Shown here in pieces: positions 1 to 64,000 of a stretch of DNA of 64,000 bases. The notes below the pieces were generated by a model. The model did no database searches. It saw only the letters and a list, made by a program, of their open reading frames with translations, and was not told the origin of the DNA. Source of the DNA: an uncultured Nitrospiraceae bacterium. GTDB taxonomy: Bacteria > Nitrospirota > Thermodesulfovibrionia > Thermodesulfovibrionales > Dissulfurispiraceae. Location: the NCBI GenBank assembly GCA_963727805.1, contig CAVSHF010000003.1, positions 384,001 to 448,000 on the forward strand, given 5' to 3'. The first letter of the stretch is position 1. The number at the start of each line of letters is the position of its first letter. A program made the translations under genes and the position numbers.

Positions 1-393
1 TTACCCTACGCTGTTGACCTAGCTAAAGCCTACAATGCAAAACTCTATCTCCTTCACGTTATCTATGATATGAGTGCTTCGACTGGTTTGCATGTTCCTC
101 ATGCTTCCCTTGATGCAATGTACGAAGAGATGCAAAAGGGCGCGGAAAAAGAAATCGAAAAAGTCGGCGCCGAGATGAGAGTAGAATTGAAGAATGTTGA
201 AACTCAGGTAGTCAGAGGGGTCCCCTATGAGGAGATTCGCAGATTCGCCCGCGAAAACGGAATGGATTTGATTATTATGGGCACCCACGGCAGAAGCGGG
301 TTCGATAGAATAGTCTTTGGCAGTACCGCAGAAAAAGTAGTGAGGAACGCAGTGTGCCCAGTGCTGACCATCAGAACCCAGAAAGCTAAGTGA
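1..393 (+). CDS. Universal stress protein (UspA family), 5' end outside window
   Basis: Frame is open from base 1 (LPYAVDLAKAYNAKLYLLHVIYD...) and contains the DLIIMGTHGRSG...FGSTAEKVVRNAVCPVLTI USP motif. Confidence 0.92.
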   Translation, partial: LPYAVDLAKAYNAKLYLLHVIYDMSASTGLHVPHASLDAMYEEMQKGAEKEIEKVGAEMRVELKNVETQVVRGVPYEEIRRFARENGMDLIIMGTHGRSGFDRIVFGSTAEKVVRNAVCPVLTIRTQKAK

Positions 394-426
394 TTAAGTA
401 AAGATTAATAACTAAAAGCTAACGTT

Positions 427-464
427 AAAAGCCAAATCTGGCGGTTTCCTCAAATTTGGCTTTT
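427..464. terminator. Bidirectional intrinsic terminator between convergent usp and nuoN
   Basis: Inverted repeat AAAAGCCAAAT (427-437) / ATTTGGCTTTT (454-464) with A/T tracts at both ends. Confidence 0.65.
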
Positions 465-469
465 ATGTA

Positions 470-1849
470 TTACAGGACGACAGATGGAGCGAGGCCGATG
501 ACAAAAATCATGACTGCGCTGATAAAGAGGGCTGCCCCCAGTCCTAGAGAGGGCATGATTTCAACAGTCTCGCCAAGGGGCTTCATGTACATATTCATGA
601 TGATCCTGAGGTAGAAATAAGCCGAGATGGCACTGAAGATTACCGCTATAACAACCAGCCACGTATATCCCGCATTGATTGCAGCCATGAATATATAGAA
701 CTTGCCGATAAAGCCCGCCGTAGGAGGAATTCCCGTAAGAGAAAACATAAAGACGAGCATCAGGGCGGCGGCAAAAGGATGACTCTTTGAGAGGCCGTTA
801 TAGTCAGCTATGTTTTCGCCTTTTTCCAGAAGAATAACAATGGCAAAGGCCCCCATGTTCATGAAGGTGTACACAAGAAGATATAGCATCATTGCGCTCA
901 TGGCCTCATTAGTACCTGCTATGATCGCCAGAAGTATATACCCGGCATGCGCTATGGAAGAATATGCAAGCATCCTCTTGATGTTGGTCTGGGCAATTGC
1001 AAGGATATTGCCAACGGCCATGGTTAGTATTGCAATGATAATGAGGATCGTCGTCCAGTATGGTTCAAAGACCGGGAAGGCGGTAAAAAAGACCCTTCCC
1101 AAAACTGCGAAGGCTGCAGCCTTCGCTGCAGTGGACATGAAAGCGGTAATCGACGTAGGCGCGCCTTCATAAACATCGGGTGCCCACATGTGGAAAGGGA
1201 CTGCGGAAATCTTGAATGAAAAAGCTACGATGATCAGCACCATGCTCAACATAAGGGCTGGAGTGGCCTGAGTGGTTCTAATGTAGTCCGCAACTCGATA
1301 TATGTCAGTGGTTGTCGTCAACCCGTATAAAAGCGAAATACCGTACAGAAGAAGAGCCGTTGAGAAGGCGCCGAGAAGGAAATATTTCATGGCAGCCTCG
1401 CTAGAGCGAGGATCCTGCTTTTTTATTCCGCAAAGTATGTAGAGGCTTAGCGACATGAGTTCAAGACCCAAAAAAACAATAATAAGGTCTCTGGCCGATG
1501 CCATGAGCATCATCCCTGTTGCCGAAAAGAGCAAAAGGCTGTAATACTCACCGAAATCGGCATGTTCCGTTTGGAGATATCTCAAAGAGATCAGGATTGT
1601 CAGGATAAGACTTATGAGAATGATTGCCTTAAAATAGATACTGTATGTATCGCTGATAAACATGCCGCCGAAGGCCTCGCCGCGGAAGGAAGGCAGGAGG
1701 TAGATGGTGACAGCAGCGACGATGATGCCTATATATCCGAGAGGTCTTTTATTTTCGGCGATAAGCTCCATGAGGAGTAAAAGAGTCGCAGCAACGATCA
1801 TGATAATCTCGGGGATAACTGGTGTCAGATCGGGATAGGGAATGTTCAT
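470..1849 (-). CDS. nuoN: NADH-quinone oxidoreductase subunit N
   Basis: Antiporter-like membrane protein with EAAMKYFLLG and FKISAVPFHMWAPDVYEGAP motifs; last gene of nuo operon. Confidence 0.96.
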   Translation of the reverse strand: MNIPYPDLTPVIPEIIMIVAATLLLLMELIAENKRPLGYIGIIVAAVTIYLLPSFRGEAFGGMFISDTYSIYFKAIILISLILTILISLRYLQTEHADFGEYYSLLLFSATGMMLMASARDLIIVFLGLELMSLSLYILCGIKKQDPRSSEAAMKYFLLGAFSTALLLYGISLLYGLTTTTDIYRVADYIRTTQATPALMLSMVLIIVAFSFKISAVPFHMWAPDVYEGAPTSITAFMSTAAKAAAFAVLGRVFFTAFPVFEPYWTTILIIIAILTMAVGNILAIAQTNIKRMLAYSSIAHAGYILLAIIAGTNEAMSAMMLYLLVYTFMNMGAFAIVILLEKGENIADYNGLSKSHPFAAALMLVFMFSLTGIPPTAGFIGKFYIFMAAINAGYTWLVVIAVIFSAISAYFYLRIIMNMYMKPLGETVEIMPSLGLGAALFISAVMIFVIGLAPSVVL

Positions 1850-3486
1850 TTTACCACCTCGATGATCTGTTGGGCGATATTGGCCTGGCCTGCGCTGTTA
1901 AGTCGAGCTAACAGGTTCTGTACTGATACATCCATGAACCCAAGGAAAGTGTTGGGATATACACCTATCCAGAAGACAAGAATAACAAGCGGGAGTACCG
2001 TAAGGATTTCTCGTGTACCGATGTCTCGGAAGCCGTGACCGAGAAGTCCCGGGTTCGTATCGACGAAAAAGATATTCTGATAAAGCCAGAGCATATAAGC
2101 CGCACCGATTATAACACCGGTGGCTGCGAAGACACCCAGGACTTTTGATGCCGTGAATCCCCCTAAAAGGATCAGAAACTCACCGATAAAGCCATTTGTT
2201 CCGGGCAGTCCTATGGAAGCCAATGTAAAGATCATGAATATTGCGGAATAAACCGGCAAAAGTGACGCAGCACCGCCGTAATCGGCTATACGCCGTGTAT
2301 GGGTCCGTTCATAGACGATACCGACGAGTAAGAACAAACCGCCGGTTACGATTCCGTGGTTGATCATCTGAAGTATGCCACCCTGGACGCCCTGCGTATT
2401 CATAGCGAAGATACCAAGGGTTACAAACCCCATATGGCTAACCGAGCTGTAGGCTATCAAACGCTTCAAGTCTGTTTGTCCCAGACAAATGATGGCACCG
2501 TATATGATTGCTATTACCGAAAGGACCATCATCGCCGGCGCGAGGGCCTTCGAAGCCTCCGGGAACATTGGTAAATTGAATCGCAGAAATCCGTAAGCGC
2601 CCATTTTTATAAGAATTCCTGCAAGGATGACGCTGCCCGCAGTCGGTGCTTCGGTATGCGCATCGGGCAGCCAGGTATGGACAGGAAACATTGGGACCTT
2701 TACGGCAAAGGCAGAAAAGAAGGCCCAAAAAAGAATCATCTGGAGATGAAAGGGATAATCTGTCGACATCATTCGAAGCATGTCGAAGGACCGGTCTGTT
2801 GCGAAATAGAGCACGATAATACCGACGAGCATCAATACGCTTCCGACCAAGGTGAAGAGGAAAAACTTGATGGCTGCATATATCCTGTTCGGTCCTCCCC
2901 AGACGCCGACGATAAGATACATCGGTATAAGCATTGCCTCCCAGAAGATGTAGAAAAGAAAGAGATCGAGGCTGCAAAAGACACCGATCATTGAACCCTC
3001 GATGATAAGCAGGGCTGCATAGAACTCCTTGGTCCGGTCCTGGATACTTGTCCATGAGACGGTAACGCAAAGTATGGTTAGCAGGGCTGACAGGAGAATG
3101 AACAACACGCTTATGCCGTCGACTCCGATATAGTACTCACTCGACCATGCCGGGATCCACGAATACCGTTCGACGAACTGCATCTTTGCGGTGGTCTTGT
3201 CAAAATTGGTATAGAGAGGAAGGCTCAGCAAAAATGTCGTGCAACTAACGATGAGCGCTGTCCACCGGATAAGTGTCTCGTGCTGACGGTTTGAAAGGAT
3301 AATACAAAAAGCACCGAGGATAGGCAGAAAGATCAGTGTTGAAAGCACGGGATAGTTAAGGGCCTGTGCTAATTCAGCCCCCGCAAAGATCAGCAGGGCG
3401 AGCATCGGAATCATGGCCGCAGTTCTCATGAGAGGATGGTTTGATGTGGGCGCTTCAGTTGCTGCGGGGTGGCTCGCATGCCCCAT
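1846..3486 (-). CDS. nuoM: NADH-quinone oxidoreductase subunit M (with N-terminal extension)
   Basis: FWEAMLIPMY and VKVPMFPVHTWLPDAHTEAPTAGS motifs; GGAGG upstream of ATG 3486; 4-bp overlap with nuoN. Confidence 0.96.
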   Translation of the reverse strand: MGHASHPAATEAPTSNHPLMRTAAMIPMLALLIFAGAELAQALNYPVLSTLIFLPILGAFCIILSNRQHETLIRWTALIVSCTTFLLSLPLYTNFDKTTAKMQFVERYSWIPAWSSEYYIGVDGISVLFILLSALLTILCVTVSWTSIQDRTKEFYAALLIIEGSMIGVFCSLDLFLFYIFWEAMLIPMYLIVGVWGGPNRIYAAIKFFLFTLVGSVLMLVGIIVLYFATDRSFDMLRMMSTDYPFHLQMILFWAFFSAFAVKVPMFPVHTWLPDAHTEAPTAGSVILAGILIKMGAYGFLRFNLPMFPEASKALAPAMMVLSVIAIIYGAIICLGQTDLKRLIAYSSVSHMGFVTLGIFAMNTQGVQGGILQMINHGIVTGGLFLLVGIVYERTHTRRIADYGGAASLLPVYSAIFMIFTLASIGLPGTNGFIGEFLILLGGFTASKVLGVFAATGVIIGAAYMLWLYQNIFFVDTNPGLLGHGFRDIGTREILTVLPLVILVFWIGVYPNTFLGFMDVSVQNLLARLNSAGQANIAQQIIEVVK

Positions 3487-3534
3487 ATTTAATAATTCCT
3501 CCTATGATCGTTCAATTTCAATATGTCTAACATA

Positions 3535-5460
3535 TTACTTGGTGACCAGTATGAGTACCAGCGTCAGAAAAAAGAAAAAGCCAACGCACATTCCGATCGC
3601 ATAATGCTGCAGATTTCCGGTCTGGATCTTCCTCAGATTCTCACCGAAAACCGCAATCCATCTTGGGACACCATTTACGATTCCTTCGATAATCTTCCCG
3701 TCGGTGACGGCTACAAGGATATTGGTTGCCATCCACATGACAGGTCGCACAATAATGAAATCATAGAGCTCATCGACATAATATTTGTTCCATAATACCG
3801 TATAGACCGCCTTGAACTTCGATCCAAGGATTTTGGGCAGTTCGGGCTGCCACAGGTAAAATAGCATCGATGTGAGAATTCCGCCGACGGCGACGGCAAC
3901 TGAGATTCCCATGACCATCCATTCTTCAGAGTGCGAACCGTGTACGTGCGGATGGCCAACTGCCTTCTCGAGAAAATGGGCAACCCAGTTGTTTCCGCCG
4001 AGAAGCGGAGATACGCCGATCCAACCGGCAGCGACTGCCCCAACACCTAGAATTAGAAGGGGAACTGTCATTGACGAAGGAGATTCATGCAGATGGTGTT
4101 CGAGTTCGCGACCGCCACGGAACGAGCCGAAAAATGCTAGCCATATTATCCTGAAGCTATAGAATGCTGTAATGCCTGCCACCAGCGTGCCCATTACCCA
4201 TACGATCTTGCCTACCGTCCCTCCGTTATAGGCAAGCCATAGTATCTCGTCTTTGCTGAAGAAACCTGCAAGGCCCGGAATGCCGGCAATGCTGAGAGAT
4301 GCTATCAGGAATGTCCAGAAGGTCAGCGGCATATACTTTCGAAGACCGCCCATTTTCTGGATGTCGAGTTCTCCCTGCATTGCATGCATCACGCTGCCCG
4401 CTCCAAGGAAGAGCAGGGCCTTGAAAAAGGCATGTGTATAGAGATGAAAAACACCTGCTCCATAAGCGCCAACACCGCATGCAAGAAACATATACCCGAG
4501 CTGGCTGCACGTTGAATAGGCTATGATTCTCTTGATATCGTTTTGGACGAGTGCGATGGTTGCGGCAAAGAGGCTTGTAACTGCCCCGGTAATTGCTACA
4601 ACAGCCATGGCCGTGGGCGAAAGATTGAATAGCGGACTGAAACGCGCCACCATAAATACACCTGCCGTTACCATCGTCGCTGCATGGATGAGTGCGCTGA
4701 CCGGTGTAGGACCTTCCATCGCATCGGGCAACCACACGTGAAGCGGTATCTGTGCCGATTTGCCCGCAGCCCCGCAGAACAGAAGCAAGGCGATAAGAGT
4801 TATAAGGTCAACATTAAAGCCGAGCAGACTAATGGTCTGGCCCTGAAGCGTACCAACCTTGGCGAAGATATCGGAATACTGTATGGAGCCGATAAAAAGA
4901 AAGAGCATAAAGACACCGAGGCCAAACCCGAAATCGCCGAAACGGTTGACGATGAAGGCCTTTTTCCCGGCATCTGCAGCACTTTTCTTCTCATACCAAA
5001 AGCCGATCAGGAAATAGGAACAGAGGCCCACCGCCTCCCATCCGAAATAGAGCTGAAGAAGGTTGTTACCCATGACGAGCATGAGCATCGAGAACGTGAA
5101 GAGACTGAGATAGGAGAAGAAACGGTAAAATCCGGTGTCTCCGTGCATATAGCCGACAGAGTAAATATGCACCAGGAGGCTTACCGTAGTTACAACGATA
5201 AGCATTATGGCGCTGAGTTGATCAATAAGGAAGCCGACGCTTACTTTGAACGAGCCTGAAAGTACCCAGGTATAGACATCATAGTTCTGAGTCTTACCGC
5301 TTACGACTTCGAAAAAGGTAACCACTGAAATAAGAAATGATCCAAAGACCGCCAGGATTGCTATCCAAGCGGCACGATCTTTAATCAGAAACTTTCCGAA
5401 TATGATATTAATGGTAAAGGCTGCCAGTGGAAGAAGTGGGATGAGTACATATTTATCCAT
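3535..5460 (-). CDS. nuoL: NADH-quinone oxidoreductase subunit L
   Basis: GWEAVGLCSYFLIGFW and GKSAQIPLHVWLPDAMEGPTPVSALIHAATMV motifs; 641 aa. Confidence 0.97.
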   Translation of the reverse strand: MDKYVLIPLLPLAAFTINIIFGKFLIKDRAAWIAILAVFGSFLISVVTFFEVVSGKTQNYDVYTWVLSGSFKVSVGFLIDQLSAIMLIVVTTVSLLVHIYSVGYMHGDTGFYRFFSYLSLFTFSMLMLVMGNNLLQLYFGWEAVGLCSYFLIGFWYEKKSAADAGKKAFIVNRFGDFGFGLGVFMLFLFIGSIQYSDIFAKVGTLQGQTISLLGFNVDLITLIALLLFCGAAGKSAQIPLHVWLPDAMEGPTPVSALIHAATMVTAGVFMVARFSPLFNLSPTAMAVVAITGAVTSLFAATIALVQNDIKRIIAYSTCSQLGYMFLACGVGAYGAGVFHLYTHAFFKALLFLGAGSVMHAMQGELDIQKMGGLRKYMPLTFWTFLIASLSIAGIPGLAGFFSKDEILWLAYNGGTVGKIVWVMGTLVAGITAFYSFRIIWLAFFGSFRGGRELEHHLHESPSSMTVPLLILGVGAVAAGWIGVSPLLGGNNWVAHFLEKAVGHPHVHGSHSEEWMVMGISVAVAVGGILTSMLFYLWQPELPKILGSKFKAVYTVLWNKYYVDELYDFIIVRPVMWMATNILVAVTDGKIIEGIVNGVPRWIAVFGENLRKIQTGNLQHYAIGMCVGFFFFLTLVLILVTK

Positions 5461-5470
5461 TATCCGGGCC

Positions 5471-5773
5471 TTATCCTTTCATTTCGGTGATTTCAGTGGT
5501 ATGGACGGCGCCCTTGTTCCTGACAAGAACAACGAGTATAGCCAGACCTATTGCAGCCTCTGCCGCGGCCACGGTGATGATAAAAATCGCGAATATCTGC
5601 CCCCTCAAGTCCTGCAGATAGTGGCTAAAGGCCACAAGACTGATATTAGTGGCATTCAGCATAAGTTCAACACAGATGAGCATGATGATGAGGTTCCTCC
5701 TGATCATGAACCCGATCGCGCCGATCACGAAGATCACTGCGCTCAATCCTATATACCATTCGAGAGGTACCAT
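5471..5773 (-). CDS. nuoK: NADH-quinone oxidoreductase subunit K
   Basis: 100 aa, 3 TM; RRNLIIMLICVELMLNA and AAAEAAIGLAI motifs. Confidence 0.96.
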   Translation of the reverse strand: MVPLEWYIGLSAVIFVIGAIGFMIRRNLIIMLICVELMLNATNISLVAFSHYLQDLRGQIFAIFIITVAAAEAAIGLAILVVLVRNKGAVHTTEITEMKG

Positions 5774-5782
5774 TATACGCTC

Positions 5783-6295
5783 CTATTTTTTCTTGGCGAG
5801 CACCATGGCTCCCACGATTGCTATAAGTAAAATAAGTGATGCTATCTCGAAGGGAAAAAGGTATTCGGTGTATAACACCTTTCCCAGGATTTTGGTATTG
5901 GTTTCGCTCTTGATCGCCTCGATTGAGTACTGCCCGATAGGACCTTTTACAAAGTTCATGGTTGTAAAGAAAACGAGGAGCAGAAGGGACAGTCCCAAGG
6001 CGAGGCTGATCGGCCATTCCTCGATAAAGGGCTCGTAAGCAACTTCCCACTTGAGGTTCAGCATCGTGATAACAAAGAGGAATAGTACGAGAATAGCACC
6101 CGCATAAAGGACTACTTGAACAGCGGCCAGAAATTCGGCATTCAAAAAGAGGTAGAGGGCTGCGATATGGAAGAAGAGCGCCATCATGAACAAAACGCTA
6201 TGAATTGGGTTCTTCCTTGTTATCACGAGAACGGACAAAATCGTCATCGATATAGCGAAATACGCAAAGATAATCACCGACAGCATATTAGGCAT
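5783..6295 (-). CDS. nuoJ: NADH-quinone oxidoreductase subunit J
   Basis: NAEFLAAVQVVLYAGAILVLFLFVITMLN and YLFPFEIASLILL motifs. Confidence 0.95.
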   Translation of the reverse strand: MPNMLSVIIFAYFAISMTILSVLVITRKNPIHSVLFMMALFFHIAALYLFLNAEFLAAVQVVLYAGAILVLFLFVITMLNLKWEVAYEPFIEEWPISLALGLSLLLLVFFTTMNFVKGPIGQYSIEAIKSETNTKILGKVLYTEYLFPFEIASLILLIAIVGAMVLAKKK

Positions 6296-6953
6296 TCTCC
6301 TTGCTCTGAGTTATTTCTGCTGGTTTCTCTTCCGGCTTCTGCACTGCCGGTTTATGTTCTTCAGGTTTTTTCTCTTCCGGTGCCGCAGGTACTGCCCTAA
6401 GAGGGATCGGTGCTTGTTCCCTTTTTGCCTTCGGCATCTTGGAGATATCTACACCTTCTGGTCTCCAGAATTTGTTCCAGTATTCATCGGCATCAAGTTT
6501 CGCGACAAAATCATCCCAGTTCTTGAGCATTTTTTCTTTGTTAAAGTAAATATCATCCTTGGATGTTGAGACGTACGCATAATCTTCGGTCAGCGTGAGG
6601 GCGCATACGGGACAGACCTCGACACAATATCCGCAATAGATACACCTGAGTGCTTCGATGTCGTACTGTTCAAGGAATGGCTTGTTGTTCGCATCCCGGC
6701 CCTTCTTGATGTAAATGCATTGCGATGGACATATGTTCGAGCATTTCATGCACATTATGCATTTCTCTTTGCCGGTCTTGGGATTTCTCACAAAGGCATG
6801 TTTTCCTCTGAACCCAGGGTAAATCTTTCTTTTTTCTTCAGGGTACTGTATCGTGACAGGTTTGGAGAACATCATCTTCAGGGTGAGTGTCATCCCCTTT
6901 ATAGTGTCTATGAACAATGCTCGCCTGATGATGTCCTTCGCTGTCACAGTCAC
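6288..6953 (-). CDS. nuoI: NADH-quinone oxidoreductase subunit I (copy 1)
   Basis: TIQYPEE, FRGKH, two CxxCxxCxxxCP motifs; extra K/E/P-rich C-terminal tail. Confidence 0.93.
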   Translation of the reverse strand: MTVTAKDIIRRALFIDTIKGMTLTLKMMFSKPVTIQYPEEKRKIYPGFRGKHAFVRNPKTGKEKCIMCMKCSNICPSQCIYIKKGRDANNKPFLEQYDIEALRCIYCGYCVEVCPVCALTLTEDYAYVSTSKDDIYFNKEKMLKNWDDFVAKLDADEYWNKFWRPEGVDISKMPKAKREQAPIPLRAVPAAPEEKKPEEHKPAVQKPEEKPAEITQSKENA

Positions 6954-6959
6954 ATCCCC

Positions 6960-8006
6960 TTAACTGATATATTTGACGATTGCGGTTATTACTATGTTCA
7001 CGAGGGAAAGGGGGATTAGCACTTTCCATCCCAGGCTCATGAGGTGGTCATACCTGAAGCGCGGCACTGTAGCTCTTACCCAATAGTAAAGAAATAGATG
7101 ACAGTAGACTTTAAGAAGGAACCATACGACCCCCGGAACAAAAGAGAGGAAGGGGAACGTTGTCATTATTATCGGAGGAAGTGTCCAGCCGCCCCAGAAG
7201 CAGGTTACGGCGATACAGGACATGACGATCATAGCCGTGTATTCCCCCATGAAGAAAAGGGCGAATCGCATTCCGCTGTACTCGACGAAATAGCCCGCGA
7301 CGAGCTCGCTTTCGGCCTCGGGAAGATCGAAGGGGGTCCTGTTCGTTTCTGCGAAGGCACAAATCATAAAGATGATATACGCGAAAAATTGAGGAATGAT
7401 ATACATGCCGTACCAGTGCTTCTGCTGGGCCTCAACAATCTCTACAAGATTGAGCGTTCCTGAAAGGATCATTATCCCGACCAGGCTCAGGGCAAGCGCG
7501 ATTTCGTAGCTGACGACTTGGGCTGCGGACCGAAGACCGCCGAGGAACGCATATTTTGAATTCGACGACCAGCCCGACATGATGATTCCATAAGCGCCCA
7601 GCGATGACATGGCGAAGAGGTAAAGCAGGCCAACATTAATGTTGGCGATAATGAACCAGTTGCAAAAAGGGATCACGGCGAGAGCGCTGACAGCTGCGAA
7701 GATGGAAATCATTGGAGCGAGCTGAAAGACTACCTTGTCTCCGCTGCTCGGTATGATGTCCTCTTTAAAGAAGAGTTTGACCCCGTCGGCAATGGGCTGG
7801 AGAAGGCCATGGAATCCCGTTTTCATCGGGCCCAGGCGCACCTGCATATGACCGATGATCTTTCTTTCCCACCATGTGGAATAGGCAACGTGGAGCATTG
7901 CCGCGGAGAAAACGACGACAATTTGTACGAGCGTGAAAACTATCTGCACGTAGATATTCGTCTTTTGTATCCCCAGAAACCCGTAAAAGGAACTAATAAT
8001 ATCCAT
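6960..8006 (-). CDS. nuoH: NADH-quinone oxidoreductase subunit H
   Basis: ERKIIGHMQVRLGP, QPIADGVKLFFKED and AETNRTPFDLPEAESELVAGY motifs. Confidence 0.97.
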   Translation of the reverse strand: MDIISSFYGFLGIQKTNIYVQIVFTLVQIVVVFSAAMLHVAYSTWWERKIIGHMQVRLGPMKTGFHGLLQPIADGVKLFFKEDIIPSSGDKVVFQLAPMISIFAAVSALAVIPFCNWFIIANINVGLLYLFAMSSLGAYGIIMSGWSSNSKYAFLGGLRSAAQVVSYEIALALSLVGIMILSGTLNLVEIVEAQQKHWYGMYIIPQFFAYIIFMICAFAETNRTPFDLPEAESELVAGYFVEYSGMRFALFFMGEYTAMIVMSCIAVTCFWGGWTLPPIIMTTFPFLSFVPGVVWFLLKVYCHLFLYYWVRATVPRFRYDHLMSLGWKVLIPLSLVNIVITAIVKYIS

Positions 8007-8021
8007 TATTCATCACCTGCT

Positions 8022-9206
8022 TTACCTGTCACACTCTCCGAGCACGATATCTATCGTCCCGATGTTCGCGATAACGTCTGCAACAAGCGAACCTTCACAC
8101 AATTTAGGCAGTACCGAAGCATGTACAAAGGATGGTGATCTGATCTTCATCCGGTAAGGTCGGCCCGATCCGTCGCCGACTATATAAAACCCGAGTTCGC
8201 CTTTCGGCACTTCAATTGCGGCGTACATCTCGTCAAAAGGTTCCTGCGGTTCCTGCTCTTCTACCTCGCCTGGAAGGAGTTCACCCATGGGATGTCCCGG
8301 TATGATGCGCGGTTTGCCTGCAAGCAAATCATACGCCGGAGCTTCAGGGGCTAGGACAAGTCCACCGGGCAGTTTGTCAAGGCACTGACGGATAATTTTG
8401 ACAGACTCTCTGAATTCGATCATCCGGCATCGGTATCTGTCATATACATCGCAGTTAGTGCCAACGGGGACATCAAACTCGACCTGATCATAAGCATCGT
8501 AAGGTGCAAATTTCCTTACATCATAAGGAACTCCTGAACCTCTGAGGGTAGGGCCAGTCAAGCCCCAGTTGATAGCGTCCTCAGCGGATATAACGCCTAC
8601 GCCCTTAGTCCTCTGGAGCCAGATCGGGTTCTGATCGATCAGGGTCTCATATTCAAGAATTCTTTTGGGAAAATCATCGATAAATTTGTAACAGCTGTCG
8701 ATAAATTCCTGATTGATATCACAACGCACGCCTCCGATCCTCGGATAGGTGACTGTCAATCGTGCCCCGCACGTCATCTCGTAAAGGTCGAGGATCCATT
8801 CCCTGTCTCTCATCCCATAGAGGAAAACTGTCATAGCGCCGATATCGAGGGCATGGGTCGCGATCCAGACAATATGGTTAGAGATCCTTGTCAGTTCTCC
8901 CATGATCGTCCTAATATATTTGGCCCTTTCAGGAATTTCTATACCGAGGAGCTTCTCTACCGCCACGCAAAAACCTATATTATTTGACATGCTGGAAACA
9001 TAATCGAGCCTGTCAGTGAGGGGAAGGGCCATCGGATAAGTCCTGTTTTCGGCGAGCTTTTCGGTCCCCCGGTGGAGGTAACCAACATGCGGCGTGCAGC
9101 GAACTACTGTCTCACCGTCAAGTTCGAGGACCAGGCGCAGGACGCCATGGGTAGCGGGATGCTGAGGTCCCATGTTTATAGAAAGTTCTTTCTTCTTTAA
9201 AACCAT
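8022..9206 (-). CDS. nuoD: NADH-quinone oxidoreductase subunit D (copy 1)
   Basis: [32 protein letters not shown] and C-terminal DIVLGECDR; no Ni-binding CxxC pairs. Confidence 0.96.
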
Positions 9207-9743
9207 TCAGCGCACCTCATAAATCTTGTTTCTTTGGGCAGTTTCGATGACCTCTTTGAAGCCATTCCACTCTTTTTCACCGAGGTCGCTCTTTATGGGG
9301 TAATCCTTCCGTAACGGATAGCCCTCCCAATCATCGGGCATGAGAACTCTTCGCAGATCGGGATGATTCTTAAAGGTGATTCCGAACATATCGTAGCACT
9401 CCCGCTCATGCCAGTTGGCGCCAGCCCATATCCCGACTACACTGTCGATCGAGCAATCACTCTCAGTAACGAAAGCTTTTATCCTAATTTGATGGTTGTG
9501 TTTGATTGAAAAAAGATTGTATACCACTTCGAATCGATGATCTTTTCTGCCGAGGTAATCGACTCCGCAGAGATCTGCAAGATAGTCGAAGGAAAGATCT
9601 GGGGAATCATGCAGATAGGACATTATCTCAAAGATACGTTCTTTTTTGACTAAAACAGAAAACTGATCACGGAAGGCTAAAATCTCTATAACTTCCGAGT
9701 GAAATTGTGACTTTACGATTTCAGCTATTTCCTGAGGTGACAT
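9207..9743 (-). CDS. nuoC: NADH-quinone oxidoreductase subunit C
   Basis: ANWHERECYDMFGITFKNHPDLRRVLMP...GYPLRKDYP motif. Confidence 0.96.
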   Translation of the reverse strand: MSPQEIAEIVKSQFHSEVIEILAFRDQFSVLVKKERIFEIMSYLHDSPDLSFDYLADLCGVDYLGRKDHRFEVVYNLFSIKHNHQIRIKAFVTESDCSIDSVVGIWAGANWHERECYDMFGITFKNHPDLRRVLMPDDWEGYPLRKDYPIKSDLGEKEWNGFKEVIETAQRNKIYEVR

Positions 9744-9744
9744 G

Positions 9745-10266
9745 TTATCTCCACCTGCTCCATTTGAAATGTTCTTTGCTTATCAATTCCTGCAGCTTGA
9801 TAAGGCCGTCGATAAGGGCTTCAGGTCTCGGCGGGCATCCGGGAATAAAGACGTCTACCGGCAATATAGTATCAACTCCCTGGACTGTACTATAAGTATT
9901 GTAAATCCCACCACTGCATGCACAGCTTCCCATCGCGATCACATATCGCGGCTCGGGCATCTGATCATAAACCATTCTGACTACAGGGGCCATCTTTTTT
10001 GTCAATGTACCGGCTATAATTATGGCATCGGACTGTCTCGGCGAGCCTCTGAAAACAACTCCGAAACGGTCAAGATCATAATGTGAAGCCCCGGTTGCCA
10101 TCATCTCGATAGCGCAGCAAGCAAGGCCGAAGGTCATAGGCCATATAGACGATTTGCGTCCCCAGTTCACGAGTTTATCCACGGAGGCAATAATGGTATT
10201 GGCGCCGGGGATTACCTTAATCCCTTCCTCTACTTCAATAAGGGTAGTAGTGCCGTCAATGATCAT
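9745..10266 (-). CDS. nuoB: NADH-quinone oxidoreductase subunit B
   Basis: [22 protein letters not shown] and IPGCPPRPE motifs (cluster N2 ligands). Confidence 0.97.
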
Positions 10267-10281
10267 TGCAATACCTCTTAA

Positions 10282-10659
10282 TTACCATTGGAATGCCTCC
10301 TTCTTCCACGCATAGACGTATCCTACCAGAAGGATAACCATGAAAAGCATCATTTCGATCAATGCATAAAGACCGATTTTGTCGAACACCAAGGCCCATG
10401 GATAAAGAAACACAGCTTCAACGTCGAATACTACAAAGAGCATTGCGATAATATAGAATTTTATGCTGAAACGTTCCCTGGGTTCCCCAACAGGTGGGTT
10501 GCCTGATTCGTAGATCTGAAGTTTTTCCTTGTAAGGTCGCCTGAGGCGCATGATACTTCCGACAAGGATAACTCCGCCGGAGAAAATAATAGAGAAAAGC
10601 ATGATGAGCAGTACAGGAAGATATTCTGTCGGTATGTACGATCCGGGCATAACCATCAT
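10282..10659 (-). CDS. nuoA: NADH-quinone oxidoreductase subunit A
   Basis: YESGN and FYIIAMLFVVFDVEAVFLYPWA motifs; first gene of operon. Confidence 0.96.
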   Translation of the reverse strand: MMVMPGSYIPTEYLPVLLIMLFSIIFSGGVILVGSIMRLRRPYKEKLQIYESGNPPVGEPRERFSIKFYIIAMLFVVFDVEAVFLYPWALVFDKIGLYALIEMMLFMVILLVGYVYAWKKEAFQW

Positions 10660-10973
10660 TCAATTTCCTTTAATAAAAATTTACTGGGTCATCCAAATTC
10701 GTGAGGCCTATAATGATTATTTTAAGTGGGGATTGTCAAGGAAATCCGAGGTTCGCAGCAATTGAAATAATTTATAACTGGATAAGCTGAATTAAGATGT
10801 GGTAAAAACATTGATACTTATAGTTGTATCCCATTGCGAGGTATCTATGTTTTTTACTTGTCTTCGACCGACCGGCCACCTTCGGGCTAATAGGATTAAC
10901 CTATGGCGAAGGAGCAGTGCAAAACGATGGGAGCAGGGTGCTTGACCTGAGGTTTGAGAATATCAGGATATTC

Positions 10974-11990
10974 CTATTGGTCGAGACCGGGGAAGATCGA
11001 AGGTCTTACATCGATAGGCTTTTCGGGCCTGATGCCCGGATCGACAATCTTTCTTTTTTCTTTATCACTGATTGAACGGCTCTCACGGGTTTTAGCATTG
11101 CGCTCTTCGTTTTTTTCGATAGTGGTTCTGGGAGGTGGTGCCGGCGTAACCGAGGGTGGAATGATCGGCAGGGGTTGCGGCTGCTCCACTTTGGCAGGTT
11201 CAGATGTCTGTGACGGAGCGGTAGAAGCCTGTTGGAGTGCAGGTTTGTGGCTCGAAAGCAGTATTATGCTTATTCTCCTATTTCTGGCATCCCTGGGATC
11301 ATCCTTGACAAGGAGTTCGGTATCCGCATAGCCGACCACTCTTGCGATCCTATCGGAATTTATTCCATCGTTTTCAAGTTCTTTCCGAGCAGCAGAAGCC
11401 CTGCCCGTCGAGAGTTCCCAGTTGGTCATGCCGCTTCCTTTAAAAGGGGCTGAATCGGTATGCCCTTCGACGGCAATCCTGTTGTTCGTATCTTTTATAT
11501 TTCCAGCGACCACGCTGAGAATCTCTTTGCATTTATCATTAGGTGTAGAGCTGCCGGAAAGGAACATGGGGCGTTTCTCAAGGTCGACGATTTGTATTCT
11601 CACACCTCCTTCAACAACATCAAGAAGTACCTGGTCCTTAAGTTTATTCAATTTCTCGTCGATAGCGACCTTGAGTTTTTCTTTGAGGTCCTCAGCGGTC
11701 ATCTCTCCGGTAACGATGTCCTGGGCGCTCGTCTTAATCTCTTTTTGAATGCTGGCGGACTGTTCCATAAAGGAACGTCCCGACTGCTGAAAAACGTTAA
11801 AATTTCTGAAATAATCTGCCAGGACGGCTTTTTTTTCCGGAGTGACCATTGAGATTAGCCAGAGGAGCAGGAAAAATGCCATCATCGCAGTCACAAAATC
11901 GGCGTAGGCGACCTTCCAGCTCCCGCCGTGGGATTCAGCGTGGCCCTTCTTGACTTTCTTAACTACGATGGTTTTTGACTTATCAGCCAT
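10974..11990 (-). CDS. motB: Flagellar stator protein MotB (set 1), Pro-rich C-terminal extension
   Basis: HGGSWKVAYADFVTAMMAFF TM motif; OmpA-like VEGHTD...NWELSTGRA...NRRI domain. Confidence 0.93.
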   Translation of the reverse strand: MADKSKTIVVKKVKKGHAESHGGSWKVAYADFVTAMMAFFLLLWLISMVTPEKKAVLADYFRNFNVFQQSGRSFMEQSASIQKEIKTSAQDIVTGEMTAEDLKEKLKVAIDEKLNKLKDQVLLDVVEGGVRIQIVDLEKRPMFLSGSSTPNDKCKEILSVVAGNIKDTNNRIAVEGHTDSAPFKGSGMTNWELSTGRASAARKELENDGINSDRIARVVGYADTELLVKDDPRDARNRRISIILLSSHKPALQQASTAPSQTSEPAKVEQPQPLPIIPPSVTPAPPPRTTIEKNEERNAKTRESRSISDKEKRKIVDPGIRPEKPIDVRPSIFPGLDQ

Positions 11991-12847
11991 TATTTCTTCA
12001 TAGCCCGGAGGGCGTCTTCTACTTCGATGAATGACGGTTTTTCATGTCCTGGGATGGCCCGTCTTGCAAACTCGACTGCGATCTGCGGCGCAGCGCCGCC
12101 AATGAATGACACGAGGCCCACTTTAAGGACATTAAGGTAGTCTTTATCTTCACTGATTACCTGCTCAAGGTTTCTGGCAAGGGGACCCACGAAGCCGTAA
12201 CAGAGCAAAACGCCCAGAAACGTTCCTACGAGGGCCGCACCGATGCTGTGGCCCAAGACTTCCGGCGGTTCCTTCATTTTGCCCATAGTGAGGACGACAC
12301 CAAGGACCGCTGCAACGATACCGAGTCCCGGGAGGGCATCTGCAACATTGTTAAGGCTTTTAGCCGGTGCAACTCCCTCTTCGTGGTGAGCATCCAGTTC
12401 ATTGTCGAGTATGGATTCGAGCTCATAGGAAGATATGCTTGTGGTCATAACAGTCCGCAGAGTATCAGTTACTAGATTTACTGCATGATGGTTTTTCAGG
12501 AAATTGGGATGGTTGCTGAATATCTTACTCTCTTCGGGGCTGTCGACATCGGCTTCGATGGAGACGAGACCTTCCTTGCGGATTTTTGAGAATATTTCGC
12601 TCAACATCAAGAGAGAATCCATGTAATCAGCCTTTGAATAGCTTTTACCTGTTAGCGCCTTGACAATGCTTTTTATGATATTAATTATGACTTTAAGAGG
12701 GGAGGCAATAACCAAAGCACCGATGGATGCCCCCCCGATGATGACCAGTTCAGCTGGCTGGAAGAGGACCGAGAGGTTGCCGTGTTCCATCAGATAGCCG
12801 CCGATAACACTTGCTAGAACGATTATTGAACCAATGATGATAAACAT
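11990..12847 (-). CDS. motA: Flagellar stator protein MotA (set 1)
   Basis: QPAELVIIGGA, DALPGLGIVAAVLGVV and IGAALVGTFLG motifs; 1-bp overlap with motB. Confidence 0.93.
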   Translation of the reverse strand: MFIIIGSIIVLASVIGGYLMEHGNLSVLFQPAELVIIGGASIGALVIASPLKVIINIIKSIVKALTGKSYSKADYMDSLLMLSEIFSKIRKEGLVSIEADVDSPEESKIFSNHPNFLKNHHAVNLVTDTLRTVMTTSISSYELESILDNELDAHHEEGVAPAKSLNNVADALPGLGIVAAVLGVVLTMGKMKEPPEVLGHSIGAALVGTFLGVLLCYGFVGPLARNLEQVISEDKDYLNVLKVGLVSFIGGAAPQIAVEFARRAIPGHEKPSFIEVEDALRAMKK

Positions 12848-12859
12848 GTCGGCCCTGTC

Positions 12860-13390
12860 TTAGCCCCGTTTTTTTCGCAGGATGTCCCGCTGGGTTTTGA
12901 AGACAAATTTGACGATATGATCCCTAATTTCGTCATCAATGGTGACGAACTTGACTGCAGTATGATACAGACCATTCGTGGCCCGAGCATCGACTACCTC
13001 GCCGTAAATATATAAGGTATAGACCGGGGTTATGGGGAGCATTATTTTCATCTCAAGGATGTTGCCACTTTGATATTTTTCGGCCGAATCAAAACACAAG
13101 CCTCCTCCACTGATGTTGACCTTTCTCTGGGAGATGATCGGAACCTTTTCATTTTGATCGGCAAGGGCGCTGATGATGGCGTCAAGCTTGGCATTTATCA
13201 TCTTGAGCCATTCCGCCAGTAAAATATCCTCTACTTCTGGAGGTATCTGGTATTCCGGCAGGCTTGCTTCTCCGGCGATAAAAGACCTTATATTCTGACG
13301 CTCTTCGGTAGAGATGAGTCGAACTTCGAGCGGAATTACCGCATCGACTCTGGAAAACTCTCTTAAATTTTTTTCGCTGGAATCTGCCAT
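12860..13390 (-). CDS. PilZ-domain c-di-GMP-binding protein
   Basis: RxxxR (REFSR) and D/NxSxxG (NISGGG) motifs; lies between the two stator pairs. Confidence 0.85.
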   Translation of the reverse strand: MADSSEKNLREFSRVDAVIPLEVRLISTEERQNIRSFIAGEASLPEYQIPPEVEDILLAEWLKMINAKLDAIISALADQNEKVPIISQRKVNISGGGLCFDSAEKYQSGNILEMKIMLPITPVYTLYIYGEVVDARATNGLYHTAVKFVTIDDEIRDHIVKFVFKTQRDILRKKRG

Positions 13391-13456
13391 ATTTCCCCTT
13401 TCTTTGTTAATTATAACACCTGGAATTATTTTGGTTATAGTATAGAGAAGATCCCG

Positions 13457-14107
13457 TTATCTTATTGAAACGGGTGCCAGGACAATCTCTACCCGCCTGT
13501 TTTTTGCCCGTCCTTCATCTGTAGCGCTCGAAGCGAGCGGTTTGTATTCACCATATCCTGCTATGATAAACCTGTTGGGATCAAGCTCGTGCTGCAGGAA
13601 AAGATTGAGCACACTGGCAGCCCGGGCTGTCGAAAGCTCCCAGTTTGATGCATATTTGCCGCCCGAAATCGGCACGTTGTCGGTGTGACCCTCGATCACG
13701 ATCCTGCCCGGGTTTTTCTTAAGGATTTCGGCGAGATTAGCAAGGGCAGAAGCCATTTTATCCTTGATATCAGCGGAGCCGGACATAAAGGCCGTGTCGT
13801 TTGACAAAGTGACAACTATTCCCCTCGGATCACTTTTTACATTGATGCCCTCGATACTTGCAACAGTCTTGCTGATTTCAGCCATAAGCGGCTTTTTGCT
13901 CTCTCCCACGCCCGAAATAGGACGCTCGATGACATTAAATGCTTGGCGCAGAGAGGTCGAGAATTGCCCGATCTTTTCCTTGTCCACCGTTGAAAGCGCG
14001 TAGAGAGCTGCAAAAAAAGTGAACATCAGAGTCAAAAAATCGGCGTAAGATATGAGCCACCGATCGAGCTGTTCGTGATCTTCTTGCCGTCTCTTCCGTC
14101 TTTTCAT
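13457..14107 (-). CDS. Second flagellar stator B subunit (MotB/MotD/PomB-like)
   Basis: RWLISYADFLTLMFTFF TM motif; IEGHTDN, NWELSTARA and NRRVEI OmpA-like motifs. Confidence 0.9.
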   Translation of the reverse strand: MKRRKRRQEDHEQLDRWLISYADFLTLMFTFFAALYALSTVDKEKIGQFSTSLRQAFNVIERPISGVGESKKPLMAEISKTVASIEGINVKSDPRGIVVTLSNDTAFMSGSADIKDKMASALANLAEILKKNPGRIVIEGHTDNVPISGGKYASNWELSTARAASVLNLFLQHELDPNRFIIAGYGEYKPLASSATDEGRAKNRRVEIVLAPVSIR

Positions 14108-14132
14108 AGATTCCTCACGAGGTTGTATTCAA

Positions 14133-14906
14133 TTACAGGCCAACTCCTGATTCGCCTCTCTCTCGTTCTTCAAGGAAGGCATTAAGCTTCGCCCTGAGGA
14201 AAAAAGGGTTAATGCCGCTTTCGACGCCGAGGACTCCTTCAACGATAAGATCCATCATGTAGATATCTTCATTCATGCGGCTGATGATTCTTTTCGAGAT
14301 GGGAAGCAGAACGAGGTTCGCCGAGCCGACCCCGTATATTGTAGCGACAAACGCAACGGAAATGCCGGAGCCGATCTTTGACGGCTCGGCGACGTTGCTC
14401 ATCACCTGGATAAGCCCCAGTACCGCGCCGAGTATACCAATAGTGGGTGCATATCCCCCCGCGGATTCAAATACTTTAGCGGCTCTCCTCATCTTTGTTT
14501 CATAGGTGGCTATCTCCTGATCGAGGATGTCTCTGATCATTTTTGGGGGCATGCCGTCAACTACGAGATTGAGACCTTTTCTCAAAAAAGCGTTTTCGAT
14601 CTGCATTATCTGTGGCTGCAGTGCAATCAGGCCCATGCGCCTGGCCTGAACGAGGATGTTAACAGAGTCTTCAATGATCAGAAGTGGATTGCGTTCCTCC
14701 CGTGAAAAGACTGTGCCAAGAGATATTACGGCAGTCCTGAGGTCCCTGAGCGGATAGCTCAGCATGGTTGCGCCCGCGGTTCCTCCAAAGACAATCATGG
14801 CAGCTGCGACCTGGATGAGATGGGCCGTCGTGCCGCCCTCAACAAGATTGCCGACGACGATTGCTCCCAAACCGATGATCAGGCCTAATAAGGCAATAAT
14901 ATCCAT
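14133..14906 (-). CDS. Second flagellar stator A subunit (MotA/MotC/PomA-like)
   Basis: FESAGGYAPTIGILGAVLGLI and AFVATIYGVGSANL motifs. Confidence 0.9.
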   Translation of the reverse strand: MDIIALLGLIIGLGAIVVGNLVEGGTTAHLIQVAAAMIVFGGTAGATMLSYPLRDLRTAVISLGTVFSREERNPLLIIEDSVNILVQARRMGLIALQPQIMQIENAFLRKGLNLVVDGMPPKMIRDILDQEIATYETKMRRAAKVFESAGGYAPTIGILGAVLGLIQVMSNVAEPSKIGSGISVAFVATIYGVGSANLVLLPISKRIISRMNEDIYMMDLIVEGVLGVESGINPFFLRAKLNAFLEERERGESGVGL

Positions 14907-15074
14907 TATTCTCTTGATCCTTCAATAAGGTGCTCTGATTGGATAGGCCCTTGAGGAGTCATTAATGAACTGGCATGAAAAAGCATTACTCATTATAAGC
15001 GTTGTATGGGTAATTATCAAGATATCAGCATGATTATTATCGATAAATAAGTGTCGACTATTACTCGTGTATGT

Positions 15075-15917
15075 TTACAGCTTAAAAGTAAGATACCCCG
15101 ACAGAAGTATCATCAACCCTCCGACGAGGGTTGCGATACCGACCGCTTCGTGGAGGAACATCATACCGAGGATTATCACGCAGATCGGTTCTAGATAGCC
15201 AAGGATTGAAGCGGTATAGGCCGTCACATCCTTCATGCCCCTGAAATAGAGAACTGGTGCGATTATTGAATGGATGATGCCCATCACCACAAAAGCCCAC
15301 CATGCAGAAAGAAAATTATGTGGTATTTCTATGAAGGGCAGAAGGATGAGAACTATGATCATGTTCTGGAAAAAGGTCATGACCACGGGGTCAAAGGAAG
15401 GGGAGAGGATTCTGAGTATGATTATCAGGACGCCATAGGCGAGACCTGATAAGAGCCCAGCCATGATGCCGGCGATGTTCTTATCTCCCGCGAAGAAGAG
15501 ACTACCAATCTGATCAGCCGAGACTCCCAGCATGATCCAGAGGCCGGCAGTTGCTGTAATAACAGAAACGGCGGCTCCAAATGATATCTTCTCCTTCAAG
15601 AAAAGTGGGGCAAGCAGGGCGACAAATATCGGTGCAGTATAGTGAGTCAGCACGGCATTCGCGACAGAGGTATTTTGGTATGCAAAATAGAAGCAAAAGG
15701 TATTGATTAGACTCACCGGTCCTAGCACGAGAAGGCTCGACAATGGACGAATACTGTGCAACGAGGCCCTCCGTTGCCGCTTGAAAAAAGAGAGGCCGAT
15801 AAGAGCCGAGGAGATTAAGCAGGAAAAAAAAATGAGTGTCGATACGGGCATACCGGAAAACCTTATGATGATCCCGATGAAGCTCCACAGAAAGATAGCG
15901 AGGAGTATCCAGATCAT
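15075..15917 (-). CDS. EamA/DMT family transporter
   Basis: About 10 TM segments; SVANAVLTHYTAPIFV and ASILGYLEP repeats typical of EamA. Confidence 0.88.
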   Translation of the reverse strand: MIWILLAIFLWSFIGIIIRFSGMPVSTLIFFSCLISSALIGLSFFKRQRRASLHSIRPLSSLLVLGPVSLINTFCFYFAYQNTSVANAVLTHYTAPIFVALLAPLFLKEKISFGAAVSVITATAGLWIMLGVSADQIGSLFFAGDKNIAGIMAGLLSGLAYGVLIIILRILSPSFDPVVMTFFQNMIIVLILLPFIEIPHNFLSAWWAFVVMGIIHSIIAPVLYFRGMKDVTAYTASILGYLEPICVIILGMMFLHEAVGIATLVGGLMILLSGYLTFKL

Positions 15918-16060
15918 GGCCGGGCCGGTGGAGCGGAAAAATGTTGCAAATTCGCTGACATTCTCATCATAATTAATCTATTAGGTCAGAACGAAAAATG
16001 CAATGCCGTAGATTTCAGCTGATGTAATATTCTGGTGGTGTAACATAAAACTGTGAGAAC

Positions 16061-17299
16061 ATGAGTACAAAATTCAGAACTATCGAAAGTAAAGGATACC
16101 TTCCTATCGCTTCCAACAGACTTATTGTCGGAACAAAGCTACCCTGTAATTTATATATGAAGGAAGGGGGGATATTCCGGATTCTTTTTGATAGCAACAC
16201 CGATTATACCAAGATAACCCAGGAGTTTCTGATAGATCGGGGATTTAAGGAGCTTTACATTTCGGACGAAGACAAGGAACTCTTTGACGCATATGTGTCA
16301 AAAAACATTGATGACGGCACATCCGTACTCGATAGCCCAAAGGCTTTCAAAGATTACACCTTCCGCAAGGATAAATATTACCAGATCGATAAACACATGC
16401 TTGTCCTGGGGACAGATGTTCCGTTCTGTATTTATGCGATGAAGAATTATGACTATTCTCTTGTACTACATGCTACTTCCGGCCTCCCGGGGAAGATTGA
16501 TGAGAAGGTGTTGTCCCTTCCCGGCGATGTGCTAATCTCTCAAGCAGATATCCCCCTCTACAATGAATATCTCAATTCTGTCCTTCGGTCACCCAACCTA
16601 AGCGGCAAAGACATTGAACGTATGAAGGCGCTTGTTGTCAAAGAGAATTCAAAGATTATTGTGAAAGACTTGTTCGAAAACCCGAGGAGCGGTGAGAAAA
16701 TCCAGGAAGTACAGGGTGTCGTCAATACTATGATCGATAGTATCATAGCGAACAAGGACACTATTCACGATCTTCTGTCGCTCAGGGGGTTTGATTATTA
16801 CACGTACACTCATTCGGTAAATGTGGGTGTTTTATCGGTAGGCCTTGGCGTAGCGATTAATCTTGAGAAAGATGACATCGAAAAACTTGGCATGGGAGCA
16901 ATGCTCCACGATATAGGGAAAAGCGCCATCCCTTCGGAAATTCTTAACAAACAGGGAAAGCTTGATGACAGGGAATTCTTCATCATTCAGAGCCATGTGT
17001 ATGAAGGCGAGAAGCTTCTGAAGGAGAACAGCCGATTGCCTCATGAATCACTTCCGGCCGTTATTCAGCATCATGAAAAAATAAGCGGGAGGGGGTACCC
17101 CGCGCGTCTTGCTGAAAAGGAGATCATGCTCTTCGGCAGGATAACCGCTATCGCGGACTGCTACGATGCCATGACAACTACGCGGCCATACCGGCAGGCA
17201 CTCACACCTTTTTACGCACTTGCGACTATTGCCAAAGAGACCGGCAATTATGATCCTGAGATCCTCAGGGTCTTTATCAAAATGCTTGGAAAACTCTGA
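16061..17299 (+). CDS. HD-GYP domain protein (putative c-di-GMP phosphodiesterase)
   Basis: YTYTHSVNV, LHDIGK, HHEKISGRGYP and IADCYDAMTTTRPYR motifs. Confidence 0.9.
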   Translation: MSTKFRTIESKGYLPIASNRLIVGTKLPCNLYMKEGGIFRILFDSNTDYTKITQEFLIDRGFKELYISDEDKELFDAYVSKNIDDGTSVLDSPKAFKDYTFRKDKYYQIDKHMLVLGTDVPFCIYAMKNYDYSLVLHATSGLPGKIDEKVLSLPGDVLISQADIPLYNEYLNSVLRSPNLSGKDIERMKALVVKENSKIIVKDLFENPRSGEKIQEVQGVVNTMIDSIIANKDTIHDLLSLRGFDYYTYTHSVNVGVLSVGLGVAINLEKDDIEKLGMGAMLHDIGKSAIPSEILNKQGKLDDREFFIIQSHVYEGEKLLKENSRLPHESLPAVIQHHEKISGRGYPARLAEKEIMLFGRITAIADCYDAMTTTRPYRQALTPFYALATIAKETGNYDPEILRVFIKMLGKL

Positions 17300-17301
17300 T
17301 T

Positions 17302-18564
17302 ATGGATCTGTTCAACGCGGAACCTGATCCCGGCCATGAACAGAGTGGAGGTGGCCATGCGGAGCCTCTTGCTTTTCGCATGAGCCCGCGTACGCTCGAT
17401 GAATATGTGGGACAGGAACATATAATAGGCAAAGACAAGCTCCTGAGAAGGGCTATCAAGGCAGATAGAATAACGTCGCTGATTCTCTACGGGCCTCCGG
17501 GGACCGGCAAGACGGCCCTTGCTAAGGTGATTGCGGCCAGGACACAATCGCGCTTCGAATGGCTCAATGCCGCGACTGCCGGACTCGATGATTTGCGTAA
17601 GGTAATACACTCCTCCAGAAACCGCAAAGCTAAAGGTATACGCACGATTCTATTTCTCGATGAGATTCACCGATTCAATAAGCTTCAACAGGATGCGCTC
17701 TTGCCCGATGTTGAAGAGGGCAATATTATTCTTGTCGCGGCAACCGTGGAGAATCCCTTTTTCTACGTAAATTCGGCGCTGCTCTCGCGGAGCCAGGTTT
17801 TCGAGCTAAAGCATCTGACATCCAGTGATATTATGAAAATACTTAGCAACGCCTTGAATGACCGGGAGCGGGGTCTGGGCAAAATGAACATAGTTGCCGA
17901 AGATGACGCGCTTATGCATATTGCGAAGATGTCCGACGGAGATGGCCGAAAGGCTCTTTCAGCTCTCGAGATAGCTGCGCTTACGACTCAACCTGATGCC
18001 GGTGGCGTAATAAGGATAACTATTGGTGTTGCTGAGGATTCGATTCAGAAGAAAGTTATCGTTTACGATAAAAAGGGTGACCAGCATTACGACACGATCT
18101 CGGCTTTCATAAAAAGCATGAGGGGATCGGACCCTGATGCGGCCGTGTATTATCTTGCAAAGATGATTTATGCGGGCGAAGACCCTCGGTTTATCGCGCG
18201 GAGGATTGTGATCTGCGCATCAGAGGATGTTGGAAACGCCGACCCGATGGCCCTTGTTGTTGCAACCTCTGCCTTGCGTGCTGTCGAGTTCATTGGTATG
18301 CCGGAAGCCCGGATTCCTCTTGCTCAGGCGACAACGTACATAGCAGTGGCCCCCAAGAGCAACGCTTCATACAAGGCTATTGATGCTGCCCTTGAGGACA
18401 TAAAGTCTGAAGAGACTATGGAAGTCCCCGATCATCTCAAGTCCAGCAGCTACTCCGGCGCCAAACAATTAGGGCACGGAGAAGGCTATAAATATCCGCA
18501 TGCATTTGGCGGACACGTCGAGCAGGAATACCTTCCTCAGAAAAGGAAGTATTACACTCCATAG
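17302..18564 (+). CDS. rarA: Replication-associated recombination protein A (RarA/MgsA AAA+ ATPase)
   Basis: GPPGTGKT, LDEIHRFNKLQQDALLP, ISAFIKSMRGSDPDAA and PKSNA motifs. Confidence 0.95.
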   Translation: MDLFNAEPDPGHEQSGGGHAEPLAFRMSPRTLDEYVGQEHIIGKDKLLRRAIKADRITSLILYGPPGTGKTALAKVIAARTQSRFEWLNAATAGLDDLRKVIHSSRNRKAKGIRTILFLDEIHRFNKLQQDALLPDVEEGNIILVAATVENPFFYVNSALLSRSQVFELKHLTSSDIMKILSNALNDRERGLGKMNIVAEDDALMHIAKMSDGDGRKALSALEIAALTTQPDAGGVIRITIGVAEDSIQKKVIVYDKKGDQHYDTISAFIKSMRGSDPDAAVYYLAKMIYAGEDPRFIARRIVICASEDVGNADPMALVVATSALRAVEFIGMPEARIPLAQATTYIAVAPKSNASYKAIDAALEDIKSEETMEVPDHLKSSSYSGAKQLGHGEGYKYPHAFGGHVEQEYLPQKRKYYTP

Positions 18565-18632
18565 GTCGCTCCTTCATTAGTTCTTCATAGTTCCTTTGCT
18601 AATCTATAAGTAAGTAAGTAAGGAGGTACTAT

Positions 18633-19310
18633 ATGCTTATAATTGACAATTTGAGCAGACAAAATAGAAGCATTCCTGCTATAGATGCCGGGGCTCCAAA
18701 GCTCATTGAGACGGCCACCTTTGCCTTGGGTTGATTCTGGGGACCTGACTCCCAGTTCGGGAGTATCCATGGAGTTATTCGTACAAGGGTGGGGTATGCA
18801 GGCGGCACGAAAAAGAAACCAACTTACCATAGTCTCGGTGATCATTCAGAAGCTCTGCAACTCGATTATGATCCTTCGATCATAACGTTTGCGGAGCTGC
18901 TTGACCTGTTCTGGGCAAGCCACTTTCCTACAGAGAGGTCCTGGTCGCGCCAGTATATGACGGCCGTTTTTTTTCACGATGTAGCGCAAAGACAGCGAAT
19001 CTCCGAGACCATGGAGCGCGAGGCAGCTGCGCTGAAACGCGAAATCAGAACGCTTGTTCTTCCGGCTGATACCTTTTCTATCGCCGAGGATTATCACCAG
19101 AAGCATGCCCTTCAGCGGGATTATGACATCTTGACCGAATTCAAACGGATATACCCGGACTTCAGACATATTATGAATTCGACAGCCGCTGCCCGGGTAA
19201 ATGGGATTCTAGGAGGCTATGGAAGGCTCTCTGTGCATAAGGATGAAATCGAAAGCTATGGCTTGTCGGCAAAGGCGAGAAACTGTCTCATGGGGTATCT
19301 TAAAGAGTAA
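18633..19310 (+). CDS. msrA: Peptide methionine sulfoxide reductase A, selenocysteine-containing (in-frame TGA at 18732-18734)
   Basis: AGGAGG at 18621-18626 and ATG 18633; frame reads ...ETATFALG-TGA-FWGPDSQFGSIHGVIRTRVGYAGG..., continuous with ORF 18789..19310 (DHSEALQ, AEDYHQK); TGA sits at the catalytic C of GCFWG. Confidence 0.88.
18741..18768 (+). promoter_or_regulatory. Putative bacterial SECIS hairpin
   Basis: ACTCCC-AGTTC-GGGAGT stem-loop (18748-18764) shortly after the UGA, extendable by GGA/TCC; G near the start of the loop. Confidence 0.55.
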
Positions 19311-19360
19311 TCTGCAAGTCGTAGATGCATGATAAAAAATTTGAAGATCGAAAGATTTGA

Positions 19361-19442
19361 GTGCTCAATGAAGCAGAAACTAAGGTCCCGACTTGCGGCT
19401 TGAGTCGAGAATCCCTGGCATTTGTGCCGGGGAGGATGTCAA
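19361..19442 (+). mobile_element. Relic right end of an IS200/IS605-family (TnpB-associated) element; no transposase or tnpB present
   Basis: TCAATGAAGCAGAAAC...GAATCCCTGGCA-TTTG-TGCCGGGGAGGATGTCAA: subterminal hairpin (19412-19433) ending in GGAGGATGTCAA, the pattern of IS605/IS1341-type right ends. Confidence 0.6.
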
Positions 19443-19597
19443 GGCTTCTCTCGTTGACGCATCAATATGTTATACAACAAATTGTTATGGAATACATGTT
19501 GAACAGTCTGAAAGCTTAGCGTCTTCTTGATCGACTTGCGAGACGCAGCTATTGCTGCGCCCCTCTCTGGATATGGAATAGATGCAAATGGATCCGG

Positions 19598-20890
19598 TTA
19601 GTGCCTGAAAGCCCGTTGGCCGGTGAATACCATCGTAACTTTAGGATTCGCTTCGTTGCATGCCTCGATGGATTCGCAGTCCCGCTCCGAGCCGCCGGGC
19701 TGCACAATGGCTCTGATACCCTCCTTGATACCTACATCGACGCCGTCGCGGAAGGGGAAAAAGGCGTCCGACACCATCGTAGAGCCTATGAGGCCGCCTT
19801 TATTCTGTTTCGTCTCCGCGTCGATCTCCCGCAAGGCCGCACTGTTGCGCTTACCCTGTGCAGCTTCGAGTTCGAATGATTTGTAGGGCACCCCATACTT
19901 TTTAAAACAGAGGGCATCGGCATATTTTGTATAGGCCTTGAATACAGCAATCTCGGCTACGCCTACACGGTCCTGCTCGCCGGTGCCGATACCCGCGGTT
20001 ACGCCATCCTTGACATAAATCACCGAGTTTGATGTAATCCCCTGCTCGACATTCCAACCAAAAAGCATATCGTCATACTCCTCGGATGTGGGCTGGCGCT
20101 CGATAGAGTATTCTTTCCCTTTGCAAACAGTTTTTGCGGGAAGGAAATCATCCCTCGTTCCGATGCGATTCACGGGCGACTGCTGTACGATGATACCCCC
20201 GTCGATCAACGACTTGAAGTCCACGAATCTGAGCGTGCGATGCTTTTCGAGTTTCTTGATACCATCTATCCTTACAATACGGAGGTTCTTACGCTTCGCA
20301 AGGATATCAAAGACACCATCCTCATAATCGGGTGCCCCGACAACTTCCAGATAGTTGTTCTCCACCATCTCAGCGGTGGTCTTATCCATAGGTCGGTTCA
20401 CGACCAGGCATCCGCCGAAGGCAGCAATACGATCAGCCATATTCGCTTTGTTATAAGCGTCGGCAACATTCTTCCCGCACGCGACGCCGCAAGGGTTATT
20501 GTGCTTCATAATTGCTGCTGCCGGCCGTTCAGCAAGGAACTTGAGAATGTTCAGCGCATTGTCGAGGTCCGTCAGGTTTGTTTTGCCAGGGTGTTTGCCT
20601 GCCTGAAGCATGTCCTCTTCGTTAATGCGGCTGACAAGCCCGTTGCCGACGTCAATATACTTGCAGTTGCCGAGTACAAGATTTCCGCTGATCAGCTCGT
20701 ACAGAGCGGCCTGCTGATCGGGGTTCTCGCCGTAACGAAGACCTTTTTCGATGAGGTCGCCCGTTTTGTCGTCGGCTATCTTCCAGGTGCGCTTGCGATA
20801 GGAGAGGACCTGCCCACCGAAGCTGATTGTGATCTGTGCGGGGAAGTCATCATCCATAATAGTCTTGTACATCTTTTTTAAGTCGGCCAT
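19598..20890 (-). CDS. purH: AICAR transformylase/IMP cyclohydrolase-family protein (PurH-like)
   Basis: LRYGENPDQ, KHNNPCG, AFGG, SNSVI, GIGTGEQDRV, SDAFFPFRDG, QPGGS and FTGQRAFRH motifs; lacks the canonical N-terminal MGS-like domain. Confidence 0.8.
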   Translation of the reverse strand: MADLKKMYKTIMDDDFPAQITISFGGQVLSYRKRTWKIADDKTGDLIEKGLRYGENPDQQAALYELISGNLVLGNCKYIDVGNGLVSRINEEDMLQAGKHPGKTNLTDLDNALNILKFLAERPAAAIMKHNNPCGVACGKNVADAYNKANMADRIAAFGGCLVVNRPMDKTTAEMVENNYLEVVGAPDYEDGVFDILAKRKNLRIVRIDGIKKLEKHRTLRFVDFKSLIDGGIIVQQSPVNRIGTRDDFLPAKTVCKGKEYSIERQPTSEEYDDMLFGWNVEQGITSNSVIYVKDGVTAGIGTGEQDRVGVAEIAVFKAYTKYADALCFKKYGVPYKSFELEAAQGKRNSAALREIDAETKQNKGGLIGSTMVSDAFFPFRDGVDVGIKEGIRAIVQPGGSERDCESIEACNEANPKVTMVFTGQRAFRH

Positions 20891-21040
20891 GGCATCCTCC
20901 GAAATTTATAGTCTGCAGTAATAATACCAGAGGCCGTTGCATATTCGGAAGCGATTATTAATACGCAATTAAAATTCGGATCTTGGCTTTCCTAGTTGAG
21001 ATAGGTTGACCCTTTCTTTCTGCGCACAATAAAATAAAGC

Positions 21041-21850
21041 ATGTGTGAATTCTGTACGAAACATGGAGATGGCAAGGTCTGGTATAAAAATGCCGCCAAT
21101 TACGCCACTGATCTGCTGGCGGATATAAAGCGCCGGAAATACATCGAAGAATTTCTCAGGTCGACCATAGAGGATGGGTTTAAGACCCTCGGAAGACTCG
21201 AAACCCTCTTCATGAAGAAGGGACGCCTTCCCGCAACCGTAATCAGGGCGCTTGAAGAAAAAGCCAAGGCCGAGCATTTTGGTCAAGTCCTTCCGATCGA
21301 AGAGATACGCGAGGTAGTGCTCAAGGCTGAGAGCGTTGTCAGGATGCCCTGCGCTTGCCGCTGGACAATGACACGGAAAGAAGAGAGGTGCTGCTATGCA
21401 GTAAGCTACAGCCCAGCTGCATGGTACAAGGGATTCGATATGAGCTATTTCGGCAAGACATCGGATGAAGGCCTGGAATCTGTTCGGTCGGATGAGGCTA
21501 TTAAGCAGATGGAGGCAATGGAAGAGCACGGCGCCATACATTCTATTTGGACCATGATTACGCCATTTATTGGTGCGGTATGCAATTGCACGGCACATGA
21601 TTGCATTGCGCTGCGAACTCTTTCAGGCATAGGGGCTCACACGATAGCGAGGGCCGAACATCAAGCGGTTGTTGATAGGGAATTGTGTGAGGGGTGTGGT
21701 CTCTGCTTCGAGCGCTGTCAGTTCGAGGCGATCGGCAGCGAAATGGAAGCAGGCAAGGGTATCGCTGTTATCGATGCAGAGAAATGTTATGGCTGCGGAT
21801 TGTGTCGACGTGCCTGTGCACCTCAAGCAATTTCACTCATACCGAGATAA
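21041..21850 (+). CDS. Fe-S protein with C-terminal 2x[4Fe-4S] ferredoxin domain
   Basis: CEGCGLCFERC and CYGCGLCRRAC motifs plus CEFC, CAC and CNC cysteine clusters. Confidence 0.8.
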   Translation: MCEFCTKHGDGKVWYKNAANYATDLLADIKRRKYIEEFLRSTIEDGFKTLGRLETLFMKKGRLPATVIRALEEKAKAEHFGQVLPIEEIREVVLKAESVVRMPCACRWTMTRKEERCCYAVSYSPAAWYKGFDMSYFGKTSDEGLESVRSDEAIKQMEAMEEHGAIHSIWTMITPFIGAVCNCTAHDCIALRTLSGIGAHTIARAEHQAVVDRELCEGCGLCFERCQFEAIGSEMEAGKGIAVIDAEKCYGCGLCRRACAPQAISLIPR

Positions 21851-21856
21851 TCTGCA

Positions 21857-22270
21857 ATGTTTCAACTTAACGACAGATTAAAAAATGATACGGTTGAAAT
21901 AGGCAGGCTGGAATTGTCGCTGCTTTTGCTGATAAATGAACGTTCACTGCCATGGGTTATACTTGTTCCCGAAAGGGACGGGATTAAAGAAATCGATGAG
22001 TTGTCGGCTGATGATCGAATTTTACTCATCGAAGAGATAGCCTGTGTGTCACAAGTAATTCGCCATTTGTATTACCCTGACAAGATCAATGTGGGCGCTC
22101 TCGGAAACGTTGTCCAGCAATTACATGTGCATGTCATCGGAAGATTTGTGACGGACCGCGCTTGGCCCGGACCGATATGGGGAATAGGGCAGATGCAAGC
22201 ATACCATATTGATGAGCTGGATAAAGTCTTGGCGCAGATTCGAACCGCTTTGAACGGGAGATTAAAATGA
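21857..22270 (+). CDS. HIT-family protein
   Basis: PDKINVGALGNVVQQLHVHVIGR...AWPGPIWG motif. Confidence 0.88.
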   Translation: MFQLNDRLKNDTVEIGRLELSLLLLINERSLPWVILVPERDGIKEIDELSADDRILLIEEIACVSQVIRHLYYPDKINVGALGNVVQQLHVHVIGRFVTDRAWPGPIWGIGQMQAYHIDELDKVLAQIRTALNGRLK

Positions 22271-22581
22271 GATCTTCTCTGCTGTTTTCAGCGACGTTCT
22301 GTCTCTGTATAATCCTTGCACTGGCGGTATCACTCCTATACGCCCAATCCGATCTTTCTGTGGATGAAAGAGTTGCCATTGTCGAGAAGAAGATCGAAGG
22401 AGGGGTTGTTCGGGCAGACCTTATAAGAAACGAATATTCTAGGCTTAAACCGAGGCTGGCAGTGGTGAAATACAAGAGGGCAAAGATTAAAAAAGATGGG
22501 GTAACAAAACAGGCATACAAGGACCTCGATTGCTACCTGTATGGACTCGAAAAGGACAGGACAGATTGCTCAACAGTTTAA
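22267..22581 (+). CDS. Hypothetical exported protein
   Basis: ATGA overlap with HIT gene; hydrophobic N-terminal signal-like segment ending LYA-Q. Confidence 0.55.
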   Translation: MRSSLLFSATFCLCIILALAVSLLYAQSDLSVDERVAIVEKKIEGGVVRADLIRNEYSRLKPRLAVVKYKRAKIKKDGVTKQAYKDLDCYLYGLEKDRTDCSTV

Positions 22582-22598
22582 AGAGACGATAGCCAGGG

Positions 22599-24461
22599 AT
22601 GATACAGGCAAACAACATATCGAAGTCATACGGCAAACAGGTTATTTTTGACGAAGTTGGTTTTACCATCAATCCGGGCGAACGCGTCGGACTCGTTGGT
22701 AGGAATGGGTATGGCAAGACGACTCTCTTTAAGATGATCATTGGAGAGGAGCACCCCGATGCAGGCGCCATCAGCATACCCAATAATTATGTCCTCGGAT
22801 ACTTATCTCAGCATCTCTCTTTTGCTGCCGATACGATTTTAAAGGAAGGAAGCCTTAGCCTGAGGGCTGATGAAGATGGAAAGGATGAATTGTATCGGGT
22901 CAAGACAGTCCTTCTTGGCCTCGGGTTCACCACCGAAGATTTCGACCGAAGCCCTCAGGAGCTTTCCGGAGGATTCCAGGTCCGGTTAAGCCTCGCAAAG
23001 GTGCTGCTCGGCGAACCCGACCTGTTAATGCTTGACGAACCGACCAACTACCTCGATATCCTCTCGATCCGCTGGCTGAAGGAGTTCCTACGGAACTGGA
23101 AGCACGAAATGATAATTATCACTCATGATCGTGACTTCATGGATAGCGTTACGACCCATACCATGGGAATCCATCGGTGCAAGATACGGAAAATCCCCGG
23201 AACGACTGAGAAGCTTTACAGCCAACTTCTGATGGAAGAAGAGATGTACGAGAGGACCCGGATGAACGACGAAAAAAAGCGTGCCGAGATAGAGAAATTT
23301 ATCAGCCGATTCAGGGCTCAGGCGACCAAGGCCAGAGCAGTCCAGTCTAAGATCAAGGCTCTGGGGAAAAAAGATAGGATGCAACAACTCGAAGAGGCGA
23401 AGACACTCGATTTTGCTTTCCCTTATGAGCCTTTTGAGGGCAGGTGGCTGATGACATGCCATGAACTCTCCTTTTCATATTCAAGGGAAGAGAACCCTCT
23501 GATCAATGGTTTCAGTATTTCTGTTGGCCGTAATGATCGGATAGCCATTATCGGAAAGAACGGCAAGGGGAAAACGACCCTCTTAAATCTGCTTGCCGGT
23601 GAACTGATGCCTGATGAAGGAGAGATTGTCCACAATCAGAAAACACGAACAGGCTATTTTGGACAGACCAATATCGACCGGCTCGATCCCGGCAAAACGG
23701 TCGAACAAGAGATACTCGACGTCCATCCTGACTATAACCGGCGGGCCGCCCGTACGATTTGCGGCATCATGCTTTTCGAGGGAGACGATGCGTTGAAAAA
23801 GATCAATGTGCTCTCCGGAGGTGAAAAGAGCCGTGTCATGCTCGCTAAAATCCTTGTAAGCCCATCTAACCTCCTGCTTCTGGACGAGCCTACGAACCAT
23901 CTCGATATGGAATCGGTCGATTCTTTGGTCGAAGCTCTGGATGCATATGAAGGAGCGGTGATCATCGTCACTCACAGCGAGATGATTCTCAACAGCCTTG
24001 TGAGCCGGCTAATAATCTTTGATGATGACAAGGTGACGGTTTTTGAAGGGACATATGAAGATTTTCTCAGCAGAGTAGGCTGGAAGAGCGAAGTAGCTGA
24101 AGCCGTGCCGTCCGAAGGTGGCAATGAACGAGGCAAAGGGTTGGACCGAAGAGAGGCTAGACGTTTGAGGGCTGAACTTGTCAATGAACGCTCGAAGGCC
24201 CTCGGGACACTCCAGACCCGGATACAAGAAGCTGAAGAGTCCATCATAACCCATGAAAAAAGCATCGAACGCGATACGGAGGAACTTATCAAGGCCTCTG
24301 AAAAGGGCGATTGGCAATCGATCCAGAGGCTGTCAAGAGCCATCCACGATGCTAAAGAGGAAATCGAGCGTCTCTTTGGCGAGCTTGAGGTTCTGACAGA
24401 AAGATATTCGGGCCGGACAAAGGAATTTGAAGAGCGTCTTGCGGGGCTTGGCCAGCTCTAA
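22599..24461 (+). CDS. ABC-F family ATPase
   Basis: Two ABC domains (GRNGYGKTT, LSGGF, DEPTNYLD; GKNGKGKTT, LSGGEK, DEPTNHLD), no TM segments, coiled-coil C-terminus. Confidence 0.92.
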   Translation: MIQANNISKSYGKQVIFDEVGFTINPGERVGLVGRNGYGKTTLFKMIIGEEHPDAGAISIPNNYVLGYLSQHLSFAADTILKEGSLSLRADEDGKDELYRVKTVLLGLGFTTEDFDRSPQELSGGFQVRLSLAKVLLGEPDLLMLDEPTNYLDILSIRWLKEFLRNWKHEMIIITHDRDFMDSVTTHTMGIHRCKIRKIPGTTEKLYSQLLMEEEMYERTRMNDEKKRAEIEKFISRFRAQATKARAVQSKIKALGKKDRMQQLEEAKTLDFAFPYEPFEGRWLMTCHELSFSYSREENPLINGFSISVGRNDRIAIIGKNGKGKTTLLNLLAGELMPDEGEIVHNQKTRTGYFGQTNIDRLDPGKTVEQEILDVHPDYNRRAARTICGIMLFEGDDALKKINVLSGGEKSRVMLAKILVSPSNLLLLDEPTNHLDMESVDSLVEALDAYEGAVIIVTHSEMILNSLVSRLIIFDDDKVTVFEGTYEDFLSRVGWKSEVAEAVPSEGGNERGKGLDRREARRLRAELVNERSKALGTLQTRIQEAEESIITHEKSIERDTEELIKASEKGDWQSIQRLSRAIHDAKEEIERLFGELEVLTERYSGRTKEFEERLAGLGQL

Positions 24462-24591
24462 TGCCCGTGTCAGAATAATACCTACAGCCGTCCAGCCCAA
24501 ATCTTACGTTAAAATCAGTGCTTGGCTGATACCAATTTTATGATGTCAACCGCTATATTGAGAGTGTAATTTCGAGTCAAGGAGGTCTATT

Positions 24592-24840
24592 ATGGGTGTA
24601 AAGGCACTCGCAGAGGCGATCATACTCCAGGCAGCAGAGGATTTTCTGAAGGAAGACCGGCAGGAGGAGGATGTGCTATTTTTCGGCGGTGAGGGATTCA
24701 GGCTATGCTCTGAAATGGCCGGGATGGACCACACAGAAAAATGCGCCTTTCTTGACGTCATCAGAGCATCAGCCCCCGTCCGCTATCCAGAGAAGAAAAA
24801 GAGCATGTCAAGGGGAAGTCAGAGGGTATTGCATATTTAA
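24592..24840 (+). CDS. Hypothetical protein
   Basis: AGGAGG 7 nt before ATG; protein-like composition (LAEAIILQAAEDF...FFGGEGFRLC). Confidence 0.6.
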   Translation: MGVKALAEAIILQAAEDFLKEDRQEEDVLFFGGEGFRLCSEMAGMDHTEKCAFLDVIRASAPVRYPEKKKSMSRGSQRVLHI

Positions 24841-25103
24841 CGATGCGGCAATGGAGAGGTTGAAAAAGGCCCTCCTTGCTTCTGCCTCGAGCTATTTTAT
24901 GTTCTCTGCCGGATAGTCCGCTTCTTTGCGAGCTTTGATTCCGCCCGGATAAAGATAGACTGCGGCTGCATTTCGCAAATCGGCAGTAAAATACAATGCC
25001 TTTTTTTTGTGTGGAACGTTATATACTTCTTTGCGGTTTATTGGCAATCAGGCGCTAAGCGACACTTTTTGTGAGTTTGAGGCTCATTGAACTGACATAT
25101 GGA

Positions 25104-26003
25104 TTACATTGATATCTGTTTGGATTCGGTCAGGACATGCTCGAAAAAGAGCGTATACGCAGCGGGCAGTGACCGTTTCTTATGGGTTATGACATAGAAA
25201 TTCCTTTTCATCTGCACATCTGCAAGTTCGATTTCCTTCAGTATTTTATATTTCAGCTCATCCCTGACCGAAAGGCGCGAAAGAATCGAAATTCCCATTC
25301 CCGCTTTGACTGCCTGCTTTATTGAATCGGTTGAGCCGAATAATCCTACAATATTCATAGTGTCGATGTTCAGACCTTTGCTGCTGAAAATTCTCTCGAT
25401 CTCTTTTCTTGTCCCCGACCCTTCTTCGCGCAGGACCATGGGGAGTGAAACGATTTCCTGAAATTTGATAGTCTCTTTTTTAGCGGAGTGAGGCGCTGTA
25501 ACGATGATCAGTTCATCCTCGATGAGAGGAGTATATGTTATCTGGGAATTAATAAGTTTTGCACCCACAATGCCGATGAGTATTTCATGCGCCAGGACCT
25601 TTCGGACAATCTCTTTCGAATCGGCAATTATTATCTGAAATGAAATGGAGGGATATTTTTTTCTGAATGTAGCCATGACTGGCGGTAACAGATAAGTACC
25701 GGGAATAGTGCTTGCCCCGATGACGAGTTCTCCTGCAGGCTCTTTCTTGAACTGGCTGATTACCTCTTTCACAGCATCAGCCTTTTCGATGATCTCGATA
25801 GCATGTCCAAATAACGCTTCAGCTTCCTTTGTCGGGAGGATGGACCGTCCCAAACGATCGAATAACCGACATCCGAATTCATCCTCGAGTGTCTTGATAT
25901 GGTCGCTGATGGTGGGCTGTGTAAGATAGAGTTCTTCAGAAGCCCGTGAAAAGCTTCTATTCCGGAAAACGGACACAAAGATTCTGAGTTGATGTATATC
26001 CAT
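25104..26003 (-). CDS. LysR-family transcriptional regulator (CysL/selenium-metabolism-associated-like)
   Basis: SFSRASEELYLTQPTISDHIKTLE HTH; GASTIPGTYLLP and LREEGSGTR substrate-domain motifs. Confidence 0.9.
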   Translation of the reverse strand: MDIHQLRIFVSVFRNRSFSRASEELYLTQPTISDHIKTLEDEFGCRLFDRLGRSILPTKEAEALFGHAIEIIEKADAVKEVISQFKKEPAGELVIGASTIPGTYLLPPVMATFRKKYPSISFQIIIADSKEIVRKVLAHEILIGIVGAKLINSQITYTPLIEDELIIVTAPHSAKKETIKFQEIVSLPMVLREEGSGTRKEIERIFSSKGLNIDTMNIVGLFGSTDSIKQAVKAGMGISILSRLSVRDELKYKILKEIELADVQMKRNFYVITHKKRSLPAAYTLFFEHVLTESKQISM

Positions 26004-26105
26004 AGAACAAATTATAGCATATCATGATGTTTCTATTGGGCTAATCCATAGTGCAGCAGTCAGGACCTTTTGACCACCTGTCGTCTGACCTGATAAACTG
26101 GGTAT

Positions 26106-26741
26106 ATGAAAGTCTGTGAAATCTTTGCGAGTATTCAGGGAGAGTCAACATATGCGGGTCTCCCTTGCATATTTGTCAGAATGACGGGTTGCAACCTCAG
26201 GTGTAAATACTGTGATACTACATATGCCTATGATCAAGGATCTGAAATGACTGTGCAAGAGATAATCGATGCTGTGCGCTGTTTCGGTTTTAACCTCGTC
26301 GAGATTACCGGAGGTGAACCTTTGCTGCAAAGAGATACTGGCGCTCTCATCTCATTGCTTCTCAATATGAAGTTCAAGGTTATGATCGAAACAAATGGCA
26401 GTGCGAATATCGGAGATATTGACCGGAGAGCGATCATCATCATGGATGTAAAAACCCCGGGAAGTGGCATGTCTGGTAGTGTGCGCATTGAGAATATAGC
26501 TCTTCTAAAGAAAAGTGATGAACTGAAATTCGTGATCACTGACAAGGTGGATTATGATTGGGCTCGTGCGATGGTTAGACAATTTAGTTTGTCCGAAAAA
26601 TGCACAGTTCTTTTTTCGCCGGTCTACGGAAAGCTCGAACCACTGGAGCTTTCCAAATGGATTATCGCTGATAAACTGCCCGTAAGAATAAACCTTCAGC
26701 TCCACAAGTATATCTACAGTCCCGACCAAAGAGGCGTCTGA
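26106..26741 (+). CDS. queE: 7-carboxy-7-deazaguanine synthase (radical SAM)
   Basis: EIFASIQGE, GCNLRCKYCDT, ITGGEPLLQ, IETNGS and QLHKYI motifs. Confidence 0.9.
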   Translation: MKVCEIFASIQGESTYAGLPCIFVRMTGCNLRCKYCDTTYAYDQGSEMTVQEIIDAVRCFGFNLVEITGGEPLLQRDTGALISLLLNMKFKVMIETNGSANIGDIDRRAIIIMDVKTPGSGMSGSVRIENIALLKKSDELKFVITDKVDYDWARAMVRQFSLSEKCTVLFSPVYGKLEPLELSKWIIADKLPVRINLQLHKYIYSPDQRGV

Positions 26742-26803
26742 TTACTTATTGGTGATTCGATGCCGCAAGAACCCTGATCTGTAACGTTCACTAGAAATTG
26801 AGT

Positions 26804-26832
26804 TTGACAATATAGGAAAAACTCGTTAACAT
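26804..26832 (+). promoter_or_regulatory. Sigma70-type promoter of zur-znu operon
   Basis: TTGACA (26804-26809), N17, TAACAT (26827-26832). Confidence 0.6.
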
Positions 26833-26833
26833 A

Positions 26834-26858
26834 ATAAATAGAAATCATTTCTATTTAT
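26834..26858. promoter_or_regulatory. Putative Zur/Fur-family operator
   Basis: Perfect 12-1-12 palindrome ATAAATAGAAAT-C-ATTTCTATTTAT just downstream of the -10, upstream of the Fur-family gene. Confidence 0.75.
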
Positions 26859-26875
26859 GAATGAAATCGTGATGT

Positions 26876-27313
26876 ATGAAAGAAAATAAGTATACCGATT
26901 TTCTCAAACAACTCCAGCTGAAAGCAACCCCGAGAAGGGTGGCTGTGCTGACTATCCTTGCAGGGGAGCAAGCCTATGCCGGTCCAGAGGAGATATGGAA
27001 GAAGATGAAGACAAAATTTAACAGGATTGGCCTCCCGACGGTCTATCGTATCCTTGAGGAATTATCGGATAAGGGTGTTATCACAAAGATTATTCATCCA
27101 AGTCGGCAACTCTTCTATTATTACTGTGGCAATGCCGGGCACCATCATCATTTCATCTGCGTTTCGTGCAGGAAGGTCGAAGATGTGAATTTCTGCGCTA
27201 CAGGGGCGATTGAAAACGAGGTTACAAGAAATCTGAAAGGTAAGGTTCTCTCCCATATACTACAGATTAATGGCCTTTGCGAGCCCTGCTCAAAAAAAGA
27301 AGGCTGTGAATGA
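26876..27313 (+). CDS. zur: Fur-family regulator, probably Zur
   Basis: IGLPTVYRILE, HHHHFICVSC and CEPC motifs; heads a znuACB operon. Confidence 0.8.
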   Translation: MKENKYTDFLKQLQLKATPRRVAVLTILAGEQAYAGPEEIWKKMKTKFNRIGLPTVYRILEELSDKGVITKIIHPSRQLFYYYCGNAGHHHHFICVSCRKVEDVNFCATGAIENEVTRNLKGKVLSHILQINGLCEPCSKKEGCE

Positions 27314-28266
27314 ACATTAAAATAATAGCAATTCCGCTGCTCGTTTCTCTCTTGATAGTCACCTGCATATCTTGCGGGAAAGATGCAAAGTCTCCTGAAG
27401 CAGGTGCACATAAACTCAAGGTCGTCGTGAGTCTGTATCCGCTATATGACTTTGTTCGAAATATCGGCAAGGATAAAGTGGATGTCGAACTGCTTCTTCC
27501 ACCCGGTGTCGAACCACACAGTTTTGAGCCTAATCCCGCTGATATTCTCCATCTCAATCACGCTGATATTTTCGTTTATACGAATAAATATATGGAACCT
27601 TGGGTGGAAGACATTATTAGAGGGATGGACAGCGGAAAGATGCTCATCCTCGATTCAAGCAGAGGGGTCCTTTTTACGGAAGAGAGAGACGATGGCGAAG
27701 AAGGACACCACAGCAAAGAGAAGCGAGGACATGTGGGAATGGACCCTCACATATGGCTCGACCTTGGCAATGCGATGATGATGGTTGACACAGTCCGGGA
27801 CGGGTTTATTCAAAAGGATCCTGCGAACCAAGATTATTACCAAAAAAATGCCGCTCAATACAAAATAGTGCTTCAGGGACTAGATATGAAATTCAGGAAG
27901 GGACTCAGCAGTTGCAAAAAAAGAGTGTTTATCAACGGCGGACATTTTGCCTTCGAATATCTTGCCCGCAGATATGGACTTACTTATGTATCGGCCTATG
28001 GCATCTCTCCGGATGCAGAACCGACTCCAGGGCAGCTGGTAAAAATAAGCAGGATGGTCAGGAAGGAGGGTTTGAAGTACCTCTTTTACGAAGAACTGCT
28101 CACTCCTCGAGTGGCCGAAATGTTAGCTCGCGAAACGGGCGTACAGCTTCTCTTTCTTCACGGAGCGCATAATATCAGCAAGGAGGAATTTGTCCGAGGG
28201 GTCACTTTTGTTGAGTTGATGGAAAAGAACCTGGAAAATCTGGAAACGGGGCTTCAATGCCGGTAA
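27310..28266 (+). CDS. znuA: Zn/Mn ABC transporter substrate-binding lipoprotein
   Basis: Lipobox-like ISC; PPGVEPHSFEP, DPHIWL, His/acidic loop and HFAFEYLARRYGL motifs. Confidence 0.85.
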   Translation: MNIKIIAIPLLVSLLIVTCISCGKDAKSPEAGAHKLKVVVSLYPLYDFVRNIGKDKVDVELLLPPGVEPHSFEPNPADILHLNHADIFVYTNKYMEPWVEDIIRGMDSGKMLILDSSRGVLFTEERDDGEEGHHSKEKRGHVGMDPHIWLDLGNAMMMVDTVRDGFIQKDPANQDYYQKNAAQYKIVLQGLDMKFRKGLSSCKKRVFINGGHFAFEYLARRYGLTYVSAYGISPDAEPTPGQLVKISRMVRKEGLKYLFYEELLTPRVAEMLARETGVQLLFLHGAHNISKEEFVRGVTFVELMEKNLENLETGLQCR

Positions 28267-28267
28267 A

Positions 28268-29011
28268 ATGATCAATATCGAAAAATTATCTTACAGTTAC
28301 AATTCAATCGAAGTCTTGAGCAATATCTCTTGCGATATTGATGAAGGAGATTATATCGGCCTCGTCGGTCCGAACGGTTCAGGTAAATCGACACTCATAA
28401 AATTGATATTGGGGCTGTTGATGCCGACTTCCGGCCGTGTGAGGCTTTTGGGACATCCGTCATCTGAATTTAAATGCCGCGAGGCAATAGGCTATCTGCC
28501 GCAGAAGATGAGCTTTTTCAATCCCTATTTTCCTTCTACTGTCAAGGAAATTGTTGCATTGGGGTTAGTATCGAGGAAGAAATTCCCCAAGCGGCTCAAT
28601 GCCGCCGACGAGAAAACGATCGACAGGACACTCGAGATACTGAATATAGCGGATATCGGGCACAAGATGATAGGAGACCTCTCGGGAGGCCAGCAACAAA
28701 GGGTCTTTATCGCACGAGCGCTCGTCAACAAGCCGGAACTCCTGTTTCTTGACGAGCCGACCACCGCGCTCGATCCCGAAACACGGGAAAACTTTTTCGA
28801 GGTCCTAAGCGATCTGAACCGTAACAATAAAGTTACGGTGGTGCTGGTGACTCATGATATCGGAACCATCGGCAAATATGCTTCGAAGCTCTTATATATA
28901 GATAGAGGAGTAATATTTTATGGCAGTTTCGATGAATTTTGCCTGTCCGGCGATATGACAAGATTTTTTGGAGCATCATCGCAGCATCTCATCTGTCACA
29001 GGCATGAATAA
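28268..29011 (+). CDS. znuC: Metal ABC transporter ATP-binding subunit
   Basis: GPNGSGKST, IGYLPQK, LSGGQQQRVFIARAL and C-terminal HLICHRH. Confidence 0.87.
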   Translation: MINIEKLSYSYNSIEVLSNISCDIDEGDYIGLVGPNGSGKSTLIKLILGLLMPTSGRVRLLGHPSSEFKCREAIGYLPQKMSFFNPYFPSTVKEIVALGLVSRKKFPKRLNAADEKTIDRTLEILNIADIGHKMIGDLSGGQQQRVFIARALVNKPELLFLDEPTTALDPETRENFFEVLSDLNRNNKVTVVLVTHDIGTIGKYASKLLYIDRGVIFYGSFDEFCLSGDMTRFFGASSQHLICHRHE

Positions 29012-29043
29012 TATCACGATTATGAGTTACTTTTGGGGATTGG

Positions 29044-29874
29044 ATGTCGATTATAGAATATCTTGATTATGGATTCATTCAGAGGGCGATAATTTCAGGA
29101 GCGTTCATAGCGGTACTCTGCTCCACTCTCGGCGTTCTACTTGTGCTACGTCGGCTTTCCCTCATCGGCGACGGTCTTGCTCATGTGACGTTTGGGAGCG
29201 TAGCCCTCGGCCTGTTGTTCAGGGTTTATCCCCTCTACATCTCTCTCCCAGTTGTAATGGCGAGTTCGCTTGGTATTTTAAAACTGATGGAACGGGCGCG
29301 GATCTTCGGGGACGCGGCAATCGGCATACTGTCAGCCCTTGGAATTGCAGGGGGTATTCTGGCGGCGAGTCTTGCCGGAGGGTTTAATGTGGACCTCTTC
29401 AGTTACCTGTTCGGGAATATATTATCTATCAGCGTTCAGGAGGTCTATACATCAATCTGTCTTTCGGTGATAGTGCTGTCAGTCATTGTATTTAATTATC
29501 ACGATATATTTTCAATAACGTTTGACGAAGAGTTCGCAAAGGCAAGCGGCATCAATGTGAACAGAATCAATACCATGATCGTGCTCTTTACAGCGATTAC
29601 CGTAGTCCTTACCATGAAAGTAGTCGGCATCATGCTTACATCCGCCCTTTTGATATTTCCGGCGGTCACCGCTTTTCAGGTAGCCCGCGGGTTCAAATAC
29701 GCACTCTTGATTGCCGCTACTGTTGCGCTCTCTTCGGTCATTAGCGGCATTTTCTTGTCCCTGCTTTTCAATCTTCCGACGGGGGCATCGATAGTTAGCG
29801 TCAATTTCATTTTTTTTGCTCTTGCCTTCATTTGCAAAAGCTCTTTTGGCGATAGTAGGGGCCACCGGGCTTGA
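29044..29874 (+). CDS. znuB: Metal ABC transporter permease (ABC-3)
   Basis: RRLSLIGDGLAHV, DLFSYLFGNIL and FDEEFAKASG motifs. Confidence 0.88.
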   Translation: MSIIEYLDYGFIQRAIISGAFIAVLCSTLGVLLVLRRLSLIGDGLAHVTFGSVALGLLFRVYPLYISLPVVMASSLGILKLMERARIFGDAAIGILSALGIAGGILAASLAGGFNVDLFSYLFGNILSISVQEVYTSICLSVIVLSVIVFNYHDIFSITFDEEFAKASGINVNRINTMIVLFTAITVVLTMKVVGIMLTSALLIFPAVTAFQVARGFKYALLIAATVALSSVISGIFLSLLFNLPTGASIVSVNFIFFALAFICKSSFGDSRGHRA

Positions 29875-29892
29875 TGGCAAAAGGAAATAATT

Positions 29893-30726
29893 GTGATAGA
29901 AGTTAATACTCTCTCAAAATCATACGGTTTGATAAAGGCAGTCGATGGAGTTTCGTTTGCCATCCCCGATGGCGAGGTCTTCGGGCTGCTCGGTCCCAAT
30001 GGTGCCGGCAAAACAACCATAATCAGAATGCTGACGACCCTGACGAAGCCCGATGGTGGCTGGTGCCGCATTGACGGTATTGACGTTGTATCCCAACCAA
30101 TTGAGGTCAAGAAGCTGATAGGGGTTGTGCCGCAAGAAAATAACCTTGATCGGGAACTTACAGCATACGAAAACCTGTATATTTATTCTATGTTTCACAA
30201 TGTCGAAGACAAGGAAGCAAAAATTGATAAGGCATTGAGAATCGTGGGGCTCGGGGAGCGGCGTGATTCTTTGGCTCACCACTTTTCCGGAGGCATGCAG
30301 CGGAGACTGCTTCTTGCCCGAGCGCTCCTTCCAGACCCGAAGGTCCTTTTTCTGGATGAGCCGTCTATTGGCCTCGATCCCCAGATCAGAAGGCAGATGT
30401 GGGATGTTATAAGGAAGACGCGAATAGAGGGACGGACGGTAGTGCTCACAACACATTACATTGAAGAAGCAGAGTTGCTGTGTGACAGGGTTGGCATTCT
30501 GGCGAAAGGCCATCTCGTTGTTCTTGACACTCCTGCACAGCTCAAGGCCTGCGTGGGCGAATATATTGTCGAGCTGATCGATCAGGAAGGTAAGCTGGTG
30601 CAACAAATTTGCAAGACCCGCGAGGAAGCTCACGAGGTCGCAAAGGGCATGGCTGACGGAGTCACGGTGAGAAAGTCGAATCTTGAGGATGTCTTCATTA
30701 AGCTAACAGGGGAACGCATAGAATGA
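29893..30726 (+). CDS. ABC-2 type exporter ATP-binding subunit (DrrA/NodI-like)
   Basis: GPNGAGKTT, FSGGMQRR, LDEPSIGLDP, TTHYIEEAE and NLEDVFIKLTG motifs. Confidence 0.88.
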   Translation: MIEVNTLSKSYGLIKAVDGVSFAIPDGEVFGLLGPNGAGKTTIIRMLTTLTKPDGGWCRIDGIDVVSQPIEVKKLIGVVPQENNLDRELTAYENLYIYSMFHNVEDKEAKIDKALRIVGLGERRDSLAHHFSGGMQRRLLLARALLPDPKVLFLDEPSIGLDPQIRRQMWDVIRKTRIEGRTVVLTTHYIEEAELLCDRVGILAKGHLVVLDTPAQLKACVGEYIVELIDQEGKLVQQICKTREEAHEVAKGMADGVTVRKSNLEDVFIKLTGERIE

Positions 30727-31472
30727 GGTCTGCACTGCAATGGTATCCGATTTTTCTCAGGGAGATGCTTCTTTTCAAGCGGAAGCTTTTGCGCCTTGGC
30801 TATCTCTTTTCAGCTATGGTCGTCCCTATCATCTATCTCATTGTCTTCGGTTTTGGCCTCGGTAAAAGCGTGCACATCGGCGGAGGTGATTACCTTTTTT
30901 TTCTTATCCCGGGCCTCGTGGCAATGAGCTCAATGAACAACTCCTACAACTGGGTTTCTAGCGCCCTCAATCTGAACAGGATTTATTTCAAGACCTTCCA
31001 GGTATTTGTCCAGGCGCCAATACGGTCTTCATCGATCATGATAGGGGAGGTCCTTGCGGGAATGGTCAAGGGTCTTTTTGCGTCTCTTCTGATTATTGCC
31101 GTGGGGGTGGTAGCAACATCTGCGACATTTATCACAGCCCCATTCCTCTTGGCACTCCTCATAAACTGCTTTCTGTTTTCGAATCTTGGAGTGATCACCG
31201 GAATGGTCTCCAAATCTCATGAAGACACGGCGACCTATACAAACTTTTTCATTATGCCAATGGCTTTCTTTAGCGGGACTTTTTTCCCTGTGGATCGCAT
31301 GCCGGTAGCGGTCAAATATGTAATGTATATCGTGCCCCTGACGCATACGAATATTCTGATACGGAAGGCATCATTCGATTATGAGGGGGCCATTTCAATG
31401 GCTGTGCTTGTCCTCTATGCCGCAGCCTTTTTCGCCTACGGCACCCATCTGATCAGGAAGTACAGCGAATGA
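30723..31472 (+). CDS. ABC-2 type exporter permease
   Basis: YLFFLIPGLVAM and PMAFFSGTFFPV...PLTH motifs; ATGA overlap with ATPase gene. Confidence 0.87.
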   Translation: MRSALQWYPIFLREMLLFKRKLLRLGYLFSAMVVPIIYLIVFGFGLGKSVHIGGGDYLFFLIPGLVAMSSMNNSYNWVSSALNLNRIYFKTFQVFVQAPIRSSSIMIGEVLAGMVKGLFASLLIIAVGVVATSATFITAPFLLALLINCFLFSNLGVITGMVSKSHEDTATYTNFFIMPMAFFSGTFFPVDRMPVAVKYVMYIVPLTHTNILIRKASFDYEGAISMAVLVLYAAAFFAYGTHLIRKYSE

Positions 31473-32016
31473 TTCCCTACCTATATAAATCAATTAGTTG
31501 CAGAGGCGTCCCTTTCATTGGATTCACTTTTTCGCTTCCGCCCGAATCGTCAGGGTCATTCCCAAAGCTGATATTTACCGGATCACCGTTGAGTTTATTC
31601 TCGCTGATGATATAAGAAAAAAGAAAGTGAAGCCGATCACATTGATCAAGAGTTAAAGCCTCAAAGTGGATCACCTCACAACTAACGATTCGCTATTCCG
31701 AAAGATTAAATCAGAGTAAGACCTCTTATCTGTGCGAACATATACCCTATTTAATTCTGTCTGGTACACAATTAGTGGAAATCGGTGTAATTGGTACTAC
31801 TGACCTGACTGGCACTATATCATCAGGTATTGTTTTTTGTGTTGATAAAAGAAGTCAACACTTTCAAGAAACCTAAACTCAGTCGAAATATAATCGGAAA
31901 TGAATGCCTTCGGAAAAACCCTGTAACATTTGTTTCTTCCCTCTAAAAAAAGTTTTGGCGATGAGAGTATTGTTGTTTTTGCTGATTGGAGGCGAGATGT
32001 CATAAAATGAGTCCAA

Positions 32017-32145
32017 CACAGAAATCATTGCGACGACGCTATTGTCTGACGTGTTAATAATAGCAACACTATGGTCGCCGTTATTAGCCGCATATATAAG
32101 GGATCCATGAGGTTGCATCGCTGAGCCAAAAGGGGCATTTCCGCA
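32017..32145 (-). pseudogene. Isolated YVTN beta-propeller repeat remnant
   Basis: Translates to CGNAPFGSAMQPHGSLIYAANNGDHSVAIINTSDNSVVAMISV, one YVTN-type blade; upstream in-frame stop, no other blades. Confidence 0.55.
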
Positions 32146-32607
32146 GTAAGAGTTGTCCTGTTATTGTTCGTTGGAGTAGCCTGGAGCAAGTTATATGCAC
32201 ATACCTCTTTAGTTGTCGACTACGCGTTTTATCACTTACACAGCCACACTTGGATGGTCCTCCGCCATGAAGCGAAGATCTAAAGACCCATGTTTCTATA
32301 TTATATATGTCCTTTGCCATTGACTTGTGCGTAAAATCTATTTCATTTATCCGAGATTAAAGTAATGTTTATGGGCGTCGATAACAATGTTGCGTAGGTG
32401 CTGCGTAAAAATAAGGATCTGTGACTGTCAGGTGATCTATACCACTTAGGAGGGTGGACACGACAGCAGAGCAGGTCTAGGTGCCCTGATAAGCATGAAG
32501 GGAGAATGGTCATGAGAAAAAAAAGACAACTGTCATATTGTATCCGCCGCGAGGCGGGTAGTGTTTATTTTAATAATAATAAATTGTCTTAGAATTAAGG
32601 AGACATT

Positions 32608-35600
32608 TTGAAAAAGAACTTGATGATAGTGCTGGTCTGTATAACGCTGATGGCAGCGAGCAGCGCAGACTCTGCCACAAATCCCGGTTCGATAGGACAT
32701 GCCGCGTTTCCAGGGGCGCCGGCTCCCGTTGGAGAAGTGCTTTACGGCGACTGGAACGGTGACGGAACTATAAAGGTCGGTATTTTCTCCAATGGCAACT
32801 GGTATCTTGACTACCCGGGAACGGGAGTATGGGTGGGTTGCGGAACAACGGCGACGACCGACCGGTGTTATGAGGGCACCTTCGGTGCGGCCGGAGACAT
32901 CCCTGTAGTCGGTGACTGGAATGGAGATGGCAGGACCAAGATCGGGATTTTTCGCAATGGCAATTGGTATCTTGACTACCCGGGAACGGGAGTATGGGTG
33001 GGTTGCGGAACAACGGCGACGACCGACCGGTGTTATGAGGGCACCTTCGGTGCGGCCGGAGACATCCCTGTAGTCGGTGACTGGACCGGAGATGGAATTA
33101 CTAAGATAGGCGTCTACCGGGATTCAGCCAAGGCGTGGTACCTCGATATGAACGGCGATGGTATTTGGGATAATGCCGATAGAGGAGTAGCTGGATCCTT
33201 CACCTTTAACAGCCTGTATGCACAGAGAGGAGCGCAGGGCGTGAAGGGCGATACCGGTGCTGCTGGTCCGGCTGGTGCTCAGGGTATTCAGGGTCTTACT
33301 GGTCTCACCGGCCCTGCTGGTGCTGACGGAGCAGTCGGCGCTGCTGGTCCAGCTGGTGCTCAGGGTATTCAGGGTCTTACTGGTCTCACCGGCCCTGCTG
33401 GCGCTGACGGAGCAGTCGGTGCTGCTGGTCCAGCTGGTGCTCAGGGCGACACAGGCGATACCGGTGCCCCCGGTCTTGTTTGGAAAGGCACATGGGATGT
33501 TGCCGCCACTTATTTAACCGGTCAAGCTGTTGTTTATAACAGTGCCAGCTATATAAGTCTGGCTGATGCCAATATTGCCAATGTTCCTGACGCAGCAGCT
33601 TCTCTATTCTGGCAGATGCTTGCAGCGCAGGGCGTGAAGGGCGATACCGGTGCTGCTGGTCCGGCTGGTGCTCAGGGTATTCAGGGTCTTACTGGTCTCA
33701 CCGGCCCTGCTGGTGCTGACGGAGCAGTCGGCGCTGCTGGTCCGGCTGGTGCTCAGGGTATTCAGGGTCTTACTGGTCTCACCGGCCCTGCTGGCGCTGA
33801 CGGAGCAGTCGGTGCTGCTGGTCCAGCTGGTGCTCAGGGCGACACAGGCGATACCGGCGCACCCGGTCTTGTTTGGAAAGGCACATGGGATGTTGCCGCC
33901 ACTTATATAACCGGTCAAGCTGTTGTTTATAACAGTGCCAGCTATATAAGTCTGGCTGATGCCAATATTGCCAATGTTCCTGACGCAGCAGCTTCTCTAT
34001 TCTGGCAGATGCTTACAGCGCAGGGCGTGAAGGGCGATACCGGTGCTGCTGGTCCGGCTGGTGCTCAGGGTATTCAGGGTCTTACTGGTCTCACCGGCCC
34101 TGCTGGTGCTGACGGAGCAGTCGGCGCTGCTGGTCCGGCTGGTGCTCAGGGTATTCAGGGTCTTACTGGTCTCACCGGCCCTGCTGGCGCTGACGGAGCA
34201 GTCGGTGCTGCTGGTCCAGCTGGTGCTCAGGGCGACACAGGCGATACCGGCGCACCCGGTCTTGTTTGGAAAGGCACATGGGATGTTGCCACCACTTATA
34301 TAACCGGTCAAGCTGTTGTTTATAACAGTGCCAGCTATATAAGTCTGGCTGATGCCAATATTGCCAATGTTCCTGACGCAGCAGCTTCTCTATTCTGGCA
34401 GATGCTTGCAGCGCAGGGCGTGAAGGGCGATACCGGTGCTGCTGGTCCGGCTGGTGCTCAGGGTATTCAGGGTCTTACTGGTCTCACCGGCCCTGCTGGT
34501 GCTGACGGAGCAGTCGGCGCTGCTGGTCCGGCTGGTGCTCAGGGTATTCAGGGTCTTACTGGTCTCACCGGCCCTGCTGGTGCTGACGGAGCAGTCGGTG
34601 CTGCTGGTCCAGCTGGTGCTCAGGGCGACACAGGCGATACCGGCGCACCCGGTCTTGTTTGGAAAGGCACATGGGATGTTGCCACCACTTATATAACCGG
34701 TCAAGCTGTTGTTTATAACAGTGCCAGCTATATAAGTCTGGCTGATGCCAATATTGCCAATGTTCCTGACGCAGCAGCTTCTCTATTCTGGCAGATGCTT
34801 GCAGCGCAGGGCGTGAAGGGCGATACCGGTGCTGCTGGTCCGGCTGGTGCTCAGGGTATTCAGGGTCTTACTGGTCTCACCGGCCCTGCTGGTGCTGACG
34901 GAGCAGTCGGCGCTGCTGGTCCAGCTGGTGCTCAGGGTATTCAGGGTCTTACTGGTCTCACCGGCCCTGCTGGCGCTGACGGAGCAGTCGGTGCTGCTGG
35001 TCCAGCTGGTGCTCAGGGCGACACAGGCGATACCGGCGCACCCGGTCTTGTTTGGAAAGGCACATGGGATGTTGCCGCCACTTATTTAACCGGTCAAGCT
35101 GTTGTTTATAACAGTGCCAGCTATATAAGTCTGGCTGATGCCAATATTGCCAATGTTCCTGACGCAGCAGCTTCTCTATTCTGGCAGATGCTTGCAGCGC
35201 AGGGCGTGAAGGGCGATACCGGTGCTGCTGGTCCGGCTGGTGCTCAGGGTATTCAGGGTCTTACTGGTCTCACCGGCCCTGCTGGTGCTGACGGAGCAGT
35301 CGGCGCTGCTGGTCCGGCTGGTGCTCAGGGTATTCAGGGTCTTACTGGTCTCACCGGCCCTGCTGGCGCTGACGGAGCAGTCGGTGCTGCTGGTCCAGCT
35401 GGTGCTCAGGGCGACACAGGCGATACCGGCGCACCCGGTCTTGTTTGGAAAGGCACATGGGATGTTGCCACCACTTATATAACCGGTCAAGCTGTTGTTT
35501 ATAACAGTGCCAGCTATATAAGTCTGGCTGATGCCAATATTGCCAATGTTCCTGACGCAGCAGCTTCTCTATTCTGGCAGATGCTTGCAGCGCAGGGCGT

Positions 35601-36879
35601 GAAGGGCGATACCGGTGCTGCTGGTCCGGCTGGTGCTCAGGGTATTCAGGGTCTTACTGGTCTCACCGGTCCTGCTGGTGCTGACGGAGCAGTCGGCGCT
35701 GCTGGTCCGGCTGGTGCTCAGGGTATTCAGGGTCTTACTGGTCTCACCGGCCCTGCTGGCGCTGACGGAGCAGTCGGTGCTGCTGGTCCAGCTGGTGCTC
35801 AGGGCGACACAGGCGATACCGGCGCACCCGGTCTTGTTTGGAAAGGCACATGGGATGTTGCCACCACTTATATAACCGGTCAAGCTGTTGTTTATAACAG
35901 TGCCAGCTATATAAGTCTGGCTGATGCCAATATTGCCAATGTTCCTGACGCAGCAGCTTCTCTATTCTGGCAGATGCTTGCAGCGCAGGGCGTGAAGGGC
36001 GATACCGGTGCTGCTGGTCCAGCTGGTGCTCAGGGTATTCAGGGTCTTACTGGTCTCACCGGCCCTGCTGGTGCTGACGGAGCAGTCGGCGCTGCTGGTC
36101 CAGCTGGTGCTCAGGGTATTCAGGGTCTTACTGGTCTCACCGGCCCTGCTGGCGCTGACGGAGCAGTCGGTGCTGCTGGTCCAGCTGGTGCTCAGGGCGA
36201 CACAGGCGATACCGGTGCACCCGGTCTTGTTTGGAAAGGCACATGGGATGTTGCCGCCACTTATATAACCGGTCAAGCTGTTGTTTATAACAGTGCCAGC
36301 TATATAAGTCTGGCTGATGCCAATATTGCCAATGTTCCTGACGCAGCAGCTTCTCTATTCTGGCAGATGCTTGCAGCGCAGGGCGTGAAGGGCGATACCG
36401 GTGCTGCTGGTCCGGCTGGTGCTCAGGGTATTCAGGGTCTTACTGGTCTCACCGGCCCTGCTGGTGCTGACGGAGCAGTCGGCGCTGCTGGTCCGGCTGG
36501 TGCTCAGGGCGACACAGGCGATACCGGTCTTCAGGGCATTCCCGGTGTTTCCAACATTGTGACATTGACTGAGAATGTCAATATGCCGGCCGATACAGCA
36601 GATATTGGCAGGGTGTTCAAGAAAGCCGTAGGCATAACCATCACAGGGGTTTCTTGCATAGCGCTAGGCGCCGGTGCAGTCATTGACGTAGATGTGCAGA
36701 AGTGTGATGCTAATTTTGTGACCTGCAACACCATTTTATCGGCCCCTATTCACTGCTCGAACGCGCACAATACAGGGACTGTCGCATTTGGGACCATAAC
36801 AAGCAGTCAGTACGTTAGTATAGTTACTAGCGGCAGATCTAATCTTGTTTTATTGGATGTCAACATGGACTATCAATAA
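32608..36879 (+). CDS. Large secreted collagen-like repeat protein (FG-GAP-like N-terminal repeats; 8x [collagen + CBM5/12-like] units; Cys-containing C-terminal domain)
   Basis: AAGGAG RBS and TTG start; signal peptide; GDWNGDG repeats; runs of 26 Gly-X-Y triplets alternating with 52-aa WKGTW...Y...GQAVVY...W modules. Confidence 0.88.
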   Translation: MKKNLMIVLVCITLMAASSADSATNPGSIGHAAFPGAPAPVGEVLYGDWNGDGTIKVGIFSNGNWYLDYPGTGVWVGCGTTATTDRCYEGTFGAAGDIPVVGDWNGDGRTKIGIFRNGNWYLDYPGTGVWVGCGTTATTDRCYEGTFGAAGDIPVVGDWTGDGITKIGVYRDSAKAWYLDMNGDGIWDNADRGVAGSFTFNSLYAQRGAQGVKGDTGAAGPAGAQGIQGLTGLTGPAGADGAVGAAGPAGAQGIQGLTGLTGPAGADGAVGAAGPAGAQGDTGDTGAPGLVWKGTWDVAATYLTGQAVVYNSASYISLADANIANVPDAAASLFWQMLAAQGVKGDTGAAGPAGAQGIQGLTGLTGPAGADGAVGAAGPAGAQGIQGLTGLTGPAGADGAVGAAGPAGAQGDTGDTGAPGLVWKGTWDVAATYITGQAVVYNSASYISLADANIANVPDAAASLFWQMLTAQGVKGDTGAAGPAGAQGIQGLTGLTGPAGADGAVGAAGPAGAQGIQGLTGLTGPAGADGAVGAAGPAGAQGDTGDTGAPGLVWKGTWDVATTYITGQAVVYNSASYISLADANIANVPDAAASLFWQMLAAQGVKGDTGAAGPAGAQGIQGLTGLTGPAGADGAVGAAGPAGAQGIQGLTGLTGPAGADGAVGAAGPAGAQGDTGDTGAPGLVWKGTWDVATTYITGQAVVYNSASYISLADANIANVPDAAASLFWQMLAAQGVKGDTGAAGPAGAQGIQGLTGLTGPAGADGAVGAAGPAGAQGIQGLTGLTGPAGADGAVGAAGPAGAQGDTGDTGAPGLVWKGTWDVAATYLTGQAVVYNSASYISLADANIANVPDAAASLFWQMLAAQGVKGDTGAAGPAGAQGIQGLTGLTGPAGADGAVGAAGPAGAQGIQGLTGLTGPAGADGAVGAAGPAGAQGDTGDTGAPGLVWKGTWDVATTYITGQAVVYNSASYISLADANIANVPDAAASLFWQMLAAQGVKGDTGAAGPAGAQGIQGLTGLTGPAGADGAVGAAGPAGAQGIQGLTGLTGPAGADGAVGAAGPAGAQGDTGDTGAPGLVWKGTWDVATTYITGQAVVYNSASYISLADANIANVPDAAASLFWQMLAAQGVKGDTGAAGPAGAQGIQGLTGLTGPAGADGAVGAAGPAGAQGIQGLTGLTGPAGADGAVGAAGPAGAQGDTGDTGAPGLVWKGTWDVAATYITGQAVVYNSASYISLADANIANVPDAAASLFWQMLAAQGVKGDTGAAGPAGAQGIQGLTGLTGPAGADGAVGAAGPAGAQGDTGDTGLQGIPGVSNIVTLTENVNMPADTADIGRVFKKAVGITITGVSCIALGAGAVIDVDVQKCDANFVTCNTILSAPIHCSNAHNTGTVAFGTITSSQYVSIVTSGRSNLVLLDVNMDYQ
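32791..33084 (+). repeat. 165-bp-period tandem duplication encoding 55-aa FG-GAP-like repeat
   Basis: Near-identical copies start at 32791 and 32956 (NGNWYLDYPGTGVWVGCGTTATTDRCYEGTFGAAGDIPVVGDW). Confidence 0.9.
33232..36528 (+). repeat. 393-bp tandem repeat, 8 full copies plus a truncated ninth, each with an internal 81-bp duplication
   Basis: GCGCAGGGCGTGAAGGGCGATACC recurs at 33232, 33625, 34018, 34411, 34804, 35197, 35590, 35983 and 36376. Confidence 0.95.
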
Positions 36880-36954
36880 ATCAAATGAGCCGAGGAACCG
36901 ATAATCATTAATTGAAGAAGTCTTCGTAATAACCTTTACTACAGATACCTTTCG

Positions 36955-36984
36955 AGGGGGCGGGGCATACCCGCCCCCTATTTA
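36955..36984 (+). terminator. Intrinsic terminator after collagen-like gene
   Basis: 10-bp stem AGGGGGCGGG / CCCGCCCCCT with 5-nt loop followed by ATTT. Confidence 0.65.
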
Positions 36985-37126
36985 ATCAAAGCTGGATTAT
37001 GTCACGCCAAGACGAAAAAGTGAACACAAGGTTCAGTTTCATTAGGTATCTATCGATTCTAAGAGCTACGGCGAGTGAACAAATAAGTTGCACATAGCAG
37101 AATTTATGCTTACAATTTGAAGACAA

Positions 37127-39178
37127 TTAGTGGCCACTGGAGCTCAGGCTTTCGTGTTTCACCACATCGATATCCGCCTGAATATTCTTTACCGCATTGG
37201 TAAGCTCATTGTATAAAGCCGATGCGCGACCGTCCTTGGAATGAGCAGAAATTACGGCTTCTCTGGCAAGCGTGTGGATTTTCTCATGTGCCCTCGCCAG
37301 TTTGTTGAAGCTTTCAAGATGTCCGAGCATCGTACGGCCCTCATGGTCATACCATTTGGCGAATGTGCAATTATGCGCATCGGGTAATTGAGCTGCATCG
37401 AACATTTTATTGCCGTTCACGCAATCCCCAACTTTATACATGAACGACCTGATATCTCCCTTGGCGACATCAAGCATGGCCGCCACACTTCCTACAGTCT
37501 TAAATCCGGCAAAAGACTTTTTCAGATCGACGACTACGGTCACAATCCTGTCTGTTCCTTTCAGTACGCTTGAGGCCATCTGCTCTGTCTCATTTGCTAT
37601 CGCGGCAGTAACCTCGATGTTCCTTGCTACTTCCTCGGAAGCTGAAGATTGTTCAACCACTGCCGTGGCGATCTGTGTTATCTTATCGTTGACATTCATA
37701 ACAGCTTCCGACATGGCCTCAAGAGAACTCATGACTTCTTTGATGGCTTCGTCGGCTTTAGTCACCTCTGTTGCTGTCTCGCTCATTCTCTTTGTAGTCT
37801 TACTCGATTCATTCTGCACGGACTGTATCTCTGATGTGATCTCCCCCGTAGCTTTAATTGTTTTTTCCGCAAGCTTTCTTACCTCATCCGCCACTACCGC
37901 AAAGCCTCTACCTTGTTCCCCGGCTCGAGCGGCTTCAATGGCTGCATTCAGGGCAAGCAGGTTGGTCTGGTCAGCTATCTCTTTTATCACATTGACAATG
38001 TCGCCTATGTCACTTGCCTTGCTGTTAAGCTTGTCAATCATCTCGGCAAGGCCTACCGTTGAAACATGCACTCGATTGACAGTCTGGACTGCCTCACCGG
38101 CTATTTCCTTCCCTCTGTTTGCCATATCGGCTGCTTCAGCCGAGGTTTCTGATGCGGAGGAAGCATTCTTTGCTATATCGTTTATTGTCTGGCTCATTTC
38201 TTCAGCAGATGCTGCTATTTGATGGGCCTGGGAAGATTGCTTCTTGGCGCCTTCCGTCATATCATTTGCACTGTCTTTTAATAGTCCCGACGTTGTGACT
38301 ACCTGTCCCGTGGAGCGTATCATGCTTTCGACCATCTGCCCATAAGCATCAAGAACCTTGTTGATGTCTATGGCGAGCATGCCTATCTCGTCTGTGCCCT
38401 TTACATTAAGTCTCCCCGTCAAATCTCCGCTCCCTTCAGAAAGGGACGATGAAAAACCCTGCATCAACTTACCATACTCCTTGACAGGTCCCGAGATGAA
38501 GCCACCACCTACTATAAAGGTTGTTGCTGTTACGACAATAGAAATGACAACCAGCAATAACCCAATCCCCATCAATATTTTCCAGACTGTCTTCGATACA
38601 TCATCCACATAGACACCGGATCCGACAATCCATCCCCAAGGCTTGTAGAGCTTGACAAACGATATCTTCGGTAAGGGTTTCTCTCCCTCCGATTTCGGCC
38701 ATACATAACCGACAAAACCCTCTCCTTTTTCCTTACACACCTTTGCCATTTCCGAAAAGAATGATTTACCGTCACGGTCTTTAAAGTCGGAAAGATTCTT
38801 GCCGTCCAAATCCGGCCTTGTGGGATGCATAATCATTTTAGGTTCGAGATCGTTGATCCATATGTAACCGTCATTCCCACCTTCTTTCCCGACCCTGATA
38901 TGGCTGATTCTTTCCTTGGCCCTTTTTTGGGCCTCTTCAAGTGTAAATTCACCTTTGGACGCACGCTGATCATATTCTTCAAGAAGGCTATATGCCACGC
39001 TGGAGACATCAGCAGCATTTTTCTTTTTCTCGTCCATCAGCTTGGAATTTGTTACAGGCAGCACATAGAATAATACCCCGACCATAACAAGTCCGATAGC
39101 AAGAATCGGCATGAAGGATATCTTCCAGAATATCGGAAGATTTCGAAACTTAATCAGATCCTTTAGATTAACTGACAT
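37127..39178 (-). CDS. Methyl-accepting chemotaxis protein (Cache sensor, HAMP, MCP signalling domain, C-terminal CZB-like domain)
   Basis: [15 protein letters not shown]...[14 protein letters not shown]ache domain; [47 protein letters not shown]...HEKIH tail; ATG 39178 preferred over TTG 39193 (GGAG upstream). Confidence 0.93.
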
Positions 39179-39225
39179 TAAATTCACTCCCAAAATTATT
39201 TTTATGCTGCCCCCTAAGGCAGTCT

Positions 39226-39254
39226 ATTTTAATAAAAGCTTAGGCAATTGTCAA
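39226..39254 (-). promoter_or_regulatory. Sigma70-type promoter of MCP gene
   Basis: Minus strand TTGACA-N17-TAAAAT. Confidence 0.55.
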
Positions 39255-39299
39255 AAAATACAATTTTGCTAAGCGGATTCGAAGAAGACAAGGCTGATG

Positions 39300-39797
39300 T
39301 TATTGACCTGAAAGAAAAATTATAATGTCCGATTCAAAATTATCACTCATATGACCACTGCCGAGGGCTCTCCTGATATCGTCCATTTCCCAGAAGGCTA
39401 CCTCCTCAATCTCTTCCGGATTAAACGGGAAAGGCCCGTTATGGACACACTGATACGTGAAAACAAGTTCGCTTTCATCAGGGCCGGTAAAGATATGCGA
39501 ATAAAGAGGCTTTATGATATCGGAGGCGATGCCGAGTTCCTCATCCATTTCCCTGAGAGCAGCAGCCATCAAATCTTCTCCGGGGGAGACGTGCCCGCCG
39601 ACCGATGTATCCCATTTCCCAGGTGCGACATCTTTCTTCATCGAACGCTTCTGAAGAAGCAATTGACCCGCATCATTGAAAACGAGAACGTGCACGACCT
39701 TATGAAGAAGTGAGGGGTCCTCGTGCACCTCGGAACGCTTTCTGAGGCCGATGGTCCTCCCTTCAATGTCGACGATTTCGATCACTTCTTCCTGCAT
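39300..39797 (-). CDS. NUDIX hydrolase (Idi/YfcD-like)
   Basis: LLLQKRS...PGKWDTSVGGHVSPGE...AALREMDEELGI Nudix box. Confidence 0.88.
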   Translation of the reverse strand: MQEEVIEIVDIEGRTIGLRKRSEVHEDPSLLHKVVHVLVFNDAGQLLLQKRSMKKDVAPGKWDTSVGGHVSPGEDLMAAALREMDEELGIASDIIKPLYSHIFTGPDESELVFTYQCVHNGPFPFNPEEIEEVAFWEMDDIRRALGSGHMSDNFESDIIIFLSGQ

Positions 39798-39838
39798 AAG
39801 GATAGAATATCAAAAGGACGGTTGGGACGTAAAGGAAT

Positions 39839-40321
39839 ATGCTAGAATATCAACCAGTGAAAGATACGTGTAAAAAAATTTCAAAGATTATTGCGACCCT
39901 TTTTTTTATAGGATACATGCCATTCGCTCCCGGCACCTTTGGAACCCTTGCAGGGATGCTGTTTATTTGGCTTCTGAAGCCGAGCTTTCCATGGCAGTTT
40001 GCTCTAGTGATCGCTACTCTGATTATAGGCATCATAACATCGGGTATTGCCGAAAATGCTTTCGGCGAGAAGGACAGTAGACATATCGTGATCGATGAAT
40101 TTGTGGGCTACCTATGCTCTGTTATTTTACTGCCATTGACTCCGGCCTATATGCTTGCCGCCTTCTTTTTGTTCCGGTTTTTCGATATTCTAAAGCCGCC
40201 GCCGATACACCTGCTCGAGAGAATTAGCGGCGGCATTGGTGTCATGTGCGACGATGTTGCTGCAGGCATTGCTACAAATGTGATATTACAGATCGTCAGA
40301 TTGGCTGCAGCATGTGCCTGA
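39839..40321 (+). CDS. pgpA: Phosphatidylglycerophosphatase A
   Basis: APGTFGTL, IVIDEFVG, FRFFDILKP and GVMCDDVAAG motifs; start may be GTG 39857. Confidence 0.92.
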   Translation: MLEYQPVKDTCKKISKIIATLFFIGYMPFAPGTFGTLAGMLFIWLLKPSFPWQFALVIATLIIGIITSGIAENAFGEKDSRHIVIDEFVGYLCSVILLPLTPAYMLAAFFLFRFFDILKPPPIHLLERISGGIGVMCDDVAAGIATNVILQIVRLAAACA

Positions 40322-40895
40322 AATACTTCTGTATATGAGGTCCTTTATCGCCATCGATATCCCTACTGCCATAAAATCGTCGATCGACGGTGTAATCAGG
40401 ACTGTCTCAGGCGATGCAAGAGGCATACGATGGGTCTCTACGGAAAATATCCATTTGACGCTCAAATTTCTTGGTGATGTGAGTGATGATCTCGTCCCTG
40501 ACATAGAAAATAGACTAAAGCTGATAGGGAAACATTATCAGTCTTTCAGTATTGGTATCCGAGGAGCCGGCGCATTCCCCAATTTCAAGAACCCCAATGT
40601 GTTGTGGCTCGGTGTCGAAGTATCGGACCGGCTTGGGGCACTTTTCAGGGATATTGAGGCAACTCTTTCGGAAATAGGCTTTGAGAAGGATAGCAGGAGA
40701 TTCTCGCCTCATCTCACCATAGCAAGAGTGAAGGACAGACACAACATTGCCCCTGTGCTTAATGAATTGTCTACATATAAAGATGCTTTTTTTGGTACTA
40801 TAGAGATACGTGAATTTCTGCTCATGAAGAGCGTCTTGAAGCCGTCAGGCGCAGAGTATTCAAAGACGGCTATTATTAAGCTCAATATCGCGTGA
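40314..40895 (+). CDS. thpR: RNA 2',3'-cyclic phosphodiesterase (2H family)
   Basis: MRSFIAI and two HxT motifs (HLTLKFLG, PHLTIAR); usual position before recA; start may be ATG 40335. Confidence 0.9.
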   Translation: MPEILLYMRSFIAIDIPTAIKSSIDGVIRTVSGDARGIRWVSTENIHLTLKFLGDVSDDLVPDIENRLKLIGKHYQSFSIGIRGAGAFPNFKNPNVLWLGVEVSDRLGALFRDIEATLSEIGFEKDSRRFSPHLTIARVKDRHNIAPVLNELSTYKDAFFGTIEIREFLLMKSVLKPSGAEYSKTAIIKLNIA

Positions 40896-40917
40896 TATCA
40901 CATAAGGAGGCACATTA

Positions 40918-41946
40918 ATGAACAAAGACAAACTTAAGGCCCTCGAAATGGCCATTTCACAGATTGAAAGAAGTTTTGGAAAAGGCTCGATCATGCGGCT
41001 TGGTTCGGGAGAGGTCGCCGAAGGGATACAGGCGATACCTACCGGATCGGTGACCCTCGATATTGCAACAGGAATCGGCGGGTTCCCGAGGGGCAGGGTA
41101 ATTGAGATATACGGTCCCGAGTCTTCCGGCAAAACGACACTCGCTCTTAACGCAATTGCGCAGGCGCAGAAGGCAGGCGGTGTAGCTGCCTTCATAGATG
41201 CAGAGCATGCCCTCGACGTGACTTACGCCTCCAAGCTTGGCGTCAACACAGACGATCTCCTGGTGTCACAGCCAGATACCGGTGAACAGGCCCTTGAGGT
41301 GACAGAGACACTGGTGAGAAGTGGTGCCATTGACATCGTTGTCATTGATTCAGTTGCAGCACTCGTGCCCAAGGCAGAGATTGAAGGCGAGATGGGCGAC
41401 TCGCACATGGGTCTTCAGGCAAGGTTAATGAGCCAGGCGCTGAGGAAGCTCACTGCTGCAATATCAAAGTCACTAACCACGGTCATCTTTATCAACCAGA
41501 TCAGGATGAAGATAGGAGTCATGTTCGGCAATCCAGAAACGACTACGGGCGGGAACGCGCTTAAGTTCTATTCCTCGATGAGGCTTGATATCAGAAAGAT
41601 TGACAGTCTGAAAGATGGGCAGGAGACCATCGGAGGAAGGGTGAGGGTGAAGATTGTGAAGAACAAGGTTGCCCCGCCCTTCAGACAGGCTGAATTCGAC
41701 ATTTATTTTAACGAAGGAATATCGAGAGTCGGAGAGATCATCGACCTCGGCGTCGAAAAGAATATCATCGAGAAATCCGGCGCATGGTACAGCTACAGTG
41801 GCACCAGGATCGGCCAGGGACGGGAGAATGTCAGGGAATACCTTAAGAGCAATCCTTTAATCGCCAAAGAGATCGAGCTGAAGATTTTCGAGGCTTATGG
41901 GCTAAAGACCACCACAACGGTCGAAGCGAAGAGCGAGACTAAATAG
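40918..41946 (+). CDS. recA: Recombinase RecA
   Basis: [29 protein letters not shown] and GGNALKFY motifs. Confidence 0.99.
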
Positions 41947-41971
41947 ACGGTCTTCGGTCGGCAAGACAGAA

Positions 41972-42454
41972 TTGAAAAGTCCTGACGACAATTTCCATAA
42001 GGCCTTGCAGTACGCCTTTCTGCTTCTACGATATAGAGACAGGAGTGAAAGAGAAATCATCGAGAGGCTTAACAAAAAAGGATTCACAGAAGAGGCAGGC
42101 ATAAAGGCAGCAAATTATTTAAAAGACAGAGGCTTTATTAATGATGCACGGTATGCGGAATCCCTCAAGAGGATAGCTATCGAGCAAAAGCACCTTGGCA
42201 GGAGAGGGGTCGTTCACTATCTGCTTTCGAAAGGGATTTCCGATGAAATTGTCGAAGGTATTTCAGGTGATGATGAAGAATACTTTGATACTGCCGAAAA
42301 ACTAGTCGCAAGAAAAATGAGACAACTGAAGGGTTTGGATGACAGTGTCATAAAAAGGCGGCTTTGGGGAGCGCTCTTGAGAAAAGGTTACTCTTCGGAT
42401 ATTATCAAAAAAGTGCTGAGAACTCATATCAGTGACGACGAGTGTGAATTTTAA
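41972..42454 (+). CDS. recX: Regulatory protein RecX
   Basis: Directly after recA; RDRSEREI...INDARYA...L.RKGY motifs. Confidence 0.88.
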   Translation: MKSPDDNFHKALQYAFLLLRYRDRSEREIIERLNKKGFTEEAGIKAANYLKDRGFINDARYAESLKRIAIEQKHLGRRGVVHYLLSKGISDEIVEGISGDDEEYFDTAEKLVARKMRQLKGLDDSVIKRRLWGALLRKGYSSDIIKKVLRTHISDDECEF

Positions 42455-42484
42455 TATTAGATGGCTGATGGGAGGATAACAAAG

Positions 42485-42823
42485 ATGATAAAACTGCTTT
42501 TATCAGTAGTTAGTCTTGCAGCAGCATTTACTCTGGGTTGCGCTACTTCCAACATCAGGTTCACGCAGGATGAGATCAAGGAGTATCCTGTCGAGATGCA
42601 GGAGCATATCATAAAGGCAGAGGTTGTGCCAGGTATGATACCGAGCCAGGTGAGGTATGCTTGGGGTGCGCCTGATGAGGTGAAACTATCGACGATGCCT
42701 GACGGCAGACCTCAGGAACAATGGGTTTATTCGTCTGCGTTCGGCATTTTTAAGAGAAAACTCACTTTTATCGATGGTAAGCTGACATCGATCGTGAGTT
42801 CAGAGCCGGGAAGTGTGAAGTAG
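42485..42823 (+). CDS. Hypothetical lipoprotein (SmpA/BamE-like motif)
   Basis: GGAGG RBS before ATG 42485; lipobox TLGC; GM.PSQVRYAWGAP...EQWVY motif. Confidence 0.7.
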   Translation: MIKLLLSVVSLAAAFTLGCATSNIRFTQDEIKEYPVEMQEHIIKAEVVPGMIPSQVRYAWGAPDEVKLSTMPDGRPQEQWVYSSAFGIFKRKLTFIDGKLTSIVSSEPGSVK

Positions 42824-42833
42824 GAGAGGACAT

Positions 42834-45458
42834 ATGAAAGGTTCCGACATCAGAAATACCTTTCTTGAGTTTTTCGAATCGAAAGGTCACCAAACAGTCA
42901 AAAGCTCATCGCTCATCCCGAGGAATGATCCGACACTGCTCTTCACCAATGCCGGCATGGTCCAGTTTAAGTCAGTTTTCTTGGGGGAGGAAAAGCGGCA
43001 GTATGTGCGGGCTACTAGTTCTCAGAAGTGCATGAGGGCGGGTGGTAAGCATAGCGACCTCGAAAATGTGGGTCATACAGCCCGGCACCATACCTTTTTT
43101 GAGATGCTCGGAAACTTCTCCTTTGGAGATTATTTCAAAAGGGATGCAATCCTTTTTGCATGGGAACTCCTGACTGAAAAATTCAAACTGCCGAAGGATA
43201 AATTATGGGCGACTGTATACCAAGATGACGATGATGCAGCGCGTTTGTGGCCTGAACTTACCGGCATCCCGCCCGAGAGGGTTGTCAGGCTTGGTGCCAA
43301 GGATAATTTCTGGCAGATGGGTGATACGGGCCCCTGCGGGCCCTGCTCGGAGATCATCATCGATCAAGGAGAAGCGATAGGATGCGGAAAACCGGACTGC
43401 AAAGTCGGATGCGACTGCGACCGATATCTTGAACTCTGGAACCTCGTCTTCATGCAGTTCAACAGGGACGAAGCGGGCAAGCTTACCCCTCTTCCGAAAC
43501 CGAGCATCGATACTGGCATGGGTCTTGAGCGTCTCGCTGCTGTGCTCCAGGGGAAAAGAAATAATTTTGACACCGACCTTTTTGCCCCCATCATCGCCTC
43601 TATAAGTGCAATGTCAGGAGTCGCTTACGGGAAGAATTCGGAATTGGACGTTTCGATGAGGGTCATAGCCGACCATCTCAGATCCGTCTGTTTTCTGCTT
43701 TCCGAAGGACTTATGCCCTCCAATGAGGGAAGGGGATATGTTATGAGGCGCATCATTAGAAGAGCGGCAAGACACGCAAAATTGCTGGGTTTCGAAGAGC
43801 CTGTACTTTTCAAGATGATGGGATCTGTTGCCGAGGCCATGGGAGACATCTATCCCGAACTTATTCAGGAGAGGGATAGATCATCGAAAGTGCTCCTCTT
43901 TGAAGAGGAACGTTTTACGAAGACCCTCGATCAGGGCATGAGGCTTCTGGATGATGCTGTCTTCAAGATGAAACAGGCAGACGGGAAGGTTATCCCCGGT
44001 GACGTGCTTTTCAAACTTTATGATACGTTTGGATTCCCCCTTGATCTTGCTCGCGATATGGCGATGGACCACCATCTGCATATTGATGAGGAGGGTTTCA
44101 ACCGCGAGATGCACTTGCAACGAGAAAGGGCGCGTGCATCGTGGGTCGGGGAAGAGGACGCCATCGCATCGATTTATAAGGAGCTCAAGTCCGAAATTGG
44201 AGAGACTGTCTTTGTCGGATACGATTCACTTGAATCTGAATCGGTTATTAAAGCCATCCTTAGAGACGGCAAGGTCGTCAACGAAGCATCGGCTGGTGAT
44301 GCGGTAGAACTATTTCTTGATCGCACTCCTTTTTATGGCGAGTCCGGGGGACAACTCGGCGATAGTGGAACAATATATTGTGGCACCACGGAGCTATCTG
44401 TAAGGGATACAAAAAAAGAAGCGGGCCTACACTCCCACTTTGTCACTATACAGAATGGCAGTATCAAGGTCTGGGATAAAGTAACGTGTGTTGTCGACAA
44501 GGACGCCAGAATGGCTATTGCAAGGAACCATACAGCCACGCATATCCTTCACACTGCACTGAGAACTGTCCTCGGTGAGCATGTCAAACAGGCTGGATCA
44601 TATGTCTCTCCCGAAAGACTTCGATTTGACTTCTCACATTTCTATCAGGTTGAGAAGGGTGAACTTGATACCATTGAGGACATCGTCAACGCCGAGGTCC
44701 TCGAAAACAAACCAATCGATACTGAGATATCTGATATACAGACGGCCCTCAAGACCGGTGTGATAGCACTCTTTGGGGAAAAATACGGTGAAGAGGTAAG
44801 GGTGGTAAAGGTGCCGGGATTCAGCTCGGAACTATGCGGCGGAACACACTGTCGTATGACTGGCGAAATCGGGCTTTTTACGATCATCTCCGAAGGGAGT
44901 GTTGCTTCTGGCATCAGACGGATTGAGGCATTTACTGGGAAGGCTGCCTATGAATATCTGAGGGAGAAGCGGGACGATCTTAAACGGATAGGAGATGTCC
45001 TCAAGACTGATCAGCCAGTTGAAAGACTGGAGAAGGTAATGGCTGATCTCAAAGAGAAGGACAGGGAGATTGAGACTCTTAAGGGCAAACTCTCTTCCCA
45101 TAGCTCCTCTTCACTTCTTGAGCTCGCGAAAGAGGTGGACGGCGTAAGGGTCCTGTCTTGCCGTGTCGACAACCTTGAACAAAAGGATTTGAGGGTACTC
45201 GCTGACAATGTCAGGGACCGGCTCGGCTCAGGGATTATCGTCCTAGCCTCCGCAAAAGACGAACAAGCCTCTATCGTAGCCATGGTTACCAAAGACCTTA
45301 CTCGGCAATATAGTGCTGGTGAGATATTGAAGAATATCGCAGCCCTTGCGGGTGGCAGAGGTGGCGGCAAGCCCGATATGGCTCAGGGAGGTACAAAAGA
45401 GCTCGACAAGCTGGATGGCGCCCTTGAATCAGTATATTCCTTGGTTAAAAAGAAGTGA
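42834..45458 (+). CDS. alaS: Alanine--tRNA ligase
   Basis: LLFTNAGMVQFK, RHHTFFEMLGNFSFGDYFK, HTATH, ELCGGTH and GGGKPDMAQGG motifs. Confidence 0.99.
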   Translation: MKGSDIRNTFLEFFESKGHQTVKSSSLIPRNDPTLLFTNAGMVQFKSVFLGEEKRQYVRATSSQKCMRAGGKHSDLENVGHTARHHTFFEMLGNFSFGDYFKRDAILFAWELLTEKFKLPKDKLWATVYQDDDDAARLWPELTGIPPERVVRLGAKDNFWQMGDTGPCGPCSEIIIDQGEAIGCGKPDCKVGCDCDRYLELWNLVFMQFNRDEAGKLTPLPKPSIDTGMGLERLAAVLQGKRNNFDTDLFAPIIASISAMSGVAYGKNSELDVSMRVIADHLRSVCFLLSEGLMPSNEGRGYVMRRIIRRAARHAKLLGFEEPVLFKMMGSVAEAMGDIYPELIQERDRSSKVLLFEEERFTKTLDQGMRLLDDAVFKMKQADGKVIPGDVLFKLYDTFGFPLDLARDMAMDHHLHIDEEGFNREMHLQRERARASWVGEEDAIASIYKELKSEIGETVFVGYDSLESESVIKAILRDGKVVNEASAGDAVELFLDRTPFYGESGGQLGDSGTIYCGTTELSVRDTKKEAGLHSHFVTIQNGSIKVWDKVTCVVDKDARMAIARNHTATHILHTALRTVLGEHVKQAGSYVSPERLRFDFSHFYQVEKGELDTIEDIVNAEVLENKPIDTEISDIQTALKTGVIALFGEKYGEEVRVVKVPGFSSELCGGTHCRMTGEIGLFTIISEGSVASGIRRIEAFTGKAAYEYLREKRDDLKRIGDVLKTDQPVERLEKVMADLKEKDREIETLKGKLSSHSSSSLLELAKEVDGVRVLSCRVDNLEQKDLRVLADNVRDRLGSGIIVLASAKDEQASIVAMVTKDLTRQYSAGEILKNIAALAGGRGGGKPDMAQGGTKELDKLDGALESVYSLVKKK

Positions 45459-45628
45459 TCGAAATGCGGGTCTGGTCGTATATACAGTAGTTTCTGACGC
45501 TTTTATCGCACTCCAGCGTAAATCCGCATTGCGGTTTTTAGTATGCTGCATTTCTTTTGACATTCTGCTGTTCGTTTTGATCATTTAGTTCGGCTTTCTA
45601 TCATATATCACCTTTATGATTGAACCAC

Positions 45629-45661
45629 TTGACAAGCGATCAAAAAAGGAGTAAATTAGTC
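45629..45661 (+). promoter_or_regulatory. Sigma70 promoter of cydAB-rrf2 with possible Rrf2-type operator over the -10
   Basis: TTGACA-N17-TAAATT; overlapping GAGT-AAATT-AGTC resembles a GACT-N5-AGTC IscR/Rrf2-type core. Confidence 0.45.
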
Positions 45662-45706
45662 TCAATTAGTTCGTGAACAGAATCTTACCGCAAGGAGGAG
45701 TAACTA

Positions 45707-47071
45707 ATGGACGCATTGATGTTAAGCAGGCTGCAGTTTGCCGTTACTGCGGGGTTCCATTTCATCTTCGTGCCGCTTACCCTTGGCCTTTCTCTGCTGA
45801 TCGCCTTTATGGAGTCGAAGTACGTCCGCACGGGCGATGAAATGTATTTAAGAATGACAAAATTCTGGGGCAAACTCTTTCTCATCAATTTTGCCCTCGG
45901 CATCGTTACGGGCATTACGCTGGAATTTCAGTTCGGTATGAACTGGGCCGAGTATTCGAAGTATGTAGGCGATATCTTTGGGGCGCCACTTGCTATCGAG
46001 GCGACACTGGCCTTTTTCCTTGAATCCACATTCATCGGGCTCTGGATATTTGGCTGGAACAGGATTTCCAAGAAGCTTCATGCGGCATCGATCTGGATCG
46101 TCGCGATCGCCGCAAATTTATCGGCGCTCTGGATCCTTCTCGCAAATGGTTGGATGCAGAAGCCTGTCGGATATCTGCTTCGCAACGGAAGGGCTGAAAT
46201 GGTGGATTTCGGTGCATTGGTAACAAACAGCTATGGTTGGTCGAAGTTCTTCCACACCGTCCTGTCCGGTTACGTAGCAGCGGCATTTTTCGTGATGGGT
46301 ATTTCTGCATATCATATCCTGCGGAAGAACGAACTTCCCTTTTTCAAAGCTTCGTTCAGGATGGCCGCATTTTTTGGGTTGTTGACGTCTCTTTTTGTCT
46401 TTGTTGCCGGCGATTTTCACGGACGCGAAGTCGCAGAGACGCAGCCGACAAAGCTTGCGGCCATGGAAGCGGTCTGGGAGACGCAGAAGGCAGCTCCGTT
46501 TCATCTCCTGGCCTTTCCTGATACGCAGAATGAGAAGAACTCCGTCGAAGCTATCGCCATTCCCAAAATGCTGAGCTATCTCTCCTATCACGATGGGAAT
46601 GCGGAGATCAAGGGACTCAAGGAATTTCCGGCAGAAATGAGACCTCCTGTGTTGGCGACATTCTTAAGCTTCAGGGTCATGGTGGCACTGGGAATGCTCT
46701 TTATACTTCTCGCAGTTATGGCTTGGCTGGTTTCGAGAAAAGATGCCCTTGAATCCAATCCGCTGCTGTTAAAGATCATGCTCTATGCGATCCCGCTTCC
46801 ATATATTGCAATCCAGCTTGGATGGATCGTCGCGGAGGTAGGGCGGCAACCTTGGATCGTCTATGGATTGTTGAAGACTTCTGATGCGGTTTCAAAGTCC
46901 ATAACACCCGGGCAGGTCATACTGTCTCTTGCAGGATTTACTCTTCTTTACGGGTTTCTGGCCATTGTTGATATCTATCTACTTTTCAAGAATGCCAAAA
47001 AGGGGCCTGAAGAGGAGCCGTCTGTAATCGTGAAACGACCGGGAGTTGTGCCGGCAAAACAGGAGGCATAA
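45707..47071 (+). CDS. cydA: Cytochrome bd quinol oxidase subunit I
   Basis: SRLQFAVTAGFHFIFVPLT, EFQFGMNW, QPTKLAAME and AEVGRQPW motifs. Confidence 0.97.
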   Translation: MDALMLSRLQFAVTAGFHFIFVPLTLGLSLLIAFMESKYVRTGDEMYLRMTKFWGKLFLINFALGIVTGITLEFQFGMNWAEYSKYVGDIFGAPLAIEATLAFFLESTFIGLWIFGWNRISKKLHAASIWIVAIAANLSALWILLANGWMQKPVGYLLRNGRAEMVDFGALVTNSYGWSKFFHTVLSGYVAAAFFVMGISAYHILRKNELPFFKASFRMAAFFGLLTSLFVFVAGDFHGREVAETQPTKLAAMEAVWETQKAAPFHLLAFPDTQNEKNSVEAIAIPKMLSYLSYHDGNAEIKGLKEFPAEMRPPVLATFLSFRVMVALGMLFILLAVMAWLVSRKDALESNPLLLKIMLYAIPLPYIAIQLGWIVAEVGRQPWIVYGLLKTSDAVSKSITPGQVILSLAGFTLLYGFLAIVDIYLLFKNAKKGPEEEPSVIVKRPGVVPAKQEA

Positions 47072-47072
47072 T

Positions 47073-48101
47073 ATGGAATTCCAGATCATATGGTTTGTTT
47101 TATGGTCAGTCTTGTGGGCTGTTTATTTCATGCTGGACGGGTTTGATTTAGGAGCAGGCATCCTACAGCGCTTCCTCGCAAAGAACGAGTCAGAGAGGCG
47201 CGCAATAGTCAGCAGTATGGGGCCTGTCTGGGACGGTAATGAAGTCTGGCTACTGACGGCCGGAGGAGCTACATTTGCGGCCTTTCCGACAACCTATGCG
47301 CTGATGTTTAGTTATCTCTACACTGCATTGTTACTCATTCTCTTTGCTCTGATACTAAGAGGGGTGGCCATGGAGTTGAGAGGAAAAGAAGATAGTGAGA
47401 GGTGGCGCAGCAATTGGGACTTCGCCTTGCTGGTCGGCAGTTTTCTGCCGGCTCTTCTTTTCGGCGTCGCCTTTGGAAACATCTTTGAGGGTCTGCCGAT
47501 GGATGCCGAAGGATATCACGGCACCCTTTTCACCCTTCTGAACCCTTACGGCCTGCTTACTGGGGTTTTCTTTGTCCTCCTGTTTATCATGCACGGAGCC
47601 CTCTTCATTTCCGTGAAGACGTCGGAAGATCTCAGCCAAAGGGCAGTGAGGTTTGCGAACAAGGCTTGGTATCCGCTTCTGGTCGTGGCCGTGTTGTTTC
47701 TCATCTACACAGAATTTGCCACGAAGCTGTATGATAATTTCGTCGGGTCGCCCGTCCTGTTCGTAGTGCCGCTCTTAGCCGTGGTGTCACTCTTAGGAAT
47801 CAAAGCTTTCGCGGCCAAAGGGAGTGCTCTGAAAGCTTTTATGGCTTCTTGCCTGACCATACTGACGGTAACATTCACCGGAGTGATAGGTCTATTCCCG
47901 AACCTGATCCCGTCGAATCTCGATACGCGCTATAGTCTGACGATTTTCAACTCTTCTTCGAGTCCCTATACGCTCAAGATCATGACCGCTGTTGCGTTAA
48001 TTTTCGTGCCGATTGTCATAGTGTATCAGGTCTGGAATTACCGAATATTCAAACAGAAGATCAATCCCTCGGAAATGCTGAAGAAAGGGGAATCCTACTG
48101 A
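47073..48101 (+). CDS. cydB: Cytochrome bd quinol oxidase subunit II
   Basis: LDGFDLGAG and GPVWDGNEVWL motifs; AGGAGG before ATG 47073. Confidence 0.96.
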   Translation: MEFQIIWFVLWSVLWAVYFMLDGFDLGAGILQRFLAKNESERRAIVSSMGPVWDGNEVWLLTAGGATFAAFPTTYALMFSYLYTALLLILFALILRGVAMELRGKEDSERWRSNWDFALLVGSFLPALLFGVAFGNIFEGLPMDAEGYHGTLFTLLNPYGLLTGVFFVLLFIMHGALFISVKTSEDLSQRAVRFANKAWYPLLVVAVLFLIYTEFATKLYDNFVGSPVLFVVPLLAVVSLLGIKAFAAKGSALKAFMASCLTILTVTFTGVIGLFPNLIPSNLDTRYSLTIFNSSSSPYTLKIMTAVALIFVPIVIVYQVWNYRIFKQKINPSEMLKKGESY

Positions 48102-48116
48102 GCGGGATGTAGTGGA

Positions 48117-48512
48117 ATGCTGAGTATCAAACGTGAAACTGATTATGCCATACGCTGTGTTTATTATCTTTCGGGAAAGCCTGATAAGGTGATCATGGTA
48201 GACGAGATAGCTCGCGAAATGTGTATCCCTAAAAGCTTTCTATCAAAGATACTGCAGAAGCTGGCAAGATCGAAAATCGTGAAATCATATGTCGGCGTCA
48301 AGGGCGGGTTTATTCTTGCAGAGAATCCCGGCGATATTACCCTGTATGATGTCATTGTCTCTGTTGAAGGACCTGTGGCCATGAACAGATGTACTGTTAA
48401 AAAGAAGGAATGCGCCCTGAGCAGCAAGTGTAATGTCCATCCCATCTGGGTTTTGGTGAGGCATGATGTTGAGCAGCTACTTAGGGAAAAGAACTTTGGT
48501 GATATCGGATAA
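48117..48512 (+). CDS. Rrf2-family transcriptional regulator with three Cys (Fe-S sensor type)
   Basis: TDYAIR, FLSKILQKL, G.KGGF.LA and VEG motifs; C-x6-C-x5-C near C-terminus. Confidence 0.9.
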   Translation: MLSIKRETDYAIRCVYYLSGKPDKVIMVDEIAREMCIPKSFLSKILQKLARSKIVKSYVGVKGGFILAENPGDITLYDVIVSVEGPVAMNRCTVKKKECALSSKCNVHPIWVLVRHDVEQLLREKNFGDIG

Positions 48513-48530
48513 GAGTTACTGCTAAAAATA

Positions 48531-48560
48531 AAAAGGCGGCACTTCTTAATACCGCCTTCT
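48531..48560. terminator. Possible bidirectional terminator between rrf2 and acyl-CoA dehydrogenase
   Basis: AAGGCGG (48533-48539) / CCGCCTT (48552-48558) inverted repeat with flanking A tract. Confidence 0.4.
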
Positions 48561-48602
48561 CAATGCTTCTTGTTTTATGTGGGGGCGTATCGCGATGCGC
48601 CC

Positions 48603-49760
48603 CTATTTCTTTTTTGCCGCCTCTTTGATAAGCGCCTGCCCGATGACATTCCTCTGGATCTGGTTTGTCCCCTCGTAGATCTGCAGTATCTTGGCATCTC
48701 TCATCATCTTCTCGACAGGATATTCCTTCATATAACCCGAACCGCCCATGACCTGGAGCGCGTTGGTTGTCACGCGCATGCCGAGGTCGGTCGCGTAGGT
48801 CTTGGCTATGGCCGACTCCTTCGATACCTCCCTGGCTCCGCTGTCGATGAAACGTGAAACAGCATAGATGAGCGCTCTCGCCGCTTCGATCTCGATCGCC
48901 ATGTCGGCGAGCATATGCTGAATGGCCTGGAAGCTGATTATGGGGTGCCCGAACTGGACTCGCTGACGGGCGAACTTGACCGCTTCATCAAAGGCACCCT
49001 GTGCGACACCGAGACCCTGGGCGCCGACGCCTGTCCTGGACGAGTCAAGAGTCTTCATCGCAACAATGAAGCCCATGCCCTCTTTTCCGAGGAGGTTATC
49101 TTTGGGAATTCTGCAATTATCAAAGATAAGCTCGGTTGTAGCCGAGCAGCGGATTCCCATTTTGTTCTCCTTCTTGCCGAAGGTGAAGCCAGGGGTGCCC
49201 TTCTCGACAATGAATGCTGAGGCTCCGCGGGGACCTTTAGACTTATCGGTAATTGTGATAATCGTATAGATGTCAGCCACACCGCCGTTAGTGATCCACT
49301 GCTTCGTGCCGTTGAGGACATACTCATCCCCATCGGGCCTGGCTGTGGTCTGTATTCCTCCTGCATCGCTGCCCGCATTGGCCTCAGTAAGACCGAAGGC
49401 GACGAGTCTCTTGCCGGCGGCGATATCGGGAAGGTATTTTTTCTTTTGAGCATCGCTGCCGAACAGCAGGATTGGGAAAGTACCGAGCGCATTTGCGGCA
49501 TATGAGGTTGACACGCCCACACATGCCCTTGAAAGTTCCTCAACAGCGATGCAGAGTTCGAGGCACCCTTTACCAAGGCCGCCGTACTCTTCCGGAATAA
49601 AAAGGCCGAGCATGTCAGACTGGGCCAGCACTTTGATAATCTCATAAGGGAACTCACCGGTTTCGTCGAGTTCGGCCCTGACGGGAACGATCTTCTCCTC
49701 GGCGATCTGGCGTGCAAGATCCCGTATCATTTCTTGTTCTTCATTCAAAAAATAGTCCAT
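48603..49760 (-). CDS. Acyl-CoA dehydrogenase (short-chain/butyryl-CoA type)
   Basis: FGLTEANAGSDA, NGTKQWITNG, RVQFG, GGSGYMKEYPVEKMMRDAKILQIYEGTNQIQR motifs. Confidence 0.94.
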   Translation of the reverse strand: MDYFLNEEQEMIRDLARQIAEEKIVPVRAELDETGEFPYEIIKVLAQSDMLGLFIPEEYGGLGKGCLELCIAVEELSRACVGVSTSYAANALGTFPILLFGSDAQKKKYLPDIAAGKRLVAFGLTEANAGSDAGGIQTTARPDGDEYVLNGTKQWITNGGVADIYTIITITDKSKGPRGASAFIVEKGTPGFTFGKKENKMGIRCSATTELIFDNCRIPKDNLLGKEGMGFIVAMKTLDSSRTGVGAQGLGVAQGAFDEAVKFARQRVQFGHPIISFQAIQHMLADMAIEIEAARALIYAVSRFIDSGAREVSKESAIAKTYATDLGMRVTTNALQVMGGSGYMKEYPVEKMMRDAKILQIYEGTNQIQRNVIGQALIKEAAKKK

Positions 49761-49798
49761 AAAAATCCTCCCGTTGCATCTTCACTTGTAGTGGACAT

Positions 49799-51151
49799 TT
49801 ATCCGCTGATATCGATATCTCCTGCGAGGAGATGAGAGGTACCTATATTACCATAAAAATGGAGGTCATCACCAATCAAAAGGATATTCTTAAAGAGTTG
49901 CAGAATGTTGCCGGAAATCAAAGCCTCTTTGACGGGATGAACGATGTCACCGTTTTCAATCCAGAGACCGGAAACACCAACAGAATACTCTCCCGAAATG
50001 GGGTTCGCCGTATGCATGCCCATCGTCTCGGTCACATAGATTCCCTTGCTTATCGATTTCATAAGACCGGAAAGGCTTTTTGCATATTCATCAGAGGTGG
50101 CCACAATAAATAGGTTGGTAGGACCGACCGTAGGAAGTCCTGCAAATCCGCCCCTCACCGCATTTCCAGTCGAGATCGTATGGTCTTTTCTCGACGTGTA
50201 TGTATTGTAAAGATATCCCTTGAGGACGCCTTTTTCGATAAGGGTCTTCTGCGTCGTCGCAACGCCTTCATCGTCCGCGGGGCGACTGCCCAACTTGCCC
50301 CGTAGGAGGCCGCTGTCAATGAGGTCAAGCCGTGAGCTGATTATCGTTTCCCCGATCTTTCCCGCGAGCATAGATTTCTTTTTCTGAACGGCTTCCGAAG
50401 AGAGGGCAGACGACAGAATGCCAAGGAATTCGGCAGCTACGGAAGAATCCAGGAGAACGAACCCTTTCGTAGGAGAAATCTTCTCTGCCCCAAGGAGTTG
50501 CAGTGCTCTGCCCGCTGCGTTTCGTCCAATCTCTTCAAAAGAAATATCCTTCAGAAAACGGCTTCCCTGATATTCCCATCCCATCTGGCTTTCATCGCTT
50601 TCTTCTGCAATTGCCATTATGTGGGCGGAACATGACGTAGATGAAAAATCGAGATTGACACCCCGAGAGTTGATGATCCGCGTGTGTCCGATGCCGAAAC
50701 TACCGGAAGCGCTCCGTGTTTTCCTTATTCTGCGGTCATTCATGAGCGCAGCACGCTCCATTGAAACGATCATGTCGATGGCATCCTTTTCATGTAAAGA
50801 TGCAACCGAACTGTCATAGACAACAACCTCGGACAAGGCGCTTCTGGCGGGAAGGCCACTATATTCATCAGGCTCCGTGAATTGGGAGGCTTCTACGGCG
50901 TTCCTGGCGACTGAATGGATATCGGCCGGATTGGTTGAATAAGAGAAGCCAAGCCGCCTATCTTTGAATACACGCACTGAATAACCAATCGAGTCGGACC
51001 TTTCTAAAGTATCGATTAGCTGGTTCTTTACTTCGATGCTTAGGTACTTTGACCCTCGCACATAGACTTCAGCCTCGTCAGCACCCTCCTGTAGCGCATG
51101 CTGCAGGAGTTCATCGGCAAAGTGGGCTTCAGAAGCAGGATGGTTCTTCAT
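49799..51151 (-). CDS. pmbA: TldD/PmbA family protein (PmbA/TldE-like)
   Basis: DDEGV, STGNAVRG, NPISGEYSVG and PVKEALISGN motifs; no HExxxH. Confidence 0.85.
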   Translation of the reverse strand: MKNHPASEAHFADELLQHALQEGADEAEVYVRGSKYLSIEVKNQLIDTLERSDSIGYSVRVFKDRRLGFSYSTNPADIHSVARNAVEASQFTEPDEYSGLPARSALSEVVVYDSSVASLHEKDAIDMIVSMERAALMNDRRIRKTRSASGSFGIGHTRIINSRGVNLDFSSTSCSAHIMAIAEESDESQMGWEYQGSRFLKDISFEEIGRNAAGRALQLLGAEKISPTKGFVLLDSSVAAEFLGILSSALSSEAVQKKKSMLAGKIGETIISSRLDLIDSGLLRGKLGSRPADDEGVATTQKTLIEKGVLKGYLYNTYTSRKDHTISTGNAVRGGFAGLPTVGPTNLFIVATSDEYAKSLSGLMKSISKGIYVTETMGMHTANPISGEYSVGVSGLWIENGDIVHPVKEALISGNILQLFKNILLIGDDLHFYGNIGTSHLLAGDIDISG

Positions 51152-51519
51152 TCTTCAGTATAGGTCGCAGAAGCTGTGTCGGATTCCCAGACCGTCACGG
51201 ACTTCAGCCTTACCTCATATCCCGCGGCTTTCTCTTTCAGTGAATTAAAAATCCATCGGGCAATGTTTTCTGAAGAGGGATTGATATCGGTAAAGGGAGC
51301 CAGGGAGTTTAGGCAAGTATGATCGATAGGGCCAACGATCTCGTTGGTGATTCGCTTGAGTTCGGTAAAGTCCATAGCCAGACCTATGTCGTTCAGGTTC
51401 TGCGAAGAAACACAGACCTGCACCTTCCAGCTATGGCCATGGAGGTTTTCGCATCTTCCCATATATCCCCGGAGTTGATGCGCGGAGGCGAATTTCATTT
51501 CAATCATTAAAGTATACAT
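51148..51519 (-). CDS. queD: 6-carboxy-5,6,7,8-tetrahydropterin synthase
   Basis: FASAHQL..Y.GRCENLHGHSW, DH..LN, NPSSENIA and VWES motifs; ATG 51519 preceded by AAGGA. Confidence 0.92.
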   Translation of the reverse strand: MYTLMIEMKFASAHQLRGYMGRCENLHGHSWKVQVCVSSQNLNDIGLAMDFTELKRITNEIVGPIDHTCLNSLAPFTDINPSSENIARWIFNSLKEKAAGYEVRLKSVTVWESDTASATYTEE

Positions 51520-51542
51520 AGCATGTCCTTTAGCCGGGGATA

Positions 51543-52064
51543 TCAAGTCTTCTTTTTAAAAATGGCGATATAAGGGAGGTTCCTGAACCGGTCCTCGTAA
51601 TCGAGTCCGTAGCCGACAAAAAATTCATTGGGGATATCGAAGCCGATATAATCGAGGTGTACCTCCACGACCCGGCGCTCTTTTTTATTGAGAAATGCGC
51701 AGATCTTTAAACTTTCGGGGTTCCTTGTTAGTATCCTTTCGCGGAGAAAATTGAGTGATATACCGGTGTCGATGATATCATCGATGAGGAGGACATTCTT
51801 GCCCTTGAGGTCTTCTTTGATATCGTAATGCACTTTCACTTCACCCGTGGACGTCGTTCTTATATAACTCGACGCCACGATGAAATCGATCGTGACCGGT
51901 TGCTGGATAGCCCTGACAAGGTCGGAAAAGAACATGAAGGAACCCTTGAGGATACCCACGGCAACAATCTCTTTACCCAGGTAATCGCGGGAGATACTTT
52001 CTGCCAGTTCAGCGACCTTGCTCTGGATCTGCTCCGTGGTAAAAAAAGGTTTTCCAATGATCAT
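51543..52064 (-). CDS. hpt: Hypoxanthine phosphoribosyltransferase
   Basis: GILKGSFMFFSDL, VLLIDDIIDTG and FFVGYGLDY...RNLPYI motifs. Confidence 0.94.
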   Translation of the reverse strand: MIIGKPFFTTEQIQSKVAELAESISRDYLGKEIVAVGILKGSFMFFSDLVRAIQQPVTIDFIVASSYIRTTSTGEVKVHYDIKEDLKGKNVLLIDDIIDTGISLNFLRERILTRNPESLKICAFLNKKERRVVEVHLDYIGFDIPNEFFVGYGLDYEDRFRNLPYIAIFKKKT

Positions 52065-52236
52065 AGGGAGAGCCTCCGTTTCAAACTTTAGATTATATAT
52101 AATACTTCTATATTGTTTCCAATCTCAACATAGCAAAAGAAATAGGGTCGAGACCTACCTTGCACTTGCAATGCCATGCAGGCATCTAATCATTTTTGGT
52201 AGTATAAGAGTACAATTTAATGTTTTGGAGGAATCC

Positions 52237-53130
52237 TTGAAGAAAAACAGAATATCTTTATATAAAGTTATCGCTTTATTGGTTTTAACTATCGTCAGCA
52301 TGGTCTCGTGTGTGCAGAGGGAAGTTATTCAGCCACAGCGCGAGCCTGCAAAGATTGCCGTGGTTCTCGGGGGGGGCGCCGCGCGTGGGTTCGCGCACAT
52401 CGGAGTGCTGAAGATACTCGAATCGAATAAGATCCCGATTAATATGATTATCGGTACCAGCGCCGGCAGCTTTGTCGGAAGCCTTTATGCTTATGGACTC
52501 AACGCGTTCCAGATTCAGAAGATTTCTCTGGACATTGAACGGGGGGACATTGCCGACTTCACGATCCCCGACAACGGGTTCATTAAAGGGGATTTGCTTG
52601 AAGATTATGTGAACAGGATGCTCCGAAATACGCTCATGGAAAAGCTCAGGATTCCTTTCTATGCGGTTGCAACGGATATACAGACGGGAAAGGAAATGGT
52701 TTTTGGCAGCGGCAACACCGGTAAGGCAGTGCGGGCGAGTTGTGCGATTCCAGGTGTGTTCAATCCTGTACGAATCGGCGATAGAATGTATGTGGATGGC
52801 AGCGTCGTCAGTCCGGTGGCCGTAGACGCAGCGAAAAGACTCGGTGCCGATGTTGTCATCGCCATCGATATTTCATCCGAGCTCGCCACAACCCAGCCCT
52901 CGGGTACTATCGAGACCATTCTCCAGTCGATCAATATCATGAGTTCGAAGATATCGGTGACTCAACTCTCTAGGGCTGATGTTGTTATAAGGCCGGCGGT
53001 GGGGCAAATCGGTTCTGCTGATTTCACCAAGAGACATGAGGCGATTCTTGAGGGTGAAAAAGCAGCCTTACAGTCGCTACCGAAGATTCAGGAAATTGTG
53101 GCGCAGCTAAAGCGGGAAGGGAGATTATAA
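52237..53130 (+). CDS. Patatin-like phospholipase, probable lipoprotein
   Basis: GGGAARG, GTSAG and DGS motifs; GGAGG before in-frame TTG 52237 gives signal peptide ending VSC. Confidence 0.88.
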   Translation: MKKNRISLYKVIALLVLTIVSMVSCVQREVIQPQREPAKIAVVLGGGAARGFAHIGVLKILESNKIPINMIIGTSAGSFVGSLYAYGLNAFQIQKISLDIERGDIADFTIPDNGFIKGDLLEDYVNRMLRNTLMEKLRIPFYAVATDIQTGKEMVFGSGNTGKAVRASCAIPGVFNPVRIGDRMYVDGSVVSPVAVDAAKRLGADVVIAIDISSELATTQPSGTIETILQSINIMSSKISVTQLSRADVVIRPAVGQIGSADFTKRHEAILEGEKAALQSLPKIQEIVAQLKREGRL

Positions 53131-53187
53131 GCGATGAGGATAAAATGTGACTACTGCTCAATCATCTCAATTACTATTCCTTCAGAA

Positions 53188-53625
53188 TCACAAATCAATA
53201 GAATCTTCAAGGTCTTTGATCATAATCTCCTGTTCTGATATAACTTCCTTAACCACGTCGCCGATCGTTATGATACCCTTAATTTGTTTGTCGTCAAAAA
53301 CAGGCAAGTGACGAATGTGTTTTGATGTCATTAACGCCATGCATTCATCAAGGGTATTTTCCGGTTTAACGTAGAATACGTCTCGAGTCATCAGTTCGCT
53401 GACATTTGTATCCTTGGAAGATTTTCCCTTGAGGATCACCTTTCTTGCATAATCACGTTCCGAAAATACTCCAACAAGTTTTTCATTCTCAAAGACTAAT
53501 ACAGCTCCGATATTCTTCTCAGCCATCACTTCGAGAGCTTCATATGCCGTCGTCGTGGGAGATACTGACCAGATTTCACTACCTCGGCCTTTTAATATAT
53601 CTTTGACAGTTTTCACGGATGCCAT
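53188..53625 (-). CDS. CBS-domain pair protein
   Basis: GAVLV...VGVFSERDYARKV...LMT...IRHLPV...GIITIGDVVK. Confidence 0.9.
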   Translation of the reverse strand: MASVKTVKDILKGRGSEIWSVSPTTTAYEALEVMAEKNIGAVLVFENEKLVGVFSERDYARKVILKGKSSKDTNVSELMTRDVFYVKPENTLDECMALMTSKHIRHLPVFDDKQIKGIITIGDVVKEVISEQEIMIKDLEDSIDL

Positions 53626-54271
53626 ATCACCATTCCTCCTTCATGAATAGTATCAAATAAATAGAGCCATGCATTTCCCAATGTCCATTGGTTAGGCCAG
53701 ATGCTATTACGTTTTGGTCATCCTTAACAATTACCAAAACGCATGCATGTTGCCTTTTATCTGTATGGGTTTATTTAAAGATATATTGCCCTGATATGCT
53801 TACTCAAGAGCTCTTTCTACTTAGAGCTTCAACTGGTCCTTTAAGCTTGCCCATTGCTTCCGGAGGCTTGCTCATCAGATCCTTACCCCGATCTTAGTAT
53901 GTTTGTTTCTTCGGGGATGTTGTCTCAGAAACTTTTATTTCGCAATTGTAATTAAAGCATATCTTACTTTTCTCCAATTGTATAGTATTTTAAATATTAT
54001 AAGGCTGTGGTGCATAAGAGAGCATCGTCAATCATTGGAAGGTGATCTATGTGAATCTTAACTTTGTTGTCTAGGGGGGTGATCGTTATTACGTAAATCT
54101 TGCTGTTGCAAAAAGAAACCAATAACCAGGTTTCTTATAATATTATAAAAACGCCGGGGCATTTCTTACATCCTTTACCTGCATCTATAAAGTTATGAGA
54201 GCCTGTTGATTAGGCAATTCCCCATGTTGTATTCGTCAAGATAATATATTAAACTTAAGCAGGAGGATGCG

Positions 54272-54433
54272 ATGGGTACTTCCTCAAAAATGTTTCTTAA
54301 TGCAACAGACGGCGGAGCTGGTCTCTTCTCCTGCCATAATCAATTCATATTCGTCTTTTCGACTCGCTTTCATCGACTGAAACGTGGCCCAACAGTATTA
54401 AGCAGTATGAATAAGACTTATTGGTATGCGTAA
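54272..54433 (+). CDS. Small upstream ORF (53 aa) translationally coupled to nuoD2
   Basis: AGGAGG (54261-54266) 5 nt before ATG 54272; TAA overlaps the nuoD2 ATG (TAATG). Confidence 0.45.
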
Positions 54434-55632
54434 TGTCATCCGGGGAATCTGTCACCAATAGCAAGAGAGATCTCGTCATAAACATGGGACCGCAGCACCC
54501 GGCTACCCATGGTGTGCTCAGGCTTATCCTGGACCTCGAAGGAGAGATGGTCTTAAAATGCACACCCTGTATCGGTTACCTGCATCGCGGTACCGAGAAA
54601 CTGGCAGAGAACCTAACCTATCTCTCGGCCTTGCCTCTCATGGACAGACTCGACTACCTCGCAAGCATTCTGACCACTCAGGGATACTGCCTTGCCGTGG
54701 AGCGTCTCCTGGGGTTCGAACCACCCGTGAGGGCCAAGTATATCAGGACCATGGTCGCCGAAATGGCCCGGATATCGAGCCACCTGCTCTGGTTGGCAAC
54801 CCATGCCCTCGACATTGGTGCAATGACCGTCTTCTTTTACACCTTCAGAGAGCGGGAGCGGATTCTCGACCTGTTCGAGATCCTCAGCGGGGCACGGCTG
54901 ACGACAAGCTATCCTAGAATCGGTGGGGTGAAAAGCGATGTTTCGCAGGAATTCCTTGACAGCCTTTACTCATTCACAGAGGATTTCCCCGGGAAGATCG
55001 TGGAGTATGAGACACTTATCGACCAGAACCCGATTTGGCTTAAAAGAACCAAGGGTGTGGGCGTCATCTCTGCCGAGGAGGCGATCAACTGGGGATTAAG
55101 CGGACCCATTTTGCGGGCTTCCGGGGTGCCCTATGACGTAAGGAAGTTCTCCCCGTACGATGCCTATGATCAGGTCGACTTCGATGTGCCCGTCGGCAGC
55201 AACTGTGATGTGTACGACAGGTACCGATGCAGGATGCTCGAAATGAGACAATCAAACCGGATAATCGCTCAATGTATAGAAAAACTTCCTGTCGGACCCA
55301 TATTGACGCCGGATATGCCTAAATACATCCTGCCGCCGAAGGATGATATCCTGACAAGCATGGAGGCTATGGTTCATCATTTCGTGCTTGTCACCAAGGG
55401 GCCTATCAGTGCGGCAGCAGGTGAGATATACTCAGCGGTTGAGGCCCCCAAGGGAGAATTGGGATTTTTCCTTGTCAGCGATGGCACCGGGAAACCTTAC
55501 CGGATGAGGATACGCGCACCGTCTTTTGTTCATGCATCGATCTTGCCGAAATTGTGCGAAGGCGGCCTTCTCGCCGATGTCATCGCGAACATCGGGAGTG
55601 TTGATATTGTACTGGGGGAATGTGACCGGTAA
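54433..55632 (+). CDS. nuoD: NADH-quinone oxidoreductase subunit D (copy 2)
   Basis: [30 protein letters not shown] and DIVLGECDR motifs; ATG 54433 (TTG 54421 alternative). Confidence 0.94.
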
Positions 55633-55679
55633 TAGTGTTATTAACGCAAAGCCTGACCATTTGATTGGGTGACTGAGAA

Positions 55680-56225
55680 ATGACATTCCGCAAGCTGGCA
55701 AGGACTATCTTACATCTGGACTTTCTTAAAGCGATGTCGCTTACCTTCATGAGTTTGTTCAGTAAGCCGATCACCAGACAATATCCTTCAGAGAAGAGAC
55801 CGGTAGCATCAGGGTTCCGGGGTCTCCACGCCCTCACCCGGGACTTTGTCACAGGCGAAGCTAGATGTGTGGGCTGCGGGCTCTGTTCCGCCATTTGTCC
55901 ATCGCAGTGCATTCACATTTACACTAGTGAGGGACCGGATAACAAGAAAATAGTAGAGCGCTATGAGATAGAAGTCCTGAGGTGTGTCTATTGCTGCTTG
56001 TGCGTGGAGGCATGTCCTTATACTGCTATAGCACTGACGGAGCATTATGAATACGTAGCTTTCAGCCGGCAGGCACTCTACATGACGAAAGACCGCCTGC
56101 TGGACAATTATGACTCATACATGGGGCGTGAGAAGGATGAGCACTATTTCAGGCTTTTCTGGCATCCGCGCAGGACGGACTTTATAACTCCTCTGGACCA
56201 GGCAGTATTTCGAAGGCGCCCGTAG
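55680..56225 (+). CDS. nuoI: NADH-quinone oxidoreductase subunit I (copy 2)
   Basis: TRQYPSE, FRGLH, CVGCGLCSAICP and CVYCCLCVEACP motifs. Confidence 0.92.
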   Translation: MTFRKLARTILHLDFLKAMSLTFMSLFSKPITRQYPSEKRPVASGFRGLHALTRDFVTGEARCVGCGLCSAICPSQCIHIYTSEGPDNKKIVERYEIEVLRCVYCCLCVEACPYTAIALTEHYEYVAFSRQALYMTKDRLLDNYDSYMGREKDEHYFRLFWHPRRTDFITPLDQAVFRRRP

Positions 56226-56321
56226 AGTGCTTTCACCATGAAGAGGGTGGTGCTCTCCCTTTACCGACATGGAAGCTAACAGTAGTGATACTGCATGTAA
56301 TCAGTTGCAAGGAGGTTCGCC

Positions 56322-56771
56322 GTGACAGGATATGTATCTACAGACATAATATTGGCTGCAATTGTCACACTTGTGGTCGCAGCGGTTGCCTCTGTTCTCA
56401 TAATTCGGGACTATGCCTTAAAGTATAGGCAGGCTGTAGAGCGGGGCAAAAAAATATCAAAAAAAACAACTGCAAAGCAAATGTTACCGATTGTAGGCAG
56501 CCATGTGAAGTTTCAGGATGAGACTGGTGTGGATTGTGATGCCGTTGTCATTGCCATTCACAATCCTAAAATGTTCACTCTGGCTGTTACAGGTAGTGAC
56601 AATACGGACAGAACCCAATATTTCAGGGACATTGAAAAAGATGCTTTCACAGCACACGGCAACATGCACCCGCTATACGGCTTCAACTATGGATATACTG
56701 AGGAGGGGCTGAGATCATATGGTGTCACCGAAGAATATAATGAACTGCTCCACTATAGTCACATCAATTGA
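56322..56771 (+). CDS. Hypothetical protein with single N-terminal TM helix
   Basis: AAGGAGG RBS before GTG; hydrophobic IILAAIVTLVVAAVASVLII followed by basic stretch. Confidence 0.65.
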   Translation: MTGYVSTDIILAAIVTLVVAAVASVLIIRDYALKYRQAVERGKKISKKTTAKQMLPIVGSHVKFQDETGVDCDAVVIAIHNPKMFTLAVTGSDNTDRTQYFRDIEKDAFTAHGNMHPLYGFNYGYTEEGLRSYGVTEEYNELLHYSHIN

Positions 56772-56843
56772 TTCTGAGAGTATAGGGCCTCCGCATCAGA
56801 GGGATACGGAAAAGGCAGGATCTGCTTTGCTGGAGCGAAAACA

Positions 56844-57704
56844 ATGAGTTCTAAAATCCTAGTGGTCGATGACAGGTTGATCGCACTGAGCGGGCTCAAA
56901 GGCGTGCTGGCGCCGGAAGGGTATACTGTGGATAGCTCCCATGCAAAGAGTGAGGCCGCAGTCATGCTGGAGGGGACACGGTATGACCTTGTCATCACAG
57001 ATCTTGATCCGGCCGCCAGAGAGAGCATCGAGTTTCTCAGACATTTGAGAAACACTTCGCCGGAAGCGCGTGTTGTTCTCATGGCGAAGTCGCCGTCGCG
57101 GGAGCAAATCAGAAAGGCGCTGGCACAGAAAATCGAGTTCTATCTCCCCTACAATTCTCCGCCATCCCTGATGCGCAAGACTATCAGCCGTGCCCTCCGG
57201 AAGGCGGTGGGAAGACATGTCGACATACCTCCCAAGGAGGAATGGGACCCGGAAATCCTGCGGAAGTTGGATGACATCATTGCGCGCAACAAGAAGAAAG
57301 CCGGCAGCCTGATCCCCGTGCTCCAGATGGCACAGGAGATAACCGGGTATCTGCCTCCGTCAATACTCAAGCATATCGCAAAGGGCATGCGAATACCGGA
57401 GAGCGAAATACACGGAGTGGTCTCTTTCTATTCGTTCTTCACCATGAAGCCCCGGGGCAGACACAATATCCGCGTCTGTCTTGGGACCGCATGCTATGTT
57501 AAGGCCGCTGAGGAGATCATCAGAAACCTGAGCGAAGGGCTGCAGGTAGAGGTTGGGGGTATGACCGCGGACAAGAAGTTCTCGCTGGAGACCGTGCGAT
57601 GCCTCGGCGCCTGCGGGCTCGCACCCGTAGTTGTGGTGGACAAAGATACTCATGGGTTCATAAACCCCGTCAAGGCACTGGACATAGTGAAGGATTATGA
57701 ATAA
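56844..57704 (+). CDS. nuoE: Receiver (REC)-like domain fused to NuoE/HydC-type [2Fe-2S] subunit
   Basis: N-terminal KILVVDD...YDLVITD receiver fold; C-terminal LIPVLQMAQEITGYLP, VSFYSFF, CLGTAC and CLGAC motifs. Confidence 0.88.
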   Translation: MSSKILVVDDRLIALSGLKGVLAPEGYTVDSSHAKSEAAVMLEGTRYDLVITDLDPAARESIEFLRHLRNTSPEARVVLMAKSPSREQIRKALAQKIEFYLPYNSPPSLMRKTISRALRKAVGRHVDIPPKEEWDPEILRKLDDIIARNKKKAGSLIPVLQMAQEITGYLPPSILKHIAKGMRIPESEIHGVVSFYSFFTMKPRGRHNIRVCLGTACYVKAAEEIIRNLSEGLQVEVGGMTADKKFSLETVRCLGACGLAPVVVVDKDTHGFINPVKALDIVKDYE

Positions 57705-57773
57705 TGCTGCGGTGGGGAGACCATTGGGTCCCGCCTTTGGCACTCGGTTTCGTACGAATTAAAGGAGGTTGTA

Positions 57774-59717
57774 ATGTCCCGTCTTACCCTCGATAGTTTC
57801 AAAAGTCTGGCGGAATCATTGCGCAGGGAACGGCTCGAGGGCGGTGCTCAACACTATCGCGCGAGCATCATGCTCTGCGGCGGGACCGGATGTATTGCCG
57901 GGGGCAGCGTCAAGATCAGGGACACCTTCAATGCTGAACTCAAGAACAAAGGCCTTGCGAACGACATCAACGTCGTTCTTACCGGATGCAATGGTTTTTG
58001 CGCTCAGGGGCCGGTGCTCACCATCCAGCCCGACGATACTTTTTACGAGAAAGTTACCGTGGGAGATGTTCCGACCATTGTGGAAGAACACTTTATAAAC
58101 AATAATCCTGTGGCACGCCTTATGTACAAAGACCCTATCAGCAAACAGTCCATTCCGCGTGCGCAGGATATCCCTTTCTTCAGCCACCAGATCCTCAGGG
58201 CTCTTAGAAACAAAGGCCTCATAGACCCCGAAAAAATAGAGGACTACATAGCGAGGGATGGCTACCTGGCAGCCGCCAAGGCCCTCTTTGAAATGACCCC
58301 TGATGAGATAATTGCAGAGATCAAACGCTCGGGGTTGCGCGGTCGGGGTGGCGCCGGCTTCCCAACAGGGCTTAAGTGGGAAGAAGCAGCACGAGTAAAA
58401 GCCGGCCTGAAATATATCCTCTGTAATGGAGACGAAGGGGATCCTGGCGCGTTTATGGACAGGAGCATTATGGAGGGTGACCCACATGTTGTCCTTGAAG
58501 GCATGATCATCGGGGCCAGGGCAATCGGTTCTCACAAGGGGTACATCTATGTTAGGGCCGAATATCCTCTTGCGGTAAACCATCTGCAGGTCGCTCTTGA
58601 TCAGGCGAATGAGTACGGACTCCTGGGTACCGACATCCTGGGGTCGGGCTTCGACCTCGATATAGAAATTTACCAGGGTGCGGGAGCCTTCGTCTGTGGG
58701 GAGTCAACGGCCCTGATGACATCCATCGAAGGCAAACGCGGCATGCCCCGAACAAAGCCGCCCCAGTCTGTCGAACAAGGGCTCTTCGGCAAGCCCTCCG
58801 TGCTTAATAACGTCGAAACATTCGCCAACGTGCCGCTTATCGTACTTCATGGTGCCGAGTGGTTCAGGAGCCTCGGATCCGAAAAGTCGACGGGCACAAA
58901 GGTATTTGCCCTGAGTGGGGCAGTGAACAACATCGGACTCATAGAAGTCCCGATGGGGACCCCACTCAGGCAAATTATATTCGATATCGGCGGCGGCATT
59001 CCAAAGCGCAGAAAGTTCAAGGCCGTGCAGCTTGGCGGTCCTTCAGGCGGCTGTATCCCGGAGCAACTTCTCGACACCCCAGTTACGTTCGAAGACATTG
59101 TAAAAACAGGCGCCATTATGGGCTCCGGTGGCATGGTAGTGATGGACGACCTCAATTGCATGGTAAGCGTCGCCAAGTTTTTTCTTGAGTTCACTGCAGA
59201 CGAGTCCTGCGGCAAATGTACCCCTTGCAGGATCGGAACGACGGTGCTTTATGAGCTGCTCACAGAGATCACCGAGGGAAGAGGCAAAGAAGGCGACATC
59301 GAACTTATCGATGACCTTTCAAAGGACATCATTGCTTCTTCGCTGTGTGGTCTCGGTCAGAGCGCGCCCAATCCGGTACTGACCACCATTCAGTATTTCA
59401 GAGACGAATTCGACGCGCATATCAGACAAAAGTGGTGTCCCACCGGCGTATGCAAGGAACTCTGCACTTTCTATATTACCCGTGAGACGTGTACGGGCTG
59501 TGGCGCCTGTTCGAGGGTCTGCCCCAAAAAGGCGATTTCAGGAGAAAAAAAGAAGCCGCATCATATCGCGCAGGAACTTTGTATCCAATGCCGTTCCTGT
59601 TATTTGGCATGCCGTTTCAATTCCATAAAAATTGGCCCACGTAGTATGAGGGATGAATTGGCGGCGCAGGGCATTCCTGAAGAGATAGCCGGCGCGACTG
59701 CCGCCGGGAAGGAGTGA
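57774..59717 (+). CDS. nuoF: NuoF/HydB-like flavoprotein with N-terminal [2Fe-2S] and C-terminal 2x[4Fe-4S] domains
   Basis: CGGTGC...GCNGFC, RGRGGAGFPTG, DEGDPGAFMDR, CGESTAL, GGPSGG, ESCGKCTPCR and two ferredoxin motifs. Confidence 0.92.
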   Translation: MSRLTLDSFKSLAESLRRERLEGGAQHYRASIMLCGGTGCIAGGSVKIRDTFNAELKNKGLANDINVVLTGCNGFCAQGPVLTIQPDDTFYEKVTVGDVPTIVEEHFINNNPVARLMYKDPISKQSIPRAQDIPFFSHQILRALRNKGLIDPEKIEDYIARDGYLAAAKALFEMTPDEIIAEIKRSGLRGRGGAGFPTGLKWEEAARVKAGLKYILCNGDEGDPGAFMDRSIMEGDPHVVLEGMIIGARAIGSHKGYIYVRAEYPLAVNHLQVALDQANEYGLLGTDILGSGFDLDIEIYQGAGAFVCGESTALMTSIEGKRGMPRTKPPQSVEQGLFGKPSVLNNVETFANVPLIVLHGAEWFRSLGSEKSTGTKVFALSGAVNNIGLIEVPMGTPLRQIIFDIGGGIPKRRKFKAVQLGGPSGGCIPEQLLDTPVTFEDIVKTGAIMGSGGMVVMDDLNCMVSVAKFFLEFTADESCGKCTPCRIGTTVLYELLTEITEGRGKEGDIELIDDLSKDIIASSLCGLGQSAPNPVLTTIQYFRDEFDAHIRQKWCPTGVCKELCTFYITRETCTGCGACSRVCPKKAISGEKKKPHHIAQELCIQCRSCYLACRFNSIKIGPRSMRDELAAQGIPEEIAGATAAGKE

Positions 59718-62179
59718 ATGCCATGTTAGAACTCACCATAGACAACCAAAAAGTTGGGGTAGAGCCGGGGACAACCATTCTTGAAGCTGCCCTGCGGCAT
59801 GGCATCTATATTCCGAATCTCTGCTACGATCCTAGATTGAAACCCTACGGCGGATGCAGGTTGTGCCTTGTCGAAGTGCAGGGGCAGAGGAAGCTTATCG
59901 CGTCCTGTGCGACACCAGTCAAAGCGGAAATGGTCGTGCTTACCAACACACCGAAGATCGCCAAGGTCAGAAAAACGCTCCTCGAATTGCTGCTGCTCCA
60001 TCATCCCCTTGATTGTCCTGTCTGTGACAAGGCAGGCGAATGCAAACTGCAGGACCTTGTCTTTCTGTATGGCGCGTCTCAAAGCAGATTTTCTGCCGTA
60101 CGAAGACAGGAGACTGGGCTGATTGATTCCCCTCTTATTGCCCGGACAATGAGCCGGTGCATTCTTTGCGGCAAGTGTGTAAAGCTGTGCCATGATCATC
60201 AGGGTGCCCGGGCGGTGAACTTCATCGGCCGGGGATTCAAAACAAAGGTGAGCCCTGCCTTCGAGGAGACACTTGATTGCGATTTCTGCGGACAGTGCAT
60301 CGACGCCTGCCCGGTGGGGGCCCTTGGCAGCGGCGCGTATCGATCTCGGTCACGGAGTTGGTACGAAGAAGAGCACGCAACAATTTGTCCCTATTGCGGG
60401 TGCGGCTGTACGACTCACCTATTCATCAGAGAGGGAAGGATCATGCGCGCGCGGGGCAAACCGGGCACCGGAATCAACGATGGAGACCTTTGCGCCAAGG
60501 GCAGGTTCGGCTTTGATTTTATCTATGGTGAGACTAGGCTCACTACGCCACTTATCAAGAAAGACGGGAAGCATACGCCAGCAAGTTGGGAAGAAGCCCT
60601 CACCTACATAGCGAAAAAGCTCGACACCATTACCCAGGAGCACGGCCCTTCGGCAATCGGGGCACTGGGTTCACCGCGCTGCACTATGGAAGACAACTAC
60701 ATGCTTCAGCGTTTCATGCGCCAGGTAATCGGCAGTGACAATATCGATTCAATCGCCCGGTTTGGTCATGCTACTGTACAGATGGCCATAAATCAAATCC
60801 TCGGCGTTAGATTCCATCCCATTATTTGGGACGCGCCCCAGAAGGCCGATCTCATACTCGTACTGGAATCAGACATCACTTCGATGCTTCCGGTTTGGGG
60901 ACTCAATTTCATCAGGGCAAAGAACCATGAGGCGACACTCATCGTAGCCGATGCGCTCGACACCAAGCTGGCGAAGAACAGTTCACAGTGGTTGCAAATA
61001 CGCCCCGGTTCCGGCGAGTATCTTCTCAAGGGCATGATGAAGATATTGATCGACGAACGGGAACCGCTGCGGCGGCAGGCTGCGGAACTGCCGAATTTTG
61101 ACACCTTCATCGATAGCATCGAAAAGTTTACTCCTTCGTTCGTCTCCTCACTGACCGGATTGACCGAACAGGAAATAACGGACCTGGCGAGAGTCTATGC
61201 CGACTCAGAAAGGCGGCTGCTGGCCCTAACCCTGGGACCGTCAGAAAACAAGAAGGGTCTTAACACCCTTCGTTCTGCGGCAAACCTTGTCCTGCTTATG
61301 GGGGACGACCCTGCCACCCTGCAGATACCGGCTGAACTATGCAACACTCTTGGAATGTGGGCCATGGGAATACATCCACTCGCAGACGGTAAGGATGCTT
61401 ACGATATGCTGTACAAGGGTAGACTTGAGGCCCTTTACATTATGGGAGAAAATCCCCTTGTAACCTTCAAGAATTCTGAATTGGTGGAACTTAATCTGAG
61501 GGGCCTCGAGATGCTTGTTGTCCAGGACATCAATTACACGGATACGGCGCGACTTGGCGATGTCATTTTGCCCGCATGCAGCTGGGGTGAGAAGGATGGG
61601 ACATTTATGAATGCCACAGGACATGTTCAGGAAATGCGGCGCTTACTGCCCCAAACAGGACGTTCTCTTCCCGATTGGCAGATTTTCAGGGACCTCGCAC
61701 GGGTTATGAACAATGATCTGTCCAGCATCGAACTAGAGCAGATCAAGGAAGATGTCGGCAGGCTTGTTACGGAATTCAGACAATCAGCGGTGAATTCTCC
61801 GGCTCTTTATCCGGTCCGTGACCGTCCGCGAGAGGTCCCCGACGAGGACTATCCGCTGATTCTCGTGACTTCCGATCTGCCGCAGCATTCCGGCACACTG
61901 TCGGTGGAGTCGAGAAACCTCGGAAGCGCTCACTCCGATGCATATTTAAGAATCAATCCCGCCGATGCGGTGAAATATAACGTGTCTGATGACGATTTTG
62001 TGCGTCTGAGCTCGAGAAGGGGAGAGGTATACGTCAAAGCAAGAATCACATCTGACGTCATGGAAGGAATGGTTTTCGCCCCCATCCATTTCCCCCATGT
62101 AAGGATAAACAGTGTAACTCATGTGGCCATGTATGGCGAGGCGCCGTTGGATGCGGTGAGGGTCGATCCTCTTGACTAG
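59714..62179 (+). CDS. nuoG: NuoG/FdhA-like multi-Fe-S subunit with molybdopterin-oxidoreductase fold, lacking the Mo-ligating Cys/Sec
   Basis: [2Fe-2S] motif, HPLDCPVCDKAGEC, CILCGKC, CDFCGQCIDACP, CPYCGCGC; ARFGH at the FDH AR-x-C/U-H position; start may be ATG 59723. Confidence 0.8.
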   Translation: MNAMLELTIDNQKVGVEPGTTILEAALRHGIYIPNLCYDPRLKPYGGCRLCLVEVQGQRKLIASCATPVKAEMVVLTNTPKIAKVRKTLLELLLLHHPLDCPVCDKAGECKLQDLVFLYGASQSRFSAVRRQETGLIDSPLIARTMSRCILCGKCVKLCHDHQGARAVNFIGRGFKTKVSPAFEETLDCDFCGQCIDACPVGALGSGAYRSRSRSWYEEEHATICPYCGCGCTTHLFIREGRIMRARGKPGTGINDGDLCAKGRFGFDFIYGETRLTTPLIKKDGKHTPASWEEALTYIAKKLDTITQEHGPSAIGALGSPRCTMEDNYMLQRFMRQVIGSDNIDSIARFGHATVQMAINQILGVRFHPIIWDAPQKADLILVLESDITSMLPVWGLNFIRAKNHEATLIVADALDTKLAKNSSQWLQIRPGSGEYLLKGMMKILIDEREPLRRQAAELPNFDTFIDSIEKFTPSFVSSLTGLTEQEITDLARVYADSERRLLALTLGPSENKKGLNTLRSAANLVLLMGDDPATLQIPAELCNTLGMWAMGIHPLADGKDAYDMLYKGRLEALYIMGENPLVTFKNSELVELNLRGLEMLVVQDINYTDTARLGDVILPACSWGEKDGTFMNATGHVQEMRRLLPQTGRSLPDWQIFRDLARVMNNDLSSIELEQIKEDVGRLVTEFRQSAVNSPALYPVRDRPREVPDEDYPLILVTSDLPQHSGTLSVESRNLGSAHSDAYLRINPADAVKYNVSDDDFVRLSSRRGEVYVKARITSDVMEGMVFAPIHFPHVRINSVTHVAMYGEAPLDAVRVDPLD

Positions 62180-63036
62180 AATTTATCAGTCTGAGAACAG
62201 CAGATTTCCATTTTATTGAATAATAAGATCTCAACAGTCACTGTCGCGTGCTCTATTGTCATTGTTCCGAAGATCGTTGAAATTCTGGGACTGGAAGAGT
62301 AGTCGCAATTGTATCCGCCGGAAACCCTGAAAGATATGTCGTCCACCGGATTCGGATTGTTCTCGGCAAAATCTATCCTAGTCAATGAGGCCCCATTATA
62401 GCGACTTGCAAGTAAAACTTCCTGTGACGCATATGATTTCCGATAAGTATCTTCATAGTTCGCTATCGAGTTGGGGCTGTGAGGAGATGACGCAAATACC
62501 TTCACCTCCACACTTTCCATCCATTGAATCAATCGTGATTTTCCGGTACAAACATGGCATACCTACTTTTTTTCTAGACCGTTTAATTTTTCTTGGTCGT
62601 ATCGAGAACCTGCCTCTGTGAAGAGGATTATTTATGTCACCCCAAACGGCTTAATCAATACTTTGAGTGAAAGCCTGGGTGATTATCTAGAGAAATCTTT
62701 CTATCCTGATTTGACAGAATCCTTTCAGGATTCCATTGCTAAGATTTAAGGGCACTTAGAATCTTGCTTTTCTATTTCATAAAAGGTCCATAATATGTGT
62801 AAAAACAAATTTCGTATATTACAGGCGCCTGTTCACGAAACACTTCTTTTATGAACAGAGAGGATTCTCTTGTTCATGAACTTCGCGATTTCCCGTAAAG
62901 ACCTAGAGGGATCGATCTCATAGGTCTCAATTATCTTCATTTTATCGATCGGCGCGAGGCCCAAGCATTTTTTTTACAATGCAGCTTTTTTATGGAAAAT
63001 GTTAATTTATACAAATCAGGAAATTAAGAGAAAATG

Positions 63037-63168
63037 TGAAACGGCAGATCATGGAAAGAGAGGTTGTCGTGGCCATTATCGGCGGAAGACTCGATTTTGG
63101 TACTTGGGAACAGATATTTTACGGCGAGTTCGATGAAGGGAGAAGAAAAGGGTGTTGCTTAAGATAAT
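63037..63168 (+). repeat. Degenerate direct-repeat copy of the 3' end of yjbQ (second copy 63446-63578)
   Basis: 132/133-bp copies differing by 7 substitutions and one 1-nt indel. Confidence 0.9.
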
Positions 63169-63171
63169 CCC

Positions 63172-63588
63172 ATGAGGAGTTTCCGGAAAGAATTATGGTT
63201 CAATGTGCCCGTAAGGCGGGCATTTATCAATATAACCAATGAAGTTGAAGAATGCCTTAAGGAAAGCGCTGTCAAGGAGGGAATTGTCCTTGTTAATGCG
63301 ATGCATATTACGGCATCTGTTTTTATCAACGACGATGAATCAGGCCTCCATCACGACTATGATGTATGGCTTGAAAAACTCGCTCCACATGAACCCGTTT
63401 CTCAATACCGTCACAATGTTGGCGAGGACAATGCCGATGCGCATATGAAACGGCAGATCATGGGAAGAGAGGTCGTCGTGGCGATTACCGGCGGAAGACT
63501 CGATTTTGGTACCTGGGAACAGATATTTTACGGCGAGTTCGATGGAGGGAGAAGAAAGAGGGTGTTGGTTAAGATAATTGGGGAATGA
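63172..63588 (+). CDS. yjbQ: YjbQ family protein (secondary thiamine-phosphate synthase, UPF0047)
   Basis: [21 protein letters not shown] and [16 protein letters not shown] motifs. Confidence 0.92.
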
Positions 63589-63740
63589 ATTGGTCGTCGG
63601 GCTGGATATAACGCAAGCCCAAGGTTACATTGCCATAACGTTTCCTGTTTCCATAAGAGATAGTCGAATACAATTCACATATCAATAGAGATTGCTGACT
63701 TTACCAAATTCTTGTTACATGACTGAATGCAAAGGAGTCC

Positions 63741-63848
63741 AATTTGCTGGATCAGCAGTTGCGGCAGCTTGAAAAGCAGTTTCTTCAAGAGGGCGGCTTC
63801 ACCGAAAAGCTCTATCAGATGCGACAGAGCACACGTAAAGTAAAATGA
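63741..63848 (+). pseudogene. C-terminal fragment of a four-helix-bundle-suffix-domain protein
   Basis: Reads NLLDQQLRQLEKQFLQEGGFTEKLYQMR, matching the LLD.Q...LE..F..EGGF.E.LY..R pattern; in-frame stop at 63720-63722 upstream. Confidence 0.6.
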
Positions 63849-63881
63849 ACAAGATCACTCGTTTCTATCACTGTTATTCCC

Positions 63882-64000
63882 ATGGATAAATCCGTCTTAG
63901 AAAAAGACACAGATATTCTCTTCCCCCATTTCACTGTTCTGAAAGCCTCAGCGGGGTCGGGCAAGACATACGCTCTTTCGCACCGTTTCGTCCAGTATCT
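63882..64000 (+). CDS. UvrD/AddA/RecB-type helicase, N-terminus (truncated by window end)
   Basis: MDKSVLEKDTDILFPHFTVLKASAGSGKTYALSHRFVQY with ASAGSGKT Walker A. Confidence 0.8.
   Translation, partial: MDKSVLEKDTDILFPHFTVLKASAGSGKTYALSHRFVQY

Follow-up and report, generated by a model that had tools for sequence, protein, structure and literature searches.

The stretch of DNA analysed here (the window, 64 kb of one contig of an uncultured Nitrospiraceae bacterium) carries two sets of genes for respiratory complex I subunits. Open reading frame calls place a six-gene cluster, NuoD2-NuoI2-orf X-REC:NuoE-NuoF-NuoG, on the + strand at 54433-62179, with intergenic gaps from D2 to G of 47, 96, 72, 69 and -4 nt. 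The gene order agrees with that given in the initial annotation of this DNA, and Pfam and NCBIfam assign D, I, REC plus E, F and G to the expected families. The features are:

54433..55632, + strand: NuoD2, a second quinone-site subunit with the ancestral C-terminal segment kept (TIGR01962, 557.9 bits, above cut-off)
55306..55419, + strand: head-tracking segment of NuoD2, approximately residues 292-329, core motif 310-317, matching the NDUFS2 motif
55680..56225, + strand: NuoI2, 2x[4Fe-4S] connector belonging to the type of E-F-G-containing operons (TIGR01971, above cut-off)
56322..56771, + strand: orf X, 149 aa, no match in Pfam or NCBIfam
56844..57704, + strand: REC:NuoE (BfuC) fusion, [2Fe-2S] C1 domain intact, receiver degenerate (PF00072 and PF01257)
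57774..59717, + strand: NuoF of the BfuB/HydB type (Pfam, motif comparison, tree)
59714..62179, + strand: NuoG/BfuA, formate-dehydrogenase-like fold with an intact Fe-S chain and without the Mo-ligand Cys/Sec (Pfam, NCBIfam, alignment)
470..10659, - strand: 11-gene nuo operon A-B-C-D1-H-I1-J-K-L-M-N, without E, F and G
8022..9206, - strand: NuoD1, in which the segment (approximately 8232-8357) is replaced by a Pro/Glu-rich loop
6288..6953, - strand: NuoI1, of the sequence type common to Mo-enzyme-linked operons, with a C-terminal extension

The gene content of the main operon bears out its earlier description as 11 subunits lacking NuoEFG, and its B, C, H and arm genes lie 44 kb from the cassette. 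Beyond the reach of that annotation, a second complete membrane arm is present in a 14-gene operon elsewhere in the genome (C3:1262297-1276710), which encodes a fused NuoCD and its own E, F, G and I. Since a complete 14-gene complex I is thus encoded, the organism is not headless overall. Because NuoC and NuoD are fused there, the sole free NuoC of the genome is that of the 11-gene operon, and the genome inventory contains no extra B, free C or H of D2/I2's own family. Own-family D:I:B:C:H ratios are 2:2:1:1:1 in G000, G003, G005, G008 and G014, and 3:3:2:2:1 in G010. The A, B, C, H, L and M proteins of the 11-gene operon are 64-77% (medians) identical to those of intact 14-gene operons of relatives, whose own D and I are D2-like (71%) and I2-like (57.5%; median for I1, 45%). 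Against the fused-CD type, identity falls to 43% for D2 and 37% for I2, and these comparisons support the assignment of D2/I2 to the lineage of the 11-gene arm, and not to that of the fused-CD arm.

NuoD1 and NuoD2 are 66% identical and diverge sharply at approximately residues 285-330, identity by bin being 30% in D1 residues 275-325 and 69-79% elsewhere. The C-terminal difference noted previously is therefore real, while the 'long identical stretches' between the two copies reflect ordinary protein conservation, with a third-codon identity outside the segment of 42-51% and a longest identical DNA run of 16 nt; these two values also rule out that D1 and D2 underwent recent gene conversion here. 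The N-terminal His loop, the Tyr motif DRxDY and the C-terminal GECDR are all intact in NuoD2, quinone-site motifs that work against NuoH. The NuoD2 segment aligns with the corresponding motif of solved mitochondrial NDUFS2 and is presumably a helix contacting NuoG; an AlphaFold model of D2 alone (mean pLDDT 55, below 50 for residues 293-399) is too poor either to display or to exclude it. Among Thermodesulfovibrionales relatives, the segment motif is present in 37 of 38 NuoD encoded next to E-F-G, and in none of 15 encoded next to a Mo enzyme/ferredoxin. In G054, the two NuoD share 94-98% identity outside the segment and 32% within it, and the motif-bearing D of G009 and the Mo-linked D of G046 are 88-95% identical outside and 38% inside. 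The full-length NuoD tree came from a quick search, with one partial D dropped; in the tree with the segment excised, the motif-less D do not form a single clade. Together, these comparisons support a divergent NuoD segment that tracks the neighbouring head module across relatives. I1 and I2 are 43% identical, and NuoI type, too, is shown on comparison across relatives to track the neighbouring head.

The E, F and G proteins were compared with Bfu motif definitions taken from two sources (PMC9304861 and PMC8880783). NuoF2 contains the FMN/NADH domain, B1 and C-terminal 2x[4Fe-4S] (B3, B4) (PF01512, PF10589, PF10531, Fer4). The B2 cluster, defined by the ligands Cys, Cys/Thr, His, Cys, Cys (PMC9304861), is represented by Cys, Thr, His, Cys, Cys, and the cysteines of an N-terminal B5 [2Fe-2S] are also present; both motifs are absent or incomplete in relatives' 14-gene NuoF. 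The AFM, Phe and GGPSG signatures around FMN, as defined in PMC8880783, are all found in NuoF2 and in 19 of 22 orthologues, and TFK and Tyr replace AFM and Phe in the short in-operon NuoF. The BfuC C1 [2Fe-2S] domain (PF01257) occupies residues 143-285 of REC:NuoE. NuoG2 (PF10588 match) has the A3 (His-ligated, N5-type) cluster and lacks a catalytic centre, as in type 3 BfuA. The Mo-ligand position is Gly in G2 and in all 22 orthologues among those shown, and the His that follows is kept in G2 and is Tyr in 21 of the 22. In the two formate dehydrogenases of the genome the ligand position is an in-frame TGA, and the N5-region motif of G2 is common to in-operon NuoG and not to formate dehydrogenases. 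Gly at the Mo/W ligand position excludes G2 as an NAD-dependent formate dehydrogenase (FdsGBA, Fdh-Bfu). Relocation of an ancestral NuoEFG is ruled out by low median identity to the in-operon E, F and G of the lineage (31.5, 46 and 33%), by separate clades, and by B2-B5 in NuoF. In our tree the NuoF2 clade (99) is sister (100) to a clade with in-operon Nuo-Bfu NuoF of Nitrospirota and deltaproteobacteria, and close E-HydD-F-G sets either form part of nuo operons (L148, L142, L192, L193) or adjoin them head-to-head (L125, L129, L134, L137, G025).

With its BfuB motifs and a NuoG lacking the Mo ligand, the head matches the predicted Nuo-Bfu class, and is predicted to be of the electron-bifurcating BfuABC type (NADH and ferredoxin); the plain NAD(P)H head initially proposed gives way to this assignment, as NuoF bears every BfuB bifurcation motif, motifs which predict bifurcation but do not prove it. 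Nuo-Bfu is a predicted complex I of 14 subunits whose input module is BfuABC; its BfuB fall into clades 38 and 39, and Nitrospirae are among the members of clade 39 (Schut et al. 2022, PMC9304861). The cassette resembles it in the BfuB/BfuC core motifs, the catalytically dead NuoG-like BfuA with His-ligated A3/N5, the menaquinone-making host and the occurrence in Nitrospirota. By contrast, BfuABC lies there in the middle of a 14-gene operon, and here forms a separate head with its own NuoD/NuoI, a REC-fused BfuC, and an arm that would be shared with a second D/I pair. Because BfuABC is outside the 14-gene operon, with only D and I alongside, the cassette appears to be a split variant of Nuo-Bfu, a class which is itself a prediction. 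The receiver domain of REC:NuoE retains Asp9, Asp10 and Asp53, but the conserved Thr and Lys are replaced (Ala81 and Tyr103), with the same loss in G003 and G005, whereas the receiver is canonical, Thr and Lys included, in all 19 stand-alone orthologues among those listed. The domain thus falls short of a phosphorylatable receiver, and the loss of Thr and Lys makes signalling control through REC, as suggested in the initial annotation, unlikely.

The best explanation, to which we assign a probability of about 0.6, is that D2/I2 serve as alternative adaptors through which the 11-gene arm would receive the Bfu head, both docking and switching being predicted from sequence. Comparative genomics supports the original modular proposal in part, through the genome inventory, the lineage fit of D2/I2, the tracking of heads by D and I and the conservation of the cassette in two congeners; its plain NAD(P)H head and REC signalling do not carry over. 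D2/I2 would take the place of D1/I1 and join the 11-gene operon's NuoA, B, C, H and J-N, and a single pump would thus accept different electron inputs according to the connector pair installed. Electrons would enter from NADH at FMN and from reduced ferredoxin via B4-B3-B2-C1 and travel along G's Fe-S chain; I2 and then N2 on NuoB would relay them to menaquinone at D2/H, and this flow would drive proton pumping. In reverse mode, the complex would use proton-motive force and menaquinol to make NADH and reduced ferredoxin, a capacity that would serve a sulfate-metabolising cell with the Wood-Ljungdahl pathway and no Rnf; MqnC, CdhC and DsrA are present in the genome, and a genome search for RnfD found none. 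Whether D1/I1 or D2/I2 is used would be settled during assembly, via gene expression, and not by phosphorylation of the cluster's REC. Historically, the head may have been an order-wide stand-alone module docking on ancestral-type D/I, which, after the main arm of the genus gained altered D1/I1, would have survived only with its own compatible D/I.

A considerably less probable alternative is a peripheral module without an arm, made up of D2, I2 and the Bfu head plus borrowed B and C; X would tether it, and its electrons would go to quinone or some other acceptor with no pumping. Orf X has a hydrophobic N-terminal stretch, likely one membrane helix, followed by a small soluble domain; it has 5 homologues and no Pfam or NCBIfam family (best Atlas match 0.80, unnamed), and is possibly an anchor or assembly factor. 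It is found directly 3' of the arm-less nuoI in every locus (4/4 genome loci and 6/6 metagenome loci), and G001 and G010 encode B-C-D-E-F-G-I sets without H or antiporters, which shows that a peripheral module lacking an arm can come with B and C of its own. On the other hand, D2 retains its quinone-site motifs, X is absent from the D2-I2 cassette of G010 and from the Mo cassettes, and it is poorly conserved (30-35% to congeners) and apparently frameshift-split in metagenome locus L285.

An improbable alternative is that the Bfu module is a soluble enzyme with some other third substrate or partner, D2/I2 being neighbours with a separate role. The module does stand alone in most relatives, and some clusters that contain related F genes (L181, L187) show no nuo genes nearby, but G lacks the catalytic ligand and has the N5-region motif of in-operon NuoG, the nearest relatives of NuoF lie inside nuo operons, and the presence of the module tracks the NuoD motif. 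Among 78 genomes, a G2 orthologue occurs in 47 of 53 with motif D, in 2 of 20 with only motif-less D and in 2 of 5 in which no D was found, where the co-occurring genomes are kin and the 20 motif-less-D-only genomes amount to a handful of genera. The head is absent from six motif-D genomes, and there are three further exceptions: G036 combines a 14-gene operon including E-F-G and a Bfu head with a non-motif D; G042 has the head with only motif-less D found, its main operon breaking between contigs exactly at D; and G055 (98% complete, 160 contigs) has the head with no nuo genes found, as a soluble enzyme would allow.

Assembly of D2/I2 and the head on the 14-gene fused-NuoCD arm is very unlikely: that arm exists and is complete, and fused-CD genes are also present in G003 and G005, but D2 could not replace a D fused to C without a free C, D2 and I2 are distant from the fused-CD type, and the genomes of G014 and G074 each encode just one H alongside their extra D/I. 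Within the genus, cassette and head occur together in G000, G003 and G005 and are both missing from G002, G004, G006 and G007; since three of these four head-less congeners (G002, G004, G007) keep the fused-CD operon, that arm does not retain the head. Equally hard to credit is the view that the cassette is decaying, as what is left of a once complete Nuo-Bfu operon, for which the degenerate REC, the loss in four congeners and the missing 127-aa HydD-like gene (retained in 18 of 20 stand-alone clusters) might speak, against intact frames, complete cofactor motifs, strong conservation at saturated third positions, and the same cassette order in the two congeners G003 and G005 and in metagenome contigs.

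The full D-I-X-E-F-G cassette is known from only one genus, in three of its genomes, and from near relatives. D2, I2, E, F and G are 63-83% identical in amino acids to those of the congeners, with third-position identity of 0.40-0.46 (NuoD2, 75%, with third positions near saturation at 0.43-0.46), and are by this comparison under purifying selection. The upstream region of metagenome locus L283 is 99% like that of G005, so L283 is not independent of G005. Scans for promoters (15 against 10.8 +/- 3.5 expected) and terminators (11 against 7.9 +/- 2.9) gave counts not above chance, and a regulator-box scan upstream of the cassette gave only 2-mismatch matches, none common between genomes. Seven wetland metatranscriptome assemblies contain 5-9% of words; in the four of the seven that were aligned, short pieces match D2, I2, E, F and G, some of them at 95-99%, and no piece runs the length of the cassette; such contigs cannot show transcription.

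Extra D/I pairs without a matching extra arm accompany a Bfu head in four genomes and a Mo head in three. Reciprocal arm-less cassettes, Mo-enzyme-ferredoxin-D-I, are present in G008, G014 and G074, each with one own-family H, and G046 has a Mo cassette with D and without I. A broader proposal, which we hold at somewhat below even odds, is that Thermodesulfovibrionales complex I is a plug-and-socket system, in which one arm accepts alternative D/I pairs, an approximately 40-residue NuoD segment and the NuoI type select the head, and cassettes are gained and lost as units. In the present genome the Bfu version would replace the missing Rnf, producing NADH and reduced ferredoxin simultaneously from menaquinol and proton-motive force. 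Head options would be plain NADH NuoEFG, bifurcating BfuABC, PhsA-like molybdoenzyme plus ferredoxin, or none. The Mo enzyme and ferredoxin of the present genome (C3:1309294) might be the head for D1/I1, which we offer as an idea: they share 70-79% identity with Mo enzymes adjoining motif-less D/I, I1 is of the same NuoI type, and the full-length D tree joined D1 with Mo-linked D. However, that grouping dissolved once the segment was removed, the D1 loop is unlike the Mo-type segment, G006, G020 and G051 are D1-type but do not have the Mo enzyme, and motif-D genomes, too, contain Mo-Fd-G'-GltD clusters that have no D/I.

Several known systems offer comparisons. Canonical 14-subunit complex I (E. 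coli NuoA-N, Thermus Nqo1-14, mitochondrial core) shares with the D2/I2 assembly the NDUFS2 segment and the predicted path from G through I and B to quinone. It differs in that the NuoF of the cluster has four extra clusters plus bifurcation signatures, and that B, C, H and the arm are encoded separately. NuoEFG of canonical complex I meets NuoI/CD/B (PMC8357420). The main operon has the layout of 11-gene complex I without an N-module, but the same genome also encodes a candidate N-module and the D/I dedicated to it, and, as the usual state of the lineage is 14 genes, the 11-gene form here is likely derived. Chadwick and colleagues (2018, ISME J) reportedly discuss EFG-less complex I in Nitrospirae, and may anticipate part of the present reading. 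In formate hydrogenlyase, the FdhF-HycB head sits on HycE/HycF, the same parts list as the reciprocal cassette of the relatives (Mo enzyme, DmsB-like ferredoxin, D, I), although the D of that cassette lacks NiFe ligands; the cassette-linked Mo enzyme is nearest to thiosulfate reductase PhsA, with a match below cut-off. Syntrophobacter fumaroxidans has one nuoEFG, with the other nuo genes present twice (Spero et al. 2015, PMC4453560), and head/arm mix-and-match is likewise inferred from gene counts. Here the ratio is reversed, with one arm, two D/I pairs and a D segment matched to the head.

The common view of complex I isoforms is of whole duplicated operons, or of one fixed arm plus one head; new here are the adaptor logic and a Bfu head carrying its own NuoD/NuoI. 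If D/I pairs are interchangeable adaptors, the NuoD segment and NuoI type would predict the head of 11-subunit complexes, providing a sequence-readable rule for the long-standing question of their electron source. The predicted Nuo-Bfu class would gain a compact six-gene test object, and sulfur-cycling Nitrospirota without Rnf would gain a candidate route between menaquinone, NADH and ferredoxin.

The six cassette ORFs share one strand, with intergenic gaps of 47, 96, 72, 69 and -4 nt, and family scans recognise NuoD, NuoI, a REC-NuoE fusion, NuoF and NuoG, bearing out the order and families of the initial annotation; the 149-aa ORF X had no family match in these scans. The loci concerned, in the window and in the host genome G000 (100% complete, 5 contigs), are as follows (other G numbers denote relatives' genomes, L numbers fetched loci, C numbers contigs).

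Window 470-10659 (-): 11-gene nuo operon, A-B-C-D-H-I-J-K-L-M-N, with NuoD and NuoI copies D1 and I1
Window 32608-36879 (-): 1423-aa protein in which copies of a globular unit alternate with long runs of collagen-like Gly-X-Y repeats
Window 53188-53625 (-): CBS-pair protein, encoded divergently to the cassette; G010 has a similar CBS protein next to its D2-I2 (L097)
Window 54433-62179 (+): cassette, D2-I2-X-REC:NuoE-NuoF2-NuoG2
G000:C3:1262297-1276710: full 14-gene nuo operon with fused NuoCD and its own E, F, G and I
G000:C3:1309294-1314636 (L091): PhsA-like molybdoenzyme and DmsB-like ferredoxin

G000 also contains a group 4 hydrogenase-like cluster, two formate dehydrogenases and another EF-type cluster. 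I1 and I2 are 43% identical, and D1 and D2 66% identical with a single strongly divergent segment. Outside it, their DNA has a third-position identity of 42-51% and a longest identical run of only 16 nt, and D1 and D2 are thus old paralogues with no recent copying. The closest matches of NuoG2 among named genomes are mostly from Thermodesulfovibrionales or Nitrospirota.

The cassette head (NuoE, NuoF2 and NuoG2) is classed by its motifs as the predicted bifurcating BfuABC (Bfu) type. NuoF2 contains motifs B5, B1, B2 (Cys, Thr, His, Cys, Cys), B3 and B4 and the signatures AFM, Phe and GGPSG, by which excerpts of Schut et al. 2022 (PMC9304861) and Feng et al. 2022 (PMC8880783) define BfuB. All three signatures are kept by 19 of 22 orthologues, and the lineage's in-operon NuoF is short, with TFK and Tyr in their place. 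NuoG2 has Gly at the position where the genome's formate dehydrogenases carry an in-frame TGA, and shares an N5-region motif with in-operon NuoG. Orthologues (45-71% identity) occur in 25/40 relatives, with a stand-alone REC:E-(HydD)-F-G cluster in 20/25 of the relatives' loci fetched. Among 80 loci from named genomes, related sets form part of nuo operons at L148, L142, L192 and L193 and are arranged head-to-head with such operons at L125, L129, L134 and L137 (also in G025). A FastTree phylogeny of 105 NuoF places the stand-alone clade (99) as sister (100) to a clade made up of five in-operon Nuo-Bfu NuoF and three further sequences. This head class, Nuo-Bfu, a term for which the literature search matched PMC9304861 only, has already been predicted in print to oxidize NADH and reduced ferredoxin jointly, with menaquinone reduction and proton pumping (Schut et al., PMC9304861).

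The REC domain of the cassette keeps Asp53, with Ala81 and Tyr103 replacing the conserved Thr and Lys, as in G003 and G005, whereas REC is canonical in 19/19 of the stand-alone orthologues printed. The cassette locus also lacks two genes that stand-alone clusters have, HydD and an upstream response regulator. Phosphorylation control may operate in relatives and is probably absent from this cassette, contrary to the earlier suggestion of signalling control through the REC fusion.

The divergent NuoD segment (D2 residues ~292-329) follows the head. D2 retains a motif there that aligns with solved NDUFS2, and D1 has a Pro/Glu-rich loop. We take the D2 motif to be a helix facing NuoG; the comparative signal is independent of this assumed contact, and a D2 structure model was of too poor quality to inform on the helix. 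Excerpts of published work report NuoEFG contacts with NuoI, NuoCD and NuoB (PMC8357420) and a NuoC C-terminal loop contacting NuoG (PMC3144371), and those of PMC8165549 and PMC7021789 do not address the segment. The motif occurs in NuoD adjoining E-F-G in 25/26, 10/10 and 2/2 cases (three sets), and in 0/5 and 0/10 NuoD adjoining a PhsA-like molybdoenzyme or its ferredoxin (two sets); NuoI sorts into types matching the NuoD and head classes. Between the two NuoD of G054, identity falls from 94-98% outside the segment to 32% within it, and between the motif D of G009 and the molybdoenzyme-linked D of G046 it falls from 88-95% to 38%. Together with the 8 changes that motif-less D require on a tree with the segment removed, these contrasts indicate that the segment changes along with the head on different NuoD backbones.

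Near-identical NuoD paralogues in G054 (L206, L224; 100-nt identical run) and contig breaks inside nuoD in G052 (L240) and G058 (L241) suggest that the gene was recently duplicated, or underwent gene conversion, around a variable segment that was kept. An 11-gene operon in G035:C25 (L078) has a NuoF-C-terminus-like 2x[4Fe-4S] domain inserted in NuoD exactly at the segment, possibly a built-in ferredoxin dock.

In 78 genomes, which are kin and so not independent, and with fused-CD genes excluded from D, a G2 orthologue is present in 47/53 with motif D, 2/20 with motif-less D only and 2/5 where no D of the 11-gene arm's lineage (own-family) was found. The apparent exceptions G052 and G058 have motif-D fragments at contig ends, and G036 (14 genes, non-motif D) is a true exception. 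The main operon of G042 breaks at D, G of G017 is broken into pieces, and G055 has the head, with no nuo genes found in the genome. Within the genus, the head occurs in three genomes, each with accompanying D2/I2, and is absent from four D1-only genomes.

Extra D/I pairs recur in relatives, in company with heads. Own-family D:I:B:C:H is 2:2:1:1:1 in G000, G003, G005, G008 and G014, and 3:3:2:2:1 in G010. The D-I-X-REC:E-F-G cassette also accompanies a D1-type 11-gene operon in G003 (98% complete, 8% contamination, both on one contig) and G005 (79% complete); in G010, D2-I2 lies ~6 kb from E-HydD-F-G. The D2 of G000, G003, G005 and G010 form one clade (96). A mirror cassette, Mo enzyme-ferredoxin-D-I at a locus without B, C or H, is found in G008, G014 and G074, whose main operons carry motif D; G074 has one H genome-wide, the only subunit counted there. 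In G046, a Mo-ferredoxin-D set lacks I. Scanning metagenomes with X yielded 6 loci, near relatives and hence not independent lineages, with nuoI directly upstream in 6/6, REC:E downstream in 5/6 and D reached in 4/6.

Other arrangements include B-C-D-orf-E-F-G-I peripheral-arm clusters without membrane subunits (L053, G001:C14, followed by an X homologue; L057, G010:C26), and a short, non-bifurcating-type E-F-G cluster (L278, G013:C7) encoded separately from a motif-D 11-gene operon. The PhsA-like/DmsB-like pair recurs in L060, L067, L062, L064, L075, L222, L223, L228 and L231-L237, with D-I alone, as the head module in complex I operons that have two NuoL-like genes, or alongside a NuoG-N/GltD-like pair. 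It is usually preceded by TauE-like genes, and the molybdoenzyme begins right at its Fe-S motif with no leader evident; these systems are candidates for sulfur-compound-driven complex I. Complex I operons of Nitrospinota, Bacteroidales and others (L168, L172, L173, L180) have a GltD-like flavoprotein and NuoG as their head, the latter split in L173 at an in-frame stop, resembling selenocysteine formate dehydrogenase; Nitrospina loci L191 and L198 have E-G-D with no arm in view. TGA was flagged in NuoB in 16 matches from 13/41 genomes; in the three where its position was checked (L045, G014; L035, G019; L032, G026), it lies in frame at the first of two tandem N2-ligand cysteines, likely giving selenocysteine-ligated N2. 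The host NuoB has Cys-Cys there.

The initial annotation proposed one membrane arm assembled with either D/I pair. A second arm does exist, as the complete 14-gene operon at C3:1262297-1276710, yet it is self-sufficient, and identity to its type is only 43% for D2 and 37% for I2. D2 requires a free NuoC, and the genome encodes just one, as part of the 11-gene operon. In that operon, A, B, C, H, L and M have median identities of 64-77% to relatives' intact 14-gene operons (19-21 operons), whose D is 71% like D2 and whose I is 57.5% like I2 versus 45% like I1, which makes D2/I2 the ancestral-type partners of the 11-gene arm's lineage. From the observed gene content, motifs, selection and comparative patterns we infer, with a probability of roughly 0.6, that D2/I2 replace D1/I1 in the 11-gene arm, providing the docking face of the Bfu head. 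Candidate inputs for D1/I1 are free ferredoxin, as initially proposed, or the Mo enzyme-ferredoxin cluster at C3:1309294.

The literature searched, a scope beyond which Chadwick et al. 2018 lies, yielded no description of NuoD/NuoI adaptor cassettes specific to a head. Excerpts of Spero et al. 2015 (PMC4453560) describe the opposite kind of subunit sharing in Syntrophobacter, the reverse of the duplicate-D/I arrangement here, and those of a Manganitrophaceae preprint (10.1101/2021.11.15.468770) cover extra pumping subunits only. In the proposed mechanism, D2 and I2 would be assembled into the 11-gene arm instead of D1 and I1, forming a docking face for the Bfu head, and confurcation would deliver the electrons of NADH and reduced ferredoxin to the G-I2-B chain and on to menaquinone while protons are pumped; alternatively, the whole process would run in reverse. 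Since the genome search found MqnC, CdhC and DsrA, and no match for RnfD, either direction would be useful.
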